Source of the DNA: an uncultured virus (IMG/VR IMGVR_UViG_3300043571_000407)
Lineage: Duplodnaviria; Heunggongvirae; Uroviricota; Caudoviricetes
Length of the DNA stretch: 64,000 nt
Strand: one strand, 5' to 3'
Virus record (IMG/VR): IMGVR_UViG_3300043571_000407
Shown here: positions 1-64,000 of the stretch, one piece after another
Position numbering within the stretch: the stretch's first letter is position 1
Layout of the letters: every line of letters starts with the position of its first letter
Program-made: the position numbers and the translations under genes
The notes under the pieces: generated by a model
The model's database searches: none
What the model saw: only the letters and a program-made list of their open reading frames with translations
Told to the model about the DNA's origin: nothing

Positions 1-128
1 CCTTGACTGATACCGACTCCGATTGCGTCAGGATTGGAGAGGAGTTAAGACCCCGTTATGAGTGGCAGATCACCAGAGATCATGTAGCTTTTGCTAATCA
101 GAATAGTATTAAGAAGGGATGGAAATAA
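1..128 (+). CDS. 3' end of a hypothetical gene entering the window
   Basis: Open frame from position 3 (LTDTDSDC...KKGWK) to TAA at 126-128, overlapping the next ATG (TAATG). Confidence 0.5.
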   Translation, partial: LTDTDSDCVRIGEELRPRYEWQITRDHVAFANQNSIKKGWK

Positions 129-694
129 TGATCAATACTTTCATCGGAATTGACCCAGGCAAAACCGGAGCGATCGCTATCATTTCTCCATCGGGAATCA
201 AACTCATTGATTGTCCAGTTATTGAGACTGAAACTAAGGTTAAAAGCAAAAAGCCAAACCTCACGCTAATTGATCAACTTGTGGACAAGGGAACAGTCAA
301 GTCCAAGGCCAAACCCAAAACTAAAATCACAACGAAGTCAAACCCTGCATTAATGGCATCGGAGTTAGCACAGTCAACTACCTCAAACTCAATAATCGCC
401 ATAGAGAGCGTTCATTCAATGCCAGGACAGGGAGTTAGATCAACCTTTGATTTTGGGATGAATTTTGGCATTTGGTTGGGAGTGATCGCAGCGTTAAATA
501 TTCCTATGGAGTTGGTGACCCCTCAAGAATGGAAAAAGCATTATGGCTTGATAGGGAAAGACAAGGACGCATCAAGGATTATTGCGGTGCAGTTATTCCC
601 CCAGATGGCTATGGAATTAAAGCTCAAGAAATACAACGGGCGGGCCGAGGCACTTCTCCTTGCTGAATATCTGCGGCGCAAAGCAGGAGGCTAG
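128..694 (+). CDS. RuvC-like Holliday junction resolvase (phage type)
   Basis: IGIDPG N-terminus, IE..HSMPGQGVRSTFDFG, VTPQEWKK and GRAEALLLA motifs; start placed at TAATG coupling. Confidence 0.85.
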   Translation: MINTFIGIDPGKTGAIAIISPSGIKLIDCPVIETETKVKSKKPNLTLIDQLVDKGTVKSKAKPKTKITTKSNPALMASELAQSTTSNSIIAIESVHSMPGQGVRSTFDFGMNFGIWLGVIAALNIPMELVTPQEWKKHYGLIGKDKDASRIIAVQLFPQMAMELKLKKYNGRAEALLLAEYLRRKAGG

Positions 695-697
695 GAC

Positions 698-742
698 AAA
701 ACAAAACCCCGTCCAAAATACTGATGGACGGGGTTTTGTTTT
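698..742. terminator. Bidirectional intrinsic terminator
   Basis: AAAACAAAACCCCGTCCA...TGGACGGGGTTTTGTTTT between convergent genes. Confidence 0.85.
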
Positions 743-798
743 TATGGATTAACTACCGACTGTGCTAGAACTGAGTACGGAATTGATTTATCTTTTCG

Positions 799-1104
799 TC
801 AAACTAATTCTAATTCGTGAATTCTTGCCGACAAATCGGCTGTCCATTTTTCCCAGTCGTGGGTTTGACCATATTTGGATCGAAAATAATCATGCTCTGA
901 CTGAATCAGAGAAATTAGATTATTAGGGAAGCACCCATCAACCCCAAATGCTGACACGGGGAACCCTTCGGGATTGTATTCGGGGCTGTATTGATAAGTT
1001 GTCGCCATCAACGAGATGGCATCCCCAGATACTTTAAACACGGGAGTATTCCAGTTTTCTTTGAATTTTGCTCTCATTAAGTCAATTGCTGTGTAACTAT
1101 CCAT
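799..1104 (-). CDS. Hypothetical protein
   Basis: 101-aa ORF, GGAGA upstream of ATG. Confidence 0.6.
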   Translation of the reverse strand: MDSYTAIDLMRAKFKENWNTPVFKVSGDAISLMATTYQYSPEYNPEGFPVSAFGVDGCFPNNLISLIQSEHDYFRSKYGQTHDWEKWTADLSARIHELELV

Positions 1105-1170
1105 GATTTTGTCTCCGAGTGTTTAACTGTTACCTGTTACTAATATCCCATAGGTCTTAAAGAATGAATG

Positions 1171-1410
1171 TCAAGCCTTTTCCAGAAATTTTTTATAGAT
1201 TTCCTGAAACTCGGACGGTGACAGCATCCCACGCCCTAACCTCTCTATGAGTTCGGCACGAGACAAGCCAAAGGACGCTGACAGGACTTTAAGACCGTCC
1301 CACGCGACATCGGTGATGTTTATGCCCTTAGAAGTTTTGATTGTGGCGTAGTCACGGGGTTTCCCTCTGCCTCTTTTGGTGCCCATAATTATTTTAATTT
1401 GGGTTGACAT
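1171..1410 (-). CDS. Small putative DNA-binding protein (ribbon-helix-helix-like)
   Basis: Basic RGRGKPR segment then strand-helix-helix pattern ending GLSRAELIERLGR. Confidence 0.5.
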   Translation of the reverse strand: MSTQIKIIMGTKRGRGKPRDYATIKTSKGINITDVAWDGLKVLSASFGLSRAELIERLGRGMLSPSEFQEIYKKFLEKA

Positions 1411-1462
1411 ATTTATTATAACCTGTGCTATGATTATATTATATCACGGGAGAATTAAAATC

Positions 1463-1738
1463 ATGAGTAGAGAATCAAGAGTAATCTATTATATTCGGTG
1501 CGATGTTTGCGGGGAAACAGACGGAAATACCTCGTTCGATTACGATTCCGATTGGAATAAAAATCACGGGTTTAATGTTTGTGACCAGTGTTCAGAAGAT
1601 GGGGAAAACGGAGAAATCTGGGATTACCGCAGCATCGAGGAGGTTATAACGGATGAGATTCCAGACAGAGAAAACTCCACAAACGCTTTCATGAAGGCAG
1701 ACGCAGAAGGCGAGATTAAATTTGTTAAATGGCTATAG
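1463..1738 (+). CDS. Hypothetical protein with two CxxC motifs
   Basis: CDVC...CDQC; GGGAGA RBS before ATG 1463; TTGACA upstream. Confidence 0.55.
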   Translation: MSRESRVIYYIRCDVCGETDGNTSFDYDSDWNKNHGFNVCDQCSEDGENGEIWDYRSIEEVITDEIPDRENSTNAFMKADAEGEIKFVKWL

Positions 1739-1791
1739 GTTGACTATTTTCTAGTTTTGCTCTAATATATTATATATGCACTAGGTAATAT

Positions 1792-1944
1792 ATGGCAAGA
1801 CAAAAAAAGCTACAGTTGAGTCTATCGGAAACGGAGCATAATCGGCTAAAGTCCTATGCCCAAAGCCAGGAAAAGACTATGGCGGAAGTGATGCGCGATT
1901 GTATCAGAAACTTAACAACAGCAAAACAGGAGAGTCATGGGTAA
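1792..1944 (+). CDS. CopG/RHH-like small protein (50 aa, not in ORF track)
   Basis: Manual translation MARQKKLQLSLSETEHNRLKSYAQSQEKTMAEVMRDCIRNL...; overlaps next start. Confidence 0.6.
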   Translation: MARQKKLQLSLSETEHNRLKSYAQSQEKTMAEVMRDCIRNLTTAKQESHG

Positions 1945-2389
1945 AGCAGCAACACTACGGGAGCAAAAACGGAAGCAGTGGTATCTATCAGAACCTCATG
2001 TTTTTGGGAGATTTACATCTGTTATCAATGGGGTGAAGAAAATTGTTGACGGGGCTACAATCGAAAGCTATTTAGCCGATCCTGAATTATTCGATTGGAT
2101 CAAAGAAACGCTACCAAACAGTCAGAAAGGCATCCCTGATAGAGTGCTAGAAGCATCGTTGCTTGGATTAAAGGATGAAATCTTTTTATATAAAGACACT
2201 CGAATGATGCACTTGCTTTTTAAACCTGAGTGCGATATGCCTATTGCGGGTTTGTCAATATATAGCGGTCGTTTCTGGGTTAATCATAATTATCCTAAGC
2301 TGTTGGTGAAAAATCCAAACCCCAAGAATGCTACAGCTAGAGACATAGAAAAGGCTGTAACCCTTTGGAAAAAGTCGTTGTGGGACTAG
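1937..2389 (+). CDS. Hypothetical protein
   Basis: 150-aa ORF with AGGAGA RBS. Confidence 0.65.
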   Translation: MGKAATLREQKRKQWYLSEPHVFGRFTSVINGVKKIVDGATIESYLADPELFDWIKETLPNSQKGIPDRVLEASLLGLKDEIFLYKDTRMMHLLFKPECDMPIAGLSIYSGRFWVNHNYPKLLVKNPNPKNATARDIEKAVTLWKKSLWD

Positions 2390-2522
2390 CCTACAAAACT
2401 TTATGAGCAAATCCGTCTAGTTGTGCTTATAATAGAAAAACGGTCGGGGTGAGAACTTTCTTCTGTTTTCGCCTTGTCGTGTCCCACCAGTTATAGGAAG
2501 ATTGACATGAAAATTCCCAAAG

Positions 2523-2613
2523 AAAAACCCCGTCCTGAGAAGACGGGGGATTCAAAAACACCAAGAGAACGAGTCGAAATCTTTTTTAAAAACAGCAAGG
2601 ACAAAAGCCAATT
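2523..2613 (-). ncRNA. Candidate ~90-nt antisense RNA in the rep leader
   Basis: Minus-strand TTGTTT-17-TATACT promoter with extended TG (2648-2620); hairpin CCCCGTC/GACGGGG followed by T-tract (2548-2523). Confidence 0.45.
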
Positions 2614-2741
2614 CATTAAAGTATAACAAAGATATCTTGAAAAAACAAGAGTTTTTGCAAAATATTTTATGAATTGGCGATCGCACGGTCAACTAACTCC
2701 TTTTCAAACTTAAACCCCACGATACTAGAGGGATCAACACT

Positions 2742-5700
2742 ATGATTATTCAAAGACATCGAGACGAATTGCTGGCTTCAGCTATTCATCCCCATATTAT
2801 CGACTTAAACTTTGAGTCACTCAAGGGACAGGATGCTCTTGAAGCCGTATTATACGGGGAGATGGAAGCTCTAGGGAAAAAATCACCCCACTCGCTTCAG
2901 TACACCACAACCCCCCTCAAGAGGCTTTTTGAACGCTTCAAGCACCTAGAGGACGGGGGGTGGAGTTTTAGGGGCATTGATCCTCTCAACTGTTCCCAAT
3001 ATATGAAATGGGGATGTTTTAAAGCCGATAGACCTCGCTATAGTTTCAGCGACCTATTGAAGATGATTAAATACGAGCATCCGGGGAAAGTGCCTACACG
3101 AGCATTTTTCGTGGTGCCATCCTGGGAGATTGGGGTAAAAATAGCCATCAAAGCAGGGGAGCAATTTTTAGAAAGCTACAAGTCCCGATGTCCGCAGGGG
3201 GATTTTGATTGGAGTGAGGGCGATCGCCACTTTTGGGAGTGGGTAATTGAGATCAACTTGCCAATCACGATCACCGAGGGGGCTAAGAAAGCAGCGTGTT
3301 TGATGTCGGCGGGATACGCTTGCATCGGATTGCCTGGGATTACTGGGGGAGTGCGGACTAGCCGAGAGGACGGTAACGGATTTAAGGAGAAGTGCGCTCC
3401 TTACCTGATTCCTGAGTTAGAGATTTTTGTGACGACAGGGCGACGGGTGAATATTGTTTTTGACCATGAAACAAAAATCAAAACCATTCGCAACGTCCAA
3501 AGGGAGATAAATAAATTAGGTGAGCTTTTTCAGAAGGACAAACGGGATGTCCGTGTGATCAGTTTTCCTGGGCCAGAGAAGGGAGTTGATGATTTTATCA
3601 TGGCGCATGGAGAAGAAGAATTTGATCTTCTATATAACAAGGCTCCTGATTATCGGATTTATCAATTCAACAGAGGGTGGCAACTAACCAAGACTCCGAC
3701 ATTGACCCTAAACGTTCGATATTTGGGAGATTTACCCACTCCTACTACTGGGCCTGTTTTTATCCAGTCAGGCATGGGGACAGGGAAAACTAAACGGCTA
3801 GAACCTATTGCGCGGGAGGCTATTGCTAGTGGGCGGCGGGTTTTGGTGATTACCCACAGGGTTGAACTTGGGCGGGCAATCTGCAATGCGGTGGGTGTGC
3901 CTTGGGTTGAGGAGTGCAAGGGAAGCGTTGAAGGGAAAAACCTGGGGTATGGGTTGTGTGTAGATAGTTTACACCCACTGAGCCAAGCCAATTTTAACCC
4001 AGAGGATTGGGAGGGTGCGGTGGTGATCATAGATGAAGTTGAGCAAGTCCTTTGGCATTTGTTCAATAGTTCAACCTGTGCCGAAAAACGGACAGCAATC
4101 CTTTCAAGTCTGGAAACGTTACTGAAAAGCGTTCTAACAACGGGAGGATTGTTAATTGCCCAAGATGCCGACCTTTCAAATTACTCAATTGACTACCTTA
4201 CGGAATTGTCGGGGATTGAAAATCTGGAACCCTACATTGTCGTCAATAAATACAAAGGAAACGGGCGCAAGGTTCATTTCTATAGCCATAAAGTCGAAGC
4301 ACTCTACAAAGAGATAGACAAGCAAATTCGTGAAGGCAAGCGAATGATAATCGTGGAGGATAGCCAAAAAGTTAAAGGCAAATTCTCGGCAATCAATATG
4401 GAATCACACATCCGTAAGAATCATCCCCACGTCCGTGTTATTCGGATTGACTCGGAGACTGTATCAAATCCAAATCACCCGGCTTTTTGCTGTGCAAAAA
4501 ACATTGACACGGTGATTGAATCGGGTCAATATGACGTTGTGATTGCTTCCCCCACAATCGGGACAGGTGTATCTATTGACCTCAAAGGCTATTTTCACAG
4601 CGTGTTTGGGCTTTTCAAGGGAGCGATCGCCACAAACGATGTCCTCCAGATGATGTCGCGGCTTCGGGACTTGGCGGCTGAATGGCATTTATGGTGCGCT
4701 CAGTACGGGTGCAGCAAGGTTGGGAATGGGTCATCTGGCGCGCACGTCCTCCTTGAATCTCAAGATCGGGTGACTCGCAAGCATATCGAAATCTTAGAGA
4801 AATACGACAGGGCAGGATTTGATATCGACACCCAAACCGACACTCGGCACACAAGTGCATGGGCTAAGTATGCGGCACGAATCAACGCAGGGCAGTGGAA
4901 ATACCGAGAAACGGTTCTTTACCTATTGAAACAGGAAGGGCATGATGTTTCCAATTCGGATGATTCTCAAATGCGATTTGACGAGGATAGATTAGCTTCT
5001 GAAGAAGCGATCGCCCGACAAATGGGGGATTTAGAGAAAGCCGACGATATTCAATACGAACGGGGACGGATTGAAGTCATCACGGACGAGCTTGACAGTA
5101 AGATTCAGGTAATCAAAGCCGAGGCGGAGGAGATTCGCACCCAGAATCGGGTGGCGAACGCCGAGGTAATCACGAACGCGGAGGATATTTCGTTCTCTAA
5201 ATACGAGAAGCTGCAAGACAAGAAAGCCAAAACCCCAGAAGAACTGGCGGAGCAGCAAAAATACTACCTGAAGGACACATATAAAATAGATGTCACGCCA
5301 GAGCTTGTCTTAAAGGACGAGGACGGTTGGCTAAAACAGCTACGATTGCACTATTTCTATATGAATCCTGAGCAAGTTCATGATCGGGATGCCAATCACA
5401 TCAAAAATGCGGTACAAAACGGGGATGGGCAAGTCCACCTGCCGGACATCAAACTTTATAGTGCCTGTGTTGAAATTCTCAAGTTGATGGAACTGGATCG
5501 ATTCCTGAACGGAGAGGAATTTACTAATGAATCCGAATTGATCCAAAAACTAGGCAAAATCTTCAAGGAACAGGGGCGAGAGATTCGGGAATATTTTAAG
5601 GTAGGGCCGACAGGCTTGACCCCGATTGCTCAGATCAACCGATTTTTCAAAGATACTATTGGACTAAGAATGTCTGGGCGGCAAATCCGTGACGAGGAAG

Positions 5701-6314
5701 GGAATAGAACAAGAGCTTATTCCTTCAAAGGCTTTGAGGATGGACGTTCTGTGGTTTTTGAAGCCTGGGATAAAAATGTAGCCCAATATACCAATAACGA
5801 GATAATGGCTGTCACACCAAAACATAATAGAAGATTAATAAAAAACACTGACACCACTAATAAAATTCAGTGTGATCAAATTCAGTGTGATCATGGAGAA
5901 GAAGGAACACCCTTTCCAGTAGATATAAAGCGGGGGGAAGAAGCCCAGCGAGTAGCGATTTCATTGACCAAGCCAGAAGAAGCTCAAAACACTCCCAAAG
6001 ATTGGCAAAATCAGGGGAGTGCGGTGGGTTCCGGTACTTTGGTAGAGGCGGTGTCGAATAGTTGGAAGGGTGTTGTGCGGCTGGTTAAGTCGGTCTTCCC
6101 TGAATGTTGGGTAGCTAAGTATGAAGTCAGCTTCCTAAAACGAAACCTCTTGCTAGAAACAGCAGGGAAGGCATTTACAATCGACTCACCCGCCGCACAA
6201 TGGGTTCATAACGCATTAGACCCCGATGGTGGTGCATGGGCTTTCCAGGGCTACATAGAGGGCAGTACGCAGATGTACACAATCCCTCTGGGATGCCTGG
6301 ATTTCAATCCATAA
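2742..6314 (+). CDS. Cyanobacterial plasmid-type replication protein (DUF3854 primase-like domain plus helicase; CyRepA-like)
   Basis: ITEGAKKA, IGLPGITGG, IVFD, KGVDDFI motifs; Walker A SGMGTGKT; Walker B IIDEVEQ; SPTIGTGVSID; QMMSRLR; 1190 aa. Confidence 0.85.
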   Translation: MIIQRHRDELLASAIHPHIIDLNFESLKGQDALEAVLYGEMEALGKKSPHSLQYTTTPLKRLFERFKHLEDGGWSFRGIDPLNCSQYMKWGCFKADRPRYSFSDLLKMIKYEHPGKVPTRAFFVVPSWEIGVKIAIKAGEQFLESYKSRCPQGDFDWSEGDRHFWEWVIEINLPITITEGAKKAACLMSAGYACIGLPGITGGVRTSREDGNGFKEKCAPYLIPELEIFVTTGRRVNIVFDHETKIKTIRNVQREINKLGELFQKDKRDVRVISFPGPEKGVDDFIMAHGEEEFDLLYNKAPDYRIYQFNRGWQLTKTPTLTLNVRYLGDLPTPTTGPVFIQSGMGTGKTKRLEPIAREAIASGRRVLVITHRVELGRAICNAVGVPWVEECKGSVEGKNLGYGLCVDSLHPLSQANFNPEDWEGAVVIIDEVEQVLWHLFNSSTCAEKRTAILSSLETLLKSVLTTGGLLIAQDADLSNYSIDYLTELSGIENLEPYIVVNKYKGNGRKVHFYSHKVEALYKEIDKQIREGKRMIIVEDSQKVKGKFSAINMESHIRKNHPHVRVIRIDSETVSNPNHPAFCCAKNIDTVIESGQYDVVIASPTIGTGVSIDLKGYFHSVFGLFKGAIATNDVLQMMSRLRDLAAEWHLWCAQYGCSKVGNGSSGAHVLLESQDRVTRKHIEILEKYDRAGFDIDTQTDTRHTSAWAKYAARINAGQWKYRETVLYLLKQEGHDVSNSDDSQMRFDEDRLASEEAIARQMGDLEKADDIQYERGRIEVITDELDSKIQVIKAEAEEIRTQNRVANAEVITNAEDISFSKYEKLQDKKAKTPEELAEQQKYYLKDTYKIDVTPELVLKDEDGWLKQLRLHYFYMNPEQVHDRDANHIKNAVQNGDGQVHLPDIKLYSACVEILKLMELDRFLNGEEFTNESELIQKLGKIFKEQGREIREYFKVGPTGLTPIAQINRFFKDTIGLRMSGRQIRDEEGNRTRAYSFKGFEDGRSVVFEAWDKNVAQYTNNEIMAVTPKHNRRLIKNTDTTNKIQCDQIQCDHGEEGTPFPVDIKRGEEAQRVAISLTKPEEAQNTPKDWQNQGSAVGSGTLVEAVSNSWKGVVRLVKSVFPECWVAKYEVSFLKRNLLLETAGKAFTIDSPAAQWVHNALDPDGGAWAFQGYIEGSTQMYTIPLGCLDFNP

Positions 6315-6322
6315 AATAGGCA

Positions 6323-6432
6323 ATATTGTCCTGATATTGTCCTGATATTGTCCTGATATTGTCCTGATATTGTCCTGATATTGTCCTGATATTGTCCTGA
6401 TATTGTCCTGATATTGTCCTGATATTGTCCTG
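6323..6432. repeat. Tandem repeat (ATATTGTCCTG) x10
   Basis: Ten perfect 11-bp units starting just after the rep stop. Confidence 0.95.
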
Positions 6433-6494
6433 CCCACAAAATCAGAATCAAAAAGGACATCGCAACACCTCAAAAAATATTTTCAGAAAACGCT

Positions 6495-6576
6495 TGACAT
6501 ATTCTGGATATCTGTATTCGTGTGTTCCATTCTAACCTTTTTTGATTTTAACTATTGATCCACCACCCGATTTGAC
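6495..6576. repeat. 82-bp direct repeat, copy 1
   Basis: Identical to 8200-8281. Confidence 0.95.
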
Positions 6577-7308
6577 CCTAATGGTTTAGGGAAGAATCAA
6601 CCATCTATAGGTTTTGGTTTTCGTATGATGGAGCGATATGGGGGTTTGCCTCAATCAACTATATCTGATTGGATAACGAAGGAATCGGTATTTGAGGGTG
6701 AACGCTTCAGAGAGATTCAACTCCTGAGACTCCCTTCGGGTAAGACTTTGAGGGTGACCGGAATTATAGGTTTAGACAACAATGAGTATCTTGTCTTAGA
6801 GGTGGCTGAATGGGTGCTTCTTGCTGCTGATGTTCTCAAACAGCCAGGGAGAGTGAAGAAAGCTACTCAAAACAGTCTTATTGATTTTCTAAGTTGGTTT
6901 GCGGTTAAAGGCTTCTATGCGGATGCTTATGCTTTTCTTAAAGGAAATTATACTGAGGCTGATAGTCGTGCTGTTTCTTCTTGGATGCAGTCTCGGTTAG
7001 CTGGAATTGCAACAAGGAATAGATACACAAAATTTTTAAATGAACATGGTTGCGAGGAATGGTATGAGTATGCTAATTGGACTAATTATATTTATATAGG
7101 TTTGTTTAGTAGGACAGCAAAACAAATGAAGGAAGAATGGGAGCTTGTAGAGGGCAGTAAGAATATAGGACGTAATTACATACCAGAGGTTAAAGGATTA
7201 GAAGCAGTTGATTTTTGTGAAAGGCAGGTTATTGAATTACATCATCAAGATTTAAAACAAGCTCACGATGATGCAATTGATTATGCTAAGAAAAGAGGTT
7301 TGATTTGA
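6577..7308 (+). CDS. Hypothetical protein, probably 5'-truncated at the repeat junction
   Basis: ATG at 6625, but frame stays open upstream (DPNGLGKNQPSIGFGFR-MM) into the repeat; no clear RBS. Confidence 0.6.
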   Translation, partial: PNGLGKNQPSIGFGFRMMERYGGLPQSTISDWITKESVFEGERFREIQLLRLPSGKTLRVTGIIGLDNNEYLVLEVAEWVLLAADVLKQPGRVKKATQNSLIDFLSWFAVKGFYADAYAFLKGNYTEADSRAVSSWMQSRLAGIATRNRYTKFLNEHGCEEWYEYANWTNYIYIGLFSRTAKQMKEEWELVEGSKNIGRNYIPEVKGLEAVDFCERQVIELHHQDLKQAHDDAIDYAKKRGLI

Positions 7309-7711
7309 ATTTTAGAGAAAATAAATAATTTATTGATTATAATATCCAAGTAATACATGGTTTATTGTAAAAATAACGGCGTGTTACTCGGACATATTTC
7401 AGGTGAAGATGGAATTTAAAAAAAATATAAATTATTAGATTCTGATTAACCGTGTATTACACGAATAGTCATGGTATTATGGGTTCATAACTTAATTGCC
7501 TATTCAGGCTAACTCTAGGGCTAAATCCCTTTTCGGCGTTGATGACCCAGAAGCATTGGCTCTGCCTCAAAACTTCTAGCTAAATCAATCAAGTGAGAAA
7601 AAGCATTGGTGAAAACCTCACACTTTTTCTGGAGTAGGTACGGTGGTTAGGGGTTGCATAATTTTCTGTTGGGGTAGTAAATTTTATACTAGCCTATATT
7701 GCTTTGTTTAT

Positions 7712-8263
7712 ATGCCAGACCTGGTTGCATTTGAGTATGAAGGTGTTTTAGTAGTTGATTCTCGATTGGTTGCTCAAGAGCTTGGAATCGAACATAATAG
7801 CTTTATAGCAACTATTCAAACCTATCAAGAGCTTGTGGAGAGGGAGTTTGGAGTTTTTCGATTTCAAATCGAAAAACCTCTTACTTCCAGAGGAGGTCGC
7901 CCTAGAAGGTTTGTTTACCTTAATGAAGGGCAAGCTACATTTTTAATGACACTGAGTCAAAACACTCCTCAAGTGGTTTTGTGCAAGCTGCGTTTAGTTA
8001 AAGCATTTGAAGAAGCTAAAGAGATTTTAAGACGACAGCAGGAGGTTAGTTATGCTAACCATGTGCCTTATTGGTATCAACGAATGGCGTTAGCTTTGAG
8101 TGATATCAGTAAACCTTTACCTGATGGACACTTTTGTATTTATTTAAGGATGATGGACTTTTTCTCGCAATTAGAGATTAAGTTAAAGTATATAGTCCCT
8201 GACATATTCTGGATATCTGTATTCGTGTGTTCCATTCTAACCTTTTTTGATTTTAACTATTGA
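7712..8263 (+). pseudogene. Rha-family phage regulatory protein, 3'-truncated by the direct repeat
   Basis: VVDSRLVAQELGIEH, GGRP, LNEGQATFLMTLSQNT, KLRLVKAF; last ~20 codons read from the repeat. Confidence 0.75.
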
Positions 8264-8281
8264 TCCACCACCCGATTTGAC
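8200..8281. repeat. 82-bp direct repeat, copy 2
   Basis: Identical to 6495-6576. Confidence 0.95.
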
Positions 8282-8415
8282 GATATTTGGCTATAGGATC
8301 GTTTTTGTTGAGCGGTGGCTTGCCAACTAAAAGCCTTACAAAAGCGAAGATAAAGAATAAAATAACACCAGAAGAGAATGTTTTTCCTGGTGTTATTCTT
8401 TATATTTTGTTGGTT

Positions 8416-9150
8416 CTATTTAGAAAGAATGATTATTTTCCCCCCGACGTTAGTTCCGCTTTCTTTGAATGCTCCCTGCTCAATATCTAAGACTTCCGCA
8501 TCATTCTCGTCTAGGAATTGAATAAACTGGATCTGTTTCCGTTGACTCCCGTTAAACCAGGACGTAGAACAAATCGAAACCAACCGACCACCATCATTTA
8601 AGCAGTCCCACATCTTTAGGATATGGTCAATATCCTGATTTTTGGTAAATGGAGGATTGGCAATAATCCGGTCATACTTCCCCTCGCTATGATTCAGAAA
8701 ATCGTCTCCTAGTAAATTGAATTTGAGCTTGGTTTTTTTTAGGATAATGCGATTAACCTCCATCAACTCGTAGCAGTCCACCCTTACATTACAAATGGCG
8801 TTTATCGCCCGAATGATGGCTCCTTGTCCGGCGCTCGGCTCTAATATTGAATGGTTATTATCAACCTTCGCTAGTTCAACCAAGTAGTTAGCGAGTGGGG
8901 CAGGGGTTCCAAAAAACTGAAATTCTTTCTTGAGATTGCGATCGCCACCATTGGCAATTTCGCTTAATAATTCAGTTGGATCAGTTAAGAAAACAAATCC
9001 TTGAACTTTCCCTCCTTTCCACTTGCCACCGATTAAATTAAGGGATTTGGCAACTTCCAGATAAAGTTTTCTTTCTAACTGGTCTTCTGGGAGTTTGACG
9101 ATATTCCCGTCAACGGTACATTTGGACAAAATATCTTCTTTCGTGGTCAT
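8416..9150 (-). CDS. SAM-dependent amino-methyltransferase (probable N6-adenine DNA MTase)
   Basis: Motif I LEPSAGQG, motif IV IIANPPF, QFFGTP. Confidence 0.85.
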   Translation of the reverse strand: MTTKEDILSKCTVDGNIVKLPEDQLERKLYLEVAKSLNLIGGKWKGGKVQGFVFLTDPTELLSEIANGGDRNLKKEFQFFGTPAPLANYLVELAKVDNNHSILEPSAGQGAIIRAINAICNVRVDCYELMEVNRIILKKTKLKFNLLGDDFLNHSEGKYDRIIANPPFTKNQDIDHILKMWDCLNDGGRLVSICSTSWFNGSQRKQIQFIQFLDENDAEVLDIEQGAFKESGTNVGGKIIILSK

Positions 9151-9422
9151 GATTCTTCCTGAGAGTTGTTTTCGGTGCTTTTGATACTTACCATGCTTTT
9201 AACTTTGTTACGTTCATCCTCAAAAGACAAATACGTCCCTAAATCCTCTTTTTTGACGAAAGTGATCAACGTATAACCACTGATCTCCTTTTTTTCGGCA
9301 ACAACCCATCCTTTACTTGCCATCTGCTTCACTGCAAGAGCTATTTTTTCAGGGTTTTGATTTGTATATCCCTTTACCTTTATTTGGACTTTTGAGGCGA
9401 AACACCTTTTCGTGATTGTCAT
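9147..9422 (-). CDS. Hypothetical protein
   Basis: 91-aa ORF, ATGA-coupled to the methyltransferase. Confidence 0.6.
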   Translation of the reverse strand: MTITKRCFASKVQIKVKGYTNQNPEKIALAVKQMASKGWVVAEKKEISGYTLITFVKKEDLGTYLSFEDERNKVKSMVSIKSTENNSQEES

Positions 9423-9683
9423 ATTAATTTAATTCAACTCCTACTCTTTGTTGTTGGATTAGGGGTTATTCCCTATTGCTCCAATTATAACTTAAACCCG
9501 ATGAATTATCAATGACAACACCACAAGAACAAAAAGAGTGACTAGCAGGGGTTGGGTTTCGCGTGTTACGGGGTGATTAGGCTTTTTGGATGGCAGTCCC
9601 ACAAAAATCCCTTACAAGAATAAGCCCAGACACCGGACACACAGGGACTTTCAGGGATTTCTAAAAATTCTTTTAGAAATCGC

Positions 9684-9712
9684 TTGACAATTCCTATGGT
9701 TCGAGCTATAGT
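9684..9712 (+). promoter_or_regulatory. Sigma70-type promoter
   Basis: TTGACA-17-TATAGT with upstream A/T tracts. Confidence 0.7.
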
Positions 9713-9801
9713 TAAAAAAGTAGAAAACATAAAGGAAACGGCTGGCTACCCTGCAAAAGTCACCAACCGAATCCCTCCACCTAACACAAGGCTTAAATAT
9801 T

Positions 9802-10428
9802 ATGTTACACCAAACGAACCACTTAGTCAAACCCGAATACAGAAACAGAGCGATTGTGTCCCAAGTTTTGACTTGGGACAATTACGGACAACAAGAGGTG
9901 AGACCGGAAGATATCACACAGATGGCGATCAGCGATGGTGGGATCTTAACCTACCGACTGGGGGCGAAAGCCCACCCCATAGGGGTTGATCAGTTCGACC
10001 GCTTCTGGAAAGCGATACAAGAAGCTAAAAAAGCCGAAGCCCAGAAACAAGCCCAAAAACAAGCCCAAAAACAAGCCCAGGAAGCAGCAACCGAACCCGA
10101 ATGGGCGATTGAATACACATTCACGGACTTTGACGGAACCGAGGTGGACGTAGTGTCCAAAACTATCAACGGGAAGAAAGAAACCCGGATGATGTGGAAG
10201 GAAGACACACTTTACGACCTGGACTTCGCCATCCGAACCTCTAGCGGAGCCGTGGTCAAAGCCTCCTGGAAGTATGGCTACAAAAATACCTGGCTGAATG
10301 CCTACCGAGGCCTCTGGACAGCCCGTAACCGCCAACGGAACGCGGAACGGGACGCTATTGAACGGATGGAAGCCGAACACGACGATGCCCGATCCTACTG
10401 GGAAATGGCAGACGCAGCATCATATTAA
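9802..10428 (+). CDS. Hypothetical protein; C-terminal domain paralogous to 35800-36210
   Basis: 208 aa, QAQK repeats, shared DFDG...IRT..G.V...W...N.W..AY pattern. Confidence 0.7.
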   Translation: MLHQTNHLVKPEYRNRAIVSQVLTWDNYGQQEVRPEDITQMAISDGGILTYRLGAKAHPIGVDQFDRFWKAIQEAKKAEAQKQAQKQAQKQAQEAATEPEWAIEYTFTDFDGTEVDVVSKTINGKKETRMMWKEDTLYDLDFAIRTSSGAVVKASWKYGYKNTWLNAYRGLWTARNRQRNAERDAIERMEAEHDDARSYWEMADAASY

Positions 10429-10478
10429 GATCCGAGGGGTGAAAATCCCCTCAATAATTAACCCTATTAACTGAAACC

Positions 10479-10640
10479 ATGAACTACAAAGGCTACGAAA
10501 TCACAACGGAACAAGTCAAACAAGGGTTTGTGTTCTCCCAACCTACCTACTGGATTGTTTATGTTGACGGTCAACAACTGCCAAACCAGTTCGACTCAGA
10601 AGAAGAAGCAATTGATTGTGCCAAGTTCTTTATTGACTAA
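10479..10640 (+). CDS. Small hypothetical protein (53 aa, not in ORF track)
   Basis: MNYKGYEITTEQ...FDSEEEAIDCAKFFID, between two matching intergenic hairpins. Confidence 0.65.
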   Translation: MNYKGYEITTEQVKQGFVFSQPTYWIVYVDGQQLPNQFDSEEEAIDCAKFFID

Positions 10641-10683
10641 ATAATCCGAGGGGTGAAAATCCCCTTCAATACAACTAACAGCA

Positions 10684-10732
10684 AACCAAAGGACAATTAA
10701 CCAAAGGACAATTAACCAAAGGACAATTAACC
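10684..10732. repeat. (AACCAAAGGACAATT) x3, a triplicated RBS region
   Basis: Three 15-bp units ending just before ATG 10733. Confidence 0.9.
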
Positions 10733-11617
10733 ATGACATCTCAACAATCTGAAACCGAATTTCAACCAATCAAATACCCCAACGGGTTAACCGTAACCAA
10801 GTCGATGACAACCCCATCAAAACCAGGCAAGAAACCCCGCGAGGTTTGGACTGTGACGGGGTTAACGCTTAACGAATACCGTGACGCATTATATGACCTT
10901 GGTGGTCGCCCCTATCCCCGTAGCTCAAAGCATAATTTCAACTTCTGGGATGACCCCAATAGTGATATCGCAGCGTTAAACGATAGCGATAAAACATCCT
11001 TTGCCGAACAGCAAGAGGGAATGAAAAAACGGGCGGTAGCTCGTTCAGAGCGATATAAGGAGTTAGCTCAAAAGAACTCCGATAAATCAAACGCTTATTA
11101 TCAGACTTCTAGTGACGCTGTAGCAGGCATCCCCCTGGGGCAACCCATCCTAATCGGTCATCATAGCGAAGGGCGACATCGGCGCGATATAGCCCGTTGT
11201 CATAGCGCTATGGACAAGAGTGTAGAGCATCAAAAGAAATCGGAACACTACGAATATAAAGCAGCCGTCGCAGCCAGTAATGCCGAAAGCCACGGCATTG
11301 AGTTTATTGGCAACCGAATTGCCGACTGTGAGGCTAAAATTCGGGCTTGCGAAAAATACCCAGACACGCAGTTTTATATTCAACAAAAGAAAGAGGAAGA
11401 AGAAAAATTAGAATACTGGAAACAGAAGTTCGATGAAGCTGGCGGGTTACGGGTTGAGATTAGCAAGATAAAGAAGGGTGACTATATTAAGGTGCGGGGT
11501 CAGTGGTACACGGTAATCAGGGTTAACAAAAAGACCGTAACCCATTCATGGTTTTATGAAGGCGGAGAATGGAAAAGCCCACACCATGAAATTCAAGAGC
11601 ATAAAACGGTAGTATAG
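10733..11617 (+). CDS. DUF3560 domain protein
   Basis: Signature IPLGQPILIGHHSEGRHRRD. Confidence 0.85.
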   Translation: MTSQQSETEFQPIKYPNGLTVTKSMTTPSKPGKKPREVWTVTGLTLNEYRDALYDLGGRPYPRSSKHNFNFWDDPNSDIAALNDSDKTSFAEQQEGMKKRAVARSERYKELAQKNSDKSNAYYQTSSDAVAGIPLGQPILIGHHSEGRHRRDIARCHSAMDKSVEHQKKSEHYEYKAAVAASNAESHGIEFIGNRIADCEAKIRACEKYPDTQFYIQQKKEEEEKLEYWKQKFDEAGGLRVEISKIKKGDYIKVRGQWYTVIRVNKKTVTHSWFYEGGEWKSPHHEIQEHKTVV

Positions 11618-11628
11618 GGCAAAAATAA

Positions 11629-11937
11629 ATGCAACACAGACTGTACGGATTAAGAGGAGAGGCATACACCCAGGAATATAAACGGTTGTACACCGAGCTT
11701 GCTCCACAGATCAAAACAGAAATTTTGAAACTCAAGACTTCATCGGGGAGTTTCACGATCTACGACTTTGGCAGTTTATGTATGAAGTTTGAAATCCCTG
11801 CAATAGTGATGGACGACTACCTAAACTCAATTTTCCCTCCTCCTTCTGATAGCTTCTTTTGGGGTGCAGGGACGTGGGAGAGACTTCATAGCAATGGGGT
11901 CAAAGCCGAAGACATCGGGATAGCGTGGGGTGATTAG
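11629..11937 (+). CDS. Hypothetical protein
   Basis: 102-aa ORF followed by hairpin at about 11958-11982. Confidence 0.6.
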   Translation: MQHRLYGLRGEAYTQEYKRLYTELAPQIKTEILKLKTSSGSFTIYDFGSLCMKFEIPAIVMDDYLNSIFPPPSDSFFWGAGTWERLHSNGVKAEDIGIAWGD

Positions 11938-12037
11938 AAAGGAGATGATCATTTAGTGCCGCCCTTTTTTTGTGGAGGGCGGTGTTTCTATTTTTTGATA
12001 CAATACAATTAATTAAACAAAAAGCAAGGAGAAGGCT

Positions 12038-12343
12038 GTGGAAAACAAATGTCCCAGATGTGGAAGCAAATCTTTCTATTACAATGGAATAAGAAAGCGA
12101 AAAACAGGCGACACACAGCAATATCGCTGTAAAAACTGCAATAAACAATGGATTGATGAACCTCTGCCAGGAGGAAGACCTCCTCTATTGACATCCTACG
12201 ACGACGAATATTGGTGCCGGAACCATTTAGGCGTTAGAGCCAAAGCCAAGGGCTTGTGCGCGAACTGTTACGCCACTCACCGAAGAAAGGAGAGGGGAAA
12301 AGGAAAACCAGATCCCCTTGAGTCTCTATTAGTTTTAAGTTGA
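12038..12343 (+). CDS. InsA-like zinc-ribbon protein
   Basis: CPRCGS...NG...QQYRCKNC then GGRP; second C..H/C..C cluster; AAGGAG RBS. Confidence 0.65.
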   Translation: MENKCPRCGSKSFYYNGIRKRKTGDTQQYRCKNCNKQWIDEPLPGGRPPLLTSYDDEYWCRNHLGVRAKAKGLCANCYATHRRKERGKGKPDPLESLLVLS

Positions 12344-12404
12344 GGATTAGCCAATAGGAAACCCTGGCATGATCAGGGTTAGGGTGTCTATTTTAGGCGA
12401 TCGC

Positions 12405-12665
12405 TTATTTCCCGTCACCTAAAAACGCATCCTCTAATTGCTTTAGCCGCGACTCTATTGCCATGAACCTCTTGCTGTCTGGACTGGGATTGGCAGAATT
12501 GATCGCTTCTATCCCTGCTTTTATTAAAAGTTTTAGGGTTCGCCCTTGATTGAACTCCAGCATTTTCCCAGGCGTGGGATAACTCTCTAACCCGATTTTC
12601 TCCATCTCCTCGTAGATTTCGGGAGGGCATCGGAAATTGATTGCTATAGAAGATTGTCTGTTCAT
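12405..12665 (-). CDS. RHH-like regulator, paralog of 33707-34102
   Basis: INFRCP..I...E..G.E.YP; C-terminal coiled coil. Confidence 0.6.
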   Translation of the reverse strand: MNRQSSIAINFRCPPEIYEEMEKIGLESYPTPGKMLEFNQGRTLKLLIKAGIEAINSANPSPDSKRFMAIESRLKQLEDAFLGDGK

Positions 12666-12856
12666 GATGGAATATGGTTTACATTATTTCCCTTATTATA
12701 GCCTATTGTTGACATTTTGCAATACATAAGTAAACCAGTAGAGTAAACTGTAATTATGTAAGAAATACTAAATGTGAATGGTTGCAAAAAAGTAAACGGA
12801 TTAGGTACTATGCAAGACAGTTTTCTGAATTTTAAAAAAAAACTAGGAGCGATCGC

Positions 12857-13036
12857 ATGAATTATTTTATCATTAAAGCTAAAGGTGCATCTGTCTTTTG
12901 GACAGGTACTCAATGGCATCATCCAGCTAAAAGATATAAGTCAAGAAAGATAGCTGAGAATGCTATCAGAAAAACAACCAATCACTATGAGTTTAAAAGA
13001 CGAGAAAAAGAAGTAATAGAAATCAATCTTCCATAA
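12857..13036 (+). CDS. Small hypothetical protein (59 aa), paralog of 29538-29789
   Basis: MNYFIIKAKG...W...AKRYKSRKIAENA; AGGAG RBS. Confidence 0.6.
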   Translation: MNYFIIKAKGASVFWTGTQWHHPAKRYKSRKIAENAIRKTTNHYEFKRREKEVIEINLP

Positions 13037-13073
13037 AATTCAACCCCGTAAATTAACTTTACGGGGTCTGTTA

Positions 13074-13379
13074 TTATTTCTTTTTCTTCCAACTTTTTCC
13101 GACTTTATTTAACAAGCCAGGAAACATTCTAGTCCAAAATATTCCCCCTATAGCAAAAGCAATCATTGTGGCTTTAGTCGGTGGATCACAATTAAAAGGA
13201 AACCCACCAGCCCTATTGTCGAAAGTTTTATAACCAACAATATTGTCATCGTCAATATCGGCAGTTTTAGTAACTAGCCTTAACCAATTAATAAATAATT
13301 GAGGATCGGATTCAAAAACCATTTCAACAATCCGATCCTCAATCAATCCCAACTTTTTCGCATCCATCATTTTTACCAT
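13074..13379 (-). CDS. Hypothetical protein
   Basis: 101-aa ORF overlapping the upstream MTase stop. Confidence 0.55.
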   Translation of the reverse strand: MVKMMDAKKLGLIEDRIVEMVFESDPQLFINWLRLVTKTADIDDDNIVGYKTFDNRAGGFPFNCDPPTKATMIAFAIGGIFWTRMFPGLLNKVGKSWKKKK

Positions 13380-13924
13380 TTAGAAGTTTGACAAACGGTT
13401 CCCCAACCCTCAAAAACTACCTCAAATCTTTGAGGTTGCAATCCAAAATAAAACAGAGTTTGGGAGAACCTGTTTTGGTCTTGTTTTTTTCCTTCCGCCG
13501 CCCGTTTGGGACTGTAGAATGTGAGTCGGGTTGAGGGTAGGCAGAAGCGATCGCACCGATTCAAAGCCTTTTTATACCAGGCTGTACTGTTGTCAGTATT
13601 GGTTAACAAGAATGCTTCCGCTTCCGTCTCGTTCAGGGTTTGAATTAATTTGTCAACAACCTTCTCAACAAATCCCGCGCTATAGGGAGGGTTTAACCAG
13701 AGTGTCTTAGCCTGTCTCCAGTTCTGTTTAAATCCATCATCTTGAATTGTGAATATCTTTTGAGCTTTAATAATTTGATTGGCATGTTCACAGCTAAAAG
13801 GGTCTAATTCAGGAAATCCATAAAACTCATGGACTAAATCAATCAAATCAGACGGGGTATAATTTTCGTTTGAATCAAGAATTACGGGTTGTGTTTCAAA
13901 TAGTGAAAGTTGTTGTATAATCAT
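13373..13924 (-). CDS. Phage N6-adenine DNA methyltransferase (Dam-like)
   Basis: YTP, LDPFS, DDGF..W, WLNPPYS motifs. Confidence 0.85.
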   Translation of the reverse strand: MIIQQLSLFETQPVILDSNENYTPSDLIDLVHEFYGFPELDPFSCEHANQIIKAQKIFTIQDDGFKQNWRQAKTLWLNPPYSAGFVEKVVDKLIQTLNETEAEAFLLTNTDNSTAWYKKALNRCDRFCLPSTRLTFYSPKRAAEGKKQDQNRFSQTLFYFGLQPQRFEVVFEGWGTVCQTSKW

Positions 13925-14048
13925 TATGTTGTTGCTTTGTGTGTTTGCTTTTTAAAAGTATCTGAGATTCTCTACAAACTCAGATACTTTTTCTTTATTA
14001 TAAGGTATTTGTGTTAAAATAAATATTAACTTAGATGTTAGTAAAATT

Positions 14049-14321
14049 ATGAAATCAGAAAATAAGAAATGTGGTTTTGCTGCTATGAGCCCAGAAAAAC
14101 GTCGGGAGGTTTCTAGCAAAGGGGGTAAAGCATCTCACGATAAAGGAACGCTTCATAAATTCACGCCAGACGAGTGTAGCGATGGTGGGGTTTCCACATC
14201 ACGAAACAAAGACTACATGACTGAGATAGGTCGTAAAGGTGGCAAGGCATCTCGTGATAAAGGAACACTGTATAAGTTTACTTCTGAAGATTGTAGAAAA
14301 GCGTGGAAAAGATCAACATGA
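14049..14321 (+). CDS. KGG-repeat stress-induced protein
   Basis: GFAAMSPEKRREVSSKGGKAS and MTEIGRKGGKAS. Confidence 0.85.
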   Translation: MKSENKKCGFAAMSPEKRREVSSKGGKASHDKGTLHKFTPDECSDGGVSTSRNKDYMTEIGRKGGKASRDKGTLYKFTSEDCRKAWKRST

Positions 14322-14351
14322 ACAAATTTAGATAAGAATCAAGGAAATAAA

Positions 14352-14519
14352 ATGACAACAGAAACAGCACTAACGGAAATAGCTACGCCGTCGATTGTGG
14401 GGTATTTACTCGACAATCAAGGGAAGACAATCAGATGCAAGGCAACCATAAACTCAAAGGGATATATAGTGTTTTATCCCGTGGACGAGGAGTGCGATCG
14501 CAATACCAACAACGACTGA
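14352..14519 (+). CDS. Small hypothetical protein (55 aa)
   Basis: AAGGA RBS; MTTETALTEIATP... Confidence 0.5.
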   Translation: MTTETALTEIATPSIVGYLLDNQGKTIRCKATINSKGYIVFYPVDEECDRNTNND

Positions 14520-14652
14520 TTATGTTAATGTTTTCGTGTTATAATAATATTGGTGGAAAGATTCTCTCTTAAAGTTACCCGGCATCCGCTTGGTGGCTTT
14601 TTGTTTTATGGGTTTGGGTGTTAGAATATTATTGGAGAGATCAGAGGGAGAA

Positions 14653-15498
14653 ATGCCAACAACGACTGATTATGTAAGCTCGGTTTCATTGCTGCCAACA
14701 GTGGAATTTTTGGAGTTGGTAGCTAAGAAGCAATGGGACTCAACCGTTAGTTATGGCCTGGGGATATCAACTATTGTCCCGATGTTTCACTCCACAACCA
14801 ACTCGGAATGGTTATGTCTAAACACTGAAGCAGAGTTTTTGAACTCACCCATAGGGACAGTATCAATTAAAAATCCCTTTGCCTATACCCGACCGGAATC
14901 GTCGCCCGTTTATGTTAGCTATAGTGATATTTCAATCCCATCTGCTAAGGCAAATAAAGCCAAATCACTCTATTTGTTCAGGATAGATGAAGATGGGATA
15001 AATGAAGTTATTATGGTTTCTAATTACGACAAGAAGGATCGGAATGTTACCACCGCACCGCCATTGGATTGCTTCTCTAGGGAGTGCATGACGTGGTTTA
15101 GTAGCGATGTTGATTGGTTTACGGGGTTTGGGGTTTCTTCTCAGTCTCTGGCTTCGTTTGTTGTTAACGACAATGGGATTATATTAAGTAAGTCTAGCGA
15201 TATTTTAGCGGGGGTGATTCCTGAATCGGTGACAACGGTTGATTATACTAATATTCAGGTTGTTAACACAGTCTCCACTTTTACCCCTTGGGTTTCTATT
15301 CAGTTATCAACAGGGGTTCAGTATATGGGTTCAGAAGATGATAAAGCTAATATATTATTCTTGTACTCAGTAGATAAAGATAATGATTCCTTGGTGGCAT
15401 TTGCTCATGGATATACCGCACCAGTAAAAGCGGGATTGATTTATGATAATATTGAATCACTGATATATTTTGACACTAGCGAGATCATAATTATATGA
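14653..15498 (+). CDS. Hypothetical protein, possibly virion-associated
   Basis: GAGGGAG RBS before MPTTTDYV; S/T/V-rich. Confidence 0.6.
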   Translation: MPTTTDYVSSVSLLPTVEFLELVAKKQWDSTVSYGLGISTIVPMFHSTTNSEWLCLNTEAEFLNSPIGTVSIKNPFAYTRPESSPVYVSYSDISIPSAKANKAKSLYLFRIDEDGINEVIMVSNYDKKDRNVTTAPPLDCFSRECMTWFSSDVDWFTGFGVSSQSLASFVVNDNGIILSKSSDILAGVIPESVTTVDYTNIQVVNTVSTFTPWVSIQLSTGVQYMGSEDDKANILFLYSVDKDNDSLVAFAHGYTAPVKAGLIYDNIESLIYFDTSEIIII

Positions 15499-17072
15499 AG
15501 GTCAATGGTGCTTATAAATTTAGAACTAAAGCAAATAAAAGCCCCCGCTTAAAGATATTTTTTAGAGGAACTTACGCCAATCAAAATTTAGATGATAAAA
15601 CATTGGCTTTTTTTGTTGCAACACCAGGAAAAGAAATCGAAGAATTTAGAATAGAATACCCAGGGCTTGATAGTTCTTTTTCTTTGGTGGGTGCACTCGG
15701 TTATTATAAAAGTGTCGGGAGTGGGAAGGATGACTGGGTTGTAACCGTGAAATGCCAATATGACAGCCCAACAGAAAATGATACAAAATATCTTTTTTGC
15801 TACAAAGTTGGAGATGGGCTAACAGATGAAAAACCAAAGGAATATAAAAGAACTGGATTTTCAGACCCAAAAGTTTTAGTAAATGAAATTGGAGAGCGAA
15901 AGTATGAAACATTGCTCCCTACTGGATGCGGGTTCTTTTCTGGTAGCAACCCGTATAGATGGACTAGCCAAACAAACTCTTTAAGTTCGTCTATTAGAAG
16001 CGATGGTTTTTCTGTTAATGGGAGTAATTCATCGACTACAGAGAATGGTGTAACAGTGAGGACAAATACAACGACTACATCTGGCGGACAGGGTAATAAT
16101 ATAATATATTTTTTTGACGGCAGTGGCTTGATAACGAAAACGATTGCTATGGCAAGTTCTAGCAATTCGTATTACTACCAAAAAATTCAATTTGGTTTTA
16201 TTGTGGCTTCAAACTATTCCCAATATTTTATTAATCAAGTTTGGTTAGCCCGCTTTTACTCAGAGCCAACCTATCTATACCCCCCATTTAATGGTATTAC
16301 ACCTAGTATCACTTATAGTGGCCCCACACAAAATCAGCCCTTATTCAACCCATTGGGTTGTATAGAAGAAGAATATTACCTCTCAAAAAACATAACTTAT
16401 AAGTCATTCCAGTCATCGAGTCAGGAAGTTACACGTTCTTCTACATCTGGTCTAAATGTCTCGTCTCAATGGAATTTAAAAGTCTATTCCACCGCTTTAA
16501 CCAGCAACCTCACACATTCTTTTTTGTTCGAAACTACAGATGTTTGCTCGGGAAACCGAGCTAACCTGTCAACAACCGTTTATTGTGTATCACTGTCAGA
16601 CGGGCAAAAGAAAAAGCTCTGTGAAAGTAGTAAAAATACGACGGGCTATTGGGGAGGGTATATTGATTTACCTCACTGGGTTAACAGCGATTACGATTAT
16701 AACCTTAAAAGACATAGTATAAACAGAGTTTCTTATGTATATAAAAACAAATTGCCAGCCGAGCCTGGCACTGTAGAATCTTTTGTATCTTCAATAGAAA
16801 ATGAAGAGGCGATGGAGTTATTTATGGAGGCTATTGTTGGGCGGTTGCGGAGTGTCTTGCATGGGGATGTGCTAACCTATGTCAAAGAAGATCTTGAATC
16901 TGATGATATTTTTTTAAAACAAGATTACTTACTTGATGTTTTGACGTTTGACATTAACAATATTTCAGATTTCAAGAGAGAAAACATAAAAATAAAACCA
17001 TCAATAATTCCTGAGCACATGGAAAATTTTGTTGTTACCGGAATAATATCTATTCAATTTATGGGATATTAA
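15495..17072 (+). CDS. Hypothetical S/T/Y-rich protein, possibly tail-associated
   Basis: 525 aa, ATGA-coupled to previous gene. Confidence 0.6.
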   Translation: MKVNGAYKFRTKANKSPRLKIFFRGTYANQNLDDKTLAFFVATPGKEIEEFRIEYPGLDSSFSLVGALGYYKSVGSGKDDWVVTVKCQYDSPTENDTKYLFCYKVGDGLTDEKPKEYKRTGFSDPKVLVNEIGERKYETLLPTGCGFFSGSNPYRWTSQTNSLSSSIRSDGFSVNGSNSSTTENGVTVRTNTTTTSGGQGNNIIYFFDGSGLITKTIAMASSSNSYYYQKIQFGFIVASNYSQYFINQVWLARFYSEPTYLYPPFNGITPSITYSGPTQNQPLFNPLGCIEEEYYLSKNITYKSFQSSSQEVTRSSTSGLNVSSQWNLKVYSTALTSNLTHSFLFETTDVCSGNRANLSTTVYCVSLSDGQKKKLCESSKNTTGYWGGYIDLPHWVNSDYDYNLKRHSINRVSYVYKNKLPAEPGTVESFVSSIENEEAMELFMEAIVGRLRSVLHGDVLTYVKEDLESDDIFLKQDYLLDVLTFDINNISDFKRENIKIKPSIIPEHMENFVVTGIISIQFMGY

Positions 17073-17808
17073 CAAATAAATTTAACTTCTCAAAAGTAGG
17101 CATCCGCCGCCCAATTTCCGCATCCTCAGAACATAACCACCAATTGCAAAACGATTGGACTTGATGCTGTTCGGCTATTGATATCAACTCCGACCATAGC
17201 CCATTACAAATCGCTTTATCGGCAACGGATTTATACCAAAGACTCGCTTCAATAAAATGCACGGGAACATCAAACATCTCAATAATTTTAGGTAATCTGG
17301 TTAGGATCACCGGAGCATTATAGGTTTTCAAATGAGTTTGAATCCCTACCTCAACAGGAAAATCCTTAGCTAATTCGTGGCAGATGTTGGCGATCGCATC
17401 CCATTTATTGAATAGGTGGGGTTTGAAATCTCCCAAAATTAATCGAGCTTTGGGATTGGCAATATGCGCGGCTTCACAATATCGCTTTAGGTTATCAAGT
17501 TTATAACCAGGATAGCCGACACCTAGATCGTCGGTAAATTCATTTGTTAATACCCATTCATTAATCTTAGGGAATTTTGCAACTCGTTTTTTAATCCATT
17601 GTTCTATCGTTTCACAACCGGAAAATGGACAGGGCTTTTGATGTTTATGCCCATAAAGGAATTGCGCTCGGATGATTTTATCTGGGAAGTCCAGAGGGTT
17701 TTTAGTCCCGTTCCGGTCAACAAATAACTGCCAATGGTAGCCAATCACAACCCCGTCAAATAGCGTTAAGTCCAAAGGTTGTGAACTTCCACAGGTAAAT
17801 TGAATCAA
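17059..17808 (-). CDS. GH10 (endo-xylanase-like) glycoside hydrolase
   Basis: WVLTNE (acid/base Glu), ANPKARLILGDF, GIQTH, VHFIE (nucleophile Glu); TTG start with GGAGGGAG RBS. Confidence 0.7.
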   Translation of the reverse strand: MIQFTCGSSQPLDLTLFDGVVIGYHWQLFVDRNGTKNPLDFPDKIIRAQFLYGHKHQKPCPFSGCETIEQWIKKRVAKFPKINEWVLTNEFTDDLGVGYPGYKLDNLKRYCEAAHIANPKARLILGDFKPHLFNKWDAIANICHELAKDFPVEVGIQTHLKTYNAPVILTRLPKIIEMFDVPVHFIEASLWYKSVADKAICNGLWSELISIAEQHQVQSFCNWWLCSEDAEIGRRMPTFEKLNLFVNIP

Positions 17809-18291
17809 CTAGCTCCCTCCAGCACCCGCTACCCAACCACCATTAAATGCCGTGTAAATAATGCCAGTGCTAGTGTTCTTCCATGTCTCCCTATTTGAGT
17901 TTGGAGTCTTGGTTAAACTTGCGGGGGTTCCGGTGTGGAGACGCATTCTTGCATCCAACTCAACCCATGCCGTGCCATTGTAGATGTATGAGATAACCGA
18001 ATCGTAACTATTAACCGCCCCATTCTCTTGATATAACCATCTAGTCCCTGTGGCAGCCCCTCCGGTTGGCAATGTACTGGCTACCACTTCAGAATCCCTA
18101 GAGATAAACCATCTACCCCCGCCAGTTGCAGTGAAGCATGATTTACCATTTGCTGTTGAGGTAGTGTCTGTTTTTACTAATGTTAACCAAACTTTCTCTG
18201 CAAGGGCAAAAAACAATATTCCATCTTGTAAAGTTGAAACATTTAGAGCCGTAATTGCAGCAATATTTGTCTTAGAACCCATCCATGCCAT
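17809..18291 (-). CDS. Putative tail fibre/accessory protein, short paralog
   Basis: Highly similar over ~155 aa to the N-terminus of 18313-19224; YIYNGTAWV motif. Confidence 0.55.
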   Translation of the reverse strand: MAWMGSKTNIAAITALNVSTLQDGILFFALAEKVWLTLVKTDTTSTANGKSCFTATGGGRWFISRDSEVVASTLPTGGAATGTRWLYQENGAVNSYDSVISYIYNGTAWVELDARMRLHTGTPASLTKTPNSNRETWKNTSTGIIYTAFNGGWVAGAGGS

Positions 18292-18312
18292 AGTCTTTGT
18301 TCCTGATATAAA

Positions 18313-19224
18313 CTAAGGTGAAACAGTGGACAATACAAAATTTCCGGTGTCTTTATCTGATGGATTGTTGTCGTTATTGTAACTGGTTACTTCTATTCTA
18401 AAAACATCACCAATGTTAACAGTAAGAGGGGTAAACGTAAACTGAACAATACCGTCTTGATCTTCGTCGCTTGCAGAGTTAGGAAGTGCTGCACCCCCCG
18501 CAGTAAATAAGCCATGAGTTGCATACATTCTTATGTATGGCTCAAACGCCGTAGACGATAATGTTATTGTTATTGATTGATTGGTAATAGTACCTGTTAG
18601 CCCAAAGTCCATCCAGTTCTGGACGACTTCCTCGTCCCCATCAAGTACATAATCAAGATAGCCGTTAACGGTTTGATTGATTCCAATAGTTCCGGGGGCG
18701 GGTGTTGGGGCTGGCGTTGGTGTTGGTGTAGGAGTTGGTGTAGGAGTTGGGGAAGACGGTATCACCCAACTCCCGTTAAGAGCGTTAGAAACCACCCCCG
18801 TCGTAGTATTTAGCCATGATTCTCTATTGGAATTTGGGGTTTTAGAAAGACTTGCAGGGGTTCCGGTTGATATCCTAACTCTGGCATCTAATTCAATCCA
18901 AGTTGTACCATTATAAATATAAGAAATAACCGAATCGTAGGAATTAACCGCCCCATTTTCTTGATATACCCATCGAGTTCCTATAGCAGCCGCCCCCGTG
19001 GGTATTGTAGTTGCCACTACTTTAGAATCCCTAGAGAGGAACCATCTACCACCACCTATTGCGGTAAAGCAACTTTTATCATTTGCGGTTGCCGTTGTGT
19101 TGGTCTTTTCTAGCACTAACCAGGCTTTTTCTGTTGAGGCAAAATAGACTATTCCATCTTGTAAGTCCGCAACGTTTAACGCCACAATTGCGGCTATATT
19201 CGCCTTTGAACCCATCCAAGGCAT
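18313..19224 (-). CDS. Putative tail fibre/adhesion protein with PT linker and PPC-like C-terminal domain
   Basis: Shared N-domain, (PT)n linker, ITITLSSTAFEPYIRMY...FRIEVTSY...GNFVLS. Confidence 0.55.
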   Translation of the reverse strand: MPWMGSKANIAAIVALNVADLQDGIVYFASTEKAWLVLEKTNTTATANDKSCFTAIGGGRWFLSRDSKVVATTIPTGAAAIGTRWVYQENGAVNSYDSVISYIYNGTTWIELDARVRISTGTPASLSKTPNSNRESWLNTTTGVVSNALNGSWVIPSSPTPTPTPTPTPTPAPTPAPGTIGINQTVNGYLDYVLDGDEEVVQNWMDFGLTGTITNQSITITLSSTAFEPYIRMYATHGLFTAGGAALPNSASDEDQDGIVQFTFTPLTVNIGDVFRIEVTSYNNDNNPSDKDTGNFVLSTVSP

Positions 19225-19228
19225 TATC

Positions 19229-19585
19229 TTAAATCTCCGCTATAGTTATATTCGATAATACAGGAATAAAGTTAGGGATTGCCCCGTTCCAATCTTCTAA
19301 AACTTCAGAGTTCCAACCATCGCTAGAATCCCAAAATAAATTAACAGGGGTATCGGTAGCAAAAGCCTTAACCTCTGTTAATGCAGGAGCGAGTAACTTG
19401 GTTTGAAGTTGGAATGGAAAACCCCGATCTATCTTAGCATTAACCATAAAAGGTTTTAAGCTAAAATAGGCATCCGTTACAGAAAGATTGCTAACCATTC
19501 CCCCGATAATCATAGTATCAGTGGCAGCCGTGAATAGAAGTTTTTGCCCTTCTATTCTTTGGTTTAGGTTCGTTGCGATCGCCAT
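19229..19585 (-). CDS. Hypothetical protein, possibly structural
   Basis: 118-aa ORF directly upstream of fibre-like genes. Confidence 0.55.
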   Translation of the reverse strand: MAIATNLNQRIEGQKLLFTAATDTMIIGGMVSNLSVTDAYFSLKPFMVNAKIDRGFPFQLQTKLLAPALTEVKAFATDTPVNLFWDSSDGWNSEVLEDWNGAIPNFIPVLSNITIAEI

Positions 19586-19804
19586 TTAGTCTCCTGTTGT
19601 GAGCTTACCTAAAGTTATTCCATCAATTGTCCAACCTTCTCTATCAACTATCGCCACAATCTTTGACATGATCTCCAATTTTTCAGTCAAGGAAATATCA
19701 TCTAAGTCCATTATTGTTAACAATTTCTGGATCTTCTTGTAAGCATAGCTCGGCATATCTGAATCTTTGTGAAGTTCTATCTTTACAGTCGTCGCGATCG
19801 CCAT
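19586..19804 (-). CDS. Hypothetical protein
   Basis: GGGGAG RBS before MAIATTVK. Confidence 0.5.
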   Translation of the reverse strand: MAIATTVKIELHKDSDMPSYAYKKIQKLLTIMDLDDISLTEKLEIMSKIVAIVDREGWTIDGITLGKLTTGD

Positions 19805-20000
19805 TGTCTTCTCCCCTAGCTTTTCTGATTGCCACACCCGTCAATCGGTAGATTTCTTTACTACACATTCTCACTATTTTATTAAGGATACCTTCCTTTT
19901 CGTCATCGTTTACACCCCACCCTTTAAGCTCAACAACTAATCTTTCTAGTTGTTCAATATTTAAAGGGGGATTTTTTTGATATTGTCCTCTATTTTCCAC
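19698..20000 (-). CDS. Hypothetical protein
   Basis: 100-aa ORF coupled to the HU stop; overlaps next gene by ~100 bp. Confidence 0.35.
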   Translation of the reverse strand: MENRGQYQKNPPLNIEQLERLVVELKGWGVNDDEKEGILNKIVRMCSKEIYRLTGVAIRKARGEDNGDRDDCKDRTSQRFRYAELCLQEDPEIVNNNGLR

Positions 20001-20271
20001 TCCCCACTACCTCCTTGAAGTTTTTCCCTGCCGAAAACACGGGGACAGTAACCGCAGGGATAATCATTGTTTCACCTGTTTTTGGGTTTCTTCCTTCCCT
20101 TTCTTTTCGTTCCCGTGACTGAAAAGAACCAAAACCGACCAATGTTACCTTATCTTGATTAGAAACCGCTTCCATAATCGTATCTAAAGCCGCTGTCAAC
20201 ACAGTGCCAGCTTGTTTTTTAGATACGCCAGCGCGTTCTGCCACGGCATCCACTAATTCACATTTATTCAT
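19990..20271 (-). CDS. hup: HU family DNA-binding protein
   Basis: MNK.ELV, VTLVGFGSF, REGRNPKTGE, PVFSAGK. Confidence 0.95.
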   Translation of the reverse strand: MNKCELVDAVAERAGVSKKQAGTVLTAALDTIMEAVSNQDKVTLVGFGSFQSRERKEREGRNPKTGETMIIPAVTVPVFSAGKNFKEVVGSGK

Positions 20272-20316
20272 TGATCCACCTTCAGCTTAGTAATTAAGTT
20301 AATAATATCACAAAAC

Positions 20317-20535
20317 CTAAAGGACATGGGAGTTTTCTGTGATTCCAATTATTTTTATTCTTTCCCGCAAAACTTCTTTATATTTTTTCATCGCACTTAA
20401 TTGGCAAAGTTGCCTCTGTCTTTCCCCATTTGAGACGCGATTCAGTGCAGGGTTGGAACCGATAAAACTTGCTAGTTTTTGAATCCTAGACTCAAGTTCC
20501 TCTTGCTCTAGGTATATATCACTCGACTTATTCAT
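20317..20535 (-). CDS. Small phage helical-hairpin protein (crAss001_48-like)
   Basis: EL..RI.KL..FI...Q..AM..Y..VL.ERI pattern. Confidence 0.6.
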   Translation of the reverse strand: MNKSSDIYLEQEELESRIQKLASFIGSNPALNRVSNGERQRQLCQLSAMKKYKEVLRERIKIIGITENSHVL

Positions 20536-20841
20536 TGTAAACTAATAATTTGAACGAGACAATGGTGGGCTAGGTCAGGGATTACCCAGACACACAGCAT
20601 GAAGCAGACGTTCACCCACCACTATTATTTTAACATTTTACTTGATTTTTGACCGATTGAGAGAGGCGGAGGATCTGGATCTCGGCGATCGCCCTGGGCA
20701 ATACAAAACTTCAAACACACCCCACGCCCCTATCTTACCGATGAAGAATTAAAACAGGGATTGTTTGGAGTATTAGAGGAGGGTTGACGAGATAAACAGA
20801 TAGAATCCAAATCAGGAGGGTGGTCTATTCAACCATCAGCA

Positions 20842-21057
20842 TTAAAAGCAATGCGGCTTCATTGCTCTTAATAAATTTGTCCGTATCATATCATTTTGGG
20901 TTACTTGCAGGATAAAATCTCGCATCTCATCAAACCCTTCCCGTATTCTCCCTGAATCTATTGCGAATTGGATTTTCATATCGACTTCGGCCTTGATTGA
21001 GGCTAACTGAAATTGCTGTTCTAAAGACAATGCTCCGGGTTCTTGCTTTGCTTGCAT
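20842..21057 (-). CDS. nblA: NblA-like phycobilisome degradation adaptor
   Basis: LSLEQQF signature and C-terminal Q..MIR.NLLR.M; 71 aa. Confidence 0.7.
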   Translation of the reverse strand: MQAKQEPGALSLEQQFQLASIKAEVDMKIQFAIDSGRIREGFDEMRDFILQVTQNDMIRTNLLRAMKPHCF

Positions 21058-21415
21058 GGTTTATCCCTTTCAATAGATAGTGAATTTACCCTATCTTATC
21101 CTGTGGATCGCTAAGAGAAAGATGTTATTGATACATTTAGGTGTTGCCCTAACGAATACCGTGTAACACGCTAACCTTTGTCGGGAGGGTAGGGGGGTCT
21201 TTTGGGGATTATGTGTTATAGTGAATATGGCTTAGGCTAGAACTGCTCTCGCACCACACGCAGTTTAGTTCAGTCCTTGGCTCCTTAACTCTTTGTTTTT
21301 CGATTTATTGTCCCAGGAGAAATCTTGGGACACTTTTTTGTTTATAGGGGTTGAGTTTTCCCTGGTGTTTGAGTTATAGTTAAAGCAGGAAACAAGGAGT
21401 AAAGAGCAAAGACAC

Positions 21416-21580
21416 ATGAATTGTTTAGACTGGATTAATTGGCGGAGCAATGGCTTCCGCGACTACACCGTTAATTTCCGGCTATGGCGTAACATTATCA
21501 GTCGCACTCGCCCCTGTGATTACCAGATCATTGCTTTCTGGTATTGGTTGAATTATCCTAGCTCAGATGGGGGCGGTTAA
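21416..21580 (+). CDS. Small Trp-rich hypothetical protein (54 aa)
   Basis: MNCLDWINWRSNG...AFWYWLNYP; follows promoter TTGAGT-18-TATAGT (21351-21380). Confidence 0.5.
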   Translation: MNCLDWINWRSNGFRDYTVNFRLWRNIISRTRPCDYQIIAFWYWLNYPSSDGGG

Positions 21581-21581
21581 A

Positions 21582-21911
21582 ATGCAGAAATCACTATCAT
21601 GGCGTGATCATGCGATTAATCGAATATCAAACGCCCTCCTTGAATATGAAGCACAATGCGCTTGCCTAGGGGAAGAAATCAACTCTAAGGATGCACGGAA
21701 GTGGGTAAACGACCGCTACCCCTTCGGAATCAGGGAACATTCCCCCTACAAGATATGGCTTGAGGAACTGCGATTAATTGAGAAATTCGTGGGATTTGGT
21801 TTTCCTTTTAGAAATTACCCTCACTGGCGAAATTGTGTAAACTCTAGGGGGGAGTCGTGGAACAATCCCAAAAGTAAAACGGTTAGTGAAGGTCAATTAA
21901 GTTTGTTTTAG
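21582..21911 (+). CDS. Hypothetical phage protein
   Basis: YPFGIREHSPYKIWLEE motif; ends GQLSLF. Confidence 0.65.
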   Translation: MQKSLSWRDHAINRISNALLEYEAQCACLGEEINSKDARKWVNDRYPFGIREHSPYKIWLEELRLIEKFVGFGFPFRNYPHWRNCVNSRGESWNNPKSKTVSEGQLSLF

Positions 21912-21952
21912 CTAAGTTTGTTTTAGCAATCACCAAGGGAGACAAGTCAAAA

Positions 21953-22261
21953 ATGGAATTATTAACTTTCAAATCATTCAAAGAACAAATCAAGAAACTG
22001 TTTCCCCATTTCCACGAAGAAGTGGAGATTCACGCCGCAAACTTAACGGAATCAGCATGGGAATCCATAACGATATTGTATATTGCGAAGTTTGGCTACG
22101 ATGATCCGAATGAGCATATTGTTGAATACGAAACAAGCGGGTGTTTTTATTACCACTCCCAGAAAATTATTGGGGTTGGCAAAACACTCTCGGATGCCAT
22201 AGAAGATCATCGGGTAAAAGCTAAATCTAATCTTTCTTTCCTTTCAATGTCCAAAAGTTAA
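21953..22261 (+). CDS. Hypothetical protein
   Basis: 102-aa ORF, GGGAGA RBS. Confidence 0.6.
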   Translation: MELLTFKSFKEQIKKLFPHFHEEVEIHAANLTESAWESITILYIAKFGYDDPNEHIVEYETSGCFYYHSQKIIGVGKTLSDAIEDHRVKAKSNLSFLSMSKS

Positions 22262-22382
22262 GCCAGATTACCGTGTAACACAGCAATTATGGCTTGACGA
22301 ATCCAAGAAAGTGAGTTATGTTTAAAGATAGGAAGTCGCAAAACCAACAACAGCGAGTCCTATCTTTTTTATATCAAAAACA

Positions 22383-24659
22383 ATGGCAAATCCAACCCCA
22401 AGGCAACTAGATCATTTTTTTAAAGGGAAGTGGAATAACCTCCCCACTAAAGTAATTCGACTCCCTGAAGTCTTCCATAATAAAGCATACGAGATATGCA
22501 AACTTCTTGACAATGGAGTAGATCCACTCGCAAGAGTAGATCCACTCGCAAGAGTAGATCCACTCGCAAGAGTTGAATCCGTGCCACAAACCTTTCCCTG
22601 GACAATGGAGGCGGTTCGGGACTGGATGGTTCACGAAGATCGGGAACTGCCTGAACTCCTGCCGTTAGAGCAAATATTAACAAAAGCGATCGCCGATGCC
22701 AGGGAACGGAAGATTGACCGCAGACTGGAACGAGCCGTTTGTTTTTTGGCTGACCGATGCGACGGAGCCAGGGAACATGATGGGTGCGGTTTTAATACCT
22801 GCGATTCCCAGTTTGGGAAATGGATTGCGGAACGAGTGCGGAGTGGTAAGCATCTATCGGGAAATATGGCAAAAGCCACACTCAAGATGCTGCAAAAGTA
22901 TGTCCGGCAGTTAGAGAATAGCGGGTTAGTTCTACCGGAGTGGGAAGCGATCGCCCACCAATATCAAGCTACACCCGAACCCTCACAAGAAGAAAAGCCA
23001 CCAAAACGGATTGAGGTTATCGGACATCGGCTCTGTGTTTTCCATCCCTTTGACGGGACGGGAGCATTCCAACAGAAAGCTAAAACCGTCCGAGGCTATA
23101 AATTTAACGAGTTGAATAACAAAGGATGGTGTTATCCCCACAGCGTATTAGAGGACTTAATTAAGGTGTTTCCCCAATCAGACTTTTACTATGACGACGA
23201 GATTCAGACCATGATCCATTTAATTGAAATCAAGAAAGCCGAAGCCGAGGCGGAACTCCATGCCGAAGCATTAGGAAAAGCAACCCGAATTATGGGGTTA
23301 GTCGAGAAGGCAAAAATAGACCAACCTCTCTCAAATGGTTGGATATTGCGAGACTATCAACAGAAAGGGGTTGAGTGGCTCCTGGCTCACAGCGAGGGCG
23401 GGATTTATAAAGGAGGCATCCTAGCCGACGATATGGGACTAGGGAAAACCTTAGAATCCCTAGTGGCAGCAAAAGCCCTACAACGGACGCACAACTGCCC
23501 TGTGTTTGTGGTTTGCCCTGTATCTTTGATGGAGGGTTGGCGACGGGCAGCTACAATGGTAGAGGTTGAGGTAGAGTTGTTTTCTAATCACTTTAGTCAA
23601 ATCCCTGCACCCTTAGAAAGCGGGGGTTTTGTGGTAATCTTTGACGAGGCACATAGCTTTCAAGATCCCACATCAAAGCGGACAAAAAAATTCTTGAATT
23701 TATGCCTTGCCGAGAATTGCATCGCCGCATGGCTTCTGACCGGAACGCCAATGAAAAACGGACGACCAATTAACCTGATGCCCCTTTTGATGGCGGTTGA
23801 ACATCCCCTCGTGCAGAACAAACATAAATTTCAGGAGCGATACTGCAACGGGCATCGGAAGGTCATTAACTCCTACGGAAAGACTGTCTGGGACGTGACC
23901 GGAGCCGCATTCTTGGACGAACTTAGCCAGAAAACCCATGACGTTATCCTGCGGCGGACTAAAAAAGAATGCCTCCCTGAACTGCCACCAAAGACCCGAA
24001 TCTTTAAGCAAGCGGAATTAGAGAAAACTCGTGCATCTGAATACCATGCCGAGATTAAAGCCTTAGTACAGAACTACAAAGACCGTGCCGATGCAGGGGA
24101 GGTTGACCCCTCTGCCGAGGCCCTTGTTACCCTGAATATACTGCGAGGAGTGGGGAGTCGTTACAAGGCTGACAGCGCCATCACACTCGCCCAAGAACTG
24201 CTAGAACAAGGGCAGCAGGTGGTGATTTTCACCGAATTTATTGAGAGTGCCAAGGCTATCAATGCGGCGCTTGGGGGTGAGCTACTTATTGGGGGAGTAG
24301 ATCCATTACTCCGACAGGATATGGTAGATCGGTTCCAAGTCGGGAGAAGTCGGGTGTTTGTCGGGACAATTAAATCCGGTGGGGTAGGTTTGACACTGAC
24401 CGCGGCATCAAACGTAATCCTAGTGGATCGGGCATGGACTCCAGGTGACTGTGAACAAGCCGAGGATCGGTGTTATCGCCTCGGACAATTAAATGCAGTC
24501 TTCTGCCACTGGCTGAAATTTGGGACGGTTGACGAGGCGATTGACTCGTTGGTTGGCGAGAAGCAAGAGCGAATTGAGATTGTCTTAAAGGGCAAAACCC
24601 ACACTATCAAAGCATCCTCCCCGATGGAATTAGCCAAGCAATTACTGCGGATTTTATAG
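22383..24659 (+). CDS. SNF2-family (HARP/SMARCAL1-like) helicase
   Basis: LRDYQ, ILADDMGLGKT, DEAH, LTGTP, LRRTK, GGVGLTLT, QAEDRCYRLGQ; 18-bp x3 repeat (VDPLAR). Confidence 0.92.
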   Translation: MANPTPRQLDHFFKGKWNNLPTKVIRLPEVFHNKAYEICKLLDNGVDPLARVDPLARVDPLARVESVPQTFPWTMEAVRDWMVHEDRELPELLPLEQILTKAIADARERKIDRRLERAVCFLADRCDGAREHDGCGFNTCDSQFGKWIAERVRSGKHLSGNMAKATLKMLQKYVRQLENSGLVLPEWEAIAHQYQATPEPSQEEKPPKRIEVIGHRLCVFHPFDGTGAFQQKAKTVRGYKFNELNNKGWCYPHSVLEDLIKVFPQSDFYYDDEIQTMIHLIEIKKAEAEAELHAEALGKATRIMGLVEKAKIDQPLSNGWILRDYQQKGVEWLLAHSEGGIYKGGILADDMGLGKTLESLVAAKALQRTHNCPVFVVCPVSLMEGWRRAATMVEVEVELFSNHFSQIPAPLESGGFVVIFDEAHSFQDPTSKRTKKFLNLCLAENCIAAWLLTGTPMKNGRPINLMPLLMAVEHPLVQNKHKFQERYCNGHRKVINSYGKTVWDVTGAAFLDELSQKTHDVILRRTKKECLPELPPKTRIFKQAELEKTRASEYHAEIKALVQNYKDRADAGEVDPSAEALVTLNILRGVGSRYKADSAITLAQELLEQGQQVVIFTEFIESAKAINAALGGELLIGGVDPLLRQDMVDRFQVGRSRVFVGTIKSGGVGLTLTAASNVILVDRAWTPGDCEQAEDRCYRLGQLNAVFCHWLKFGTVDEAIDSLVGEKQERIEIVLKGKTHTIKASSPMELAKQLLRIL

Positions 24660-24669
24660 GAAAAGATTA

Positions 24670-24702
24670 AACCCGCCATCCTAGTTAGGGAACGGCGGGT
24701 TA
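24670..24702. terminator. Hairpin between convergent genes
   Basis: AACCCGCC...GGCGGGTT. Confidence 0.65.
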
Positions 24703-24706
24703 ATTT

Positions 24707-25015
24707 TCAGTTCTTTTTGCTTTTAGCTGTTCTCTTTTCTTTAACTTTTGCAACCCTCTCTGGTATTTTTCGAGGGATAATCTCAACGTTTCCCCATAAC
24801 CACTGGGAATCGTTAATCTCCTTGAAAACCAAGTAATAGCGCGGAGGTTTTCCTTCTTGTAAAACGTGCAGTGTCGTTTCCTCACGATCTGCTTCTGGGT
24901 TGTACCGAGTAGGAGAAATCTTACAATAGTATGAAGGACATCCAATCCCCTCCTCTACTCCCTCTCCAAACTCTACAGGAGGGGTGGCAAGAACATAAGA
25001 AACTTGTTTATACAT
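24707..25015 (-). CDS. Hypothetical protein
   Basis: ORF downstream of thyX; likely start MYKQVSY. Confidence 0.55.
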   Translation of the reverse strand: MYKQVSYVLATPPVEFGEGVEEGIGCPSYYCKISPTRYNPEADREETTLHVLQEGKPPRYYLVFKEINDSQWLWGNVEIIPRKIPERVAKVKEKRTAKSKKN

Positions 25016-25080
25016 AACTTGCAACTTATACTTGTAACACGCGAAACCTAGGCATTTAACTCCCTGTCCAGAAAGCAAAA

Positions 25081-25800
25081 TTAGGGAGCAAGCCGAGCTT
25101 TCCCTAATCTATTTTTTTCATACCAAGCTGAAATCTCAGGAACCCATTCTTGAGTATGGGCCCACATCATTTCAGAGAGTTTTTGAATCTCTAATTGAGC
25201 ATCTTTTTTGAATCTTAAATCGAGAAAATGTAACAGTGAACGCAGGTTACAAGACATAACAAAATGCTGTCTGAAATCGAACGGGATTAAACCCCTGGCG
25301 TGTTCTTCACTCATCCCAGACTCAATGTTTTGTTTATACAAACCACAAGCATCTACACAGTGTTGTAAATGGATTTCTCTTAATTCAGGTGAATAATAAT
25401 ATTTTTTGCCTTGGCGATCGCTGTAATTCCCCACCGGACGGAGGTAAAAAACATCTTCTAAACTTCTCTTGAAGTTGATTACATCAACAATCCTCTGCCC
25501 TGAGTAGCGCCCAGATTGAACATCGAAACTAGCTATTCTATGCCGGGTTGCCTGTTGCATCACACTATGGGGGAAATATCCCACACTAAAAACGATGTGG
25601 CAGTGCTCTAACACTCCAAAGTGTCCTCTATTTCCCTCTAGTAATCGTTTAACGGCTATCTCCCCACACTTAATTTCAGAAGGGGTTTTATCAAGGCTTT
25701 CATATATATAATCCTCACTATAATCCTGATGGAGAGCCAGATACATTATTGTCTGGGGATTAGCTGTTTTCGATAAAACATCAACCTTGAATCTGTCCAT
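25081..25800 (-). CDS. thyX: FAD-dependent thymidylate synthase
   Basis: GHFGVLEH, QQATRHRIASFDVQSGRY, EHARGLIP, NLRSLLHFLDLR, AQLEI. Confidence 0.95.
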   Translation of the reverse strand: MDRFKVDVLSKTANPQTIMYLALHQDYSEDYIYESLDKTPSEIKCGEIAVKRLLEGNRGHFGVLEHCHIVFSVGYFPHSVMQQATRHRIASFDVQSGRYSGQRIVDVINFKRSLEDVFYLRPVGNYSDRQGKKYYYSPELREIHLQHCVDACGLYKQNIESGMSEEHARGLIPFDFRQHFVMSCNLRSLLHFLDLRFKKDAQLEIQKLSEMMWAHTQEWVPEISAWYEKNRLGKARLAP

Positions 25801-25899
25801 TAATCTCCTGCTCTTTTGTGCATCGTAATCATACCATTATATCATTTAATCACCCATCCCAAAATAGCCCACTTCCCAAAATGTCCATAACTTGTCCCC

Positions 25900-25974
25900 A
25901 AAAAAAAGTTTTAAAAACCCCTTGACATTTCCTAGGGTATCGGTTATACTTAGGAAAGTAGAGAACAAAGAGCT
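25900..25974 (+). promoter_or_regulatory. Repeated promoter with CCTAGG in the spacer
   Basis: TTGACA-17-TATACT (25922-25950); near-identical to 29443-29516. Confidence 0.8.
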
Positions 25975-25983
25975 AAAACGACC

Positions 25984-26934
25984 ATGAACTATAGAGAACT
26001 TCAACAAGCCTTAAAAGCCTACCGTGCATCGGGTTTGACCATAGTCAAACTCAATCAAAAAACGGCCGTTCTTCAGGCCGAATATAACCGGATTCAAGCC
26101 CAACAAACCCAACAAACTCCGCAAGCCCAACAAACCCAACAAACCCCGCAAACCCAACAAACCCCGCAAACCCAACAAACCCAACAAACCCCGCAAACCC
26201 AACAAACCCATACCGCCATGCCCGAAATCACCTTCGGTGTTGAAATCGAAGTAACCCGGCTAATAAGCCAGGATGCGATCGCACAAGCCCTACAAGCCGC
26301 AGGGATAGCGGCTGAGGTCGAAAACTATAACTACATCACTAAAGAACACTGGAAGGTAATTACGGATGGCTCGTGCGGGTACGAGATCGTAAGCCCCATC
26401 CTTAGCGGGGAGAAGGGCATCGCCGAGCTTCGGAAGGTTTGCGAAGCCCTAACTCAAGCCGGTTGTAAAGTGAATAAAAACTGTGGGCTGCACGTCCACT
26501 TGGGGGCGGACTTCCTAGGGGTCGCACGGGTTCGGAACTTCGTAAAGCGCTACATAGCGAATGAGGCAAACCTGGATGCCGTCCAGCCTAAAGCACGGCG
26601 AGGATCGGCGAACCGATTCTGCCTCCCGATTTCAGAAACGATGAGAACCCATCTCATTGATAACTGCCATGTCATTGACGATATGGTGGGGCTACAGACC
26701 ACTCGCTACTGCAAGGTGAACTTGCAGAGCTACCGAAAATACGGGACTGTAGAAATCCGGCATCACGCCGGGACGACCAACGCGACAAGGATAGAGAACT
26801 GGGTAAGATTTTTAATCGGGTTCGCTACAACCGCCACGCCCGAAAACGCCACGAACATCGAATTTAACGAGATGTTCAACAACAATAACATCGCCACCTT
26901 CTACCGCCGACGGCGCGCCGCACTCGCCGCATAG
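25984..26934 (+). CDS. Putative amidoligase (Amidoligase_2-like)
   Basis: TFGVEIE, W..ITDGS, EIVSPIL, CGLHVH, RYCKVNL, GTVEIRHH; Q/T/P repeat linker. Confidence 0.88.
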   Translation: MNYRELQQALKAYRASGLTIVKLNQKTAVLQAEYNRIQAQQTQQTPQAQQTQQTPQTQQTPQTQQTQQTPQTQQTHTAMPEITFGVEIEVTRLISQDAIAQALQAAGIAAEVENYNYITKEHWKVITDGSCGYEIVSPILSGEKGIAELRKVCEALTQAGCKVNKNCGLHVHLGADFLGVARVRNFVKRYIANEANLDAVQPKARRGSANRFCLPISETMRTHLIDNCHVIDDMVGLQTTRYCKVNLQSYRKYGTVEIRHHAGTTNATRIENWVRFLIGFATTATPENATNIEFNEMFNNNNIATFYRRRRAALAA

Positions 26935-26960
26935 CCGCATAATAGACTACGGGTAGGGAA

Positions 26961-27054
26961 TCCTACCCTACCCTACCCTACCCTACCCTACCCTACCCTA
27001 CCCTACCCTATCCTACCCTACCCTACCCTATCCCAACCCCCTATCCCCTACCCC
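26961..27054. repeat. (CCCTA)n microsatellite
   Basis: 14 pentamer units at 26961-27030, then degenerate. Confidence 0.95.
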
Positions 27055-27069
27055 GCAAAGGACAAAACA

Positions 27070-27324
27070 ATGACCACTAAAACAATGGCTTACAGACTGT
27101 TTGATGATTCGATAACCGTTACGGGTTCACCTAAACAGATTACCCACGCACTATGGCGAAATTGTGTACGAGGCTGCCACTCCCCATTACCCGATGTCAA
27201 AGCCTATATGGAATGGCAGAAGCGGGTTGAGGTGAATTGGTCGGGCAAAACCCTTGACACAAGCTCTTACGATGCGTTTGTAGCCTCCCTCGTCACGGTG
27301 GGGTTCCTAGTGCCTATTAAATAG
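27070..27324 (+). CDS. Hypothetical protein
   Basis: 84 aa, AAAGGA RBS. Confidence 0.65.
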   Translation: MTTKTMAYRLFDDSITVTGSPKQITHALWRNCVRGCHSPLPDVKAYMEWQKRVEVNWSGKTLDTSSYDAFVASLVTVGFLVPIK

Positions 27325-27388
27325 CCAACGGCTCCCTATTGCCATCCTGCGCCCACCAGGGGATGCAAGAAAATATTTTAAAAACCCC

Positions 27389-27417
27389 TTGACATTTCCT
27401 AGGGAATTGGTTATGGT
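27389..27417 (+). promoter_or_regulatory. Repeated promoter with CCTAGG in the spacer
   Basis: TTGACA-TTTCCTAGGGAATTGGT-TATGGT. Confidence 0.7.
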
Positions 27418-27448
27418 AGGAGACATCAAAGAGTAAAGGACAAAGACA

Positions 27449-27808
27449 ATGACAAGCGACTACGACAAGATTGAACGGGAATACAAAGAGCAGGGCTACA
27501 AAAGCCTCACTGATTACCTGCTAGATCAGAAACGGGCAAAAACCCCACTCAGCAAAAAGAACAAGGTAAAGGCTTCTGATATAGGGAAAGGCAATGTGGT
27601 GGGGTTCACAACCCAAGGACATCAGATCGTAGCCTGCAAAAGCACCCAACGGGGAACCACAACAATCAAATGCTACCTGACAAACAATAACATCCCCCTC
27701 CTGGCAACAGAAACCCGGCGAACCTTCGCCACGGTCAAAGAGATGGTGAACTACATCAACAGCACCCTTATCGACGAGGATGCCACTAACAAACTAGCCT
27801 GGTGGTAG
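27449..27808 (+). CDS. Hypothetical protein
   Basis: 119 aa, AAAGGA RBS. Confidence 0.65.
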   Translation: MTSDYDKIEREYKEQGYKSLTDYLLDQKRAKTPLSKKNKVKASDIGKGNVVGFTTQGHQIVACKSTQRGTTTIKCYLTNNNIPLLATETRRTFATVKEMVNYINSTLIDEDATNKLAWW

Positions 27809-27820
27809 GAGAATAGAACA

Positions 27821-28198
27821 ATGTTATACGACGTAAAATTTCCATCAACAAAAGAGGACTGCAAAAAAGTCCTCACCTTCCGCAAAAAACGGGAAGGGGC
27901 GCGCCACTACTCCCGCCCCATAATGGCAAACTTTATCGAGACATTTGATAGCTGCGTAATAACAATTCTCTGGCGGAAGACTGCCACAAAAGGGAAAACA
28001 TACCGAGTAGATGAAACCCAAAGATATGTAGGCATTAATGACCGCCCCAATGAAGATTCACTTCGCTATGACGCGGAACGGATGTACTACTCCTGTCGGG
28101 ATGCTCGGAACTATACGGTTGAAGAAATCATGGATCAAATGATCGATGTTGAAAACCAGATGAATGACGCTATAGGGATCGCGTTGACGAAAATCTAG
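27821..28198 (+). CDS. Hypothetical protein
   Basis: 125 aa, AGGAGA RBS. Confidence 0.65.
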   Translation: MLYDVKFPSTKEDCKKVLTFRKKREGARHYSRPIMANFIETFDSCVITILWRKTATKGKTYRVDETQRYVGINDRPNEDSLRYDAERMYYSCRDARNYTVEEIMDQMIDVENQMNDAIGIALTKI

Positions 28199-28246
28199 TA
28201 AGCACACCCTATAGCACACCTAAAATAGTATGAGGACGATAAAATA

Positions 28247-28480
28247 ATGTCATCAACAAAGTTTCAAATTGATTATTTCTTAACAACATCAAACTATATT
28301 CCTGTTACCGAAGCAGGGTATCCCAACGGCTGTCAATTAGGACTAGGGGAGACCATTGCCTTCTTTTCAGGGATAGACTCCCGTGGATACACCATCCAAG
28401 CTGTCTACCGAGTCTCTGGGGTCGCAGATGACCCCGAACGGGGAGTGGTTGCCCAATTGCACTATATCGGGCAAAGTTGA
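28247..28480 (+). CDS. Hypothetical protein
   Basis: 77 aa, GAGGA RBS. Confidence 0.55.
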   Translation: MSSTKFQIDYFLTTSNYIPVTEAGYPNGCQLGLGETIAFFSGIDSRGYTIQAVYRVSGVADDPERGVVAQLHYIGQS

Positions 28481-28746
28481 CCCCATACCCTATAAACCCT
28501 CTACAGCCTCCTTAAACCTAGGGAGGTTTTGTTTTGCCAAAAACCTAGGGAGGTTTTGTTTTGCCAAAGTAAAGGATAACCCCATTCGTCAGTTTAGAGG
28601 GCAATAATAGGGAATTTGAGGAGGGTTGACACTGGTTTTAGTAGATTCCCATTGTGACCATCCCCTCAAGCCCTCAAACCCCGTCATCCCCGTGTGGTTT
28701 TCAGCCCTCCCATTAGATCTAATGGAGGGGGGATCTTCATCCTTCT

Positions 28747-28885
28747 ATGTCACACCAAAAAATTTGTCACAGTGAATTCTGTCACACTGAATTCTGTCAC
28801 AGTGAATTCTGTCACACTGAATTTTGATCACAGTGTTTTTTATTAATCTTCTATTATGTTTTAGTGTGACAGCGATTATCTCGTT
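28747..28885. repeat. TGTCACA repeat cluster plus 55-bp inverted copy of rep-internal 5796-5850
   Basis: 15-bp periodic (TGTCACA[GC]TGAATTC) units; 28831-28885 matches the reverse complement of 5796-5850 at 53/55. Confidence 0.9.
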
Positions 28886-29442
28886 GTTTGTATCATAACC
28901 TGATACCATTTTAAGGATTTCTTAACTATCTCCAGAAGCCACACCCCATAAAGGTTAGAGCCATTTTACTGCTGTTGAAGAAAAAATCATATTATTTTAA
29001 GAGTCCAACACCTTCTCCTCTGTCACACTGAATGCCATTGGGTTAAGGTTACGGGAAATAATAGCTTTTCCCCCACTTTACCCCCATGACACACTGAATA
29101 ACTTAAACCCTATGAAACATGACACACTGAATAACTTAAACCCTATGGCACTCGCTCAACTTCTTAGATTTTGATCTATGTGGACATCCTTAGAGAAAAA
29201 TTGTCCATCTTGTCTTCTTTATTATTAGGGAAGAACACAAAAAGGGTGTTATCCCCGCACTGTATAGCCTGTAGCCCGCTTGATGTCACGGTCTGGTATT
29301 GTCCGTCGATTTAGGGCGATCGCCTCCGGTGTTGACGCGAAAATAGCGGGAGACATCCTATAAAACCCATTTAACAATTCCCGAAAAACAAAAGGTGATA
29401 AGGTTGCAAAATGGGTGCAATTAGTAGCACACCCAACTCCCG

Positions 29443-29516
29443 AAAAAAAAGTTTTAAAAACCCCTTGATAATTCCTAGGGAATCGGTTACAGTTAGGAAA
29501 GTAGAGAACAAAGAGC
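29443..29516 (+). promoter_or_regulatory. Repeated promoter with CCTAGG in the spacer
   Basis: TTGATA-17-TACAGT (29465-29493); near-identical to 25900-25974. Confidence 0.75.
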
Positions 29517-29537
29517 AAAAAAAGGAGCCAAACAACA

Positions 29538-29789
29538 ATGAATCAAGAATCATACTTTGTGATCATGGGACTATTGCAAGATGGAGTCCCTGTCTATAAG
29601 ACAGCCCGACCCCGCCCGAACGCATGGAGTTCGGAGTCTATAGATGCAAAAAAATACAATCACAGAAAAACCGCCGAGAATTCTCTAAACTCCAAGGGAG
29701 TAACGCTCTATTCTATTGGGATTAAGGATATTAAAGTTGAAGAAATCCCACCAAACGATCCTCGGCACATTCGAGCAGGTTATTCATAA
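29538..29789 (+). CDS. Hypothetical protein
   Basis: 83 aa, AAGGAG RBS; shares AK.Y..RK.AEN with 12857-13036. Confidence 0.65.
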   Translation: MNQESYFVIMGLLQDGVPVYKTARPRPNAWSSESIDAKKYNHRKTAENSLNSKGVTLYSIGIKDIKVEEIPPNDPRHIRAGYS

Positions 29790-29972
29790 CAATCTATAGG
29801 GACAACCAAGCCAGATTCCGGTGCGATCGCCACAAGAAAAATCACCCTACCACTCCCGACTTGTTTGATGATTGACTAACGGCGATCGCAATCGCAAACC
29901 AATTTAAGGCATGACTTTGGTTGGTATTGTGGTAAAATCAATGGGTTAAATAAAATCTCGTTATGTCTTTCA

Positions 29973-30170
29973 ATGAAAAACAATAACACCTACCTGATCG
30001 CGTTTATTATAGCCATTTCGGTCTTGACCCTCTGGATTAATGCCATAAATCTCGCCCATCACTTCTCTTTTCAAGGGAAGAAGGTTCAGGCTCTTGAATT
30101 GGTGGCAAATGGCGAAACCCCTAAAACAGAAACGAGTCCGAAGCGTGGCAATGGGAGACGTGAAGCATAA
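29973..30170 (+). CDS. PatX-like small exported peptide
   Basis: Hydrophobic N-terminal segment; C-terminal PKTETSPKRGNGRREA; TGGTAAAAT extended -10 upstream. Confidence 0.5.
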   Translation: MKNNNTYLIAFIIAISVLTLWINAINLAHHFSFQGKKVQALELVANGETPKTETSPKRGNGRREA

Positions 30171-30380
30171 ATGGAAAAGTTAAAAGCCTTTCTCAAAGCC
30201 CGAATCATGGGGAAAAGGCTGTTAACCATAAACCCTAGATCGGTGCAGTCCGAGTTACAGCTTACCCCGTTAGAATTTTGGGAGTCTATGGATCAATTAA
30301 AAGCCGATCAACAGATTAATTTCTACCAAACTAAAGGTAGTAGCGTAACCATCTATCCCGCAGCTATTCTCCTCGAATGA
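30171..30380 (+). CDS. Small hypothetical protein, possible winged helix
   Basis: 69 aa starting directly after the previous stop. Confidence 0.5.
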   Translation: MEKLKAFLKARIMGKRLLTINPRSVQSELQLTPLEFWESMDQLKADQQINFYQTKGSSVTIYPAAILLE

Positions 30381-30643
30381 ATAACTGCCTAAAATGCCAG
30401 ATCCCTCTCAAAAAGAATGGGATGGCTTCTGGGAATAGACAAAAATGGAGATGCCGAGACTGTGGGTTTAGTTTTACCGAGAATCCACAGCTAGGGGGAA
30501 GACCTCGGATATTTGAAGATCACATCTTGACCACTGCCGAACAAACAGCCCGACACCGGAAAAAGAAAAAGCTCAAGTTAACGGGATTATTGGTGGAGAC
30601 ATTAAAAGACAAGGGAACTATGTCAATAATGCAGATAAAGTAA
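30377..30643 (+). CDS. InsA-like zinc-ribbon protein
   Basis: CLKC...KKNG...RQKWRCRDCG, GGRPRIF, LTTAEQTARHRKK. Confidence 0.6.
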   Translation: MNNCLKCQIPLKKNGMASGNRQKWRCRDCGFSFTENPQLGGRPRIFEDHILTTAEQTARHRKKKKLKLTGLLVETLKDKGTMSIMQIK

Positions 30644-30644
30644 T

Positions 30645-30679
30645 TTGACATCCGCCCCGCCGTAAAACGGGCGGGGATT
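30645..30679 (+). mobile_element. Isolated IS200/IS605-like end hairpin
   Basis: TTGACATC followed by CCCCGCC-GTAAAACG-GGCGGGG-ATT; no tnpA/tnpB adjacent. Confidence 0.45.
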
Positions 30680-30873
30680 GATAAGTTTAAATAGTGAATT
30701 AACGCAAACTATCCCATTAACAAAGTTTAGAAATGAGCTCCCCAAGTTTAAAAGGCAAGCTCAATAGGGGTTTAATCCTAGGCTTTTTAATATTCAGATT
30801 ATTTTAAATGTTATAATTAATTAGTCCCCAAGATGTTCTCTCATCTGGGGACTATTCAAATTTAAGGAATTAT

Positions 30874-31374
30874 ATGAATTATAACATCATTCCGTTCGAC
30901 TACAACGGGGTCAAGATTCAAGTTCGGGAATCTGACGGATGGATAAACCTGACCGAGATGTGCAAAGCCTATGATGTGAGGCTCGACAACTGGATGCGGT
31001 TGAAAAGCTCAAAAGCTGAACTAGAAAGCCTCGTAAACTCCCCCAATCTTAACTACCTCAGATGTGAGGGAGTTAGCTCAAACCCTTACGGTGCAATCCT
31101 TGAAACAAAAGAAGGGAAGAAAGGTGGAACATGGGGTCATCCGTTACTCGCAGTCAAAGTTGCCCGATGGATTAATTCTGATTTTGCCAACTGGCTCGAT
31201 GCTCATAGTCTCGTTCTACTAAGAGACGGTAAAACTTCCTTAGACACCGACCCGTTTGCTCGGATACTGGAAATCAGGGGAGAAAACTATGGCGATCTTG
31301 ATAATCAGATTTTAATTGATGACCGCTTCGTTAATATCGAGGCTTACTCTAGCTGGTCTGTTGACGCGGAGTAG
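30874..31374 (+). CDS. KilA-N domain protein
   Basis: DGWINLTEMCKA...W.RL, GGTWGHPLLAVKVARWINSDF. Confidence 0.9.
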   Translation: MNYNIIPFDYNGVKIQVRESDGWINLTEMCKAYDVRLDNWMRLKSSKAELESLVNSPNLNYLRCEGVSSNPYGAILETKEGKKGGTWGHPLLAVKVARWINSDFANWLDAHSLVLLRDGKTSLDTDPFARILEIRGENYGDLDNQILIDDRFVNIEAYSSWSVDAE

Positions 31375-31532
31375 ATAGCGATCGCACCCTCTGGATTGAA
31401 TGCCAGAGGGTGCTATTAACCATTAAGACTCCCGTTGGCTTTAAGTAGGCGATCAGCAACCCATCTATATATTCAGTTAATCAAATACTCAACACCCCCT
31501 TTATCATCTTGCGGATAAAGGGGTTTATCTTG

Positions 31533-32846
31533 TCAATCAAGCCGACCGATAAGTTTTGGTTCTATACCAGAGAATGCTTTGAACCGATCTAAAATTACAG
31601 TGCAGTATTGTGGCGATAACTCAAATCCGTAAACTGTGCGATCGCCCTCCATTTTTTGCGCAGCCATTAATGTGGAACCACTCCCTAAAAAGCCATCGTA
31701 AATTAGATCCGTGGGTGCACTGCTATTGCCGAGAGCGTACTCAATTAAATCCAAGGGTTTCATTGTTGGGTGTTCACGGGATGCGGTGGGACGGTTAAAG
31801 TTCCAAACGGTAGTTTGGGAGCGATCAGCGTACCAATTGTGTGCGGCTCCAGGCTTCCATCCGTAGAGGATGGGTTCATGCTTCCAGTGGTAGTCTTGTC
31901 GCCCAAGGACGAGGGATTGTTTAACCCAAACTATTGATTGTTTATATAGCCACCCCCTTTCTCTCATCCCACGCCTAAAGTTCTCCCCTTCCGTATCGGC
32001 ATGGCAAACGTAAATCGCGGCTCCAGGTTTTGCTGCGTTACAGCATGAGGAGTAATATTTTAACAGGAACGTATAAAAATCAGAAGAGGACTCGAATGAG
32101 TCGTTCTCAATGACAAGCTTCTCTTCGGTCTTGCCTTCGTAAGCTACGTTATATGGTGGATCTGTGAAAATCATCCCTATCTGCCCGAAGCGATCGCCCA
32201 ACAAAGCCCGAAGATTGCCCTCAACAGTAGAATCCCCGCAACCCAATCGGTGGCGGCCTAAGCTCCACACCTCGCCTGGCTTAACACGGGGTTCAACTTC
32301 CTCAACGTTGTCTAAAAGTTTCTCAACGGCTTCTTGATCTTCCTCTTTCTTTTCGTGGGGAGTTGATTCTCCTCCACCGCCACCTTCGGTTTCCTGTGAT
32401 TCAGCTAACTCGCTAGTTCTACCTTCTAACTCCTTGAAAAGATCCTCTAACTTCCCAGGGAAACAAAAACTTTCGAGATCAACCTCTTGGGATATTTCTC
32501 TCAAGATGTCTATGTCATAGGTAGAGGCATCGGAAGCGTAGTTATCAACAAAGGTGTATCGCTCCCACTGCTCCTCTGTTAGCCCCTTCCTTTGAACTGC
32601 AACAATTTGATCTCCGGTTGCTTCGACAATTAGGACATTTTCCATCCCTAATTCCCTGGCTTCGGCTATTGTCCCGTTACCAGCGCGAATGATTCTATTT
32701 TCGTCAATAACAATACTGCGACAAGCACCAAATTCCTTGAGACTTTTGTTAATAACAGAAGCCGATTCAGGGGTTCGCTTCCGAGGATTCCGAGGTGTCA
32801 ATTTTAGGTCGGCAATATCAACTTGTTCGATTTTGGGTTTCGTCAT
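31533..32846 (-). CDS. ParB-like N-terminal domain plus N6/N4 DNA methyltransferase
   Basis: RNPRK, SLKEFG, IRAGNG; LGRHRLGCGDS, TDPPYNV, HPTMKP, DGFLGSGST. Confidence 0.9.
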   Translation of the reverse strand: MTKPKIEQVDIADLKLTPRNPRKRTPESASVINKSLKEFGACRSIVIDENRIIRAGNGTIAEARELGMENVLIVEATGDQIVAVQRKGLTEEQWERYTFVDNYASDASTYDIDILREISQEVDLESFCFPGKLEDLFKELEGRTSELAESQETEGGGGGESTPHEKKEEDQEAVEKLLDNVEEVEPRVKPGEVWSLGRHRLGCGDSTVEGNLRALLGDRFGQIGMIFTDPPYNVAYEGKTEEKLVIENDSFESSSDFYTFLLKYYSSCCNAAKPGAAIYVCHADTEGENFRRGMRERGWLYKQSIVWVKQSLVLGRQDYHWKHEPILYGWKPGAAHNWYADRSQTTVWNFNRPTASREHPTMKPLDLIEYALGNSSAPTDLIYDGFLGSGSTLMAAQKMEGDRTVYGFELSPQYCTVILDRFKAFSGIEPKLIGRLD

Positions 32847-32862
32847 AAATCAATAATATCTT

Positions 32863-33609
32863 ATGGTTGATTATGGTGTTCTGTCTATGTTAGCATCTAA
32901 TTGTCCATTTCGGCACGACTCGGAAGGAGTTCGGAATACTTTGAACAAACCTGATAATACAAGACTAGACCTTTTGATCAAAGCAGTCGAAATTTTAGTC
33001 GAGAATCCATACTTGTCCAACGTAAAAGTTGCCAAGTTAGTGGGGTGTGACGAAGGCTCTATTCGGCGATGGAAGAAGTTGGATATATGGAAAGAAGAAG
33101 AGCAAAAAATATTAAAAATAAGAATGGAGGTAGCAGGAAATATATTATCAAATATCGTAAAAGGTAATCAGAGTGAGCAAAGAAACCAAAGTCATCAGGA
33201 TACTCAAAGTCATCAAAATACTCAAAGATATCAGAATACTCAAGGTGTTCGGGAGCAAAACGAGGATGTTAAAGATTTTGATCGGACTGACGTATTTGAA
33301 ACAAAGAGACGGATTCAGTATCAAGCCAACCTAGAGAAACAGCAAGACGACTTAAAGTTATTCCTAGAGGCAATCAAGGCAACGGGCGTCCAATCGCTAA
33401 AGTTAGCAAATAAAACTTATACCGAGTTAGGGAAAATGGATAACCCTGTCAAGGCTTGCCAGCAGGGGACAAAGGCAGGGGTTCATTTTCACGTCCGTAC
33501 GGGGATGGACGCAGTAAAGGAAGTAGACCGACTCATTGAACGAATCTATCAAATAGATCGGGTTCTTGAGTATATGGAACAACAAATTGGGACAGATGAT
33601 TATGATTAA
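32863..33609 (+). CDS. HTH protein, possibly terminase small subunit
   Basis: SNVKVAKLVGCDEGSIRRWKK HTH followed by helical region; start uncertain. Confidence 0.4.
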   Translation: MVDYGVLSMLASNCPFRHDSEGVRNTLNKPDNTRLDLLIKAVEILVENPYLSNVKVAKLVGCDEGSIRRWKKLDIWKEEEQKILKIRMEVAGNILSNIVKGNQSEQRNQSHQDTQSHQNTQRYQNTQGVREQNEDVKDFDRTDVFETKRRIQYQANLEKQQDDLKLFLEAIKATGVQSLKLANKTYTELGKMDNPVKACQQGTKAGVHFHVRTGMDAVKEVDRLIERIYQIDRVLEYMEQQIGTDDYD

Positions 33610-33706
33610 CTTATATGGGACTACGTGTAACAGGCGAATCTACGGGAATGACAATACAAGAAAACACCCAATTAATACAGGGTGTTTTTGATTGATAAGA
33701 TAACTC

Positions 33707-34102
33707 TTAACTATCGGCGTTAAAACCATCTACAATCCCCATCAAATCAGGAATTAAAGATTGAATCTTTAAATATTTTTCCGATAAAGCCCCCTCCATT
33801 GCCTCCAGCCGTGCCTCTATGTCAGGGTCAATTGTCGGGGTTTGTCGTGCCTCTAGTTTGGCAATTCTGTCCAGCAGTTCAGCGTAGCTTGATTTGGGCT
33901 TTTCAACCTTCCTCTCTAGTTTTACCTCGCCATCGGTTAAGGTTTCAATCCCACTAATCAGGATATCTCTGATCGTTTTTGATTGGTCATAGTTAACGCT
34001 CCCCCTGTTGTTAGGGGCTGTGGGGTAATGTTCCCGTCCGTAGGCTTCTATTGCAGTCAGAAGGTCGTCGGGACATCGGAAGTTAATCAGTCTGTTAGCC
34101 AT
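33707..34102 (-). CDS. RHH-like regulator divergent from an early operon
   Basis: LINFRCPDDLL.AIE.YG.EHYP...DQSKTIRDIL; coiled-coil tail. Confidence 0.6.
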   Translation of the reverse strand: MANRLINFRCPDDLLTAIEAYGREHYPTAPNNRGSVNYDQSKTIRDILISGIETLTDGEVKLERKVEKPKSSYAELLDRIAKLEARQTPTIDPDIEARLEAMEGALSEKYLKIQSLIPDLMGIVDGFNADS

Positions 34103-34154
34103 AGGTTCTCTGTTTTACTTTGTGGGTTAAGTATAACACAACAATTGGGAATAT

Positions 34155-34238
34155 AGGACACATAACAGGACACATAACAGGACACATAACAGGACACATA
34201 ACAGGACATATAACAGGACACATAACAGGACATATAAG
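34155..34238. repeat. (AGGACA[CT]ATAAC) x7
   Basis: Seven 12-bp units in the divergent intergenic region. Confidence 0.95.
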
Positions 34239-34290
34239 TAAAACATTATGTTTTATGTCTTACCTATAGAAAAGTCTGATGTAAAACACC

Positions 34291-34319
34291 TTGACAAAGT
34301 AAAACAAATCGGTTATAGT
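34291..34319 (+). promoter_or_regulatory. Sigma70-type promoter with GTAAAACA boxes
   Basis: TTGACA-AAGTAAAACAAATCGGT-TATAGT. Confidence 0.75.
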
Positions 34320-34377
34320 GTTATACATAGGGTAAAAAAAACCCTTAAACCACTACGGAACACGGAACCTTGAAATT

Positions 34378-34644
34378 ATGAATAACCAAACAGAACGCTT
34401 CTTAACGTTTGCATCAGAAAAAATGGTGACAGTAGAAGGCTTCTACTACTGTTTCAACGATACCGGAATCGAGTTTATGCCCTCTGATAGTGAGTTATGG
34501 TTAACACTCACCTTTGAAGGGCAACTGGAAACCACCTATATCCAATACGAGGGGACTAAATCAATAGTCGAAGTCACTGAAAGATTCCCAGAAGATGTAA
34601 AGGTTACTGAAATCATCAAATGGTTAAAATCGAAAATTAAATAA
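34378..34644 (+). CDS. Hypothetical protein
   Basis: 88-aa ORF downstream of promoter. Confidence 0.6.
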   Translation: MNNQTERFLTFASEKMVTVEGFYYCFNDTGIEFMPSDSELWLTLTFEGQLETTYIQYEGTKSIVEVTERFPEDVKVTEIIKWLKSKIK

Positions 34645-34741
34645 ATCCTAAAACCCCTCCCTAGAGGGGAGTTTCACCCACCTATAACTCAACTGTCTTA
34701 CTTTTAAGTAAAACCTATAAGTAAGACTAATCTAAAACTAC

Positions 34742-34770
34742 TTGACATCTGTAAAGCATAGCTGTAAGAT
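34742..34770 (+). promoter_or_regulatory. Sigma70-type promoter
   Basis: TTGACA-17-TAAGAT flanked by GTAA(A/G)AC boxes. Confidence 0.65.
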
Positions 34771-34857
34771 GTAAGACATTAGAGTAAAACAATCAATACA
34801 GTTAACTCTGATAACGCAACACAACACAACACAGTCACTACATATAAGGACAACACA

Positions 34858-35571
<714 letters not shown>

Positions 35572-35654
35572 GGACTTCTAACCTATCTGTAAGACTTATA
35601 AGTAAAACATATAGTAAAGTGTTTTACTTATAAGTAAGACAAATGTAAAACTAC

Positions 35655-35683
35655 TTGGCAAAGTAAAACAAATTAGTTATACT
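35655..35683 (+). promoter_or_regulatory. Sigma70-type promoter with GTAAAACA boxes
   Basis: TTGGCA-AAGTAAAACAAATTAGT-TATACT; near copy of 34291-34319. Confidence 0.7.
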
Positions 35684-35799
35684 GTTTTACATAGGGGTCA
35701 AGAAAACACCTCTTAAACACAACAGAGTCAGAAGGGCTACTTTCTCAGGGACGCCCAACCGACTCCAATCAACCCAATAAAGGATCTAATCTAAATATC

Positions 35800-36210
35800 A
35801 TGGTAGCTCAAATCACGACCGCAATCACCACCGAGATTGTCGCCTCTTACACATCAGACTTCGACGGAATCACGATTGACACAATCCAAATGACTTACCC
35901 AGACGGGTCAACGGAAATCCGATACGGTTGGACTGAATTAATGGAAAATGGTGGCACAGTCCACTTTATCCGAACCGAGAACGGGACGGTTTTAAACGGG
36001 AACTGGGCAACGGTTCGCTCCAACAAATGGATGACCGCCTACAAAACTTTAAAACCCAAAACAACCCAAACCCGACCCGTCCCTGTGATTCGCTCCTATG
36101 CAGGAAAAGCCTTCAGTTCAGGACGGATTAAAAGCAATCCAGACCTCGATATTACAGAAGCACAATATCAAGAAATTATGAGTGATTATCGGGTATCACT
36201 CGGTTTGTAA
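35800..36210 (+). CDS. Hypothetical protein, paralog of the 9802-10428 C-domain
   Basis: 136 aa; shared motif pattern. Confidence 0.65.
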   Translation: MVAQITTAITTEIVASYTSDFDGITIDTIQMTYPDGSTEIRYGWTELMENGGTVHFIRTENGTVLNGNWATVRSNKWMTAYKTLKPKTTQTRPVPVIRSYAGKAFSSGRIKSNPDLDITEAQYQEIMSDYRVSLGL

Positions 36211-36277
36211 TTAATAAATTCCGGGGGTGAAATAATCCCCCTCTCCTAACACTTCAAACCACTTCTAAGGTAAAACA

Positions 36278-36778
36278 ATGCAACTTCAAACCCCTACAAC
36301 TGCCACTAACACAGCGATTCTACCCAACACTCCAAAGGATTTACGGGTCGCCTTAGCATCCGGTGAAACTCTAGGAATCAACCGACCATTTCTTGATATC
36401 CAACGGGATTTATACCGGAAAGTACCTGATAGTTACTATCAATTCAAAAGTAAAGGGAACACCCAAATTATTTACTTACCCTGGGAATTATTAAGCTGTT
36501 GCATGGATTACATTGTACCGGGTTGGGAAAAGTCAATTGTTCTTAACCAGATTGGGGAACGGGTGACTGTTGAATGTACCGTAACCATCCATAGTTCCGA
36601 CGGGTCATTCAAACGGACTGCCACAGGGAGCGACACTCTACTCGACGAGGGATATGGGGGGCCTGTAGTTGATGCAGAAAGTCAGGCATTCAGACGAGCC
36701 TTAGCTAATTTTGGATTTTGCTCTTATTTGTGGGATCGAGAAATTAGCAATGCCTTGATTAAAAGAATCAGAGGCTAG
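36278..36778 (+). CDS. Rad52/Rad22-family single-strand annealing protein
   Basis: YLPW, PGW, VECTVTI, RTATG, DAESQAFRRALANFG..YLW. Confidence 0.8.
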   Translation: MQLQTPTTATNTAILPNTPKDLRVALASGETLGINRPFLDIQRDLYRKVPDSYYQFKSKGNTQIIYLPWELLSCCMDYIVPGWEKSIVLNQIGERVTVECTVTIHSSDGSFKRTATGSDTLLDEGYGGPVVDAESQAFRRALANFGFCSYLWDREISNALIKRIRG

Positions 36779-36942
36779 GAATTAACCAATTGAGAGGGAT
36801 TAAAACCCTCTCACCGCCTCAAAACAACACTATAAAGGACGATATGTTGTTTGATTGGGAACGCGATTAATACCCCTAGAACAACCGAGACCTGAGCAAG
36901 TCTTTAAAAGGCTCAACAAACCAATTATTTAAGGTAAAAAAA

Positions 36943-37176
36943 ATGAACAGAAACTACATCGCCAGCGTCGAACCCTTAATCTTTGACACCTACGAGGAAT
37001 TTAAAGACTGGTTAGGGGAGGAAGAGGGCAAAAGCCCTAGTTTTATTGCCCCAGCTATGATCGGATTTCCTTCTAAAAAGGAGAGCGATAAATTTATCTT
37101 AAATTACAAACCAGAATTAACTTATGACTGTGGATCAGTCAAATACAACAAAATCTGGGGGAATCAATTCCTCTAG
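36943..37176 (+). CDS. Hypothetical protein
   Basis: 77 aa, TAAGGT RBS. Confidence 0.55.
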   Translation: MNRNYIASVEPLIFDTYEEFKDWLGEEEGKSPSFIAPAMIGFPSKKESDKFILNYKPELTYDCGSVKYNKIWGNQFL

Positions 37177-37276
37177 CCAATATCTGGGGGTGAAATTCCC
37201 CCAATTCAAATACATCAAGAATGGTGTATGTAACAATTTAGATTAATAAACAAATCAACCAAAGGAAAAAAATATC

Positions 37277-37612
37277 ATGTTAGATAATTTAATTATCGGT
37301 GGCAAATACACAATACATTTCATCTTTGAACAGTTTTATAAAAAAACTGAAACGTTAGTTTTAAACTCGTTTCATTATGAAATAAACGAGATTAAAAAAA
37401 CCGATTCAGGATTGCTAATCAAATGCAAACGTAAAGGTCAATTTTACGAAACAGAGCTTAGTACCATCGGTCATTTCATAATTACAGAAAATTGGGTTAA
37501 AAATCCAAAGATTAATTGTGAAAAGCTCAGAGGTTTACCACTCAACGAGATTCTAAAAATCAAAATGAAAGAGATAGGTATTGAAGAATCTGATTTCTTG
37601 TACCAACAATAA
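37277..37612 (+). CDS. Hypothetical protein
   Basis: 111 aa, AAAGGA RBS. Confidence 0.6.
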   Translation: MLDNLIIGGKYTIHFIFEQFYKKTETLVLNSFHYEINEIKKTDSGLLIKCKRKGQFYETELSTIGHFIITENWVKNPKINCEKLRGLPLNEILKIKMKEIGIEESDFLYQQ

Positions 37613-37773
37613 ACCTTTATGGGAATTGGCGATCGCATAACTTCAACTCAACAGAAAGGAGGTGATGTTTAGACGAGGATCATCGGTCATCTGGTGTTTG
37701 TGTAAGTAAGACGAATCCGGGGTAGGAAAGACCCTTGAACTACCCTTTTTTTTAACAAATTAACAGGAGGATA

Positions 37774-37959
37774 ATGAGTGAGTTTAGAGGCTTTGTAGTC
37801 AAGAATAGTTTAGGTCAAGTTGTATTTTCCGCTAGTCGCCATAGCGAAGCTAGAAAGGAATGTGAAAGGTTAAACCTTCTAGGTAATGACAAGTTTTTTA
37901 TTGAGGAAAACTGGAAAGGTACACCAGTTTCGGTTATTACAAGGACAAGGAGAACATGA
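37774..37959 (+). CDS. Hypothetical protein
   Basis: 61 aa, AGGAGG RBS. Confidence 0.55.
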   Translation: MSEFRGFVVKNSLGQVVFSASRHSEARKECERLNLLGNDKFFIEENWKGTPVSVITRTRRT

Positions 37960-38246
37960 GAAAAACAATTACAACACAGACAATTTATGGACTAGGAAAA
38001 GCTCAAGCCACAGCTAGAAAATGGTTGGCAGTTAACCGACTTGATGATGATTATTGGGGGATAACTTATATTCCGTTTGGGGTACGTTTTCCTGGTTGGT
38101 TTGCTACAAAAAGAGATGCGATCGCAGCGTCAAAAATAGCAAGGAGAATATTCCCTTATCCATTCAAAAATAACGAACACCTGATGCCAACAGAAGCGCA
38201 GTGGTTTGAATCCCTAGAAGACAATCAAATCAATTTTTATAGATAG
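37956..38246 (+). CDS. Hypothetical protein
   Basis: 96 aa, ATGA coupling; W.IT.IP.G motif. Confidence 0.6.
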   Translation: MRKTITTQTIYGLGKAQATARKWLAVNRLDDDYWGITYIPFGVRFPGWFATKRDAIAASKIARRIFPYPFKNNEHLMPTEAQWFESLEDNQINFYR

Positions 38247-38308
38247 GAGAAATCAATTGAGAGGGTTTAAACTCCCTCTCCTAAACTTCACCAATAGGAC
38301 TAAAAACA

Positions 38309-38680
38309 ATGCAAAAATCTACTTTTAAGATTGCCACAAAATTTTCGGATGCTACTCGCACCGAACCCAGAAAACCTATCGAATACACAGAAGTAAGTGG
38401 GTACGTCATCGGGAATTGGGGAATTACTAATCATGGGGCCGGGGATGGTTGGGTCGTCTACCATATTGTTAAGGGTTTGCGATTGTCCTATCTATGTTTT
38501 GAGTGGGATAACGCCGTCGTTGTTTTGCAGATGACCGTTAAATTATTTGGGGAAAACAACGACGGCGAACCGACCTCCGATAATTATAAAAAATCCTGTG
38601 ATTGGGAGCGCGAAGCACGCCTAATAGCGGCCCGCGATTGTCTTTATTTTGATGATGATTGCGATAGTGACGATGATTAA
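38309..38680 (+). CDS. Hypothetical protein
   Basis: 123 aa; V.GYVIGNWGI...W.VYH..KG motif. Confidence 0.6.
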   Translation: MQKSTFKIATKFSDATRTEPRKPIEYTEVSGYVIGNWGITNHGAGDGWVVYHIVKGLRLSYLCFEWDNAVVVLQMTVKLFGENNDGEPTSDNYKKSCDWEREARLIAARDCLYFDDDCDSDDD

Positions 38681-38706
38681 TTGATTTGATTGTCAAGAAT
38701 AACCAA

Positions 38707-38742
38707 TAATCCCTAGGGGTCAAGCTAACCTCTAGGGATTAG
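38707..38742. terminator. Hairpin between converging early and late operons
   Basis: TAATCCCTAG...CTAGGGATTA. Confidence 0.7.
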
Positions 38743-38799
38743 TTTTATTTTACGCTTGTAGCGATCACATTCCCTACACTTCCCAGTAAGATAGCTCCA

Positions 38800-41700
38800 C
38801 TAATTACGGGAGAGATTAACCATTTGCTGAATAACATTTTCTAATCTTGGCTCCACTTGTTTCTTAATTGATTCCCCCACTTTTTGATCGCCGTTTACGG
38901 TAATTGGAATATTTATTGTTGGAGAGATTGTCGTCTGCCCTTTCTCTGTGGCTTGTTGCAACGCCCGTAAGAAGTCTGGGGGAATACTAGGGGATAAAAC
39001 GGGAGACAGGGCAGAGGGAAGTTTGAGAGGATCTGTTAATTGAGGAGAAGGTACTGATCCCCCTCCAAGTCCGCCAGTGAGTTTGTAGATTTCAGAAGAT
39101 GCGCTACCTGTTGCACCAGAGAACTCCCCATCCCCTCTTATGCTCCGCATTGTTCCCTCTGCGGACATCCCTCCTGGCAATCTTCTGCTCCCTTTTAATC
39201 CACTTTCTCTGAGGGCTTGCTCTCCCGTCGCTGCGGCTCGACCCGTTAGATCGCTTACGCTGCCCACTTCAAAACCATCAAGCACGCTGGCAGTAATATC
39301 TGCAAAACGCTGCCGTTTTAATGATCTGTTACTGGTGTTGTTGGCCAAGTCTACCTGTGCCGAGCGAATAGCCCCTTGACTACGGAATTCCAACGCTTCT
39401 CTCTGGAGTTTGAAAACTTTTGACTGGTTAATGTCTTGTCTCCGTAATAAATCCAAGTTTTGCTCTTGGTAGCCGACGTTCTCTCCTGCTATATCTGCCG
39501 CTGTTTGCAGGTCGTCTAACTCTTCTGGGGTTGTTCTAGGATCTTTCTTGGCTGATTTAAGAGCATTATCAGCTTTTCTTTTTTCAACTTTCGCATCATT
39601 CAACGCCCTTCTAGCAGCTAGTTTGTCCCGTTCTATTTCAATACCTTTCATTAATTGTTGGGATATCAGGCTTTGTTTATCAAATTCAGCTTGTTGTATA
39701 GCTGATTTTAATTTAATAGCCGAGATTAATTCAGCGAGTTGTTTTTTCTTCCGTTCAGAGCGTTCTCCTTGGACTAAAGCATCTAATTCCCCTGAGTAAA
39801 AGCTACTAGCCGCGTCAAACACCCCTTTTTGTGCGTCCTGTAATTCCGAACGCATTTGAAGGGCTTTATTGAGAATATCGAATTTCCGACTCTGATTATC
39901 TAGTTCGTTATTCTGGCGTTTAATAGTGTTCTCATAGGCCTGTGCTTCCTTGTTTAATCCTGCTTCGTATTTCCTTACGATTGCATCAATCAACTGCCCC
40001 TGAGCCTCAACCAACTGCAACTGGAGCTTGATTTTCTCGCCAGCATCCGTCTCTAAACTAATTTTGGTTTGTAATGTTCTAATGGCTTGCTGTGCTATTG
40101 TTAGATCATATTCTTCCCCAAAAATCTTCCCTTGGTTTAGCAGGGTTTTTAAGGCAATTATTTCCTTAGTATTCTTAATTTCGGTTTCGGCAATCTCTAA
40201 TGCTGCCCAGGCTTCTCGTTCTTCCCTGGTAGCTTCCTCTAGGGACAGTCTTAATTTGGCTTGTTTATTGACATCTTTTTCTCGGCTAAGTTGAAATTGC
40301 AACTCCTGAACTTTATCGGTAGCACTTGAAGCTCTTTCTAGCTCCCTGAGTGCGTTACCACTACTAATCTGCTTTTCTATGCTTAATAATTGAGCATCAT
40401 TCTCTTTGGCGATGTTCCCTAAAACGGTTTGAGTGTGAGCATCCCAGGCTTCCTTCTCGGTTTTCAACATCCCCAGGGATTGTTGGAGTTGTTCTTGTCT
40501 TAGCTTTCTGATTTCAGTTTGTCTATTAGCCTCTAGTCGTGGGTCTGAGAGTGCGGGTTGAGCTTTTATTGCCTCTAGTTTTTTAAATGTGTTATTGTAT
40601 TCAGACTCAAGAGTTTTGAGGTTGTTTTTAATATTTTCCTCGTCAATTAAGTTCCGATCACCTCCAAATTCATTAAACGACTTCTGAACTTCATTTTGTC
40701 TAATTAGTTCAGCTTCTTTAACTAAATCAACAGTTTTTTTAAGTTGTTTTTCTAGTGTAGAAAGTTCTTGGTCGTAGCCATCCTTGATTGTTTTTTGACG
40801 CTGAACTTGGAGTTTTCCGATTTCGGCGTTGACAGCTTCTCGACCTTCTTTGTCAGTATCCGCTAACTTCTTTAATTTGTTCTGTTGTTGCCTGATTTGT
40901 TCATCTAACCCCTTGATTTGTAATTGTGATTTTTGGCTATTGTAGTTTTCCTCTGTGGATAATCCTTGAGCAAGATATCCCTCGATGATTGACTGTTGCT
41001 CCTGAAAGTTTTTAACCAGTTCCTCGTTTCGTTTAGATCGTTCCTCTGCAATGGCTTTAGTGATATCCGATTCTATTTTCTTAATTTCTTCCCCTGCTTT
41101 TCGGACTGCTTCAAGATTTCCAAAGGATTGTTGTTCAGACTGAATCCGTTGTTGTGCTGCCTTGCGTTCCTCTAATTCCTTAATTGTTAGTTCGGTGGTT
41201 AATCTCTCTGATTCTCTAATTCCTATCTCCCCATTCTTTTGTTGAGACTCTATTTCGGCTTTTTGTTTTGCGATAGTATCGGATCGCTTTTTGCTTTCCT
41301 GCTCAATGACTTTAGTAATTGTTTCCTGTGCCTTGCGTTGAACCTCTTGATCTAACCTTGTATCATGGGCTAATTGACGGAGTTTGCTAGTAACATCCCT
41401 ATCAATCGTTTGCCCCATTTCTAATAGAGCCATGTTAAACTCAATAACCTCGGACGCTTTTTTCTTGAACACATCCTGATCTCCAGATGGTTTTAGAATT
41501 GCATCCATAGCTTCATTTGCTTTTTTCTTTAACTGTTCTAACGCTGTTCCTAATACCATTAAATCTTTTGGGGCAATAACCACGTTAGAGGAGGCTTGGG
41601 CTAATGCCGTTTTTAACTTTTCTAACTCGCCTATTTGAGATTGAATATTAGACTTGTTAGCATCCCCTTTGACCGTTCTTTCTTGTTCTTTTAGTGCAGC

Positions 41701-43845
41701 TATCTGATCCTCGATAAGTCCAATTCTTAGCCGTGCCTGTGTTTGCAATTGCCGATTTTTCCTGTATTCTCCATCCGTTAATCTAATACCTAATTTATCA
41801 GCTTCCTGTTGCTTTTTCTGAGCCACAGACAGTTTCTCAAGGGATTCAATAGCCAAATCCCCGTATTCCTCTGTTCGGGTTGCTAGTTCGGTTGTTGCCT
41901 CCGTAGAATCGTTTAAGGATTGACTATAAAGAACGAGTCCAACCCCTCCCAAAACCGCAGCCACAGCCAATAAAGGTGCTAATAGTGCTGCGGTTGATAG
42001 TACCAATCCTTTTATTGCAACACCCAATCCTCCGACCGTCAAAGTCCCAGCAGCCGCAGCCGATGACAATCCCAACAATGAACTCGCGGCACTCCCAGCA
42101 CTTGCAGCCATCCCAGCCAAACCAAGGGAACTTAATACCCCCGACAAAACAAAAAATGCCGTGGTGGCACTACTTACAACACCAGCCAATTGAATTTGGA
42201 TGAAGGACAATATCGCAGGGATTAATTGGGCGCGGAAGGCGATCGCTAAACCAGTAACAACAACTGTTGAGGTAATTAAAGCGGACTGCCACGATCCAAC
42301 CAGAATGTTGATAACCTCACCCAAACCCCCGGCAACCCCTCCGAGAACCTCCATCAAGGCTTTATTCTGAAGAATAAATGTGTCAATTGCCTTAAACGCA
42401 GCAAAGGCGACAACCGCAACCCCGACACTCTTGAGGACATTCCCTAGTGCGGCGGTTGCAGCCGTGATTAGGGTCACAGATCCGGGTATCAGTTGGAGAT
42501 TGGCGAATAATCGCGCCGCTCCTGTTGCACTAAAAACAGAAGCTCCCCCTAAACTTGTGAATGCTGCTGCCAATCCCCACGCGTTCCTTGCTAACAACAG
42601 CAGTAGTTGCCCCACGCCCGGAAGGAGAATATTCCCCAAAACCCCGAAAGCGGAGGTAAGTAACTTGACCCCAAAAACGAGAGATTTAACCTGTAGAGCA
42701 ACTACTAAAAACCCACTAGCTAGAGGTGCTATAGCCCCTGACAAAGCCGAAAATAGATTCAGTGCTGGACGCAATACCGCCATTGTGAATCCCAGCCCTT
42801 GATTCAGTGCCTCCAATGCGTTCGCCAGAGAGGTAAACAAGAATAGGGGGACATCTTTAAAAACCGTCACTACATCCCCCAAGACGGTTTTAAAAATAGA
42901 TTGAAAAGCTAGACCCGCGCGAAGGATCTGATCTGTAACCTTCCCTGATTCACCCACCAACATCTCAAGGTTCGTTTGTAAAAACTTATAGACTTCGTTT
43001 AGGGATTGAGTCAAAGGTGCTAATAGTTTTTCCCCCGATCTTTGTCCTATTAATTCAAACATCTCTTGAATGTTTGACGTTACCCCAGAAAAACTCTGTG
43101 CGGCTAATTTATTTCCAGCCCTAAACGCAGACAATCGTGTGGTTAATTCCTGAACTAAAGTCCCTTGAGCCTTCCACTTGGCAACCATCGTGTTAGTTAT
43201 TCCTAACGATTTAGCCAAGATAGAATTCATGTCAATTGTTCCTAGGAAAATTGATTGAATCTCTTGTCTACTTTGATATAAAGGAACCTGTAATGTCCCC
43301 AAAGCGGCTGCAAAGTCAATGGTTAGACTCCGGGCATCGCTTAGGGTAGCCCCGATAGGTGTAGCTCCTTGTGCGACCTGTTGAAATATTGGGATTAATT
43401 GCTTTGACGTGACCCCAACTAGATCAATAGAATCAATCCTTAACTGTCTAATCTGATCATTTATAGGTTGATTGAGAGCTAAGATAGCCTGGGTGGGATC
43501 TTTAATCTCAAACCCATTACTAATAATTTTTGAAGTTGCTGCCATCGTTGATGCGACCGATAGCAACTGCCCTTGTAGTTCGACAGTTTGTCCAATCAAC
43601 AAATTAAACGGGCCGTTAGAAACCAACCCTCGAAGCGTTGACATCCCCTGCCCAAAGAATCCAATAACTGAGGTCGTCTGAACAATTGAGCTTGTCACTC
43701 CCCCAAAAGATTCACGGAATAAATCAAAAACCTGCAAAGGCTGACGTAGACCGAGGAGGCTTTCCCCTAGATCCCTGATTACATCGACAGCCTGGCTGGC
43801 GTTTGCTGTAATCGTAATGGTAGTCCCGCCAAATCCTGCCACCAT
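38800..43845 (-). CDS. Tail tape measure protein
   Basis: 1681 aa; tape-measure-like N-region, long hydrophobic G/A/L block, extended coiled coil; follows chaperone-like gene. Confidence 0.8.
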   Translation of the reverse strand: MVAGFGGTTITITANASQAVDVIRDLGESLLGLRQPLQVFDLFRESFGGVTSSIVQTTSVIGFFGQGMSTLRGLVSNGPFNLLIGQTVELQGQLLSVASTMAATSKIISNGFEIKDPTQAILALNQPINDQIRQLRIDSIDLVGVTSKQLIPIFQQVAQGATPIGATLSDARSLTIDFAAALGTLQVPLYQSRQEIQSIFLGTIDMNSILAKSLGITNTMVAKWKAQGTLVQELTTRLSAFRAGNKLAAQSFSGVTSNIQEMFELIGQRSGEKLLAPLTQSLNEVYKFLQTNLEMLVGESGKVTDQILRAGLAFQSIFKTVLGDVVTVFKDVPLFLFTSLANALEALNQGLGFTMAVLRPALNLFSALSGAIAPLASGFLVVALQVKSLVFGVKLLTSAFGVLGNILLPGVGQLLLLLARNAWGLAAAFTSLGGASVFSATGAARLFANLQLIPGSVTLITAATAALGNVLKSVGVAVVAFAAFKAIDTFILQNKALMEVLGGVAGGLGEVINILVGSWQSALITSTVVVTGLAIAFRAQLIPAILSFIQIQLAGVVSSATTAFFVLSGVLSSLGLAGMAASAGSAASSLLGLSSAAAAGTLTVGGLGVAIKGLVLSTAALLAPLLAVAAVLGGVGLVLYSQSLNDSTEATTELATRTEEYGDLAIESLEKLSVAQKKQQEADKLGIRLTDGEYRKNRQLQTQARLRIGLIEDQIAALKEQERTVKGDANKSNIQSQIGELEKLKTALAQASSNVVIAPKDLMVLGTALEQLKKKANEAMDAILKPSGDQDVFKKKASEVIEFNMALLEMGQTIDRDVTSKLRQLAHDTRLDQEVQRKAQETITKVIEQESKKRSDTIAKQKAEIESQQKNGEIGIRESERLTTELTIKELEERKAAQQRIQSEQQSFGNLEAVRKAGEEIKKIESDITKAIAEERSKRNEELVKNFQEQQSIIEGYLAQGLSTEENYNSQKSQLQIKGLDEQIRQQQNKLKKLADTDKEGREAVNAEIGKLQVQRQKTIKDGYDQELSTLEKQLKKTVDLVKEAELIRQNEVQKSFNEFGGDRNLIDEENIKNNLKTLESEYNNTFKKLEAIKAQPALSDPRLEANRQTEIRKLRQEQLQQSLGMLKTEKEAWDAHTQTVLGNIAKENDAQLLSIEKQISSGNALRELERASSATDKVQELQFQLSREKDVNKQAKLRLSLEEATREEREAWAALEIAETEIKNTKEIIALKTLLNQGKIFGEEYDLTIAQQAIRTLQTKISLETDAGEKIKLQLQLVEAQGQLIDAIVRKYEAGLNKEAQAYENTIKRQNNELDNQSRKFDILNKALQMRSELQDAQKGVFDAASSFYSGELDALVQGERSERKKKQLAELISAIKLKSAIQQAEFDKQSLISQQLMKGIEIERDKLAARRALNDAKVEKRKADNALKSAKKDPRTTPEELDDLQTAADIAGENVGYQEQNLDLLRRQDINQSKVFKLQREALEFRSQGAIRSAQVDLANNTSNRSLKRQRFADITASVLDGFEVGSVSDLTGRAAATGEQALRESGLKGSRRLPGGMSAEGTMRSIRGDGEFSGATGSASSEIYKLTGGLGGGSVPSPQLTDPLKLPSALSPVLSPSIPPDFLRALQQATEKGQTTISPTINIPITVNGDQKVGESIKKQVEPRLENVIQQMVNLSRN

Positions 43846-43994
43846 CTAAAAATCCCCCTTTTCCTTGCTATGATTAAGAGACAGTTTTAATTAAATACTA
43901 CGCATTGGTTTAATTGCATTGGTTTAATTGAATTGTAACAATAAAACCCCAAGAATACCTGGGGCTTTATTGTTCTCCCTACTTGTTAGGGAAA

Positions 43995-44519
43995 TTAATT
44001 GATTGGAAACGAAGACATCTCAGCGTTTAATTGCTCTATCTGCTGTTTGATTTCCCGAAACCGTGATTCATTCAAGGACGAGGCGTTATGGACATTCCCC
44101 TTAACAGACACTTGAATCCCCCCTAATAGTAAAGCAATCTTCTGATCTCCAAATTGTTTCCCAATCTGGTCTGCGGCTTGTTTCAATAGGGCAATCTTTT
44201 CTAGGATTTCAGTGGAGGATCTTTCTTCTGAAGGGAGAGCTTCAACTGCGGCAATCCGTTTGTCGATAACCGCCACTACTAACTTTGCCACAAAATCGAC
44301 AATCTGATAAGTGTCAATCAATGGGTAAACATATCCCTCTGAGGAGTAGAAGAAATGTTCGGGGATTGAGGGACAGACAGCTTTTAAGGTGTTGCTAATT
44401 TTATTAAGCGACTCCGCGCTAGTGAATCCATCTTTTGTGCCTTCTATAGCCCAATTCAACATAAAATCCACAGGTTTTTCCAGGGGATACTCAACACCGT
44501 CCAATACAATAGAAGCCAT
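43995..44519 (-). CDS. Putative tail assembly chaperone
   Basis: Directly upstream of the tape measure gene; IVLDGVEYPL start. Confidence 0.45.
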   Translation of the reverse strand: MASIVLDGVEYPLEKPVDFMLNWAIEGTKDGFTSAESLNKISNTLKAVCPSIPEHFFYSSEGYVYPLIDTYQIVDFVAKLVVAVIDKRIAAVEALPSEERSSTEILEKIALLKQAADQIGKQFGDQKIALLLGGIQVSVKGNVHNASSLNESRFREIKQQIEQLNAEMSSFPIN

Positions 44520-44642
44520 ACATTTTAATCCTATAATTTCTTAACTATTCTATCAAAAAATTAGTATTATTGGAAAATTCAAACAATTCACCAGAGAGGA
44601 TGTGAAATTAGTGGGGCGTTTATTCTGATTGACCTATTAATT

Positions 44643-46202
44643 TCAGTTCCCTTGCCTAACTACAGAATAGATAAAATCAAACATTTCTGGATCGTTCTTA
44701 GCTAGGTAAATAGGGTTCCTGTGCATTAATTCTAATCCCATTGATAAAACCTCTGTATTATACATATTACTCCCGTACACTTTCCCTATGTAAGGATGTA
44801 TCCATTTATCAACCTTGGTAACTTCGTAATCTTCGTAATTAAGTGGATGTACATCTTTTAATTTTACTATCTCCTCTCCGGCAGTTCTTCTATTATAAAA
44901 ATTAAGCACCTCTTTGTGTATTAAAGGGGAACGATCCTCTATCCAATGCCCAGCTTCATGTATTAATGTTGCTTTCTCCGTGGTTCCCATGTCAATAGTC
45001 CCCGTTGGCCAGCAACAGCTTCTTTGTCCTTGTTTTATTTCACGGATAGACAATGTACTGGTTAACCCTGGAATTTCAATCATTCGAGAAAGTTCTTCTA
45101 TCCCATCCTGATATTCTTTTTTTCTCTTTTTATCTAAAACTGTATTGTTAGTATTGATTTTTGTGGGATTATCCACATAGATTAATTTTCTGGCTTCTTG
45201 AAGAATTGCCTTAATTCTTTCGTTCGTCTTGGCTCCAGTGTAGTATTCAATGTTTTCATTTGTTAAAAATTGAGCTATAACCTTTTTAGGTAAAAATCGG
45301 GGTACGGGAGGGGAATTGTTTAAGTCTTCCTGTAATTTTAATAACTGCGCTCTTTTCCCTTGTGCTTCGATCATCAATGCGTCTCGTCTTCCCTTCCGTT
45401 GTTCCAATAAAATATCTAATTCTGCATCTTTAGCCTCTTTCTCCTTTCTTTCTTTCTCCCATTTCGCTCTAATCTGATCTGCTTTTATTCTAAGTTGTTC
45501 TGATATTGTTCTGAACTTCTCATCTACCTCATTAGCTTTTTTGAGACGTTCTTGTTCCTCTAGCATTACCTGTTTCTGTTTTTCTGATTTCTTTACTTCA
45601 TATTCTTTCCTTTTTCTTTGTACTTCCTCCCATTCCTTTATTAACAAGGGTTCTGTTATTTTCTTGAGTTCATCAGCTTTTTTAAGAAATTCTTTTTCTT
45701 CTTCTGGTAAAACGCCTGGTTTTATTGACCGTCTTAAATATTTCGCTCGTAATTCGTTTAATTTAAAAAGCCTGTCCTGAGAGAAATCGTCCTGAGCATT
45801 GGCTCTGCAACTTTTCTTGATATTGATACAAATACTTCCACAATTATAGGAAGTTGGCTTTACACACTGGGCTTTCTCCCTTTTCGCTCCCCCTGCATCA
45901 ATTCGGTAAGAATAACCTGCTGAGAAGTCTTCCCAATTCTTTAAATCAACACCCCGACTATCAATTCTAGGGGTGAATGGTTTATAAACAACCGACTTCC
46001 TGTTTATCTCAAAACTAAACACACGAGATCTGGTTAAGTCCTTAAACCGCCCTGTTATCTTTTCATTCTCCAGGGTTCCAGGATCGAAATCTAGCACAAT
46101 GACCGGAGCATTATAGGCAAAAGGCATTGACAAGATTTGACCTATTGCCAATCTCATTTGAGCTTCGGAAGGTGCCATGTTAGTGGCAAAAGATTGAATC
46201 AT
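44643..46202 (-). CDS. Tagged effector: shared N-tag, coiled coil, zincin metallopeptidase
   Basis: Shared tag; LIHEAGHWIE and downstream TEVLSMGLE. Confidence 0.8.
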   Translation of the reverse strand: MIQSFATNMAPSEAQMRLAIGQILSMPFAYNAPVIVLDFDPGTLENEKITGRFKDLTRSRVFSFEINRKSVVYKPFTPRIDSRGVDLKNWEDFSAGYSYRIDAGGAKREKAQCVKPTSYNCGSICINIKKSCRANAQDDFSQDRLFKLNELRAKYLRRSIKPGVLPEEEKEFLKKADELKKITEPLLIKEWEEVQRKRKEYEVKKSEKQKQVMLEEQERLKKANEVDEKFRTISEQLRIKADQIRAKWEKERKEKEAKDAELDILLEQRKGRRDALMIEAQGKRAQLLKLQEDLNNSPPVPRFLPKKVIAQFLTNENIEYYTGAKTNERIKAILQEARKLIYVDNPTKINTNNTVLDKKRKKEYQDGIEELSRMIEIPGLTSTLSIREIKQGQRSCCWPTGTIDMGTTEKATLIHEAGHWIEDRSPLIHKEVLNFYNRRTAGEEIVKLKDVHPLNYEDYEVTKVDKWIHPYIGKVYGSNMYNTEVLSMGLELMHRNPIYLAKNDPEMFDFIYSVVRQGN

Positions 46203-46210
46203 GATTTTAC

Positions 46211-46510
46211 TTAATAAACAATTTCAGACTCATCAACCACTTTCCCGTTAATTACCAAAGGAGGAGGAGCAATAGGTTGATCCATCACTGTCCCGTCAAA
46301 AGTCTTCGCCAGTTCTGTTGCAATCAACCAATCAGGATCGGGAGTTGCGGGGGAATTAAGCCAGAAGAAAGGCGAGTCAGGGTCTATGGCTACCATTTTC
46401 TCCATTGCTAAAACATTGTTCAGGATTGAGGCATAATGGGGCGTTGAGGATGTCCAAACTCCATTCTCAATAACTGCCACTACACCGTTGATTTTGACGC
46501 GATAAGCCAT
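46211..46510 (-). CDS. Small hypothetical protein, possible partner of the peptidase effector
   Basis: 99 aa; ATG directly after the stop of the peptidase remnant. Confidence 0.6.
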   Translation of the reverse strand: MAYRVKINGVVAVIENGVWTSSTPHYASILNNVLAMEKMVAIDPDSPFFWLNSPATPDPDWLIATELAKTFDGTVMDQPIAPPPLVINGKVVDESEIVY

Positions 46511-46511
46511 G

Positions 46512-46677
46512 TTAACCTCTTCTAACTACAGAATAAATAAAATCAAACATTTCAGGGTCATTTTTAGCAAGTGCAGATGGATTCCTATACATTAATTCTA
46601 ACCCCATTGAGAGGATTTCAGTGGAACCGTTGTCAGCAGAATCTTTGCCCATATAAGGCACACTGGGGCCTCTTCAT
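46512..46677 (-). pseudogene. Internally deleted paralog of the peptidase effector
   Basis: MKRPQC joined out of frame to PYMGK...TEILSMGLELMYRNP..LAKNDPEMFDFIYSVVRRG*, matching the 44643-46202 C-terminus. Confidence 0.8.
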
Positions 46678-46706
46678 TTTAAGATTTCACCACCGTTCTA
46701 ATTGGT

Positions 46707-46898
46707 TTACTTTGTCTTGATTTTTCTTTGAGGTACTCCAGATGTTTTATCGTTAGACTTGCCTTCTGCGTTTAACTTGCTTTTCAATGTTTTGAGTTTG
46801 CGAGATGGGGCAGCAGATATCCCGTATTCAAGTTCAAGATTATCAATTTCATCCATATCTATTAGGATTTCATCGTCTGTTTGAGGTTTGTTATCCAT
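46707..46898 (-). CDS. Small hypothetical protein
   Basis: 63 aa; leader and first codons duplicated from 48322-48365. Confidence 0.5.
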   Translation of the reverse strand: MDNKPQTDDEILIDMDEIDNLELEYGISAAPSRKLKTLKSKLNAEGKSNDKTSGVPQRKIKTK

Positions 46899-46942
46899 GT
46901 TTTTATCCTTAAATAGTGCCTATATTATATCTTATTATATTT

Positions 46943-48337
46943 TTATTCTAGTTTGGTTTTTTTCTCGTGTTCCTTGACAAATGCCTTGGCTGATTTTTCT
47001 GACAGATGAAAATATTCAAGTTCATATCCATATTTAGCACCTTTTTCAATTCGTTTTTTAAACCCAACTGACTCATAAAACGGCACAGCACTTTCTAATG
47101 ACTCTAGTTTTATTTTCCCTTTAAATCCTCTTTTTACACTCTCTTGAATAGCATGATATATGATTTGTTTCCCCACTCCTTTTGTATTGGTTATTATATT
47201 TGATGGATTAGTACCTAAAAATTCTATATACATAGATTCTTTAGATTTGTCATTTCCCGTAGTAAAGAAGCCTTGAGTTTTTCCAGATTCGTCCTTTAAA
47301 AAAAACGCATCTTGTAATCCTGCCTCGACTTCTGTTGCCCAAGCTAGACCCTCCGCCACACTATTTGAGTCATCAACTAAATCTTTTTTTGCCTCCAGAA
47401 CATCTCGCTCAATCACCTCATTGCCATACTTTATAAGTTTACCATACGGGGACTGCTTTAATGCTTCCCCCGTACTATCAACGTACTTACTGGATTTATT
47501 AATCCATTCTTTTGCCGTTTTCTTTATCTCTTTTACGGATGCAATAGAAGGCGTTAATTTACCAACTTTTCGCACTGGGGATTGCTGCTGTTTCTGTTTT
47601 TCTAGCTGTTTTTCTAGCTGTTTTTGTTTTTCTAGCTGTTTTTGTTTTTCTAGCTGTTTTTGTTTTTCTAGCTCTTTTTGTCTTTCTAGCTCCTTTTGTT
47701 TCTCTGGCTCTCTTTGTTTTTCTCTTACACCCATGAGTGCAAGAGTAGTCACCTTATATTTTTTGGTGATTTCAGCCTCCCTCTCCCTCTCTTTGTCAGG
47801 ATTTAAACTATTTAATTGATCTAAATACAGTTTTTTTAACTTGAGTAACTTATCAATCCGTTCCTCCGAAAGTTCATCGTCAGCATTAGCACTGCAATTT
47901 TTATTGATATTGATACAGATACTTCCACAATTGTAGGATGTAGGCTTTACACACTGGGCTTTCTTCCTTTTTACTCCCCCTGTATCAAAACGATAGGAAT
48001 AACCTGCCGAGAAGTCTTCCCATGCCTCAACATTCAAACCCGTGCTGTCAATTCGTGCCACGAAGGGTCGAGCCACGAAGGGTCGAGCCACGAAGGGTTT
48101 ATAAACAACCGACTTCCTGTTTATCTCAAAACTAAACACACGGGCTCTAATGGCATCCTTAAACCGCCCTGTTATCTTATCGCCGTTACTATCCCCTAAA
48201 TCAAAATCAAGTACCACCACAGGCGAATTATAGGCAAATGGGAGCGATAACGTTTGAGCGATCGCGAGTTTCATTTGAGCCTCGGAAACCATAGTATTTG
48301 GATTAATTTTCACTTCCATAGGAGGTTTGTTATTCAT
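46943..48337 (-). CDS. Tagged effector: shared N-tag plus GNAT acetyltransferase
   Basis: Shared tag; MYIEFLGTNP, KGVGKQII, IKLESL..AVPFYESVGF. Confidence 0.8.
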   Translation of the reverse strand: MNNKPPMEVKINPNTMVSEAQMKLAIAQTLSLPFAYNSPVVVLDFDLGDSNGDKITGRFKDAIRARVFSFEINRKSVVYKPFVARPFVARPFVARIDSTGLNVEAWEDFSAGYSYRFDTGGVKRKKAQCVKPTSYNCGSICININKNCSANADDELSEERIDKLLKLKKLYLDQLNSLNPDKEREREAEITKKYKVTTLALMGVREKQREPEKQKELERQKELEKQKQLEKQKQLEKQKQLEKQLEKQKQQQSPVRKVGKLTPSIASVKEIKKTAKEWINKSSKYVDSTGEALKQSPYGKLIKYGNEVIERDVLEAKKDLVDDSNSVAEGLAWATEVEAGLQDAFFLKDESGKTQGFFTTGNDKSKESMYIEFLGTNPSNIITNTKGVGKQIIYHAIQESVKRGFKGKIKLESLESAVPFYESVGFKKRIEKGAKYGYELEYFHLSEKSAKAFVKEHEKKTKLE

Positions 48338-48358
48338 GTTCTTATCCTTAAATAGTGC

Positions 48359-50878
48359 CTATATTTTATCTTGTTTTAGTTTTTTCTCGTATTCCTTGAC
48401 AAAGGCTTTAGCTGATTCTTCTGACAAATCAAAATATTCCATATCATAATATTTGCCATCTTCAAAAATTTTCTCTGTTCTCCTCTGAAATCCCATTGCT
48501 TCATAGAAAGACTCTGACGTACTCAGTGATTCTAGTTTTATTTGCCCTTTCAGCCCTCGCTTTATGCTTTCCTGAATAGCCTGATACATAATCTGTTTTC
48601 CCACCCCTTTTTTACTCTGTATTATATTTAATGGATTTGTCCCTAAAAATTCTATATACATTGAATCTTTGGATTTTTCATTTCCTACCATAAAAAAGCC
48701 TTGAGCATCCCCAGATTCGTCTTTTAGAAAAATTGTATCTTGTTTTCCTGGCTTCTCTTGAGCATAAAAAATTAATCCATCTATTACTATACTTGAGTCA
48801 CTTACTAATTCCAACATGTTCTTAAGAGCTTTTCTATCGACCTTTTTACCTCCAATCATATTATCTTCAGAAAGAGCATTTAATACTTTGTTTCCTTTTA
48901 TCTTAAATTGTTTTGCGGTTGAAGACCATTCTTCTGCTGTTTTTATTTGATCTTCCTTGGCTTCCAAGGAAGGTGTTAACTTACCAACTTTTCGCACTGG
49001 AGGTTGTTGCTGTGCTTTAACTTCTTCCTGTGATTTAACTTCTTCCTGTTTAGCAGGTTTTTCTATTGGGGTGTCAACTTCCTCTACTTCTACATATAAA
49101 ATTCCGTCTTTTTTAGTAACACCCTTAAATTTGTGTCTAGTGTTTTTTGAAACAACAACTTCTTTTTCATCTCTTCCTAATTTACCTGCTTCGGGTTTCC
49201 CAAAAACACTAAGATTTCGGATGGACGCGCCCGACTTATTGGTTGATTTGATAATAACCTGAGTTGATTTTTCACCCGAAAAATCTAACTCAGTAAAGTG
49301 GGCAGCTATGGCAATATCAGAAGTCCAAGATGAGTGGGCAGATTGGTTTCCAACTATTCCATCTTTATCCCCTTTTGCCCACTTCATTGCTTCATCTTCA
49401 GAAGAAAAAGTAATCCCCCTATAAATTTCTCCTTTATATGGTGTTGAATTTTTGATAAATTCATCAATCTGGTCAGCCTGTCTATTCTCTCGCCCATTTT
49501 TCTGATCTTCTCTTATCTCGGAAGATCCTTTACCCGTCCAGTATTTAATGGCATTAGCGGTATCCTGAGCCTCTTTCAAGGTTATTTGCTTTCCAGTCTT
49601 GGTTACTGCATCATAATATTCCTCGGCATTTTTAGGCACGCTTTCGTGTGTTCCATCTCCAGCTAAATTTTTAACTGGTTGCTTTTCGGCTTCGGGTTCT
49701 GGCTTTTTTGGATTAGGGATTTTTTTTTCTGGGGATGGTTCAATTTCTTCTACTTCTACAAGTATGTACCCTTTTACTTTTTTGAAACTTTTTACTCTAT
49801 GTCTAGCATCTTTTGAAATAACAACTTCATCTTGGTCTGGAAATTCACTAATATCTCGAGCAGACGCTCCCGTCTTATTGACTGCCTTGATAATAACACG
49901 CCTCCCATCAGTAGCCTCTTTAGACTCATACAGTATATTAGAGAACCCAATTGCTACGGATTGACTAGAAGTCCAAGAAGCGTGAGCGGATTGATTATCT
50001 AAAACATTCCCCTCCCCCTTTATCCAATCCATCGCTTCTTGTTCAGAATCAAACTTCAATCCTCTGTATATACTCCCTTTGTATGGGGTTGAATTTTTGA
50101 TATAACTAGCAATATTTTCTGCATTTTGATTGAATACCCCTGCTTTTTGATCATCTCTAGTTTTATAAGAATCATCAGTCCAATCTCGAACAGACTCAAT
50201 AACTTCTTCAGCCTCTTTTTTTGTTATTGGCTTCCCACTTTTAGCCATTGCATCATAATATTCTTGTGCGTTTTTAGGTGCGCCATCGTGTGTTCCGTCA
50301 CCAATTAAGCTAGTAGGTTGCTGTTTCTTAACTACGGGATTTGTTTTTTTGGGTTCTGGCTTTAATTCTGGAATTAAAACAGGCGGTTTTTCCGCTTTGA
50401 CTTTAGGAGTTGCTTCAACTGTTTTTGCATAATTTTTCCCAATTCCCTCTAGCTTTTTAAGCCTATCTTTTATTGTGGGATCATCAGTTTTAATTTTGCA
50501 GCTTTTCATGATGTTAATACAGGCTTTCCCACAGTTATAAGCTGTTGGTTTCACACATTGTGGCTTCTTATTACCTCCTATCCCCGCATCTACCCGATAG
50601 GAGTAGCCACTAGAGAATTCCTCCCAGTCATCTACGCTATCCATCCGTCCTGGGGTGTAAGGTTTAAAAGTGACTGATTGCCCTTTGATATTAAATGAAA
50701 AAATACGGGGACGGGTTGCATCCTTGAATTTGCCTTCAAACTCCCCTTGATCGTTTACCGAAAAATCCAACATCACCACCGGAGCATTGTAGGCAAATGG
50801 TTGAGACAAAGTTTGGGCGATCGCCAACTTCATCTGTGGCTCGGTTGGCGTGGCATCTTTTCTAGTCGTTGAACTCAT
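48359..50878 (-). CDS. Tagged effector: shared N-tag, two ADP-ribosyltransferase domains, GNAT
   Basis: Two YRG / SWTS / (Q,E)xEVV sets, then a GNAT paralogous to 46943-48337. Confidence 0.8.
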   Translation of the reverse strand: MSSTTRKDATPTEPQMKLAIAQTLSQPFAYNAPVVMLDFSVNDQGEFEGKFKDATRPRIFSFNIKGQSVTFKPYTPGRMDSVDDWEEFSSGYSYRVDAGIGGNKKPQCVKPTAYNCGKACINIMKSCKIKTDDPTIKDRLKKLEGIGKNYAKTVEATPKVKAEKPPVLIPELKPEPKKTNPVVKKQQPTSLIGDGTHDGAPKNAQEYYDAMAKSGKPITKKEAEEVIESVRDWTDDSYKTRDDQKAGVFNQNAENIASYIKNSTPYKGSIYRGLKFDSEQEAMDWIKGEGNVLDNQSAHASWTSSQSVAIGFSNILYESKEATDGRRVIIKAVNKTGASARDISEFPDQDEVVISKDARHRVKSFKKVKGYILVEVEEIEPSPEKKIPNPKKPEPEAEKQPVKNLAGDGTHESVPKNAEEYYDAVTKTGKQITLKEAQDTANAIKYWTGKGSSEIREDQKNGRENRQADQIDEFIKNSTPYKGEIYRGITFSSEDEAMKWAKGDKDGIVGNQSAHSSWTSDIAIAAHFTELDFSGEKSTQVIIKSTNKSGASIRNLSVFGKPEAGKLGRDEKEVVVSKNTRHKFKGVTKKDGILYVEVEEVDTPIEKPAKQEEVKSQEEVKAQQQPPVRKVGKLTPSLEAKEDQIKTAEEWSSTAKQFKIKGNKVLNALSEDNMIGGKKVDRKALKNMLELVSDSSIVIDGLIFYAQEKPGKQDTIFLKDESGDAQGFFMVGNEKSKDSMYIEFLGTNPLNIIQSKKGVGKQIMYQAIQESIKRGLKGQIKLESLSTSESFYEAMGFQRRTEKIFEDGKYYDMEYFDLSEESAKAFVKEYEKKLKQDKI

Positions 50879-50889
50879 GGTTAAATCTC

Positions 50890-52866
50890 CTATACTTCCT
50901 CAGCTTCAACAATAATCCGTCCGTTTTCTTCCTTGACACTTTTAACTCGATGGCGAGTGTCTTTTAGCACCATAACTTCGTCTTCTTCTTTGATCCTGCT
51001 CAAATTCCTAATAGACACACCTGATTTATTAATGGTTTTAATGACGACGGGATACCTTTTTTCCTCAATAAAGAAATCGTCCGAAAAATTCTTTGCTGTT
51101 TTAAGGCTAGATGACCAAGAGGCGTGAGCACCTTGATTATCTAGCACCCCATCCTTGTCGCCTTTAGTCCAGTTTAAAGCCTCCTCTTTGGTTGCAAAAT
51201 GAATCCCTCGGTAAACTTCGCCTTCGTATGGGGTTGAGTTCCTGACATAATTAGAGATCCGATTGGCATCTTCGTTTTCTTCCCCTGCTTTTTGATCGAC
51301 TCGGATGTCAGTGGCATCCCTTGTCCATTTATAGATGGCTGTAGTGGTGGCTGCTGCCTCCTTCTTAGAAATATTTACTCCTGCTTTTTCCAGTGCTTCA
51401 CGATATTCATCGGGGGTTGAGGGCATGGATTCATGGTCGCCCTTCCCTACTAAATTAAGGTTTTTAGGTTTTTCTTCGGGTTGTTTAACCGCCTTTTCCT
51501 CGGATTCTTTTTGGGTTTTAGTTATTTCTGGTGATGGTTCAGGCATTTTCTTTTCCTTGTTAGGAGAAACTTCTTCTGTCTCAACGATCAAAACACCATC
51601 TTCGTACACAACCTTTTTAACCCGATGGCGAGTGTCTTTGGCAACCACTACCTCATCTTCCGCGCCAATGTTGCTTAGGTTTTTGATGGAGGCACCCGAC
51701 TTATTATTTGTTTTGATAATGACAGGTTGCGATGTAAAGTCGTTTACCGAATTGTTACCAGCAAATCCTCTCGCTTTATCCCAATTAGAAGTCCAAGATG
51801 CGTGGGCATTTTGATTGTCCAATATTCCGTCTTTGTCTCCTTTTGCCCACTCCAGTGCTTCTTCTGTTGATCCAAAGGAGATACCTCGGTAGATTTCACC
51901 TTTGAATGGCGTTGAACTCTTGACGTAATCAGTGATCCGGTCGGCAACGAGGCTGTATTTCCCTGCTTTTTGAGATTCTCTAATATAAGAGGCATCTTCT
52001 GTCCACTCTTTAACGGCTCCGGTAATCTTTATAGCATCGTCATAAGAGATGGGATTACCCGATGCTTTCATTGCTTCAAAGTACCCGTATGCGTCGCCAG
52101 GAACGGACTCATGATCCCCCTTCCCTACTAAATTAAGAGGCTTGGGTTCGTTTTCAGGTTCTTTAAGGGGTTCGTTTTCAGGTTCTTTAAGGGTTTCTGT
52201 TTGATCTTCACTCTTTACAGCTATTTTAGCAGCTTTCTTCCCTTCTTCAAAGTCAGATTCTTTCCCTTTTTTGCTAGGGGGAATTTCCTTTATTGTTTCT
52301 GGGATTTTATCTATTTCTGGTGGTTTTTCTACCTCTTTCTTGGTTTTTGTAGTTGATTTAGGATTGGATTTCTTGGCTTCTTTAGCGTAATCAATACCAG
52401 CAGCTTTCAATTTCTCTAAACGATCCTTTGACTGAGCGTCATCGGGGTTTGATTTACAATTATTATTAATATTTATACAGGCTTTCCCGCAATTATAAGC
52501 CGTTGGTTTAACGCATTGGGGTTTCTTTTTGTCTCCTGCCTTGCCTTTTGCCTTAACTCCTTTAGCTTTAGCATCAAAACGGAAGGAATAGCCTAAAGAA
52601 AACTCCTCCCATTGTTCTACTGCATCGCCCGAATCCATCCGTCCTGGGGCGTAAGGTTTGAAGTTAACGGTATTTCCATCTAACTCAAAATCAAACACCC
52701 TCGGACGGGCAGAATCCTTAAATCTCCCAGATATTTTACCCGTGTCATCTACCTTAAAGTCCAACACGTCCACTGGGGCGTTATAGGCAAAAGGAAGAGC
52801 AAGAGTCTGGGCGATCGCTGCTTGCATTTGTGCTTTTGTTGGGGCTGATTTAGTCTCTATGCTCAT
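50890..52866 (-). CDS. Tagged effector: shared N-tag plus two ADP-ribosyltransferase domains
   Basis: YRG / HASWTS / EDEVVV and YRG / HASWSS / EDEVMV. Confidence 0.8.
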   Translation of the reverse strand: MSIETKSAPTKAQMQAAIAQTLALPFAYNAPVDVLDFKVDDTGKISGRFKDSARPRVFDFELDGNTVNFKPYAPGRMDSGDAVEQWEEFSLGYSFRFDAKAKGVKAKGKAGDKKKPQCVKPTAYNCGKACININNNCKSNPDDAQSKDRLEKLKAAGIDYAKEAKKSNPKSTTKTKKEVEKPPEIDKIPETIKEIPPSKKGKESDFEEGKKAAKIAVKSEDQTETLKEPENEPLKEPENEPKPLNLVGKGDHESVPGDAYGYFEAMKASGNPISYDDAIKITGAVKEWTEDASYIRESQKAGKYSLVADRITDYVKSSTPFKGEIYRGISFGSTEEALEWAKGDKDGILDNQNAHASWTSNWDKARGFAGNNSVNDFTSQPVIIKTNNKSGASIKNLSNIGAEDEVVVAKDTRHRVKKVVYEDGVLIVETEEVSPNKEKKMPEPSPEITKTQKESEEKAVKQPEEKPKNLNLVGKGDHESMPSTPDEYREALEKAGVNISKKEAAATTTAIYKWTRDATDIRVDQKAGEENEDANRISNYVRNSTPYEGEVYRGIHFATKEEALNWTKGDKDGVLDNQGAHASWSSSLKTAKNFSDDFFIEEKRYPVVIKTINKSGVSIRNLSRIKEEDEVMVLKDTRHRVKSVKEENGRIIVEAEEV

Positions 52867-52959
52867 GTTTTTGTTCTTCCTTTTGCTTCAGAATTATCAA
52901 GACCCGTATTGCCGCAATTATAGGAGGTAGGTTTTCGCGCTGGGTTTTTTCATTCGATT

Positions 52960-54282
52960 TTAATTGTCAGGCTTTATTTTTTTTGCGTAAGTTCTTAGTC
53001 CTACCCAATTTGTGCTGACAGAATCCTCGATTTTATCAACAGCACTATCCTCTACACTCCCTCCTATTAATTGATATTTATCGTTCTCCTGCACCTTGAT
53101 CATTAATTTATTAAAATCCCCCCTACTAACTTTATCGCCCATAGCTCGTCTAATTTGATATATTGGAACGAGGTTGTCATAATTATTCTCCTTGTTTAAT
53201 TTGTCATAAACCGTGTCCGCCAACTTCGAGAATTCCTCAATATCAACAATTTGACCGGGCTTTCTTTTTGTCTCTTTTTCTGCTTTTTCTATAGCTTTCT
53301 CATCAGTAAATCTTATAAAGTTTTTCTCTCCAAAACTGGTCTTAATCCCATCTTTGTAAGATTTGTTAGGATCTCCCCCCATCATTTGTATGTCATCGTT
53401 ATCTAACTGGCTATCCATCATCCACTTGTCAAAATCTTGATCGGAAATCCGACCCTTTAGCTCTTTTCTAACTCTTTCTATTGGAAGAAGTCCGTCATAA
53501 TTATATTCCATGTTGATTCGAGCTAATTCTTTGGGTATTTCCTTTTTAAAGGTGTCATAATCCTTTATTGGTTCGTCACTATAAAAGGGATTTGCCTTGG
53601 ATTTAGGACTAGATTTAGCTTTGGGTTTAACTTCGGGCTTTGGCTCGATCTTGGCTTCTGGTTCTGCCGTTTTCTTTGTTGCCAATTTTTGACCAGTAGG
53701 CTTTTTACTCTCTGCTTTAGGCTTGGTTTGGGGCTTTTCTACAGTCGTTTTTGCTGTTTTCGCGTAATCTTTCCCAATTCCTTCTAACTTTTTAAGCCTG
53801 TCTTTTATTGTGGGATCATTGGTTTTGATTTTGCAGGTTTTCATGATGTTGATGCAAGCTGCACCACAGTTATAGGCTGTCGGCTTAACGCATTGAGGCT
53901 TTTTTTTGCCACCGACTCCCGCATCAACACGGAAGCCATACCCTGCTGAAAATGCCTCCCATTCTTGGACATCTTCCTCTGATTCTAAGCTGTCCATTTT
54001 GCCAGGTTTATAAGGCTTATAGGCTACAGACTCCCCATCTAGGGTAAAGGAAAACACCCGTGGACGTGCCGCATCTTTAAATACTCCGGTAATATTGCCA
54101 TTCTCGGCAACATCAAATTTAAGCACAACAACTGGGGCGTTATAAACAAAATCCATTGACAAGGTTTGGGCAATAAGTAACCTCATTTGAGCTTCGGTTG
54201 GTGCAGTACCTCCGCCACCATCCCCAACTAATACTTCATCTTCGTCAACACGGAACAAAGAACTTGGTTTTGTTTTTAACAT
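52960..54282 (-). CDS. Tagged effector: shared N-tag plus two tandem domains of unknown function
   Basis: Shared tag; duplicated NYD.L.PI..(V/I)R.....FD/N......Q....Q..GG unit. Confidence 0.75.
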   Translation of the reverse strand: MLKTKPSSLFRVDEDEVLVGDGGGGTAPTEAQMRLLIAQTLSMDFVYNAPVVVLKFDVAENGNITGVFKDAARPRVFSFTLDGESVAYKPYKPGKMDSLESEEDVQEWEAFSAGYGFRVDAGVGGKKKPQCVKPTAYNCGAACINIMKTCKIKTNDPTIKDRLKKLEGIGKDYAKTAKTTVEKPQTKPKAESKKPTGQKLATKKTAEPEAKIEPKPEVKPKAKSSPKSKANPFYSDEPIKDYDTFKKEIPKELARINMEYNYDGLLPIERVRKELKGRISDQDFDKWMMDSQLDNDDIQMMGGDPNKSYKDGIKTSFGEKNFIRFTDEKAIEKAEKETKRKPGQIVDIEEFSKLADTVYDKLNKENNYDNLVPIYQIRRAMGDKVSRGDFNKLMIKVQENDKYQLIGGSVEDSAVDKIEDSVSTNWVGLRTYAKKIKPDN

Positions 54283-54303
54283 GATTTTACCTTTTATAAA
54301 TAG

Positions 54304-54367
54304 AAACCTTGTGAGTCAATCACAAGTAAAAACCTTGTGAGTCAATCACAAGTAAAAACCTTGTGAG
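54304..54367. repeat. 26-bp tandem repeat x2.5, each unit a hairpin
   Basis: AAACCTTGTGAGTCAATCACAAGTAA; CTTGTGA/TCACAAG stem. Confidence 0.9.
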
Positions 54368-54765
54368 CTAATCTTCTCAACTAACTCCATGTCCCACGTC
54401 ACGATATTTTTAGTTAGTGAGACTAAGTTACAAACAACTCCATCGGGAGGGTAAAATGTGGTGTCTGCTCCGACAATATAGTCAACCCCCTCACCCTTCA
54501 ATTGTTCTTCTAAATAACGCCGTGAAATCCCTTTGACGGAATAGGATTTAGTTATTCCCTCCACTGAACTTAGATTTTCAATCCCTTCCTTACTTGGGAA
54601 TTGATCTTGAATAACCGGAGATGGGGTAATCTCCAGATACTCGTAATCATTGCCCAATCTTGTGCGAACGACAAGGCTTCGAATATTGGGATTGCCAAAT
54701 CCCCCCGCGAGAGGGGAGATCCGGTCTCTTAGGGCTATCATTTGCTCAACAAAGGATTGACTCAT
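54346..54765 (-). CDS. Putative head-completion protein
   Basis: 139 aa; position after the DUF4054-like gene. Confidence 0.45.
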   Translation of the reverse strand: MSQSFVEQMIALRDRISPLAGGFGNPNIRSLVVRTRLGNDYEYLEITPSPVIQDQFPSKEGIENLSSVEGITKSYSVKGISRRYLEEQLKGEGVDYIVGADTTFYPPDGVVCNLVSLTKNIVTWDMELVEKISSQGFYL

Positions 54766-54947
54766 TTCTTCTCTTTGGGAGTATAAGCAGCCTGTGGGTG
54801 GTCTGGCTTGTCTAACTTCTTATTGATTTCCTGTAACTCAACATAAATTGCTGCCATTGCTTGCAGTTCTGGCGAGGCAGGAGCCGCTATTCCAGCAGAA
54901 GTAACTCGACCATTATCAACGGTGAAATCAGGGAACTGTACTTTCAT
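54762..54947 (-). CDS. Small hypothetical protein
   Basis: Likely start MKVQFP; ATGA-coupled on both sides. Confidence 0.55.
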   Translation of the reverse strand: MKVQFPDFTVDNGRVTSAGIAAPASPELQAMAAIYVELQEINKKLDKPDHPQAAYTPKEKK

Positions 54948-55279
54948 AAAACTAAAATAGGGGGAGTGAAGATAGTATTGCGGAGGTGGATATATTGCCT
55001 CCCGTAAGTTGTCAAAGACCAATCGTTCTCGGAGCCAGAAGGGGTAAAACTTCCTTGCCCTGATGCGATTCCCGTGACACTAGAGGCAATATCCGCCTGT
55101 TGAAACCAATCAATGCTGATTCGATGGGCAGCAATCAACATAATTCCATCCGTTCTCTTGGGATCTGCCCAACCAGCACAGTAATTATTCTCGGCAAAGT
55201 TTAAACTGTATTGAATCACAGAAGATTCGACCACAGCGAACTGAGGATAAACCGCTAAAAAATCGGAAGGGAGAACCAT
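54944..55279 (-). CDS. DUF4054-like head-tail adaptor
   Basis: FLAVYPQF, LIAAH, TTYGRQY..L; synteny after capsid genes. Confidence 0.75.
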   Translation of the reverse strand: MVLPSDFLAVYPQFAVVESSVIQYSLNFAENNYCAGWADPKRTDGIMLIAAHRISIDWFQQADIASSVTGIASGQGSFTPSGSENDWSLTTYGRQYIHLRNTIFTPPILVL

Positions 55280-55282
55280 TTA

Positions 55283-55762
55283 TTACCCACGGATGTTCAT
55301 AGTATTAACCGATTTGATATTCTTGACTTGCTCCGCTATTGCCTTAGAAATAGCGGGACGATCTTCTCTTTTCTCGGATCGTTCTAACCAATCAATATCA
55401 CTAGAATTGCGAATTAGATCCAGAGCATCTTTTTCAATATAATCAAGGGTTGTTTCAGTAGGAAACTTCCCTTCCTCTAGGGTGGGAGAGATTACTCTGA
55501 ATGCTCCGCAATTAACAAGTTGCAATCCGAGGGGATGCCGAACAATATAGTCATAGTCCTCGTCGGGAAGCTCCAAATTAGTCCCAGGCAGAATCCAACT
55601 CCCCCGTGTTTCCACCGCATCCAAGGAAGTTTTCTTGGTTCCCCCACGATTAATAGGACGGGAGAAACGGATCGGCGAAGTGATAGCCTCCACTGATATT
55701 CCATAGGGAATGCGTGGATTGTGAGGATTTAGCTTTGGGTCAAAGATGATAGTTTTAGACAT
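55283..55762 (-). CDS. Hypothetical head-associated protein
   Basis: 159 aa directly after the major capsid gene. Confidence 0.6.
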   Translation of the reverse strand: MSKTIIFDPKLNPHNPRIPYGISVEAITSPIRFSRPINRGGTKKTSLDAVETRGSWILPGTNLELPDEDYDYIVRHPLGLQLVNCGAFRVISPTLEEGKFPTETTLDYIEKDALDLIRNSSDIDWLERSEKREDRPAISKAIAEQVKNIKSVNTMNIRG

Positions 55763-55764
55763 TT

Positions 55765-56718
55765 TTATTCGGGTAATACTACAATGTGCATGGAGAATGG
55801 GCGTTTGAGGTCAATTCCCCCAAACTTAAACTTGGCACCACGCCAGAAAGAATCAACACCAATGGGACGAGTATCAGTCCACTTTAATGGTTGATAAATC
55901 TTAGCAGAGACTTTTTTGGGATCTCGACGGAAAGCCTGAATAAAGCGGGTAGGAGCCAAACCAATCGACTCTAAATATTCGGGAGCCATCTCGGACACCA
56001 CGCCGACTTCTTTGATGTTGGAGTTGACTTTTAAGAAGTGTTCTAACACTGTGCGATCTAAGGCAGATGTGCCAATTTGAATGATATCCGAGGAGAGGTG
56101 TTCGTAAGTTTCCGAATCCATCAGCAAAGTGTCAGGCTTCTCTCGATTATTGGTCAACCGAGTCGGAGCATTAACACAATCATTTAACACACTCAGCTTT
56201 TGCTGTGATGTTGCAGACCCGTTTAAAGGGAAGGGAGCATAAGACCGCAGGGCTTGGGGGTGATTTAGAAACCCTGGCATCCCTGTTTCTAAATCACCGT
56301 TTGCCACCAACTGATTGATTTTTTGTTGTGCGGCTTCTTGAATTGTCCAGATTTTGTCCTCCTCAATGCTCTCGCCCATTCGACTGACAGCCGCGATATC
56401 ATCCTCGGAAACGCTATAACCTTGTCCCCATTTATGGATCGGCATCTTCATCTCGCCATAGACCAGTTCCACTTCGGGAAGGTCTGTGGTGTAGTTTCGG
56501 ATTAATTTGAACTGCCCGACGTGACGGAGCCACCGATATCCCCAGGTTTTTGCCCAGGGCTTGTTTTGGATATTGAGAGGGCAAATGACTCCAGCAGCGA
56601 AAGGATAGTCCGCAAGATCGAACTCCTTATCTACTTGAGCTTCTAAGTCCATCAGGGTGCCAAAGAACGTCCCGATTTCATCAGCATCCAACCTTGTAGT
56701 CCCGGAAAAGTTCATCAT
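55765..56718 (-). CDS. Major capsid protein (DUF2184 family)
   Basis: 317 aa; DLPEV, GYSVSEDDI.A, GD...MPGFLNHP, PDTLLM, GGI.LKRP; DUF2213-decoration-MCP-DUF4054 order. Confidence 0.85.
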   Translation of the reverse strand: MMNFSGTTRLDADEIGTFFGTLMDLEAQVDKEFDLADYPFAAGVICPLNIQNKPWAKTWGYRWLRHVGQFKLIRNYTTDLPEVELVYGEMKMPIHKWGQGYSVSEDDIAAVSRMGESIEEDKIWTIQEAAQQKINQLVANGDLETGMPGFLNHPQALRSYAPFPLNGSATSQQKLSVLNDCVNAPTRLTNNREKPDTLLMDSETYEHLSSDIIQIGTSALDRTVLEHFLKVNSNIKEVGVVSEMAPEYLESIGLAPTRFIQAFRRDPKKVSAKIYQPLKWTDTRPIGVDSFWRGAKFKFGGIDLKRPFSMHIVVLPE

Positions 56719-56737
56719 AGTTTAAGTTCTTTCTATA

Positions 56738-57568
56738 TTAAGGAACATTGAAGCCGATTAAAACGCACACCGCGCCAGTGCTAGTGACCACAGGGGAACA
56801 TTTGAACTCAGCCTTCGCGGAGATATTAATTGTACCACTTGTCACTTTTGTTGCTTTCCCCTCGTGTCCCGCAGCAATAGAGACGTAGACGGCATCATTG
56901 ATTGTGATATCCGTCTCAACACATTCAACCCAGATCCCTGACGATTCCCCTGTCCGGTCAACCACGTCCATCACATCCTGATAGGGGTAAGTTGTCCCAC
57001 TATAGTTTGCACCTTGATAAATCAAAGGTTGCATTTCGATGTCTTTGACGATTCGAGTAATCCCTAAGATTACGTCAGTGGTAGCAGTAGGAAGTCCTGC
57101 AACTTTGGGGTCGGTTTCGGTGTTTGCTCTGGCAACAAACCGACCGAATGGTACGGGGAGAGGAATAATCATCGCCGTGGTTACAGTTGCCGTTAAACTA
57201 GCACCAGTAACTACCAGGATGTTCTCGATACCATATTCCAGTGCCGTGAATAGCACGTTATTCCCACTAACACTTGCAATCCCCCGTCGCCCAAAAGCAG
57301 GGTTTACTCGGATTGCATTCAATAAACCAGCTTGCAGTTCCGCTTGAGTGGCACTAGCATCGGTTGTAAAACGTGCCGTGCCTAGTCCGTTGTTTAACCT
57401 GACGGTATATACAGTGCTAGAAGCAGGGGAGGCAGGAATCGCCAGAGTCCAGACCTCTTTAACAGCATTCTTTACAGAAACAAGGGCTTTGACTCTCGGA
57501 AAATTAATAGATCCCTCGCCCATGCCAGGAGTCGCCCGATCAAATTGAAGATTGTAGTTGTACCGCAT
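56738..57568 (-). CDS. Capsid decoration/cement protein with inserted domain
   Basis: VPFGRFVA, LGIT, GIWVE, VYV motifs; between protease and MCP. Confidence 0.7.
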   Translation of the reverse strand: MRYNYNLQFDRATPGMGEGSINFPRVKALVSVKNAVKEVWTLAIPASPASSTVYTVRLNNGLGTARFTTDASATQAELQAGLLNAIRVNPAFGRRGIASVSGNNVLFTALEYGIENILVVTGASLTATVTTAMIIPLPVPFGRFVARANTETDPKVAGLPTATTDVILGITRIVKDIEMQPLIYQGANYSGTTYPYQDVMDVVDRTGESSGIWVECVETDITINDAVYVSIAAGHEGKATKVTSGTINISAKAEFKCSPVVTSTGAVCVLIGFNVP

Positions 57569-59193
57569 TATCTAGTAACCCCCATGCGTGTTTTTCCTAT
57601 CGTTAAAGGCTGCTTATAGGCGTGCACCCGTCGTCTTTCCCCTTCGGTGAGTTCATCTCCGTGGGTAGATTGAGCAGGTCTTTTGAGCATCGAATCAAGG
57701 CGATGGGAGAACTCCTCTGAGTCTCCATCGTCTCCATCGTCTCCATCGTCTTTCTCCTCGTCATCCCCTTCTTCTTTATCACCTGGATCGGTGGGGGAAG
57801 AATTACGATTCTCCTGAACGTAGGCAAAAACTCCGTCTACATAAGAATCGGATCGAAACGTCAAATCCATATTGGGTTCGATTTCAGCTAACAAAGTGCG
57901 TTTGATGTCGCTAGTAGAGAAGCTACTATCAAACCGAGCGTCAGAGAACCCTGGCAACAAACTGTCGGCTTCCTTCCATATCGCCAAAAGATCCCCGACC
58001 GAATCACCCCGACAAGCACTCTCATCTTCGTCGTTGCTATCAACACGAGGCTTGGACTTTTTTTTCTTTCTGGAAGTCATAGTTTCTTCTTCCTCTGCAA
58101 CATCCCATTCTTCCATCATTTCTTCTTCTTCATTGTCCTCCTCTTCCATCATTTCTTCATCTTCGGGAGCAGGAGGCATCATTTTCTTTTTGCCTCCATC
58201 AACACGGACGTACTGCCCCATGTCATTCCGGTAATAACCTAATTCACCAAGGACATTATCGGCATTGTCTACGATGATCTCTAGGTTATCTAACCGGAAC
58301 TGGTAATTTTCCCGTGCGGCTTCTAGCTTCCGGTTCTCCCGACTCGTAGTATCAAACCGTGTAACAAGCGAATCGTGGCGTTCCTTTAATTCTTTCAATT
58401 CACGGAATCGAGTACCGCTAATGGAAGCGAAAGATTCAGGGATTCCTGAATACTCAACTCCATCGCATCTAACTATTGCCATACGCTGTTCATTATCTCC
58501 ATTATCATTGGTTTTGTTAGGGTTGCTAGGGTTTTCGATGACTTGCCCTGCGACAGCTTGCCCTGCGACAGCTTGCCCTGCGACAGCTTGCCCTGCGACA
58601 GCTTGCCCTGCGACAGCTTGCCCTGCGACAGCTTGCCCTGCGACAGCTTGCCCAATCCCCGCAGCACTATCTAATCGGAGGCGAACATCTCCCCCTGCCC
58701 TTCCTCGGCTCGTCAAAGCCAAATGGTTGGCACGGACATTAATCTGTTCCCTGTCATAGTGTTGCCCATTCCACACCCCTTCCCCTTGCTTGATGTCGCA
58801 GGTATATCCAGCAGATAGTTGTTCCTTTTCCCTTGCATCAATTAGGGCGATCGCCTTAGCATCAAAAAACGACACCAAGCCTTTGATCACCCCTTCAGTC
58901 TTGTCATAATAAGCAGAAGAATCAGTCATCCCTACCGTGTAATCCTTGTAGCTTTCGCTATTAAGAAGTCCAACATAGGGATGTTCTATCACCAGGGGGA
59001 GGAGTTTGAAACTCTCTACTGTGGCCAGTTCTGCATTGGTTTCCGGTCTCCTGAGTTCGTGGACTATGGAGCCATCAGGCTGACGATACTCCAACACCCC
59101 GTCACAACAAAAAGACCCCTCACAATGGAGACGACCATCCTCAGTTCTTATTACCCTAAATTTAGTTGGAGCATCGAGCCTGATTTCAACCAT
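57568..59193 (-). CDS. DUF2213 protein (putative prohead protease plus scaffold)
   Basis: GVLEY, ELR.PE, PLVIEHP, QLSAGY.C, NHLAL..RGRAG; acidic coiled C-terminal region. Confidence 0.88.
   Translation of the reverse strand: MVEIRLDAPTKFRVIRTEDGRLHCEGSFCCDGVLEYRQPDGSIVHELRRPETNAELATVESFKLLPLVIEHPYVGLLNSESYKDYTVGMTDSSAYYDKTEGVIKGLVSFFDAKAIALIDAREKEQLSAGYTCDIKQGEGVWNGQHYDREQINVRANHLALTSRGRAGGDVRLRLDSAAGIGQAVAGQAVAGQAVAGQAVAGQAVAGQAVAGQAVAGQVIENPSNPNKTNDNGDNEQRMAIVRCDGVEYSGIPESFASISGTRFRELKELKERHDSLVTRFDTTSRENRKLEAARENYQFRLDNLEIIVDNADNVLGELGYYRNDMGQYVRVDGGKKKMMPPAPEDEEMMEEEDNEEEEMMEEWDVAEEEETMTSRKKKKSKPRVDSNDEDESACRGDSVGDLLAIWKEADSLLPGFSDARFDSSFSTSDIKRTLLAEIEPNMDLTFRSDSYVDGVFAYVQENRNSSPTDPGDKEEGDDEEKDDGDDGDDGDSEEFSHRLDSMLKRPAQSTHGDELTEGERRRVHAYKQPLTIGKTRMGVTR
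58542..58653. repeat. 15-bp in-frame repeat x7 (GQAVA)
   Basis: CTTGCCCTGCGACAG units. Confidence 0.95.
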
Positions 59194-59325
59194 TTCTCAA
59201 TACAAAAAACAAATAATTCTTTTTAAAGAATAACGCACCCTATCAGTCATTTAAAGAGGGTGCAAAAAAATAATTTCTATACAAGAAAATAGACTAAAAT
59301 TAAATCAATGATTTAGATATAAATA

Positions 59326-59700
59326 ATGACTATTACAAAAAGAGAGTACCCTTCTAAGAAAACGTTAGGATCTGGTGCATTGGCTCCCTATCGCGCTCTC
59401 GGTCGGTCAATTCGACGGGATCTTATAAATGCAAATCTTGGGATGATGGAATTTAGCGAGAAAAGTGGGTGGGATTGGCAGACAATTCGACGGATTTTAA
59501 TGGGGGAGCGGCGGACGGATTTTATAGAACTGTTGATTATCGCTTCGTTAATTTCTGAGGATCAATCGGAAACGGAAAGACTGATCCTCACCTGGACGAA
59601 GGAAACTTTGAAAATCATCGAGGAAGGAATCCCCCAAGAAATTAACCCAGGTCTTGTTGATAATCTTGTCGAGATTAACGAAGAGATCCCTTTAGAATAG
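59326..59700 (+). CDS. XRE-like HTH protein
   Basis: EFSEKSGWDWQTIRRILMGERRTDFIEL; divergent from DUF2213. Confidence 0.65.
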   Translation: MTITKREYPSKKTLGSGALAPYRALGRSIRRDLINANLGMMEFSEKSGWDWQTIRRILMGERRTDFIELLIIASLISEDQSETERLILTWTKETLKIIEEGIPQEINPGLVDNLVEINEEIPLE

Positions 59701-60094
59701 CAATAATCTCCTGACGATTCCGTTGGCTTACTCCTAAAAATTGACGTTTAGGCATTTTCTTAGTGCCTTTTTGTAAATAGGAGCCATAGGGCAATGGAGT
59801 CCCTACCTCAACCCTTCCTTTTTCAATCCGATATCGAATAGAAGATCGCAACAATCCTTGGCGTTGTAGTATTTGCATAATAAAACCCCGACTAGCCTTG
59901 TATTTAAGGGTTGATGGGGCTAGGTGTTCCCATTTCTCCCCGTAAGGACTCTGTTCCTTTTGAAAGTTCTCGTCGGTTGATGCCACCATAAACTGCCCGA
60001 CTTTATGCAGTTCAGGTGTGAGGTTCTGAAACTTTCTGATTAATTTATTTAGATAATTTTGGACTTGGTTGGCAACGAATTTCAGGGATAGCAT
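59675..60094 (-). CDS. Phage virion morphogenesis protein (Mu gpG-like)
   Basis: NF..EQSP.GEKW..LAPST, IL...G.LR.SI, VGT..YG..LQ.G, MPKRQFLGVS. Confidence 0.88.
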   Translation of the reverse strand: MLSLKFVANQVQNYLNKLIRKFQNLTPELHKVGQFMVASTDENFQKEQSPYGEKWEHLAPSTLKYKASRGFIMQILQRQGLLRSSIRYRIEKGRVEVGTPLPYGSYLQKGTKKMPKRQFLGVSQRNRQEIIAILKGSLR

Positions 60095-60147
60095 GGGGTT
60101 AAAAGTAAAATATATCCCCATACTAACCTGTTAAACAAATTTGATGT

Positions 60148-60675
60148 TTAGCCCTCTAACAGAAACTGCTCTTGTTCTCTGATTACTCTCCAATCATCGT
60201 TATTTGCGTCCAGGGCTTCTTGTAAATCTTCCATAGTCCATTTGCTATAGTGGACTATTTTTTCCAACAGAAAGTCCAACGATTGCCGTGTGAAGACTTT
60301 TTCTAATATGTCATCCAACCCCGTCTCGGCAAACGCAGCCAACAAAATAATGGAATCTTGATTATTGTTAACTACTGCATCCCATGTGATTAACTTCGTA
60401 AAGTCTCTGGATGAGATGGTCTTGCTTCGGGTTGTCCCTCTAGCTTTCTTTATTTCAGAGTCCTGAGTCGTACCAGAAAAACCAAGCCCTAGCAAAGACT
60501 TAAGAACTTCTGATTCACTTTTTAATAAACGCCCCAAGAAATCTTTCCCCCGACCGATTGCAATTCCGGCCCCAACAATTCCGATCCGTTTCTCTCCATT
60601 CGGGAACAGATAACAGTCAATAGTTCTATTCCCTAGAGTTAATTCAGCACGGACTGATCGTATAATGTCTGACAT
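60148..60675 (-). CDS. Phage antirepressor-like protein (P63C-associated N-domain-like)
   Basis: LGNRTIDCYLFPNGEKRI, LKSLLGLGF, LAAFAETGL. Confidence 0.55.
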   Translation of the reverse strand: MSDIIRSVRAELTLGNRTIDCYLFPNGEKRIGIVGAGIAIGRGKDFLGRLLKSESEVLKSLLGLGFSGTTQDSEIKKARGTTRSKTISSRDFTKLITWDAVVNNNQDSIILLAAFAETGLDDILEKVFTRQSLDFLLEKIVHYSKWTMEDLQEALDANNDDWRVIREQEQFLLEG

Positions 60676-60777
60676 GGTGAACCTTTTGTTTAATAGATGG
60701 AGGTTTACAGATCCTTGGGTGTTGATAGCACCGCGAAGGATATTATTCTGCGGGTTTCTTGATTGTCTTTCTTTTGG

Positions 60778-60894
60778 TTGTGCGAACTGTAGAAACCCTT
60801 ACACAGTAGGCATTCTAGCCTTTTAGAGTCCTGTTTTTCTGCTTTTGTGCGAACTGTAGAAACCCTTACACAGTAGGCATTCTAGCCTTTTAGA
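60778..60894. repeat. 50-bp direct repeat x2
   Basis: 60778-60827 identical to 60845-60894. Confidence 0.9.
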
Positions 60895-60937
60895 AAGTTT
60901 AGCTTTTCTGATAAAAAATCAGCCTAAACTCAATTAA

Positions 60938-61057
60938 TTATATCACGCACACTAAACCAATTCCGATCCGTTTCTCCCCATCTGGGAACAAATAGCAATC
61001 AATACTTCTGTTGCCTAATACCATTTCGGCACGAATTGATCGTATAATGTCTGACAT
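60938..61057 (-). pseudogene. Truncated duplicate of the 60148-60675 N-terminus
   Basis: MSDIIRSIRAEMVLGNRSIDCYLFPDGEKRIGI then stop after 39 aa. Confidence 0.8.
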
Positions 61058-61184
61058 AGTGAACCATCTCCTTGAAAGTGTTGGTTTACAAGCCTCTCGT
61101 AGTGCGTAAACACCGCGAGAGGCAATTATTATTAAATTATATCATTTTTGCTTTGGACAAAACAGAGGATAAATTTGTCCTTGA

Positions 61185-64000
61185 TTAAATTTCTTCGGTT
61201 TCTATTATAGTAAGATCACCTTCTTTTCTTACACTTTTAATTTTATGTCTCGTATTTTTTGATACGACAACCTCGTCCTCTCTCTGTCCAAATGTACTTA
61301 AATTTCTAATAGACACACCCGATTTATTCGGTGCTTTAACGATAACAGGATAGGTTTTCTTGACAGAAGATAGGTTCATGCCAGCAAAATCCTTGGCTTT
61401 CTCATAATTAGAAGTCCAAGAAGCGTGGGCGTTTTGGTTCCCCAGAATTCCATCTTCGCCTTTCACAAACTTATTAAGTTCTTCTTCAGAATCAAAATTC
61501 AATCCCCTAGATATTTCTCCTGGGAATGGAGTGGATTGCTTTATAAATAAATCAAGGTTATCAGCATCTTTGCTGCTTCTGCCATTTTTCTGATCTTCTC
61601 TGATTTCGTAAGCATTCTCAGACCACTCTTTTACCGATTCAATAACACCCTCAGCGTCTTGAATACCAATTTTCTGCCCCTTTTTAGCCATCATATCCGA
61701 ATACTCCTGGGCGTTTTTGGGAGTACCTTCATGGGTTCCATCGCCTAGTGTTCTGGGTGCGGTAAATTCCTGAACTGCGGTTGGTGCTATCTTTTTGTCT
61801 GCGTCCGAATTGGTTATTTCTTCAGTTTGTACATAGAATATGCCATCTTTCTCTGTAACACTTTTGACTTTGTGCTTGGCATCTTTTGAAACAATAACTT
61901 CCGATTCTTGAGGCTTTAGTCCTACATCCTTAATTGATACCCCCGTCTTGTTTTTTGCCTTAATAATAACAGGATAAGCTCCTTCTACATATTGAGACAA
62001 AGATGGATTTTCTTTGTAACTAGCTTTTGAAAAATCATAAGCTACTTTGTCATCAGAAGTCCATGAAGCATGAGCTTTTTGGTTGTCTAAAACGCCGTTT
62101 TCATCCCCTTTTAACCACGTCTCAACTTCTTCTCTACTATAGAAAAGAATCCCTCTACTTACATCCCCATCATAGGGTGTCATGCTTTTCATGAACCTAT
62201 TGATATTTTCCTCGTTTTTATTTGGCCTCCCATCTTTTTGATCGTCTCTGACCTCATCGGAGTCTGTGATCCATCTTTTGACTGATTTAATGATTTTCTC
62301 AGCCTCCTCTATAGTAATGTTTTCCCCTTTTTTAACCATCGCCTCGTAGTATTCTTGTGCGTTTTTAGGGGTTCCTTTGTGGGTTCCATTTCCAATAGTA
62401 ATTAGTGGGGATTCAGACTTTTTTGCTTGTACTTCAGTATCAGTTACTTCCTCAGTTTCTACATATATTATGCCATCTTTTTTCGTAATGTTCTTAACTT
62501 TGTGTTTTGCCTCTTTTGGTACAATAACCTCGTTCTGCAAAATATACTCAGTAGGCCCCATCTTTTTAATTGACACTCCTGTTTTGTTTATGGTTTTGAT
62601 CATGACAGGCTGCCCTTCTCTACCGAATCCCCTCCTCTTCGCATAGTCCTCGGCATAGTCCTCCCTGGAAGTCCACGAAGCATGAGCCCCTTGATTATCC
62701 AGTATTCCATCTTTATCACCCTTTAACCAGTTCATTGCTTCTTTCTCTGAAGCAAAGTTTATGCCTCTATGTATTTCCCCTTTGATACCTTCAAATCTCT
62801 CGTCATTATATGGAGTTGTATTTGCAATGTATTTAGAAATTAAATTTGCGTCTTCGTTAGGTTTATTTTCTTTTTGTGAATTTCTAACTGGGTCGGAATC
62901 TTGAGTCCATCGCCTGATTGCTTCATGTGTCGCCTTGGCCTCGTCTTCCGTTATCTCAATTCCGGCTTTAGTCGCCATATCATAATACTCCTGTGCATTC
63001 GTAGGAGCATCTCTATGAGTTCCATCTCCAATTCGTTTAGGAGTATCTTTAACTATTTCCTCTTTCGGGACTAAAGGCGATTCTTGTTCTTGCGATCGCT
63101 CCCCTTGAACTTTTACTGACTTTTGTTTTACTGCTTCAACGGATTTAACCCTCTTATCCGACTCGATAACTGTGTCTATTATCGTTTTAACCTTCTTCAT
63201 TTTGCCTTGAGCATTTGACATGGCTTTTAGCCCATCTCTGTCCAAGCTCCAATCAACATCCGATTTGCCTAAATCAACAATTGCTTTTTTAGCCTGACTC
63301 TCGTCATCGAAACTCCCTAAAGCCATGCCACTTTTAACATGAGTGACATTATATTTTGCCGTGGGACTCTTGCTATCTCTGTTTACACCAAGGTTTCCAT
63401 AGATTTGACCATCAACTGTTTCGCTTCCAGTTTTGGTTTCGATTTTATATGTTCCGTTTCTTCCCTCTAATTTTTTAGACTCGGATTCTAGCCAATTGTC
63501 ATACAATTCATTTACTGAGTTATCCTTGGATTTTAGCTTGGGTCTAGGGGGAGAATTATCCTCGACTTTTATCGCCTTCTGCTTTGGAGTTTTGGCGACC
63601 TTAGCCTTTGGAGTCTTGGGTGCTTTAGTTGTTAACGGGATAGGTTTAGTTGTCGAATCAGAATCACTGGGACTAACTACGGGAACCGTTATCTTAACAT
63701 CGGGAGAAAGAACATAAGTTTCCGATTCTTTGCTCCCGTCAGGAAGGATCTCTTTTGCAAAAGCATCCCTGGTATATTCATATTTTTGTTTAATATGATC
63801 ACCAGTCCTGTCCATTTTTAGGTATAGATAGAAAGTATCACCTTTTTTGAGATCATCTTTGGTGATCACTCTTTCGGTTCCAGAGTCTACAGCAGATTTA
63901 ATGGCACTATCAACGGAATCAACCGACTGTTTTGACAGTTTTTCAGCTTTAATTTCTTCTGCTTTCTTTTCAGCTAAGTTTTTATCTATATCCTTTTGTT
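61185..64000 (-). CDS. Large protein with three tandem ADP-ribosyltransferase domains (5' end outside window)
   Basis: Frame open to the window edge; three (H/S)RG / HASWTS / (Q,E)xEV sets, each preceded by G(D/N)GTH..P.NAQEY. Confidence 0.8.
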   Translation of the reverse strand, partial: QKDIDKNLAEKKAEEIKAEKLSKQSVDSVDSAIKSAVDSGTERVITKDDLKKGDTFYLYLKMDRTGDHIKQKYEYTRDAFAKEILPDGSKESETYVLSPDVKITVPVVSPSDSDSTTKPIPLTTKAPKTPKAKVAKTPKQKAIKVEDNSPPRPKLKSKDNSVNELYDNWLESESKKLEGRNGTYKIETKTGSETVDGQIYGNLGVNRDSKSPTAKYNVTHVKSGMALGSFDDESQAKKAIVDLGKSDVDWSLDRDGLKAMSNAQGKMKKVKTIIDTVIESDKRVKSVEAVKQKSVKVQGERSQEQESPLVPKEEIVKDTPKRIGDGTHRDAPTNAQEYYDMATKAGIEITEDEAKATHEAIRRWTQDSDPVRNSQKENKPNEDANLISKYIANTTPYNDERFEGIKGEIHRGINFASEKEAMNWLKGDKDGILDNQGAHASWTSREDYAEDYAKRRGFGREGQPVMIKTINKTGVSIKKMGPTEYILQNEVIVPKEAKHKVKNITKKDGIIYVETEEVTDTEVQAKKSESPLITIGNGTHKGTPKNAQEYYEAMVKKGENITIEEAEKIIKSVKRWITDSDEVRDDQKDGRPNKNEENINRFMKSMTPYDGDVSRGILFYSREEVETWLKGDENGVLDNQKAHASWTSDDKVAYDFSKASYKENPSLSQYVEGAYPVIIKAKNKTGVSIKDVGLKPQESEVIVSKDAKHKVKSVTEKDGIFYVQTEEITNSDADKKIAPTAVQEFTAPRTLGDGTHEGTPKNAQEYSDMMAKKGQKIGIQDAEGVIESVKEWSENAYEIREDQKNGRSSKDADNLDLFIKQSTPFPGEISRGLNFDSEEELNKFVKGEDGILGNQNAHASWTSNYEKAKDFAGMNLSSVKKTYPVIVKAPNKSGVSIRNLSTFGQREDEVVVSKNTRHKIKSVRKEGDLTIIETEEI

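Follow-up and report, generated by a model that had tools for sequence, protein, structure and literature searches.

A gene for a PatX-like peptide precursor in a phage related to Planktothrix phage PaV-LD

The window analysed here is a stretch of 64,000 nucleotides from an uncultured lake virus (IMG/VR record IMGVR_UViG_3300043571_000407), and all features given with coordinates as parts of the peptide locus lie on the plus strand. An open reading frame (ORF) at 29973–30170 encodes 65 residues ending ...ETPKTETSPKRGNGRREA, with the tail SPKRGNGRREA. We describe it as a gene for a PatX-like peptide precursor (family A, P0001) on the basis of the translation, 16 alleles on 74 contigs and four relatives that carry RGSGR. 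Residues 8–27 (29994–30053) form a hydrophobic segment, a predicted signal peptide or signal anchor, with a Kyte-Doolittle 15-residue mean of 2.81 over residues 8–22, and the segment is nearly invariant across all six cluster representatives of the family. The tail is polar. Inspection of the sequence revealed no clear or convincing signal-peptidase site in the hydrophobic segment. The octapeptide PKRGNGRR, delineated by translation and allele comparison, is encoded at 30138–30161 and the RGNGR motif within it at 30144–30158. The central codon of the motif (30150–30152) differs between alleles, AAT for Asn or GAT for Asp, and specifies Ser in relatives. Two prolines, Pro50 and Pro56, precede the motif in a protein that is not proline-rich. 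An earlier note on this DNA had described a 65-residue product with a hydrophobic start and this ending, which translation and hydropathy confirm.

The combination of a hydrophobic N-terminus with RG.GR in the last 12 residues occurs in one of the 128 short ORFs with an ATG start on the 78-kb contig and in none of 28,476 short ORFs from 150 order-4 Markov simulations, so that the shape of the peptide is beyond chance. Contigs of four RNA libraries from three studies span the gene; carry-over of DNA is possible in these, and neither strand nor level can be read from contigs.

A block at 29797–29972 precedes the gene and moves together with it into differing upstream contexts. Two loci (L001 and L035) diverge 5′ of about 29797, and loose ends occur at 29797 in two DNA runs. 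The block is the probable promoter region. A candidate promoter had been noted here previously and a sigma-70-like site with an extended −10 element is indeed present at 29911–29938 (nine of 12 matches), but with five such sites found against 3.5 ± 2.2 in shuffled sequence it stands at chance level. The consensus of sigma-HetZ/DIF1 promoters is TCCGGA, 16–17 nt, TGnA (PMC13342950). The promoter scan detected a DIF1-like −35 element, TCCGGT, at 29817–29822 with no TGnA at a spacing of 16–17 nt, and no HetR box (GGG-N5-CCC) upstream of the gene.

Two small genes follow. The first, at 30171–30380, starts at the base directly after the stop of the peptide gene and encodes a 69-residue homolog of PaV-LD ORF108L. 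Its predicted structure (pLDDT 88) is a winged helix and the best PDB matches, of MarR, ArsR and eS25 type, are weak (E about 0.01). The second, at 30377–30643, overlaps the first by 4 nt and encodes an 88-residue homolog of PaV-LD ORF107L with a zinc ribbon of the IS1/IS1595 type (NF050000, 34.1 bits against a cut-off of 28). The proposal that two small putative DNA-binding genes are coupled downstream therefore agrees with what is found. The neighbours of the peptide gene are thus an 83-residue protein of unknown function, the winged helix, the zinc ribbon and a KilA-N protein. Just downstream, 31533–32846 is a variable slot, also recognised in loci L001–L005 and L010, that is occupied by modification genes, DNA methyltransferases fused to ParB among them; its content differs among close isolates. 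On the other side, at 25984–28480, there is an Amidoligase-2 gene whose Q/T repeat varies in length, then small ORFs that are present or absent between isolates, and a repeated upstream sequence recurs in this region at about 25850, 27310 and 29430.

The contig is a genome of tailed-phage type, 80% complete, with head, neck and replication genes. Its major capsid protein, terminase and portal share 98.4%, 98% and 94% identity, respectively, with those of Planktothrix phage PaV-LD, and about 29 kb can be aligned to that phage at the DNA level. The peptide is therefore phage-encoded, as the earlier note had it. A palindromic element of 35 bp at 30645–30679 is identical (100% match to AP017992.1, 38–72) to the end flanking a putative transposase gene on a Planktothrix agardhii plasmid; it is also matched by many unrelated contigs in RNA runs and is probably an insertion-sequence end left behind in the phage. 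The protein identities to PaV-LD and this plasmid-identical element point to Planktothrix as the likely host.

Planktothrix species, P. agardhii among them, form no heterocysts, and the suggestion that heterocyst pattern would be the phenotype falls away for this probable host. The expectation that the host carries hetR fares better, since each of the nine P. agardhii genomes tabulated in PMC12756182 (supplement 3) possesses hetR (protein WP_042151072) and patP together with either one or two copies of patX, which encode PatX proteins of 75 and 59 residues (WP_026797864 and WP_227350352 are the PatX accessions).

Other features of the contig deserve mention. At least seven large head-associated ORFs (44643–54282 and 61185–65970 of the contig) start with a shared domain, …PTEAQMRLAIAQTLS…FAYNAPVVVLDF…; several match PHROG 16619 ‘minor head protein’ and they constitute an expanded paralogous family found in PaV-LD too. 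A 90-residue KGG-repeat protein encoded at 14049–14321 has 56 alleles, also occurs in PaV-LD and has one cluster member named general stress protein YciG. At 2742–6314 a replication protein of 1190 residues replaces the initiator/DnaB module of PaV-LD. Family A is seen with this type of replication protein and a second peptide family, B, described below, beside the DnaB type.

The exact 65-residue protein is present on 17 contigs in the public collection. A protein search placed six of six candidates in six clusters of family A. Two clusters hold the 16 close alleles, 11 with RGNGR (49 contigs) and five with RGDGR (25 contigs). A change from Ser to Asn had been proposed; Asn is the residue encoded here and in all four DNA runs, but the variant is not Asn alone, with Asp in five of the 16 alleles and RGDGR or RGDDR in the sister family. 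Four distant relatives, singletons with 75–82% identity, have RGSGR behind an acidic run, which carries a net charge of −3 to −5 in these proteins and is neutral in the RGNGR protein. In one of them, P0005, the sequence after the acidic stretch is ERGSGR, identical to the PatS6 hexapeptide. Across the family alignment Arg58, Gly59, Gly61 and Arg62 are invariant, also in each of the 16 alleles, as against just two of the 13 linker positions ahead of them. Conservation is highest over the N-terminal 31 residues.

The RGSGR relatives sit on contigs of 0.9–1.4 kb and have no NCBI member. An 88% relative of the 69-residue winged-helix gene sits on a contig of 1449 bp, the same length as that of P0005, which suggests that the ERGSGR protein lies in the same operon of a sister phage. 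We considered whether these relatives might be chromosomal patX genes of a host and rejected this, as they are short singleton contigs, are absent from GTDB genomes and differ in length from host PatX. A tree separates the four RGSGR rows from the 16 Asn/Asp rows (support 95/98); it is unrooted and the direction of change between Ser and Asn or Asp is not fixed.

How close are these proteins to PatX itself? The earlier note had proposed a search for RGSGR versions in related phages; they exist in all four distant relatives and three of these match the PatX model NF047413 weakly, at 14.4–17.2 bits, where the membership cut-off is 30 bits. P0001 (even at E ≤ 10) and P0003 gave no match to this model, nor did a six-frame search of the phage contig. 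In ESM-Atlas, a single source that we treat as providing leads, the top three matches are PatX clusters both for P0001 (0.82–0.83, 158–163 shared features) and for P0005 (0.86–0.87, 173–180 shared features). Sequence searches of Pfam, PHROGs and the PDB with the 65-residue peptide gave no match. An HMM search with the family A alignment against 1.84 billion representatives recovered, besides members of the family, nothing but two long repeat proteins unrelated to it, so that fused or distant forms are not evident. No member was gained from a second search with a word index, which yielded 3157 candidates.

We found no family A homolog in cultured phages or plasmids, and PaV-LD and the complete sister genome G004 have none although both keep the next gene. 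Among GTDB genomes there was no cyanobacterial match, only an unrelated match of 20 residues and the same phage DNA in an Acetobacteraceae metagenome-assembled genome, where it is most likely mis-binned. Every locus examined (four viral, three metagenome and one genome-bin locus, plus genome G002) has the same phage neighbourhood.

The peptide gene is variable. In ten loci, two of which are the same contig, it shows five non-synonymous and no synonymous changes, while the next gene (30171–30380) has none and two, respectively. One RNA run adds one non-synonymous and two synonymous changes to the peptide gene. The polymorphism, about six non-synonymous to two synonymous changes over 151:44 sites, is near-neutral. 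One allele has a Leu20 to Pro change in the hydrophobic segment. No stop or frameshift was seen in the ten loci or in four DNA runs, and the sole coding indel is an in-frame duplication of 9 bp, compared with upstream indels of 2, 7 and 10 bp.

A second family occurs in sister phages. PaV-LD (NC_016564.1) has at 1462–1596 an unannotated ORF of 44 residues with a hydrophobic start and the ending QPKRGDDRRS, and G004 has one of 47 residues at 7455–7598 that ends QPKRGDGRRS. This family B, of 43–47 residues with the tail PKRGD[G/D]RR and likewise unannotated, is encoded at 15 viral loci identified from 134 candidate stretches. The motif is RGDGR at seven of the 15 loci (one allele) and RGDDR at eight (four alleles), the form also of cultured PaV-LD; RGSGR occurs at none of the 15. 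In G004 and all six loci inspected the gene comes first opposite an XRE repressor, before the replication genes. Aligned as profiles with hhalign, families A and B correspond across their C-terminal 19 residues at a probability of 81% and with 53% identity. The Asp allele of family A and family B have the octapeptide PKRGDGRR in common, yet seven of the eight codons differ and the two genes show no similarity as DNA. This points to the altered motif being under selection and not simply decaying. The comparison of sequences suggests that the altered motif is held at the protein level, through either convergence or an old ancestor. With family B as outgroup, either direction between Ser and Asn/Asp costs one change.

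A scan of IMG/VR for PKRG[N/D]GRR gave 19 matches, five in family A, seven in family B and seven that are not peptide precursors; short ORFs with a hydrophobic start and this ending (12 of the 19) were found only in PaV-LD-like phages. Each of the three complete genomes examined has one peptide gene, of family A in G001 and of family B in G004 and PaV-LD. The analogous scan of viral contigs for P-x-RGSGRR, restricted to AGY codons for Ser and AGA for Arg, returned at least 120 loci from the 43 of 64 parts covered, with no short ORF with a hydrophobic start among the matches listed.

What might such a peptide do? PatX is the peptide with which filamentous cyanobacteria turn off HetR, a regulator of their development. 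Our tentative preference is for a PatX-like precursor that the host would export and trim and that would lower HetR activity along the filament. The gene would likely be expressed as protein during infection of Planktothrix, and the 65-residue precursor is predicted to be exported via the Sec system of the host. A host periplasmic peptidase, likely PatP, would trim it to a short peptide such as KRGNGR, which would pass from cell to cell in the filament and occupy the peptide cleft of HetR, with Asn in place of Ser, to damp the regulator. The likely gain would be that HetR-driven formation of necridia and break-up of the filament are stopped and the infected filament stays intact, where break-up would sever the infected stretch from neighbouring host cells. 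We infer protein expression, export, processing, spread, HetR binding with Asn and the benefit alike.

Published work provides the framework. PatX of Nostoc is exported by Sec and cut by PatP, and the resulting hexapeptide binds HetR at 88 nM and frees it from DNA (PMC12756182). In the HetR-PatS6 crystal structure four main-chain hydrogen bonds and two arginine side chains account for most contacts, the serine contributes one hydrogen bond to Glu253 and the residue before the first arginine is free (PMC4649674). By analogy, the amide of Asn could donate a Ser-type hydrogen bond to Glu253. The Asp allele would face Glu253 with like charge and should be repelled; RGDDR, which also lacks the second glycine, should fit the canonical HetR cleft poorly. 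Anabaena without HetR inhibitors displays necridia, fragmentation and lysis, and patterned fragmentation has been conjectured to be the ancestral role of HetR (PMC7761841). A role of HetR in necridia of Planktothrix stands in print as a conjecture and not as a result.

The RGSGR relatives, the PatX-like shape, the kinship to PaV-LD and the presence of hetR, patP and patX in the host count in favour of HetR damping. Against it are the alleles with Asp, the RGDDR variants and a report that effects of PatX on transcription in the non-heterocystous Leptolyngbya are largely HetR-independent (PMC11298460), together with the absence of an NF047413 match for P0001, the high variability of the gene and the lack of a clear signal-peptidase site.

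The first three of these objections raise the prospect of a retuned signal with another receptor, a possible explanation to which we give less weight than to HetR damping. A precursor of PatX type, its motif shifted off HetR, would serve phage-to-phage signalling and give arbitrium-like notice of infection, along the filament, to neighbouring cells or phages. Export and processing by the host would be used, the reader would be a phage regulator or another host receptor, and the Ser/Asn/Asp and Gly/Asp variants would be specificity alleles. The confinement of PKRG[N/D]GRR precursors to PaV-LD-like phages, the sharing of PKRGDGRR by two scaffolds that differ in seven of eight codons and lack DNA similarity, the single gene in each complete genome, the placing of family B opposite the repressor and the high allele diversity are all in keeping with such a role. 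On the other hand no candidate receptor adjoins the gene, where only the 69-residue winged helix and the zinc ribbon are present; the RGSGR relatives would cross-talk with host HetR; and family A is not at a repressor switch. Furthermore, a choice between lysis and lysogeny is not evident, with no tyrosine integrase in any of the four records searched although PaV-LD has an annotated one. A bolder form of this idea, which we regard as doubtful, is that PaV-LD-like phages of bloom-forming Planktothrix have twice retuned the PatX morphogen of the host to make a peptide language of their own (RGSGR to RG[N/D]GR to RGDDR). Each genome would have a single such gene, and the host would export and mature its product, which would pass along the filament and set the infection decisions of neighbours through a receptor yet to be found. 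If true, it would represent an arbitrium-like system made from a developmental morphogen.

The peptide might instead be a decoy or antagonist that vies with the PatX of the host for access to PatP, transport or the HetR cleft and leaves HetR active, as HetL does; derepressed HetR would then promote cell death, filament breakage and phage release. Two families preserve the motif in their proteins, but it differs from the canonical form at the one residue that bonds Glu253, and the acidic run of the RGSGR relatives is neutral here. Unrestrained HetR leads to lysis and fragmentation in Anabaena, and HetL, a known activator that competes at the same HetR interface, provides a precedent (PMC7761841). 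We consider this improbable, as the close relatives bear a fully inhibitory RGSGR, probably in the same operon, and one gene would have to serve opposite ends.

Alternatively the gene could be a decaying relic of an RGSGR mimic that lost its function in this lineage and is drifting. The near-neutral ratio of substitutions is what would be expected, Ser, Asn and Asp codons are single transitions apart, and PaV-LD and G004 lack family A. The intact reading frame at ten loci and in four DNA runs, with its one in-frame indel, the constancy of Arg, Gly, Gly and Arg in 16 alleles and the recurrence of PKRGDGRR in family B with seven of eight codons changed make decay quite unlikely. We hold it equally unlikely that this is a small protein anchored in the membrane that does something quite different, such as superinfection exclusion, and has a tail that is simply a basic periplasmic or cytoplasmic patch: the want of a convincing signal-peptidase site and the conservation of the N-terminal 31 residues, unusual for a disposable signal peptide, would suit it, but exact RGSGR in all four relatives behind a variable linker, the simulation result (0/28,476) and the Leu20 to Pro allele, better suited to a signal peptide than to a stable anchor, argue against it.

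HetR damping remains our preferred reading. With a tail that resembles PatX, the virus would likely interfere with the signals that pass between cells of the host filament. In the literature searched, which leaves most subscription papers outside its coverage, we found no phage-borne PatX or RGSGR peptide, no paper that deals with replacement of the Ser of RGSGR and no viral use of a bacterial multicellular patterning signal. What is new here is the tie to a cultured phage-host pair, PaV-LD on P. agardhii, and the recurrent non-canonical motif. The role of HetR and PatX in filamentous cyanobacteria that lack heterocysts has been called ‘a mystery’ (PMC11298460). The phages of this group, of which one is in culture together with its host, appear to carry a single PatX-like peptide gene each, which suggests that the channel matters during infection and opens a direct route to its study. 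There is a bearing, too, on the spread of phages among the filaments of a bloom. As they occur in nature, RGSGR, RGNGR, RGDGR and RGDDR constitute a specificity panel that either widens what HetR is taken to accept or indicates a second receptor.

Comparisons with known systems place the peptide. Arbitrium AimP of Bacillus phages is a short exported precursor of a hexapeptide with allelic variants, read by the receptor AimR. The peptides described here are likewise phage-encoded short precursors with predicted export and allelic variants, and family B lies at a repressor switch. In contrast to arbitrium there is no sequence likeness to AimP, the genes neighbouring the family A peptide include no RRNPP/TPR receptor of AimR type, and neither PF00589 nor a homolog of the PaV-LD integrase was detected in G000 (the present contig, 80% complete), G001, G002 or G004. 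An XRE repressor homolog is present in G001 and PaV-LD. PatS is a protein of 17 residues without a signal peptide and HetN a large reductase-like protein, and both come from heterocyst formers. Their motif class, ERGSGR in PatS6, is that of the phage peptide, and P0005 has this very hexapeptide after its acidic stretch. Unlike PatS, the phage protein has 65 residues and a hydrophobic N-terminus, and the probable host is no heterocyst former.

The closest comparison is with PatX (Asl2332 of Nostoc/Anabaena PCC 7120; NCBIfam NF047413, Pfam PF28278), the ‘alternative PatS’. PatX is a chromosomal gene of filamentous cyanobacteria that bear hetR, whereas the phage peptide is found on phage contigs, has Asn or Asp in place of Ser or Thr and Lys before the motif where PatX has His or Tyr, lacks a DIF1 promoter and a link to hetR, and falls below the HMM cut-off. 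RG(S/T)GR is thus present in the four distant relatives and absent from the RGNGR and RGDGR alleles. On these grounds of motif, HMM, promoter and genomic location the protein is not formally PatX and we do not file it as such. The earlier interpretation, a PatX-like peptide of the HetR channel, is partly supported. The 65-residue protein is short, with a hydrophobic N-terminus, a polar linker that contains proline ahead of the motif and R-G-x-G-R near the C-terminus followed by a further Arg, all in common with PatX. In its construction the phage peptide follows PatX, and it probably acts in the PatX channel.

Follow-up and report, generated by a model that had tools for sequence, protein, structure and literature searches.

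The window analysed here, the whole stretch of 64,000 nucleotides from an uncultured virus (IMG/VR IMGVR_UViG_3300043571_000407), belongs to a close relative of Planktothrix phage PaV-LD, whose capsid protein it matches at 98.4%. Directly after its head-completion genes lie five co-oriented genes with a common N-terminal module, referred to here as the tag; the motifs that a sequence-only reading had given for this module occur exactly five times in a six-frame translation of the window. The relevant features, including a sixth tagged gene, are as follows (a slash within a motif marks a cut position):

61185..64000, minus strand: sixth tagged gene, 5' end outside the window; C-terminal 937 aa with three ADP-ribosyltransferase (ART) domains
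59675..60121, minus strand: virion morphogenesis/neck protein (PF05069)
57568..59193, minus strand: DUF2213 prohead protease-scaffold (PF09979, E 6.7e-29; phrog_530), with invariant H71 and S127 and eight R-x-D motifs
56738..57568, minus strand: cement/decoration protein (PF23982, PF22758)
55765..56718, minus strand: major capsid protein (PF09950, formerly DUF2184), the N-terminal RLD/A of which aligns with the TLS processing site KND/A
54346..55762, minus strand: head-completion region immediately ahead of the array, comprising DUF4054 (54944-55279) and its neighbours
52960..54282, minus strand: tagged gene 1, 440 aa; tag (53779-54204), linker and two winged-helix domains (53293-53574, 52963-53250)
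52867..52949, minus strand: recombination scar separating genes 1 and 2, with the degenerate remnant of a Cys module (E 0.008)
50890..52866, minus strand: tagged gene 2, 658 aa; tag (52402-52845) and two R-S-E-type ART domains (E-D-E)
48359..50878, minus strand: tagged gene 3, 839 aa; tag (50444-50851), two ART domains (Q-D-E, E-K-E) and GNAT
46943..48337, minus strand: tagged gene 4, 464 aa; tag (47840-48292), Q/K/E-rich linker and GNAT
46707..46898, minus strand: 63-aa ORF behind the GNAT gene, its N-terminal half acidic
46512..46661, minus strand: zincin C-terminal remnant of a deleted gene
46211..46510, minus strand: 99-aa gene, orthologue of PaV-LD ORF082R, found after an ORF081-type zincin or its remnant
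44643..46202, minus strand: tagged gene 5, 519 aa; tag (45753-46175), coiled coil and zincin metallopeptidase (HEAGH ... E); phrog_33618

The array is broken at 46211-46898 by the 63-aa ORF, for which no PHROG match was found, the zincin remnant and the 99-aa gene. Four related loci (L003, L005, L006 and L007) carry two Cys-only zincin genes where the window has the zincin remnant, and L003, L005 and L007 hold clearer copies of the Cys-module remnant between genes 1 and 2. The sixth tagged gene and residues 277-1213 of a tagged ORF from another locus (L019) agree at 100%. For 43995-44519, labelled a tail chaperone by the sequence-only reading, no family match was found, and the label describes position only. 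Contigs of three metatranscriptome runs span the array; such contigs are uninformative on transcription, strand and level.

Cargo domains and their exchange

Most of the cargo assignments made from the letters alone are borne out. The GNAT domains match Pfam PF13673 (E 1.1e-4 in gene 4 and 4.1e-5 in gene 3), and the ART call is backed by PF01129 in gene 2 (E 1.4e-5) and by R, SWT and E-x-E or Q-x-E motifs. The complete R-S-E set (R-G, ASWT or SSWT, E-x-E or Q-x-E) is recovered by regular expression in six of seven ART domains; in the seventh, the first ART of the gene at 48359, the motifs were read by eye. The ART cargo fits the motif definition of R-S-E ADP-ribosyltransferases, and its activity is a prediction from these motifs. 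The zincin call rests on HExxH and a downstream E, a Pfam match not being found. Gene 1 had been credited with two domains of unknown kind; the number is right, and the domains are winged helices rather than unknown: the top rows of a fold search with the cargo model (pLDDT 83) are winged-helix proteins (Z 6.8-8.0), while ESM Atlas leads for this cargo all stayed below 0.9. The same cargo occupies the same slot in a distant lineage (L045/L046). The description as a cocktail of protein-modifying enzymes applies to the ART, GNAT and zincin domains but not to all tagged cargo: the winged helices and an Ala/Lys-rich basic protein are not enzymatic. Several conflict domains share one chain in a virion-gene context (ART-ART-GNAT and three ARTs here; InPase-ART and LPD1 in relatives), as is the mark of polyvalent proteins.

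That the cargo is swappable is evident from orthologous slots, which hold tags of 97-99% identity while the cargo differs: in slot 1 (L003, L004), the tags are 97% and the cargoes 16% identical, and in slot 3 (L005, L007), the corresponding values are 97-99% and 14-18%. In a tree of the tags, a branch with support 92/99 leaves 16 of 16 PaV-group copies on the same side. Within each phage lineage the array expands through duplication, and the C-terminal cargo is exchanged behind a constant tag.

A toxin-immunity system of the polymorphic, MuF-like kind, aimed at competing cells or phages and with immunity genes located downstream, would also display a constant N-terminus, a variable C-terminus and orphan remnants; the 99-aa gene, a candidate inhibitor or partner, follows one zincin type or its remnant in nine of the nine loci that have this gene. 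MuF toxins share with the array a constant head-associated N-terminus and variable C-terminal enzymes near portal or head genes, and 89% of them have a small ORF downstream (PMC5576092). The array, in contrast, has several paralogues per genome and seems for the most part to lack downstream immunity ORFs. A 63-aa ORF comes after the GNAT gene and the 99-aa gene after one zincin type, but only 11 and 21 bp separate the ART genes at 50890 and 48359 from the tagged gene that follows, and no small ORF intervenes. The tag, which the sequence-only reading did not recognise as MuF, is indeed not MuF: PF04233 was not found in the genes of the window, in 132 of 150 relatives scanned or in four of five genomes (the exception is CL131, where ORF012 combines tag and MuF within one polypeptide), and hhalign of the tag against a MuF region yields a probability of 0.1. 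A toxin-immunity function is regarded as very improbable.

Architecture and distribution of the tag

The tag comprises 136-151 aa; the copies are 55-65% identical to that of the gene at 50890, and 53 columns are invariant among the five. The module of ~125 aa seen by the sequence-only reading is indeed shared, but it is not one indivisible unit: it is tripartite, consisting of an alpha/beta domain (predicted fold, pLDDT ~90), R-x-D sites and a basic Cys4 motif that probably binds Zn, and the alpha/beta domain is dispensable in some virion proteins. The leader, up to the predicted cut, is 97-120 aa long with Asp as its last residue, and the 50 residues after the predicted cut site bear a net charge of +4 to +8. 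The minimal common unit is the cleavage site plus Cys4, the alpha/beta domain being an optional accessory; some zincin genes (PaV-LD ORF080R type) start at the Cys module, without an upstream cleavage site.

No match to the tag was found in Pfam, NCBIfam or PADLOC, no significant match among PDB sequences and no usable one in the ESM Atlas. In a fold search of 48,161 PDB chains the best VIA Z was 4.7, with none at 5 or above, and Foldseek returned no match with E <= 0.001, which does not in itself prove a new fold. Weak matches to XopAI, on an ART domain rather than the tag, and to ZorA, on a coiled-coil linker, were rejected as far below cut-off or compositional. Consistent with the earlier remark that no description of the tag was known, searches of the open-access literature found none. 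PHROG 16619 ('minor head protein') and PHROG 33618 (unknown) contain the tag at profile positions 577-715 and 9-51, respectively; however, these are whole-protein clusters, in which it is neither set out as a domain nor given a function.

The tag is matched by 154 clusters (at 50% identity), and genomes contain 2-9 tagged genes; a narrow five-sequence profile gave a sole match (G001) in 401 cyanobacterial genomes, and no locus turned up in scans with A6, A8, P0143 and P0150. In relatives, the tag is fused to conflict domains (ART, PARP, kinase, LRAT, hydrolase, InPase and LPD1), to ParB-like cargo and, in P0150, to DUF2213 itself. The tag, for which a link to DUF2213/DUF2184 heads had been expected, is not restricted to them: Mu-type and lambda-type heads also carry it, with other cleavage-like motifs. 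Cys4 is placed after Mu- and lambda-type portals, and in L045/L046 tagged genes directly follow the portal. Conversely, the tag was not found in S-CBS4, TLS and BrunoManser, which have DUF2184-type heads; a head of this type thus does not need it.

The cleavage motif and the head protease

The N-terminus of the mature TLS capsid protein, ASDMGIW by Edman sequencing (PMC11447400), maps to residue 28, immediately after K-N-D, and this site aligns with RLD/A of the window's capsid protein, the TLS head being built from the same DUF2213/PF09950 families. The Edman sequence implies a propeptide of 27 residues, as opposed to the 45 surmised by the authors (PMC11447400). In the window, R-x-D is found not only eight times in the protease-scaffold but also once at the capsid N-terminus. 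Counts of the form R[ILVMF]D[ASTGN] are 8 for the protease (541 aa) and 9 for the tags (875 aa), compared with 0 for the cargo (2982 aa) and 3 for 46 other genes (11,713 aa); none of 5000 shuffles equalled the protease or tag count.

R-x-D lies at most 30 aa upstream of Cys4 in 147 of 163 modules, against 167 of 1624 control windows, and is nearly invariant there (R87, D97 of 100); prior to the motif counts, P0093 and P0115 had been left out of the 150 listed matches as repeat-protein false positives. Modules beside DUF2213-type heads have R[ILVMFAQ]D in 51 of 54 cases and [AIV][ED]F in none. Beside Mu-type portals, the R-x-D form is absent and [AIV][ED]F is present in six of six modules, a count from related loci obtained with a regular expression refined after the loci had been seen (3/6 with the prior one). 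The Mu-type proteases (phrog_976) are themselves rich in the E/D-F motif. For lambda-type heads, R/[AS] is a candidate cut site, with the caveat that Arg is common in these basic linkers. On the basis of these motifs, the leader seems to end in a site of the cognate prohead protease. Co-folding of the protease domain with the tag scored 0.00 and was counted neither way.

The net positive charge past the cut site, and Cys4 without the alpha/beta domain as the common unit across three head types, would also be compatible with passive loading: Cys4 would merely be a basic DNA-binding module, the proteins would enter with the DNA or stick to particles, and R-x-D would be incidental or trim whatever enters the head. 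However, the near-invariant motif preceding Cys4 changes when the protease family changes, which argues for selection for contact with the prohead protease, and passive loading appears quite improbable. The prohead protease acts before DNA packaging.

Virion presence and a possible delivery route

For CL131, 23 virion proteins were detected by LC-MS/MS of CsCl-purified particles (PMC6293099 SI Table 5). The tag profile clearly matches only ORF044, 045, 047 and 048 of this phage, with pI values of 9.1-9.7, and weakly (E 0.001) ORF012, a portal-InPase-MuF protein; all four, and the weak ORF012, are in the virion list. Given 23 of 149 proteins detected, four of four corresponds to p 4.5e-4; restricted to ORF005-049 (23 of 45 detected), p is only 0.06 for four of four and 0.03 for five of five. 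ORF045 reaches 27 PSMs per 100 aa versus 28 for the capsid protein. Bulk LC-MS/MS, however, gives no location inside the head, and basic proteins can co-purify. GenBank annotates two PaV-LD proteins with Cys-only tags, ORF081R as 'virion structural protein' and ORF085R as 'minor virion protein'. The idea of capsid loading thus gains support from the tagged homologues in the CL131 virion proteome and from the tag bearing the motif of its own prohead protease.

Packaged and cleaved proteins might nevertheless serve the virion, as core or DNA-condensing proteins or as enzymes that modify proteins of the phage itself while the particle is assembled. Per residue, CL131 ORF045 is the most abundant, and its cargo is non-enzymatic and Ala/Lys/Arg-rich; the winged-helix gene holds its slot in two distant lineages, and T4 IPIII has a role in head assembly (PMC9026906); the fast exchange among ART, GNAT, zincin and winged helix and the breadth of conflict domains suit an arms race better, making a virion-serving function unlikely.

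The array is probably one of capsid-loaded, maturation-cleaved effectors, similar to T4 CTS/Alt, with an undescribed folded tag; we infer internal location, cleavage, ejection and targets in the following manner: The six genes would encode minor internal head proteins of the PaV-LD-like Planktothrix phage, which, judging from gene position, may be made late with the head genes. The N-terminal module would bring them into the assembling head together with the DUF2213 protease-scaffold, presumably at the procapsid stage. Scaffold, capsid protein and tag would each be cut by the protease behind [RK]-x-D, a site shown for the TLS capsid and presumed for the tags. Cleavage would shed the leader including the alpha/beta domain, and the mature proteins would start at the Lys-rich Cys4 module, with predicted masses of 36, 62, 83, 40 and 49 kDa for genes 1-5. 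The basic Cys4 module may hold the cargo on the packaged DNA, along with which it would be ejected. The targets of the ARTs, GNATs and zincins may be host or defence proteins, which they would modify or cut as infection begins; the winged helices may bind DNA.

A broader proposal is plausible, if tentative: cyanophages would have a head-agnostic delivery system made of a folded loading domain plus Cys4. This portable unit would pass among DUF2213, Mu-type and lambda/HK97-type heads, adapt its cleavage site to each new prohead protease and give rise, lineage by lineage, to arrays of swappable effectors for injection; some phages would apparently do so in the absence of MuF1. The proposal would also bring to light a specificity of the T1-like DUF2213 protease for [RK]-x-D that had gone unrecognised. 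If true, this specificity could predict virion-loaded proteins from sequence alone. The effector reading predicts cut sites, mature masses and leader swaps between protease types, for which PaV-LD, CL131 and 2AV2 are cultured phages. Four unannotated CL131 virion proteins would acquire a probable role, the injected arsenal of freshwater cyanophages could be listed from genomes via the tag, and a cargo-loading handle would be offered for phages of bloom-forming cyanobacteria.

Only a few cases, the T4 CTS and the P1 DarB signal among them, have taught us how phages select enzymes for packing and injection, and the tag is a candidate third solution, recognisable as a conserved domain. As in the array, unrelated cargoes of T4 internal proteins and Alt share an N-terminal propeptide, in T4 removed by the prohead protease gp21; both include ARTs and basic proteins and vary between related phages (PMC9026906). 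The T4 CTS, however, is a 10-residue peptide cut after Glu, whereas the leader of the array is 97-120 aa long, folded and ends in Asp; the presumably retained Cys4 module, the T1/Pam3-type head, the predicted [RK]-x-D site and the tandem, recombining cargo also set the array apart. Polyvalent proteins, proposed to be packaged in heads, draw on the same cargo pool (metallopeptidase, ART, GNAT, kinase, InPase, ParB-like and LPD1) (PMC5512222, PMC9503650), but their processing is ascribed mainly to a built-in peptidase instead of a prohead protease motif. The available main text of PMC5512222 describes no such N-terminal module, and 'cysteine', 'ribbon', 'DUF2213' and 'packaging signal' occur zero times in it. 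Dar proteins of P1, including DarB, are head-packaged enzymes with an N-terminal signal (PMC9024508); the available part of that source reports no consensus among Dar N-termini, whereas the array repeats one conserved domain in two to nine genes per genome.

The tagged-gene array and its cargo

The sequence places the window in a cyanophage closely related to Planktothrix phage PaV-LD, to which its capsid protein is 98.4% and one of its tags 88.8% identical. The late operon contains an array of tagged genes, in which a shared N-terminal module (tag) precedes differing C-terminal domains (cargo).

Late operon of the window, in order
Neck protein (PF05069), minus strand
Protease-scaffold (DUF2213), minus strand
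Cement protein, minus strand
Major capsid protein (PF09950), minus strand
Head-completion genes, minus strand
Tagged-gene array after the head-completion genes, minus strand: genes 1-5 at 52960-54282, 50890-52866, 48359-50878, 46943-48337 and 44643-46202
Gene with no family match, after the array, minus strand
38800-43845, minus strand, last: 1681-aa gene in tape-measure position

The gene in tape-measure position is present although PaV-LD is called tail-less in the accessible part of PMC10343443. A perfect 15-bp tandem repeat (58540-58655, GQAVA units) lies in the protease-scaffold linker, with far fewer copies in PaV-LD, and 60938-61113 is a partial copy of the start of the gene at 60148-60675, just upstream of that gene. 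ThyX, amidoligase-2, an HU-like protein (by sequence reading) and a ParB-fused DNA methylase (25081-26934, 19990-20271, 31533-32846) are ordinary phage accessory genes.

The tagged array is a real feature: the common N-terminus proposed by the sequence-only reading is a module of 136-151 aa with 53 invariant columns in five genes. Its cargo calls also hold, and cargo identity is established at motif level: the GNATs score in Pfam, the ART domains bear R / SWT / [EQ]-x-E motifs, and in the zincin HExxH is followed by a downstream Glu. Of the domain listed there as twice present and unknown, the repeat is borne out but the unknown status is not; it reads as a winged helix, with a confident predicted fold (pLDDT 83) and winged-helix proteins as top structural matches (Z 6.8-8.0, middling, yet consistent). 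The ORF that runs off the window edge (61185-64000, with three ARTs) counts as a sixth member, because it matches residues 277-1213 of a tagged ORF from a related locus, L019, at 100% identity.

Cargo swapping is established at orthologous slots, where tags are 97-99% identical and cargo is exchanged (slot 1 holds either a winged helix or ART, and slot 3 ends in either GNAT or ART); ART copy number varies from one to three. In a 40-row tag tree with weak deep branches and long CL131 rows, 16/16 PaV-group tags fall on one side of a branch (support 92/99) and those of a second lineage group likewise (91/91); therefore, the arrays expanded within lineages. In the second lineage (loci L045, L046 and the Kamptonema MAG contig L047), tagged genes again follow the head-completion genes; those of L045 and L046 lie directly after the portal.

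Anatomy of the tag and known systems

The AlphaFold2 model of the tag (69 sequences, pLDDT 82) comprises (i) a four-stranded sheet with one helix before and one after it (residues 1-84), (ii) a disordered basic linker (90-104) and (iii) a small module, built from three short strands and a helix, with four cysteines. No clear fold match was found among solved structures; the good neighbours are cyanophage proteins only, from PaV-LD, Nodularia phages and two further entries leading to CL131. Searching 1.84 billion representatives with a profile yielded 154 clusters. In 129 near-full segments among the matches listed, the strongest columns are G-x-F, R and Y-x-P, followed by R (87%)-x-D (97%) and, at 98-100%, the four cysteines. 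The parts of the tag separate in nature: PaV-LD ORF080R, 081R and 085R hold the Cys half alone, ORF083R the N-half alone, and CL131 ORF048 one full tag and five Cys modules.

A Pfam scan of 132 relatives, out of 150 matches listed, found fusions to InPase (9), ART (7), GNAT (5), alpha/beta hydrolase (4) and ParB (3), and more rarely to PARP, kinase and LRAT (2 each), LPD1, pentapeptide and DUF2213 (1 each); MuF was found in 0/132. In one relative (P0150), the DUF2213 protease domain is joined straight to a full tag, where the scaffold region would be. The N-half occurs just before MuF in the same chain in CL131 ORF012 (L048:3801-7982) and in an adjacent gene in locus L099 (16319-20295), whose MuF protein (16891-20295) has an intein/Hint insertion. 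PF04233 was not found in PaV-LD or the related genomes G002, G403 and G404 (G002-G404 89-93% complete).

As far as the accessible text of the sources goes, the tag probably works like the T4 CTS with its IP and Alt proteins (PMC9026906), to which it is not homologous, and like the P1 DarB signal (PMC9024508), and the cargo pool is that of polyvalent proteins (PMC5512222, PMC9503650). No PaV-LD entry was found in the PMC9503650 supplement. The array does not belong to the MuF1 toxins, and within PHROGs the tag occurs just as a stretch without a name. The open-access full texts searched, among them the main text of PMC5512222, yielded no account of the tag, the array or [RK]-x-D specificity; as far as the literature searched goes, all are new, and the delivery principle is known from T4 CTS and DarB.

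A probable prohead-protease site that follows head type

R[ILVMF]D[ASTGN] occurs eight times in the protease-scaffold (541 aa), and the five tags together (875 aa) have nine copies; elsewhere in the window, cargo has none in 2982 aa and 46 other genes three in 11,713 aa. Neither enriched count was reached in 5000 shuffles. R-x-D also stands at the start of the capsid protein (TTRLDA). The protease and capsid families of phage TLS are those of the window, and its mature capsid N-terminus, by Edman sequencing, is ASDMGIW (PMC11447400, accessible part). Our mapping to the GenBank translation (L052:7088-8062) places this from residue 28 onward, directly after K-N-D, unlike the 45-residue cut surmised by the TLS authors. 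This K-N-D aligns with the capsid R-x-D of the window, PaV-LD, CL131, S-CBS4, L045 and L046, and the TLS scaffold contains 12 [RK]-x-D-[ASGT] motifs. The cleavage motif is validated in this homologous head, and [RK]-x-D specificity, defined by the Edman-site mapping, is probable for T1-like DUF2213 proteases. Among 120 DUF2213 proteins (P0152-P0271), the closest, cyanophage-like ones bear about 6-14 [RK]-x-D-[ASG] motifs; distant ones, many NUDIX-fused, have few, and [AG]-[MQLF]-D-[ASG] is more frequent in them.

In relatives among the matches listed, R-x-D lies at most 30 residues upstream of the Cys4 module in 147/163 cases, versus 167/1624 control windows; the remaining modules have a K-x-D or x-x-D form (12), lie too near the N-terminus (3) or have E-F (1). 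The head genes of Nodularia phage 2AV2 include a Mu-type portal and a capsid-E protein, and its protease is a different one (phrog_976); both tags of this phage have E/D-F in place of R-x-D, and its scaffold is enriched in E/D-F (12 observed, 2.7 expected). Seventy new loci were fetched via ParB-like cargo rather than the tag, and 52 had tag matches: 34 by DUF2213-type head genes, four by Mu-type portals and 14 marker-free with the HMM set used. Counted over distinct Cys4 modules, R[ILVMFAQ]D occurred upstream in 51/54 cases at DUF2213 heads and 0/6 at Mu-type heads, and [AIV][ED]F in 0/54 and 6/6 (3/6 with an earlier regex); the covariation is strong pattern evidence and no clean test, because the second regex was refined once the loci were seen and the loci are related. 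Ten marker-free loci were grouped as lambda-type (confirmed by Pfam: lambda portals in five, S78 protease-capsid fusions in four), and in these Cys4 is often joined directly behind the portal. Neither motif was found at their 11 modules, which appear to carry an R|[AS]-like site resembling those loci's own protease-capsid junctions. The module is not confined to DUF2213 heads, since it also occurs at Mu-type and lambda-type heads; it is absent from the DUF2184-type-head phages TLS, S-CBS4 and BrunoManser.

Virion presence of homologues and proposed mechanism

Homologues of the tagged proteins are established in virions. ORF044, 045, 047 and 048 of Aphanizomenon phage CL131 are the sole tag-profile matches in its genome, and the portal-InPase-MuF fusion ORF012 matched the N-half weakly, by a broader local HMM. 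According to the accessible part of PMC6293099, LC-MS/MS of CsCl-purified particles detected 23 proteins, inside and outside of the head not being told apart; all five (5/5) are listed, with 9, 123, 24, 175 and 107 spectra, and 86 for the capsid protein. From this list, enrichment of tagged proteins has p 4.5e-4 against the whole genome (four tagged), and 0.06 (four tagged) or 0.03 (five) against the late region alone (23/45 detected). In the same data, ORF045 (L048:34950-36714, Ala/Lys/Arg-rich cargo) equals the capsid protein in abundance per residue, and the overlapping ORF046 (pI 10.2) is likewise detected. A virion-internal role of the tagged proteins is an alternative that we regard as unlikely.

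GenBank attaches virion labels to PaV-LD ORF081R and ORF085R; the PaV-LD genome paper reportedly used mass spectrometry. Cys-only proteins occur in virions, which shows that the alpha/beta domain is dispensable in some cases.

These observations probably reflect the following mechanism: tagged proteins would be recruited into the procapsid, and the leader would be removed, leaving mature products of 36, 62, 83, 40 and 49 kDa with the basic Cys4 module, which may bind zinc, first. Cargo would be ejected together with the DNA and then act on host proteins. Passive, DNA-bound loading of proteins beginning with such a basic module is a rather improbable alternative to recruitment.

That the array is a toxin-immunity system is more doubtful still.

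Between genes 4 and 5 stand an ORF of 63 aa, the remnant of a zincin gene and a gene of 99 aa (46211-46510); relatives carry two further zincin genes at this site. In 9/9 loci where seen, the 99-aa gene comes after the ORF081-type zincin or what is left of it; it persists once that zincin is deleted, and is a candidate inhibitor. In PaV-LD-like phages, small ORFs with a conserved RFVA-x-GPEDW end adjoin tagged or ART genes.

Small ORFs with the RFVA-x-GPEDW end
L001: 4503-4727 and 11898-12032
Further loci: L005, L014, L015, L024, L025, L027
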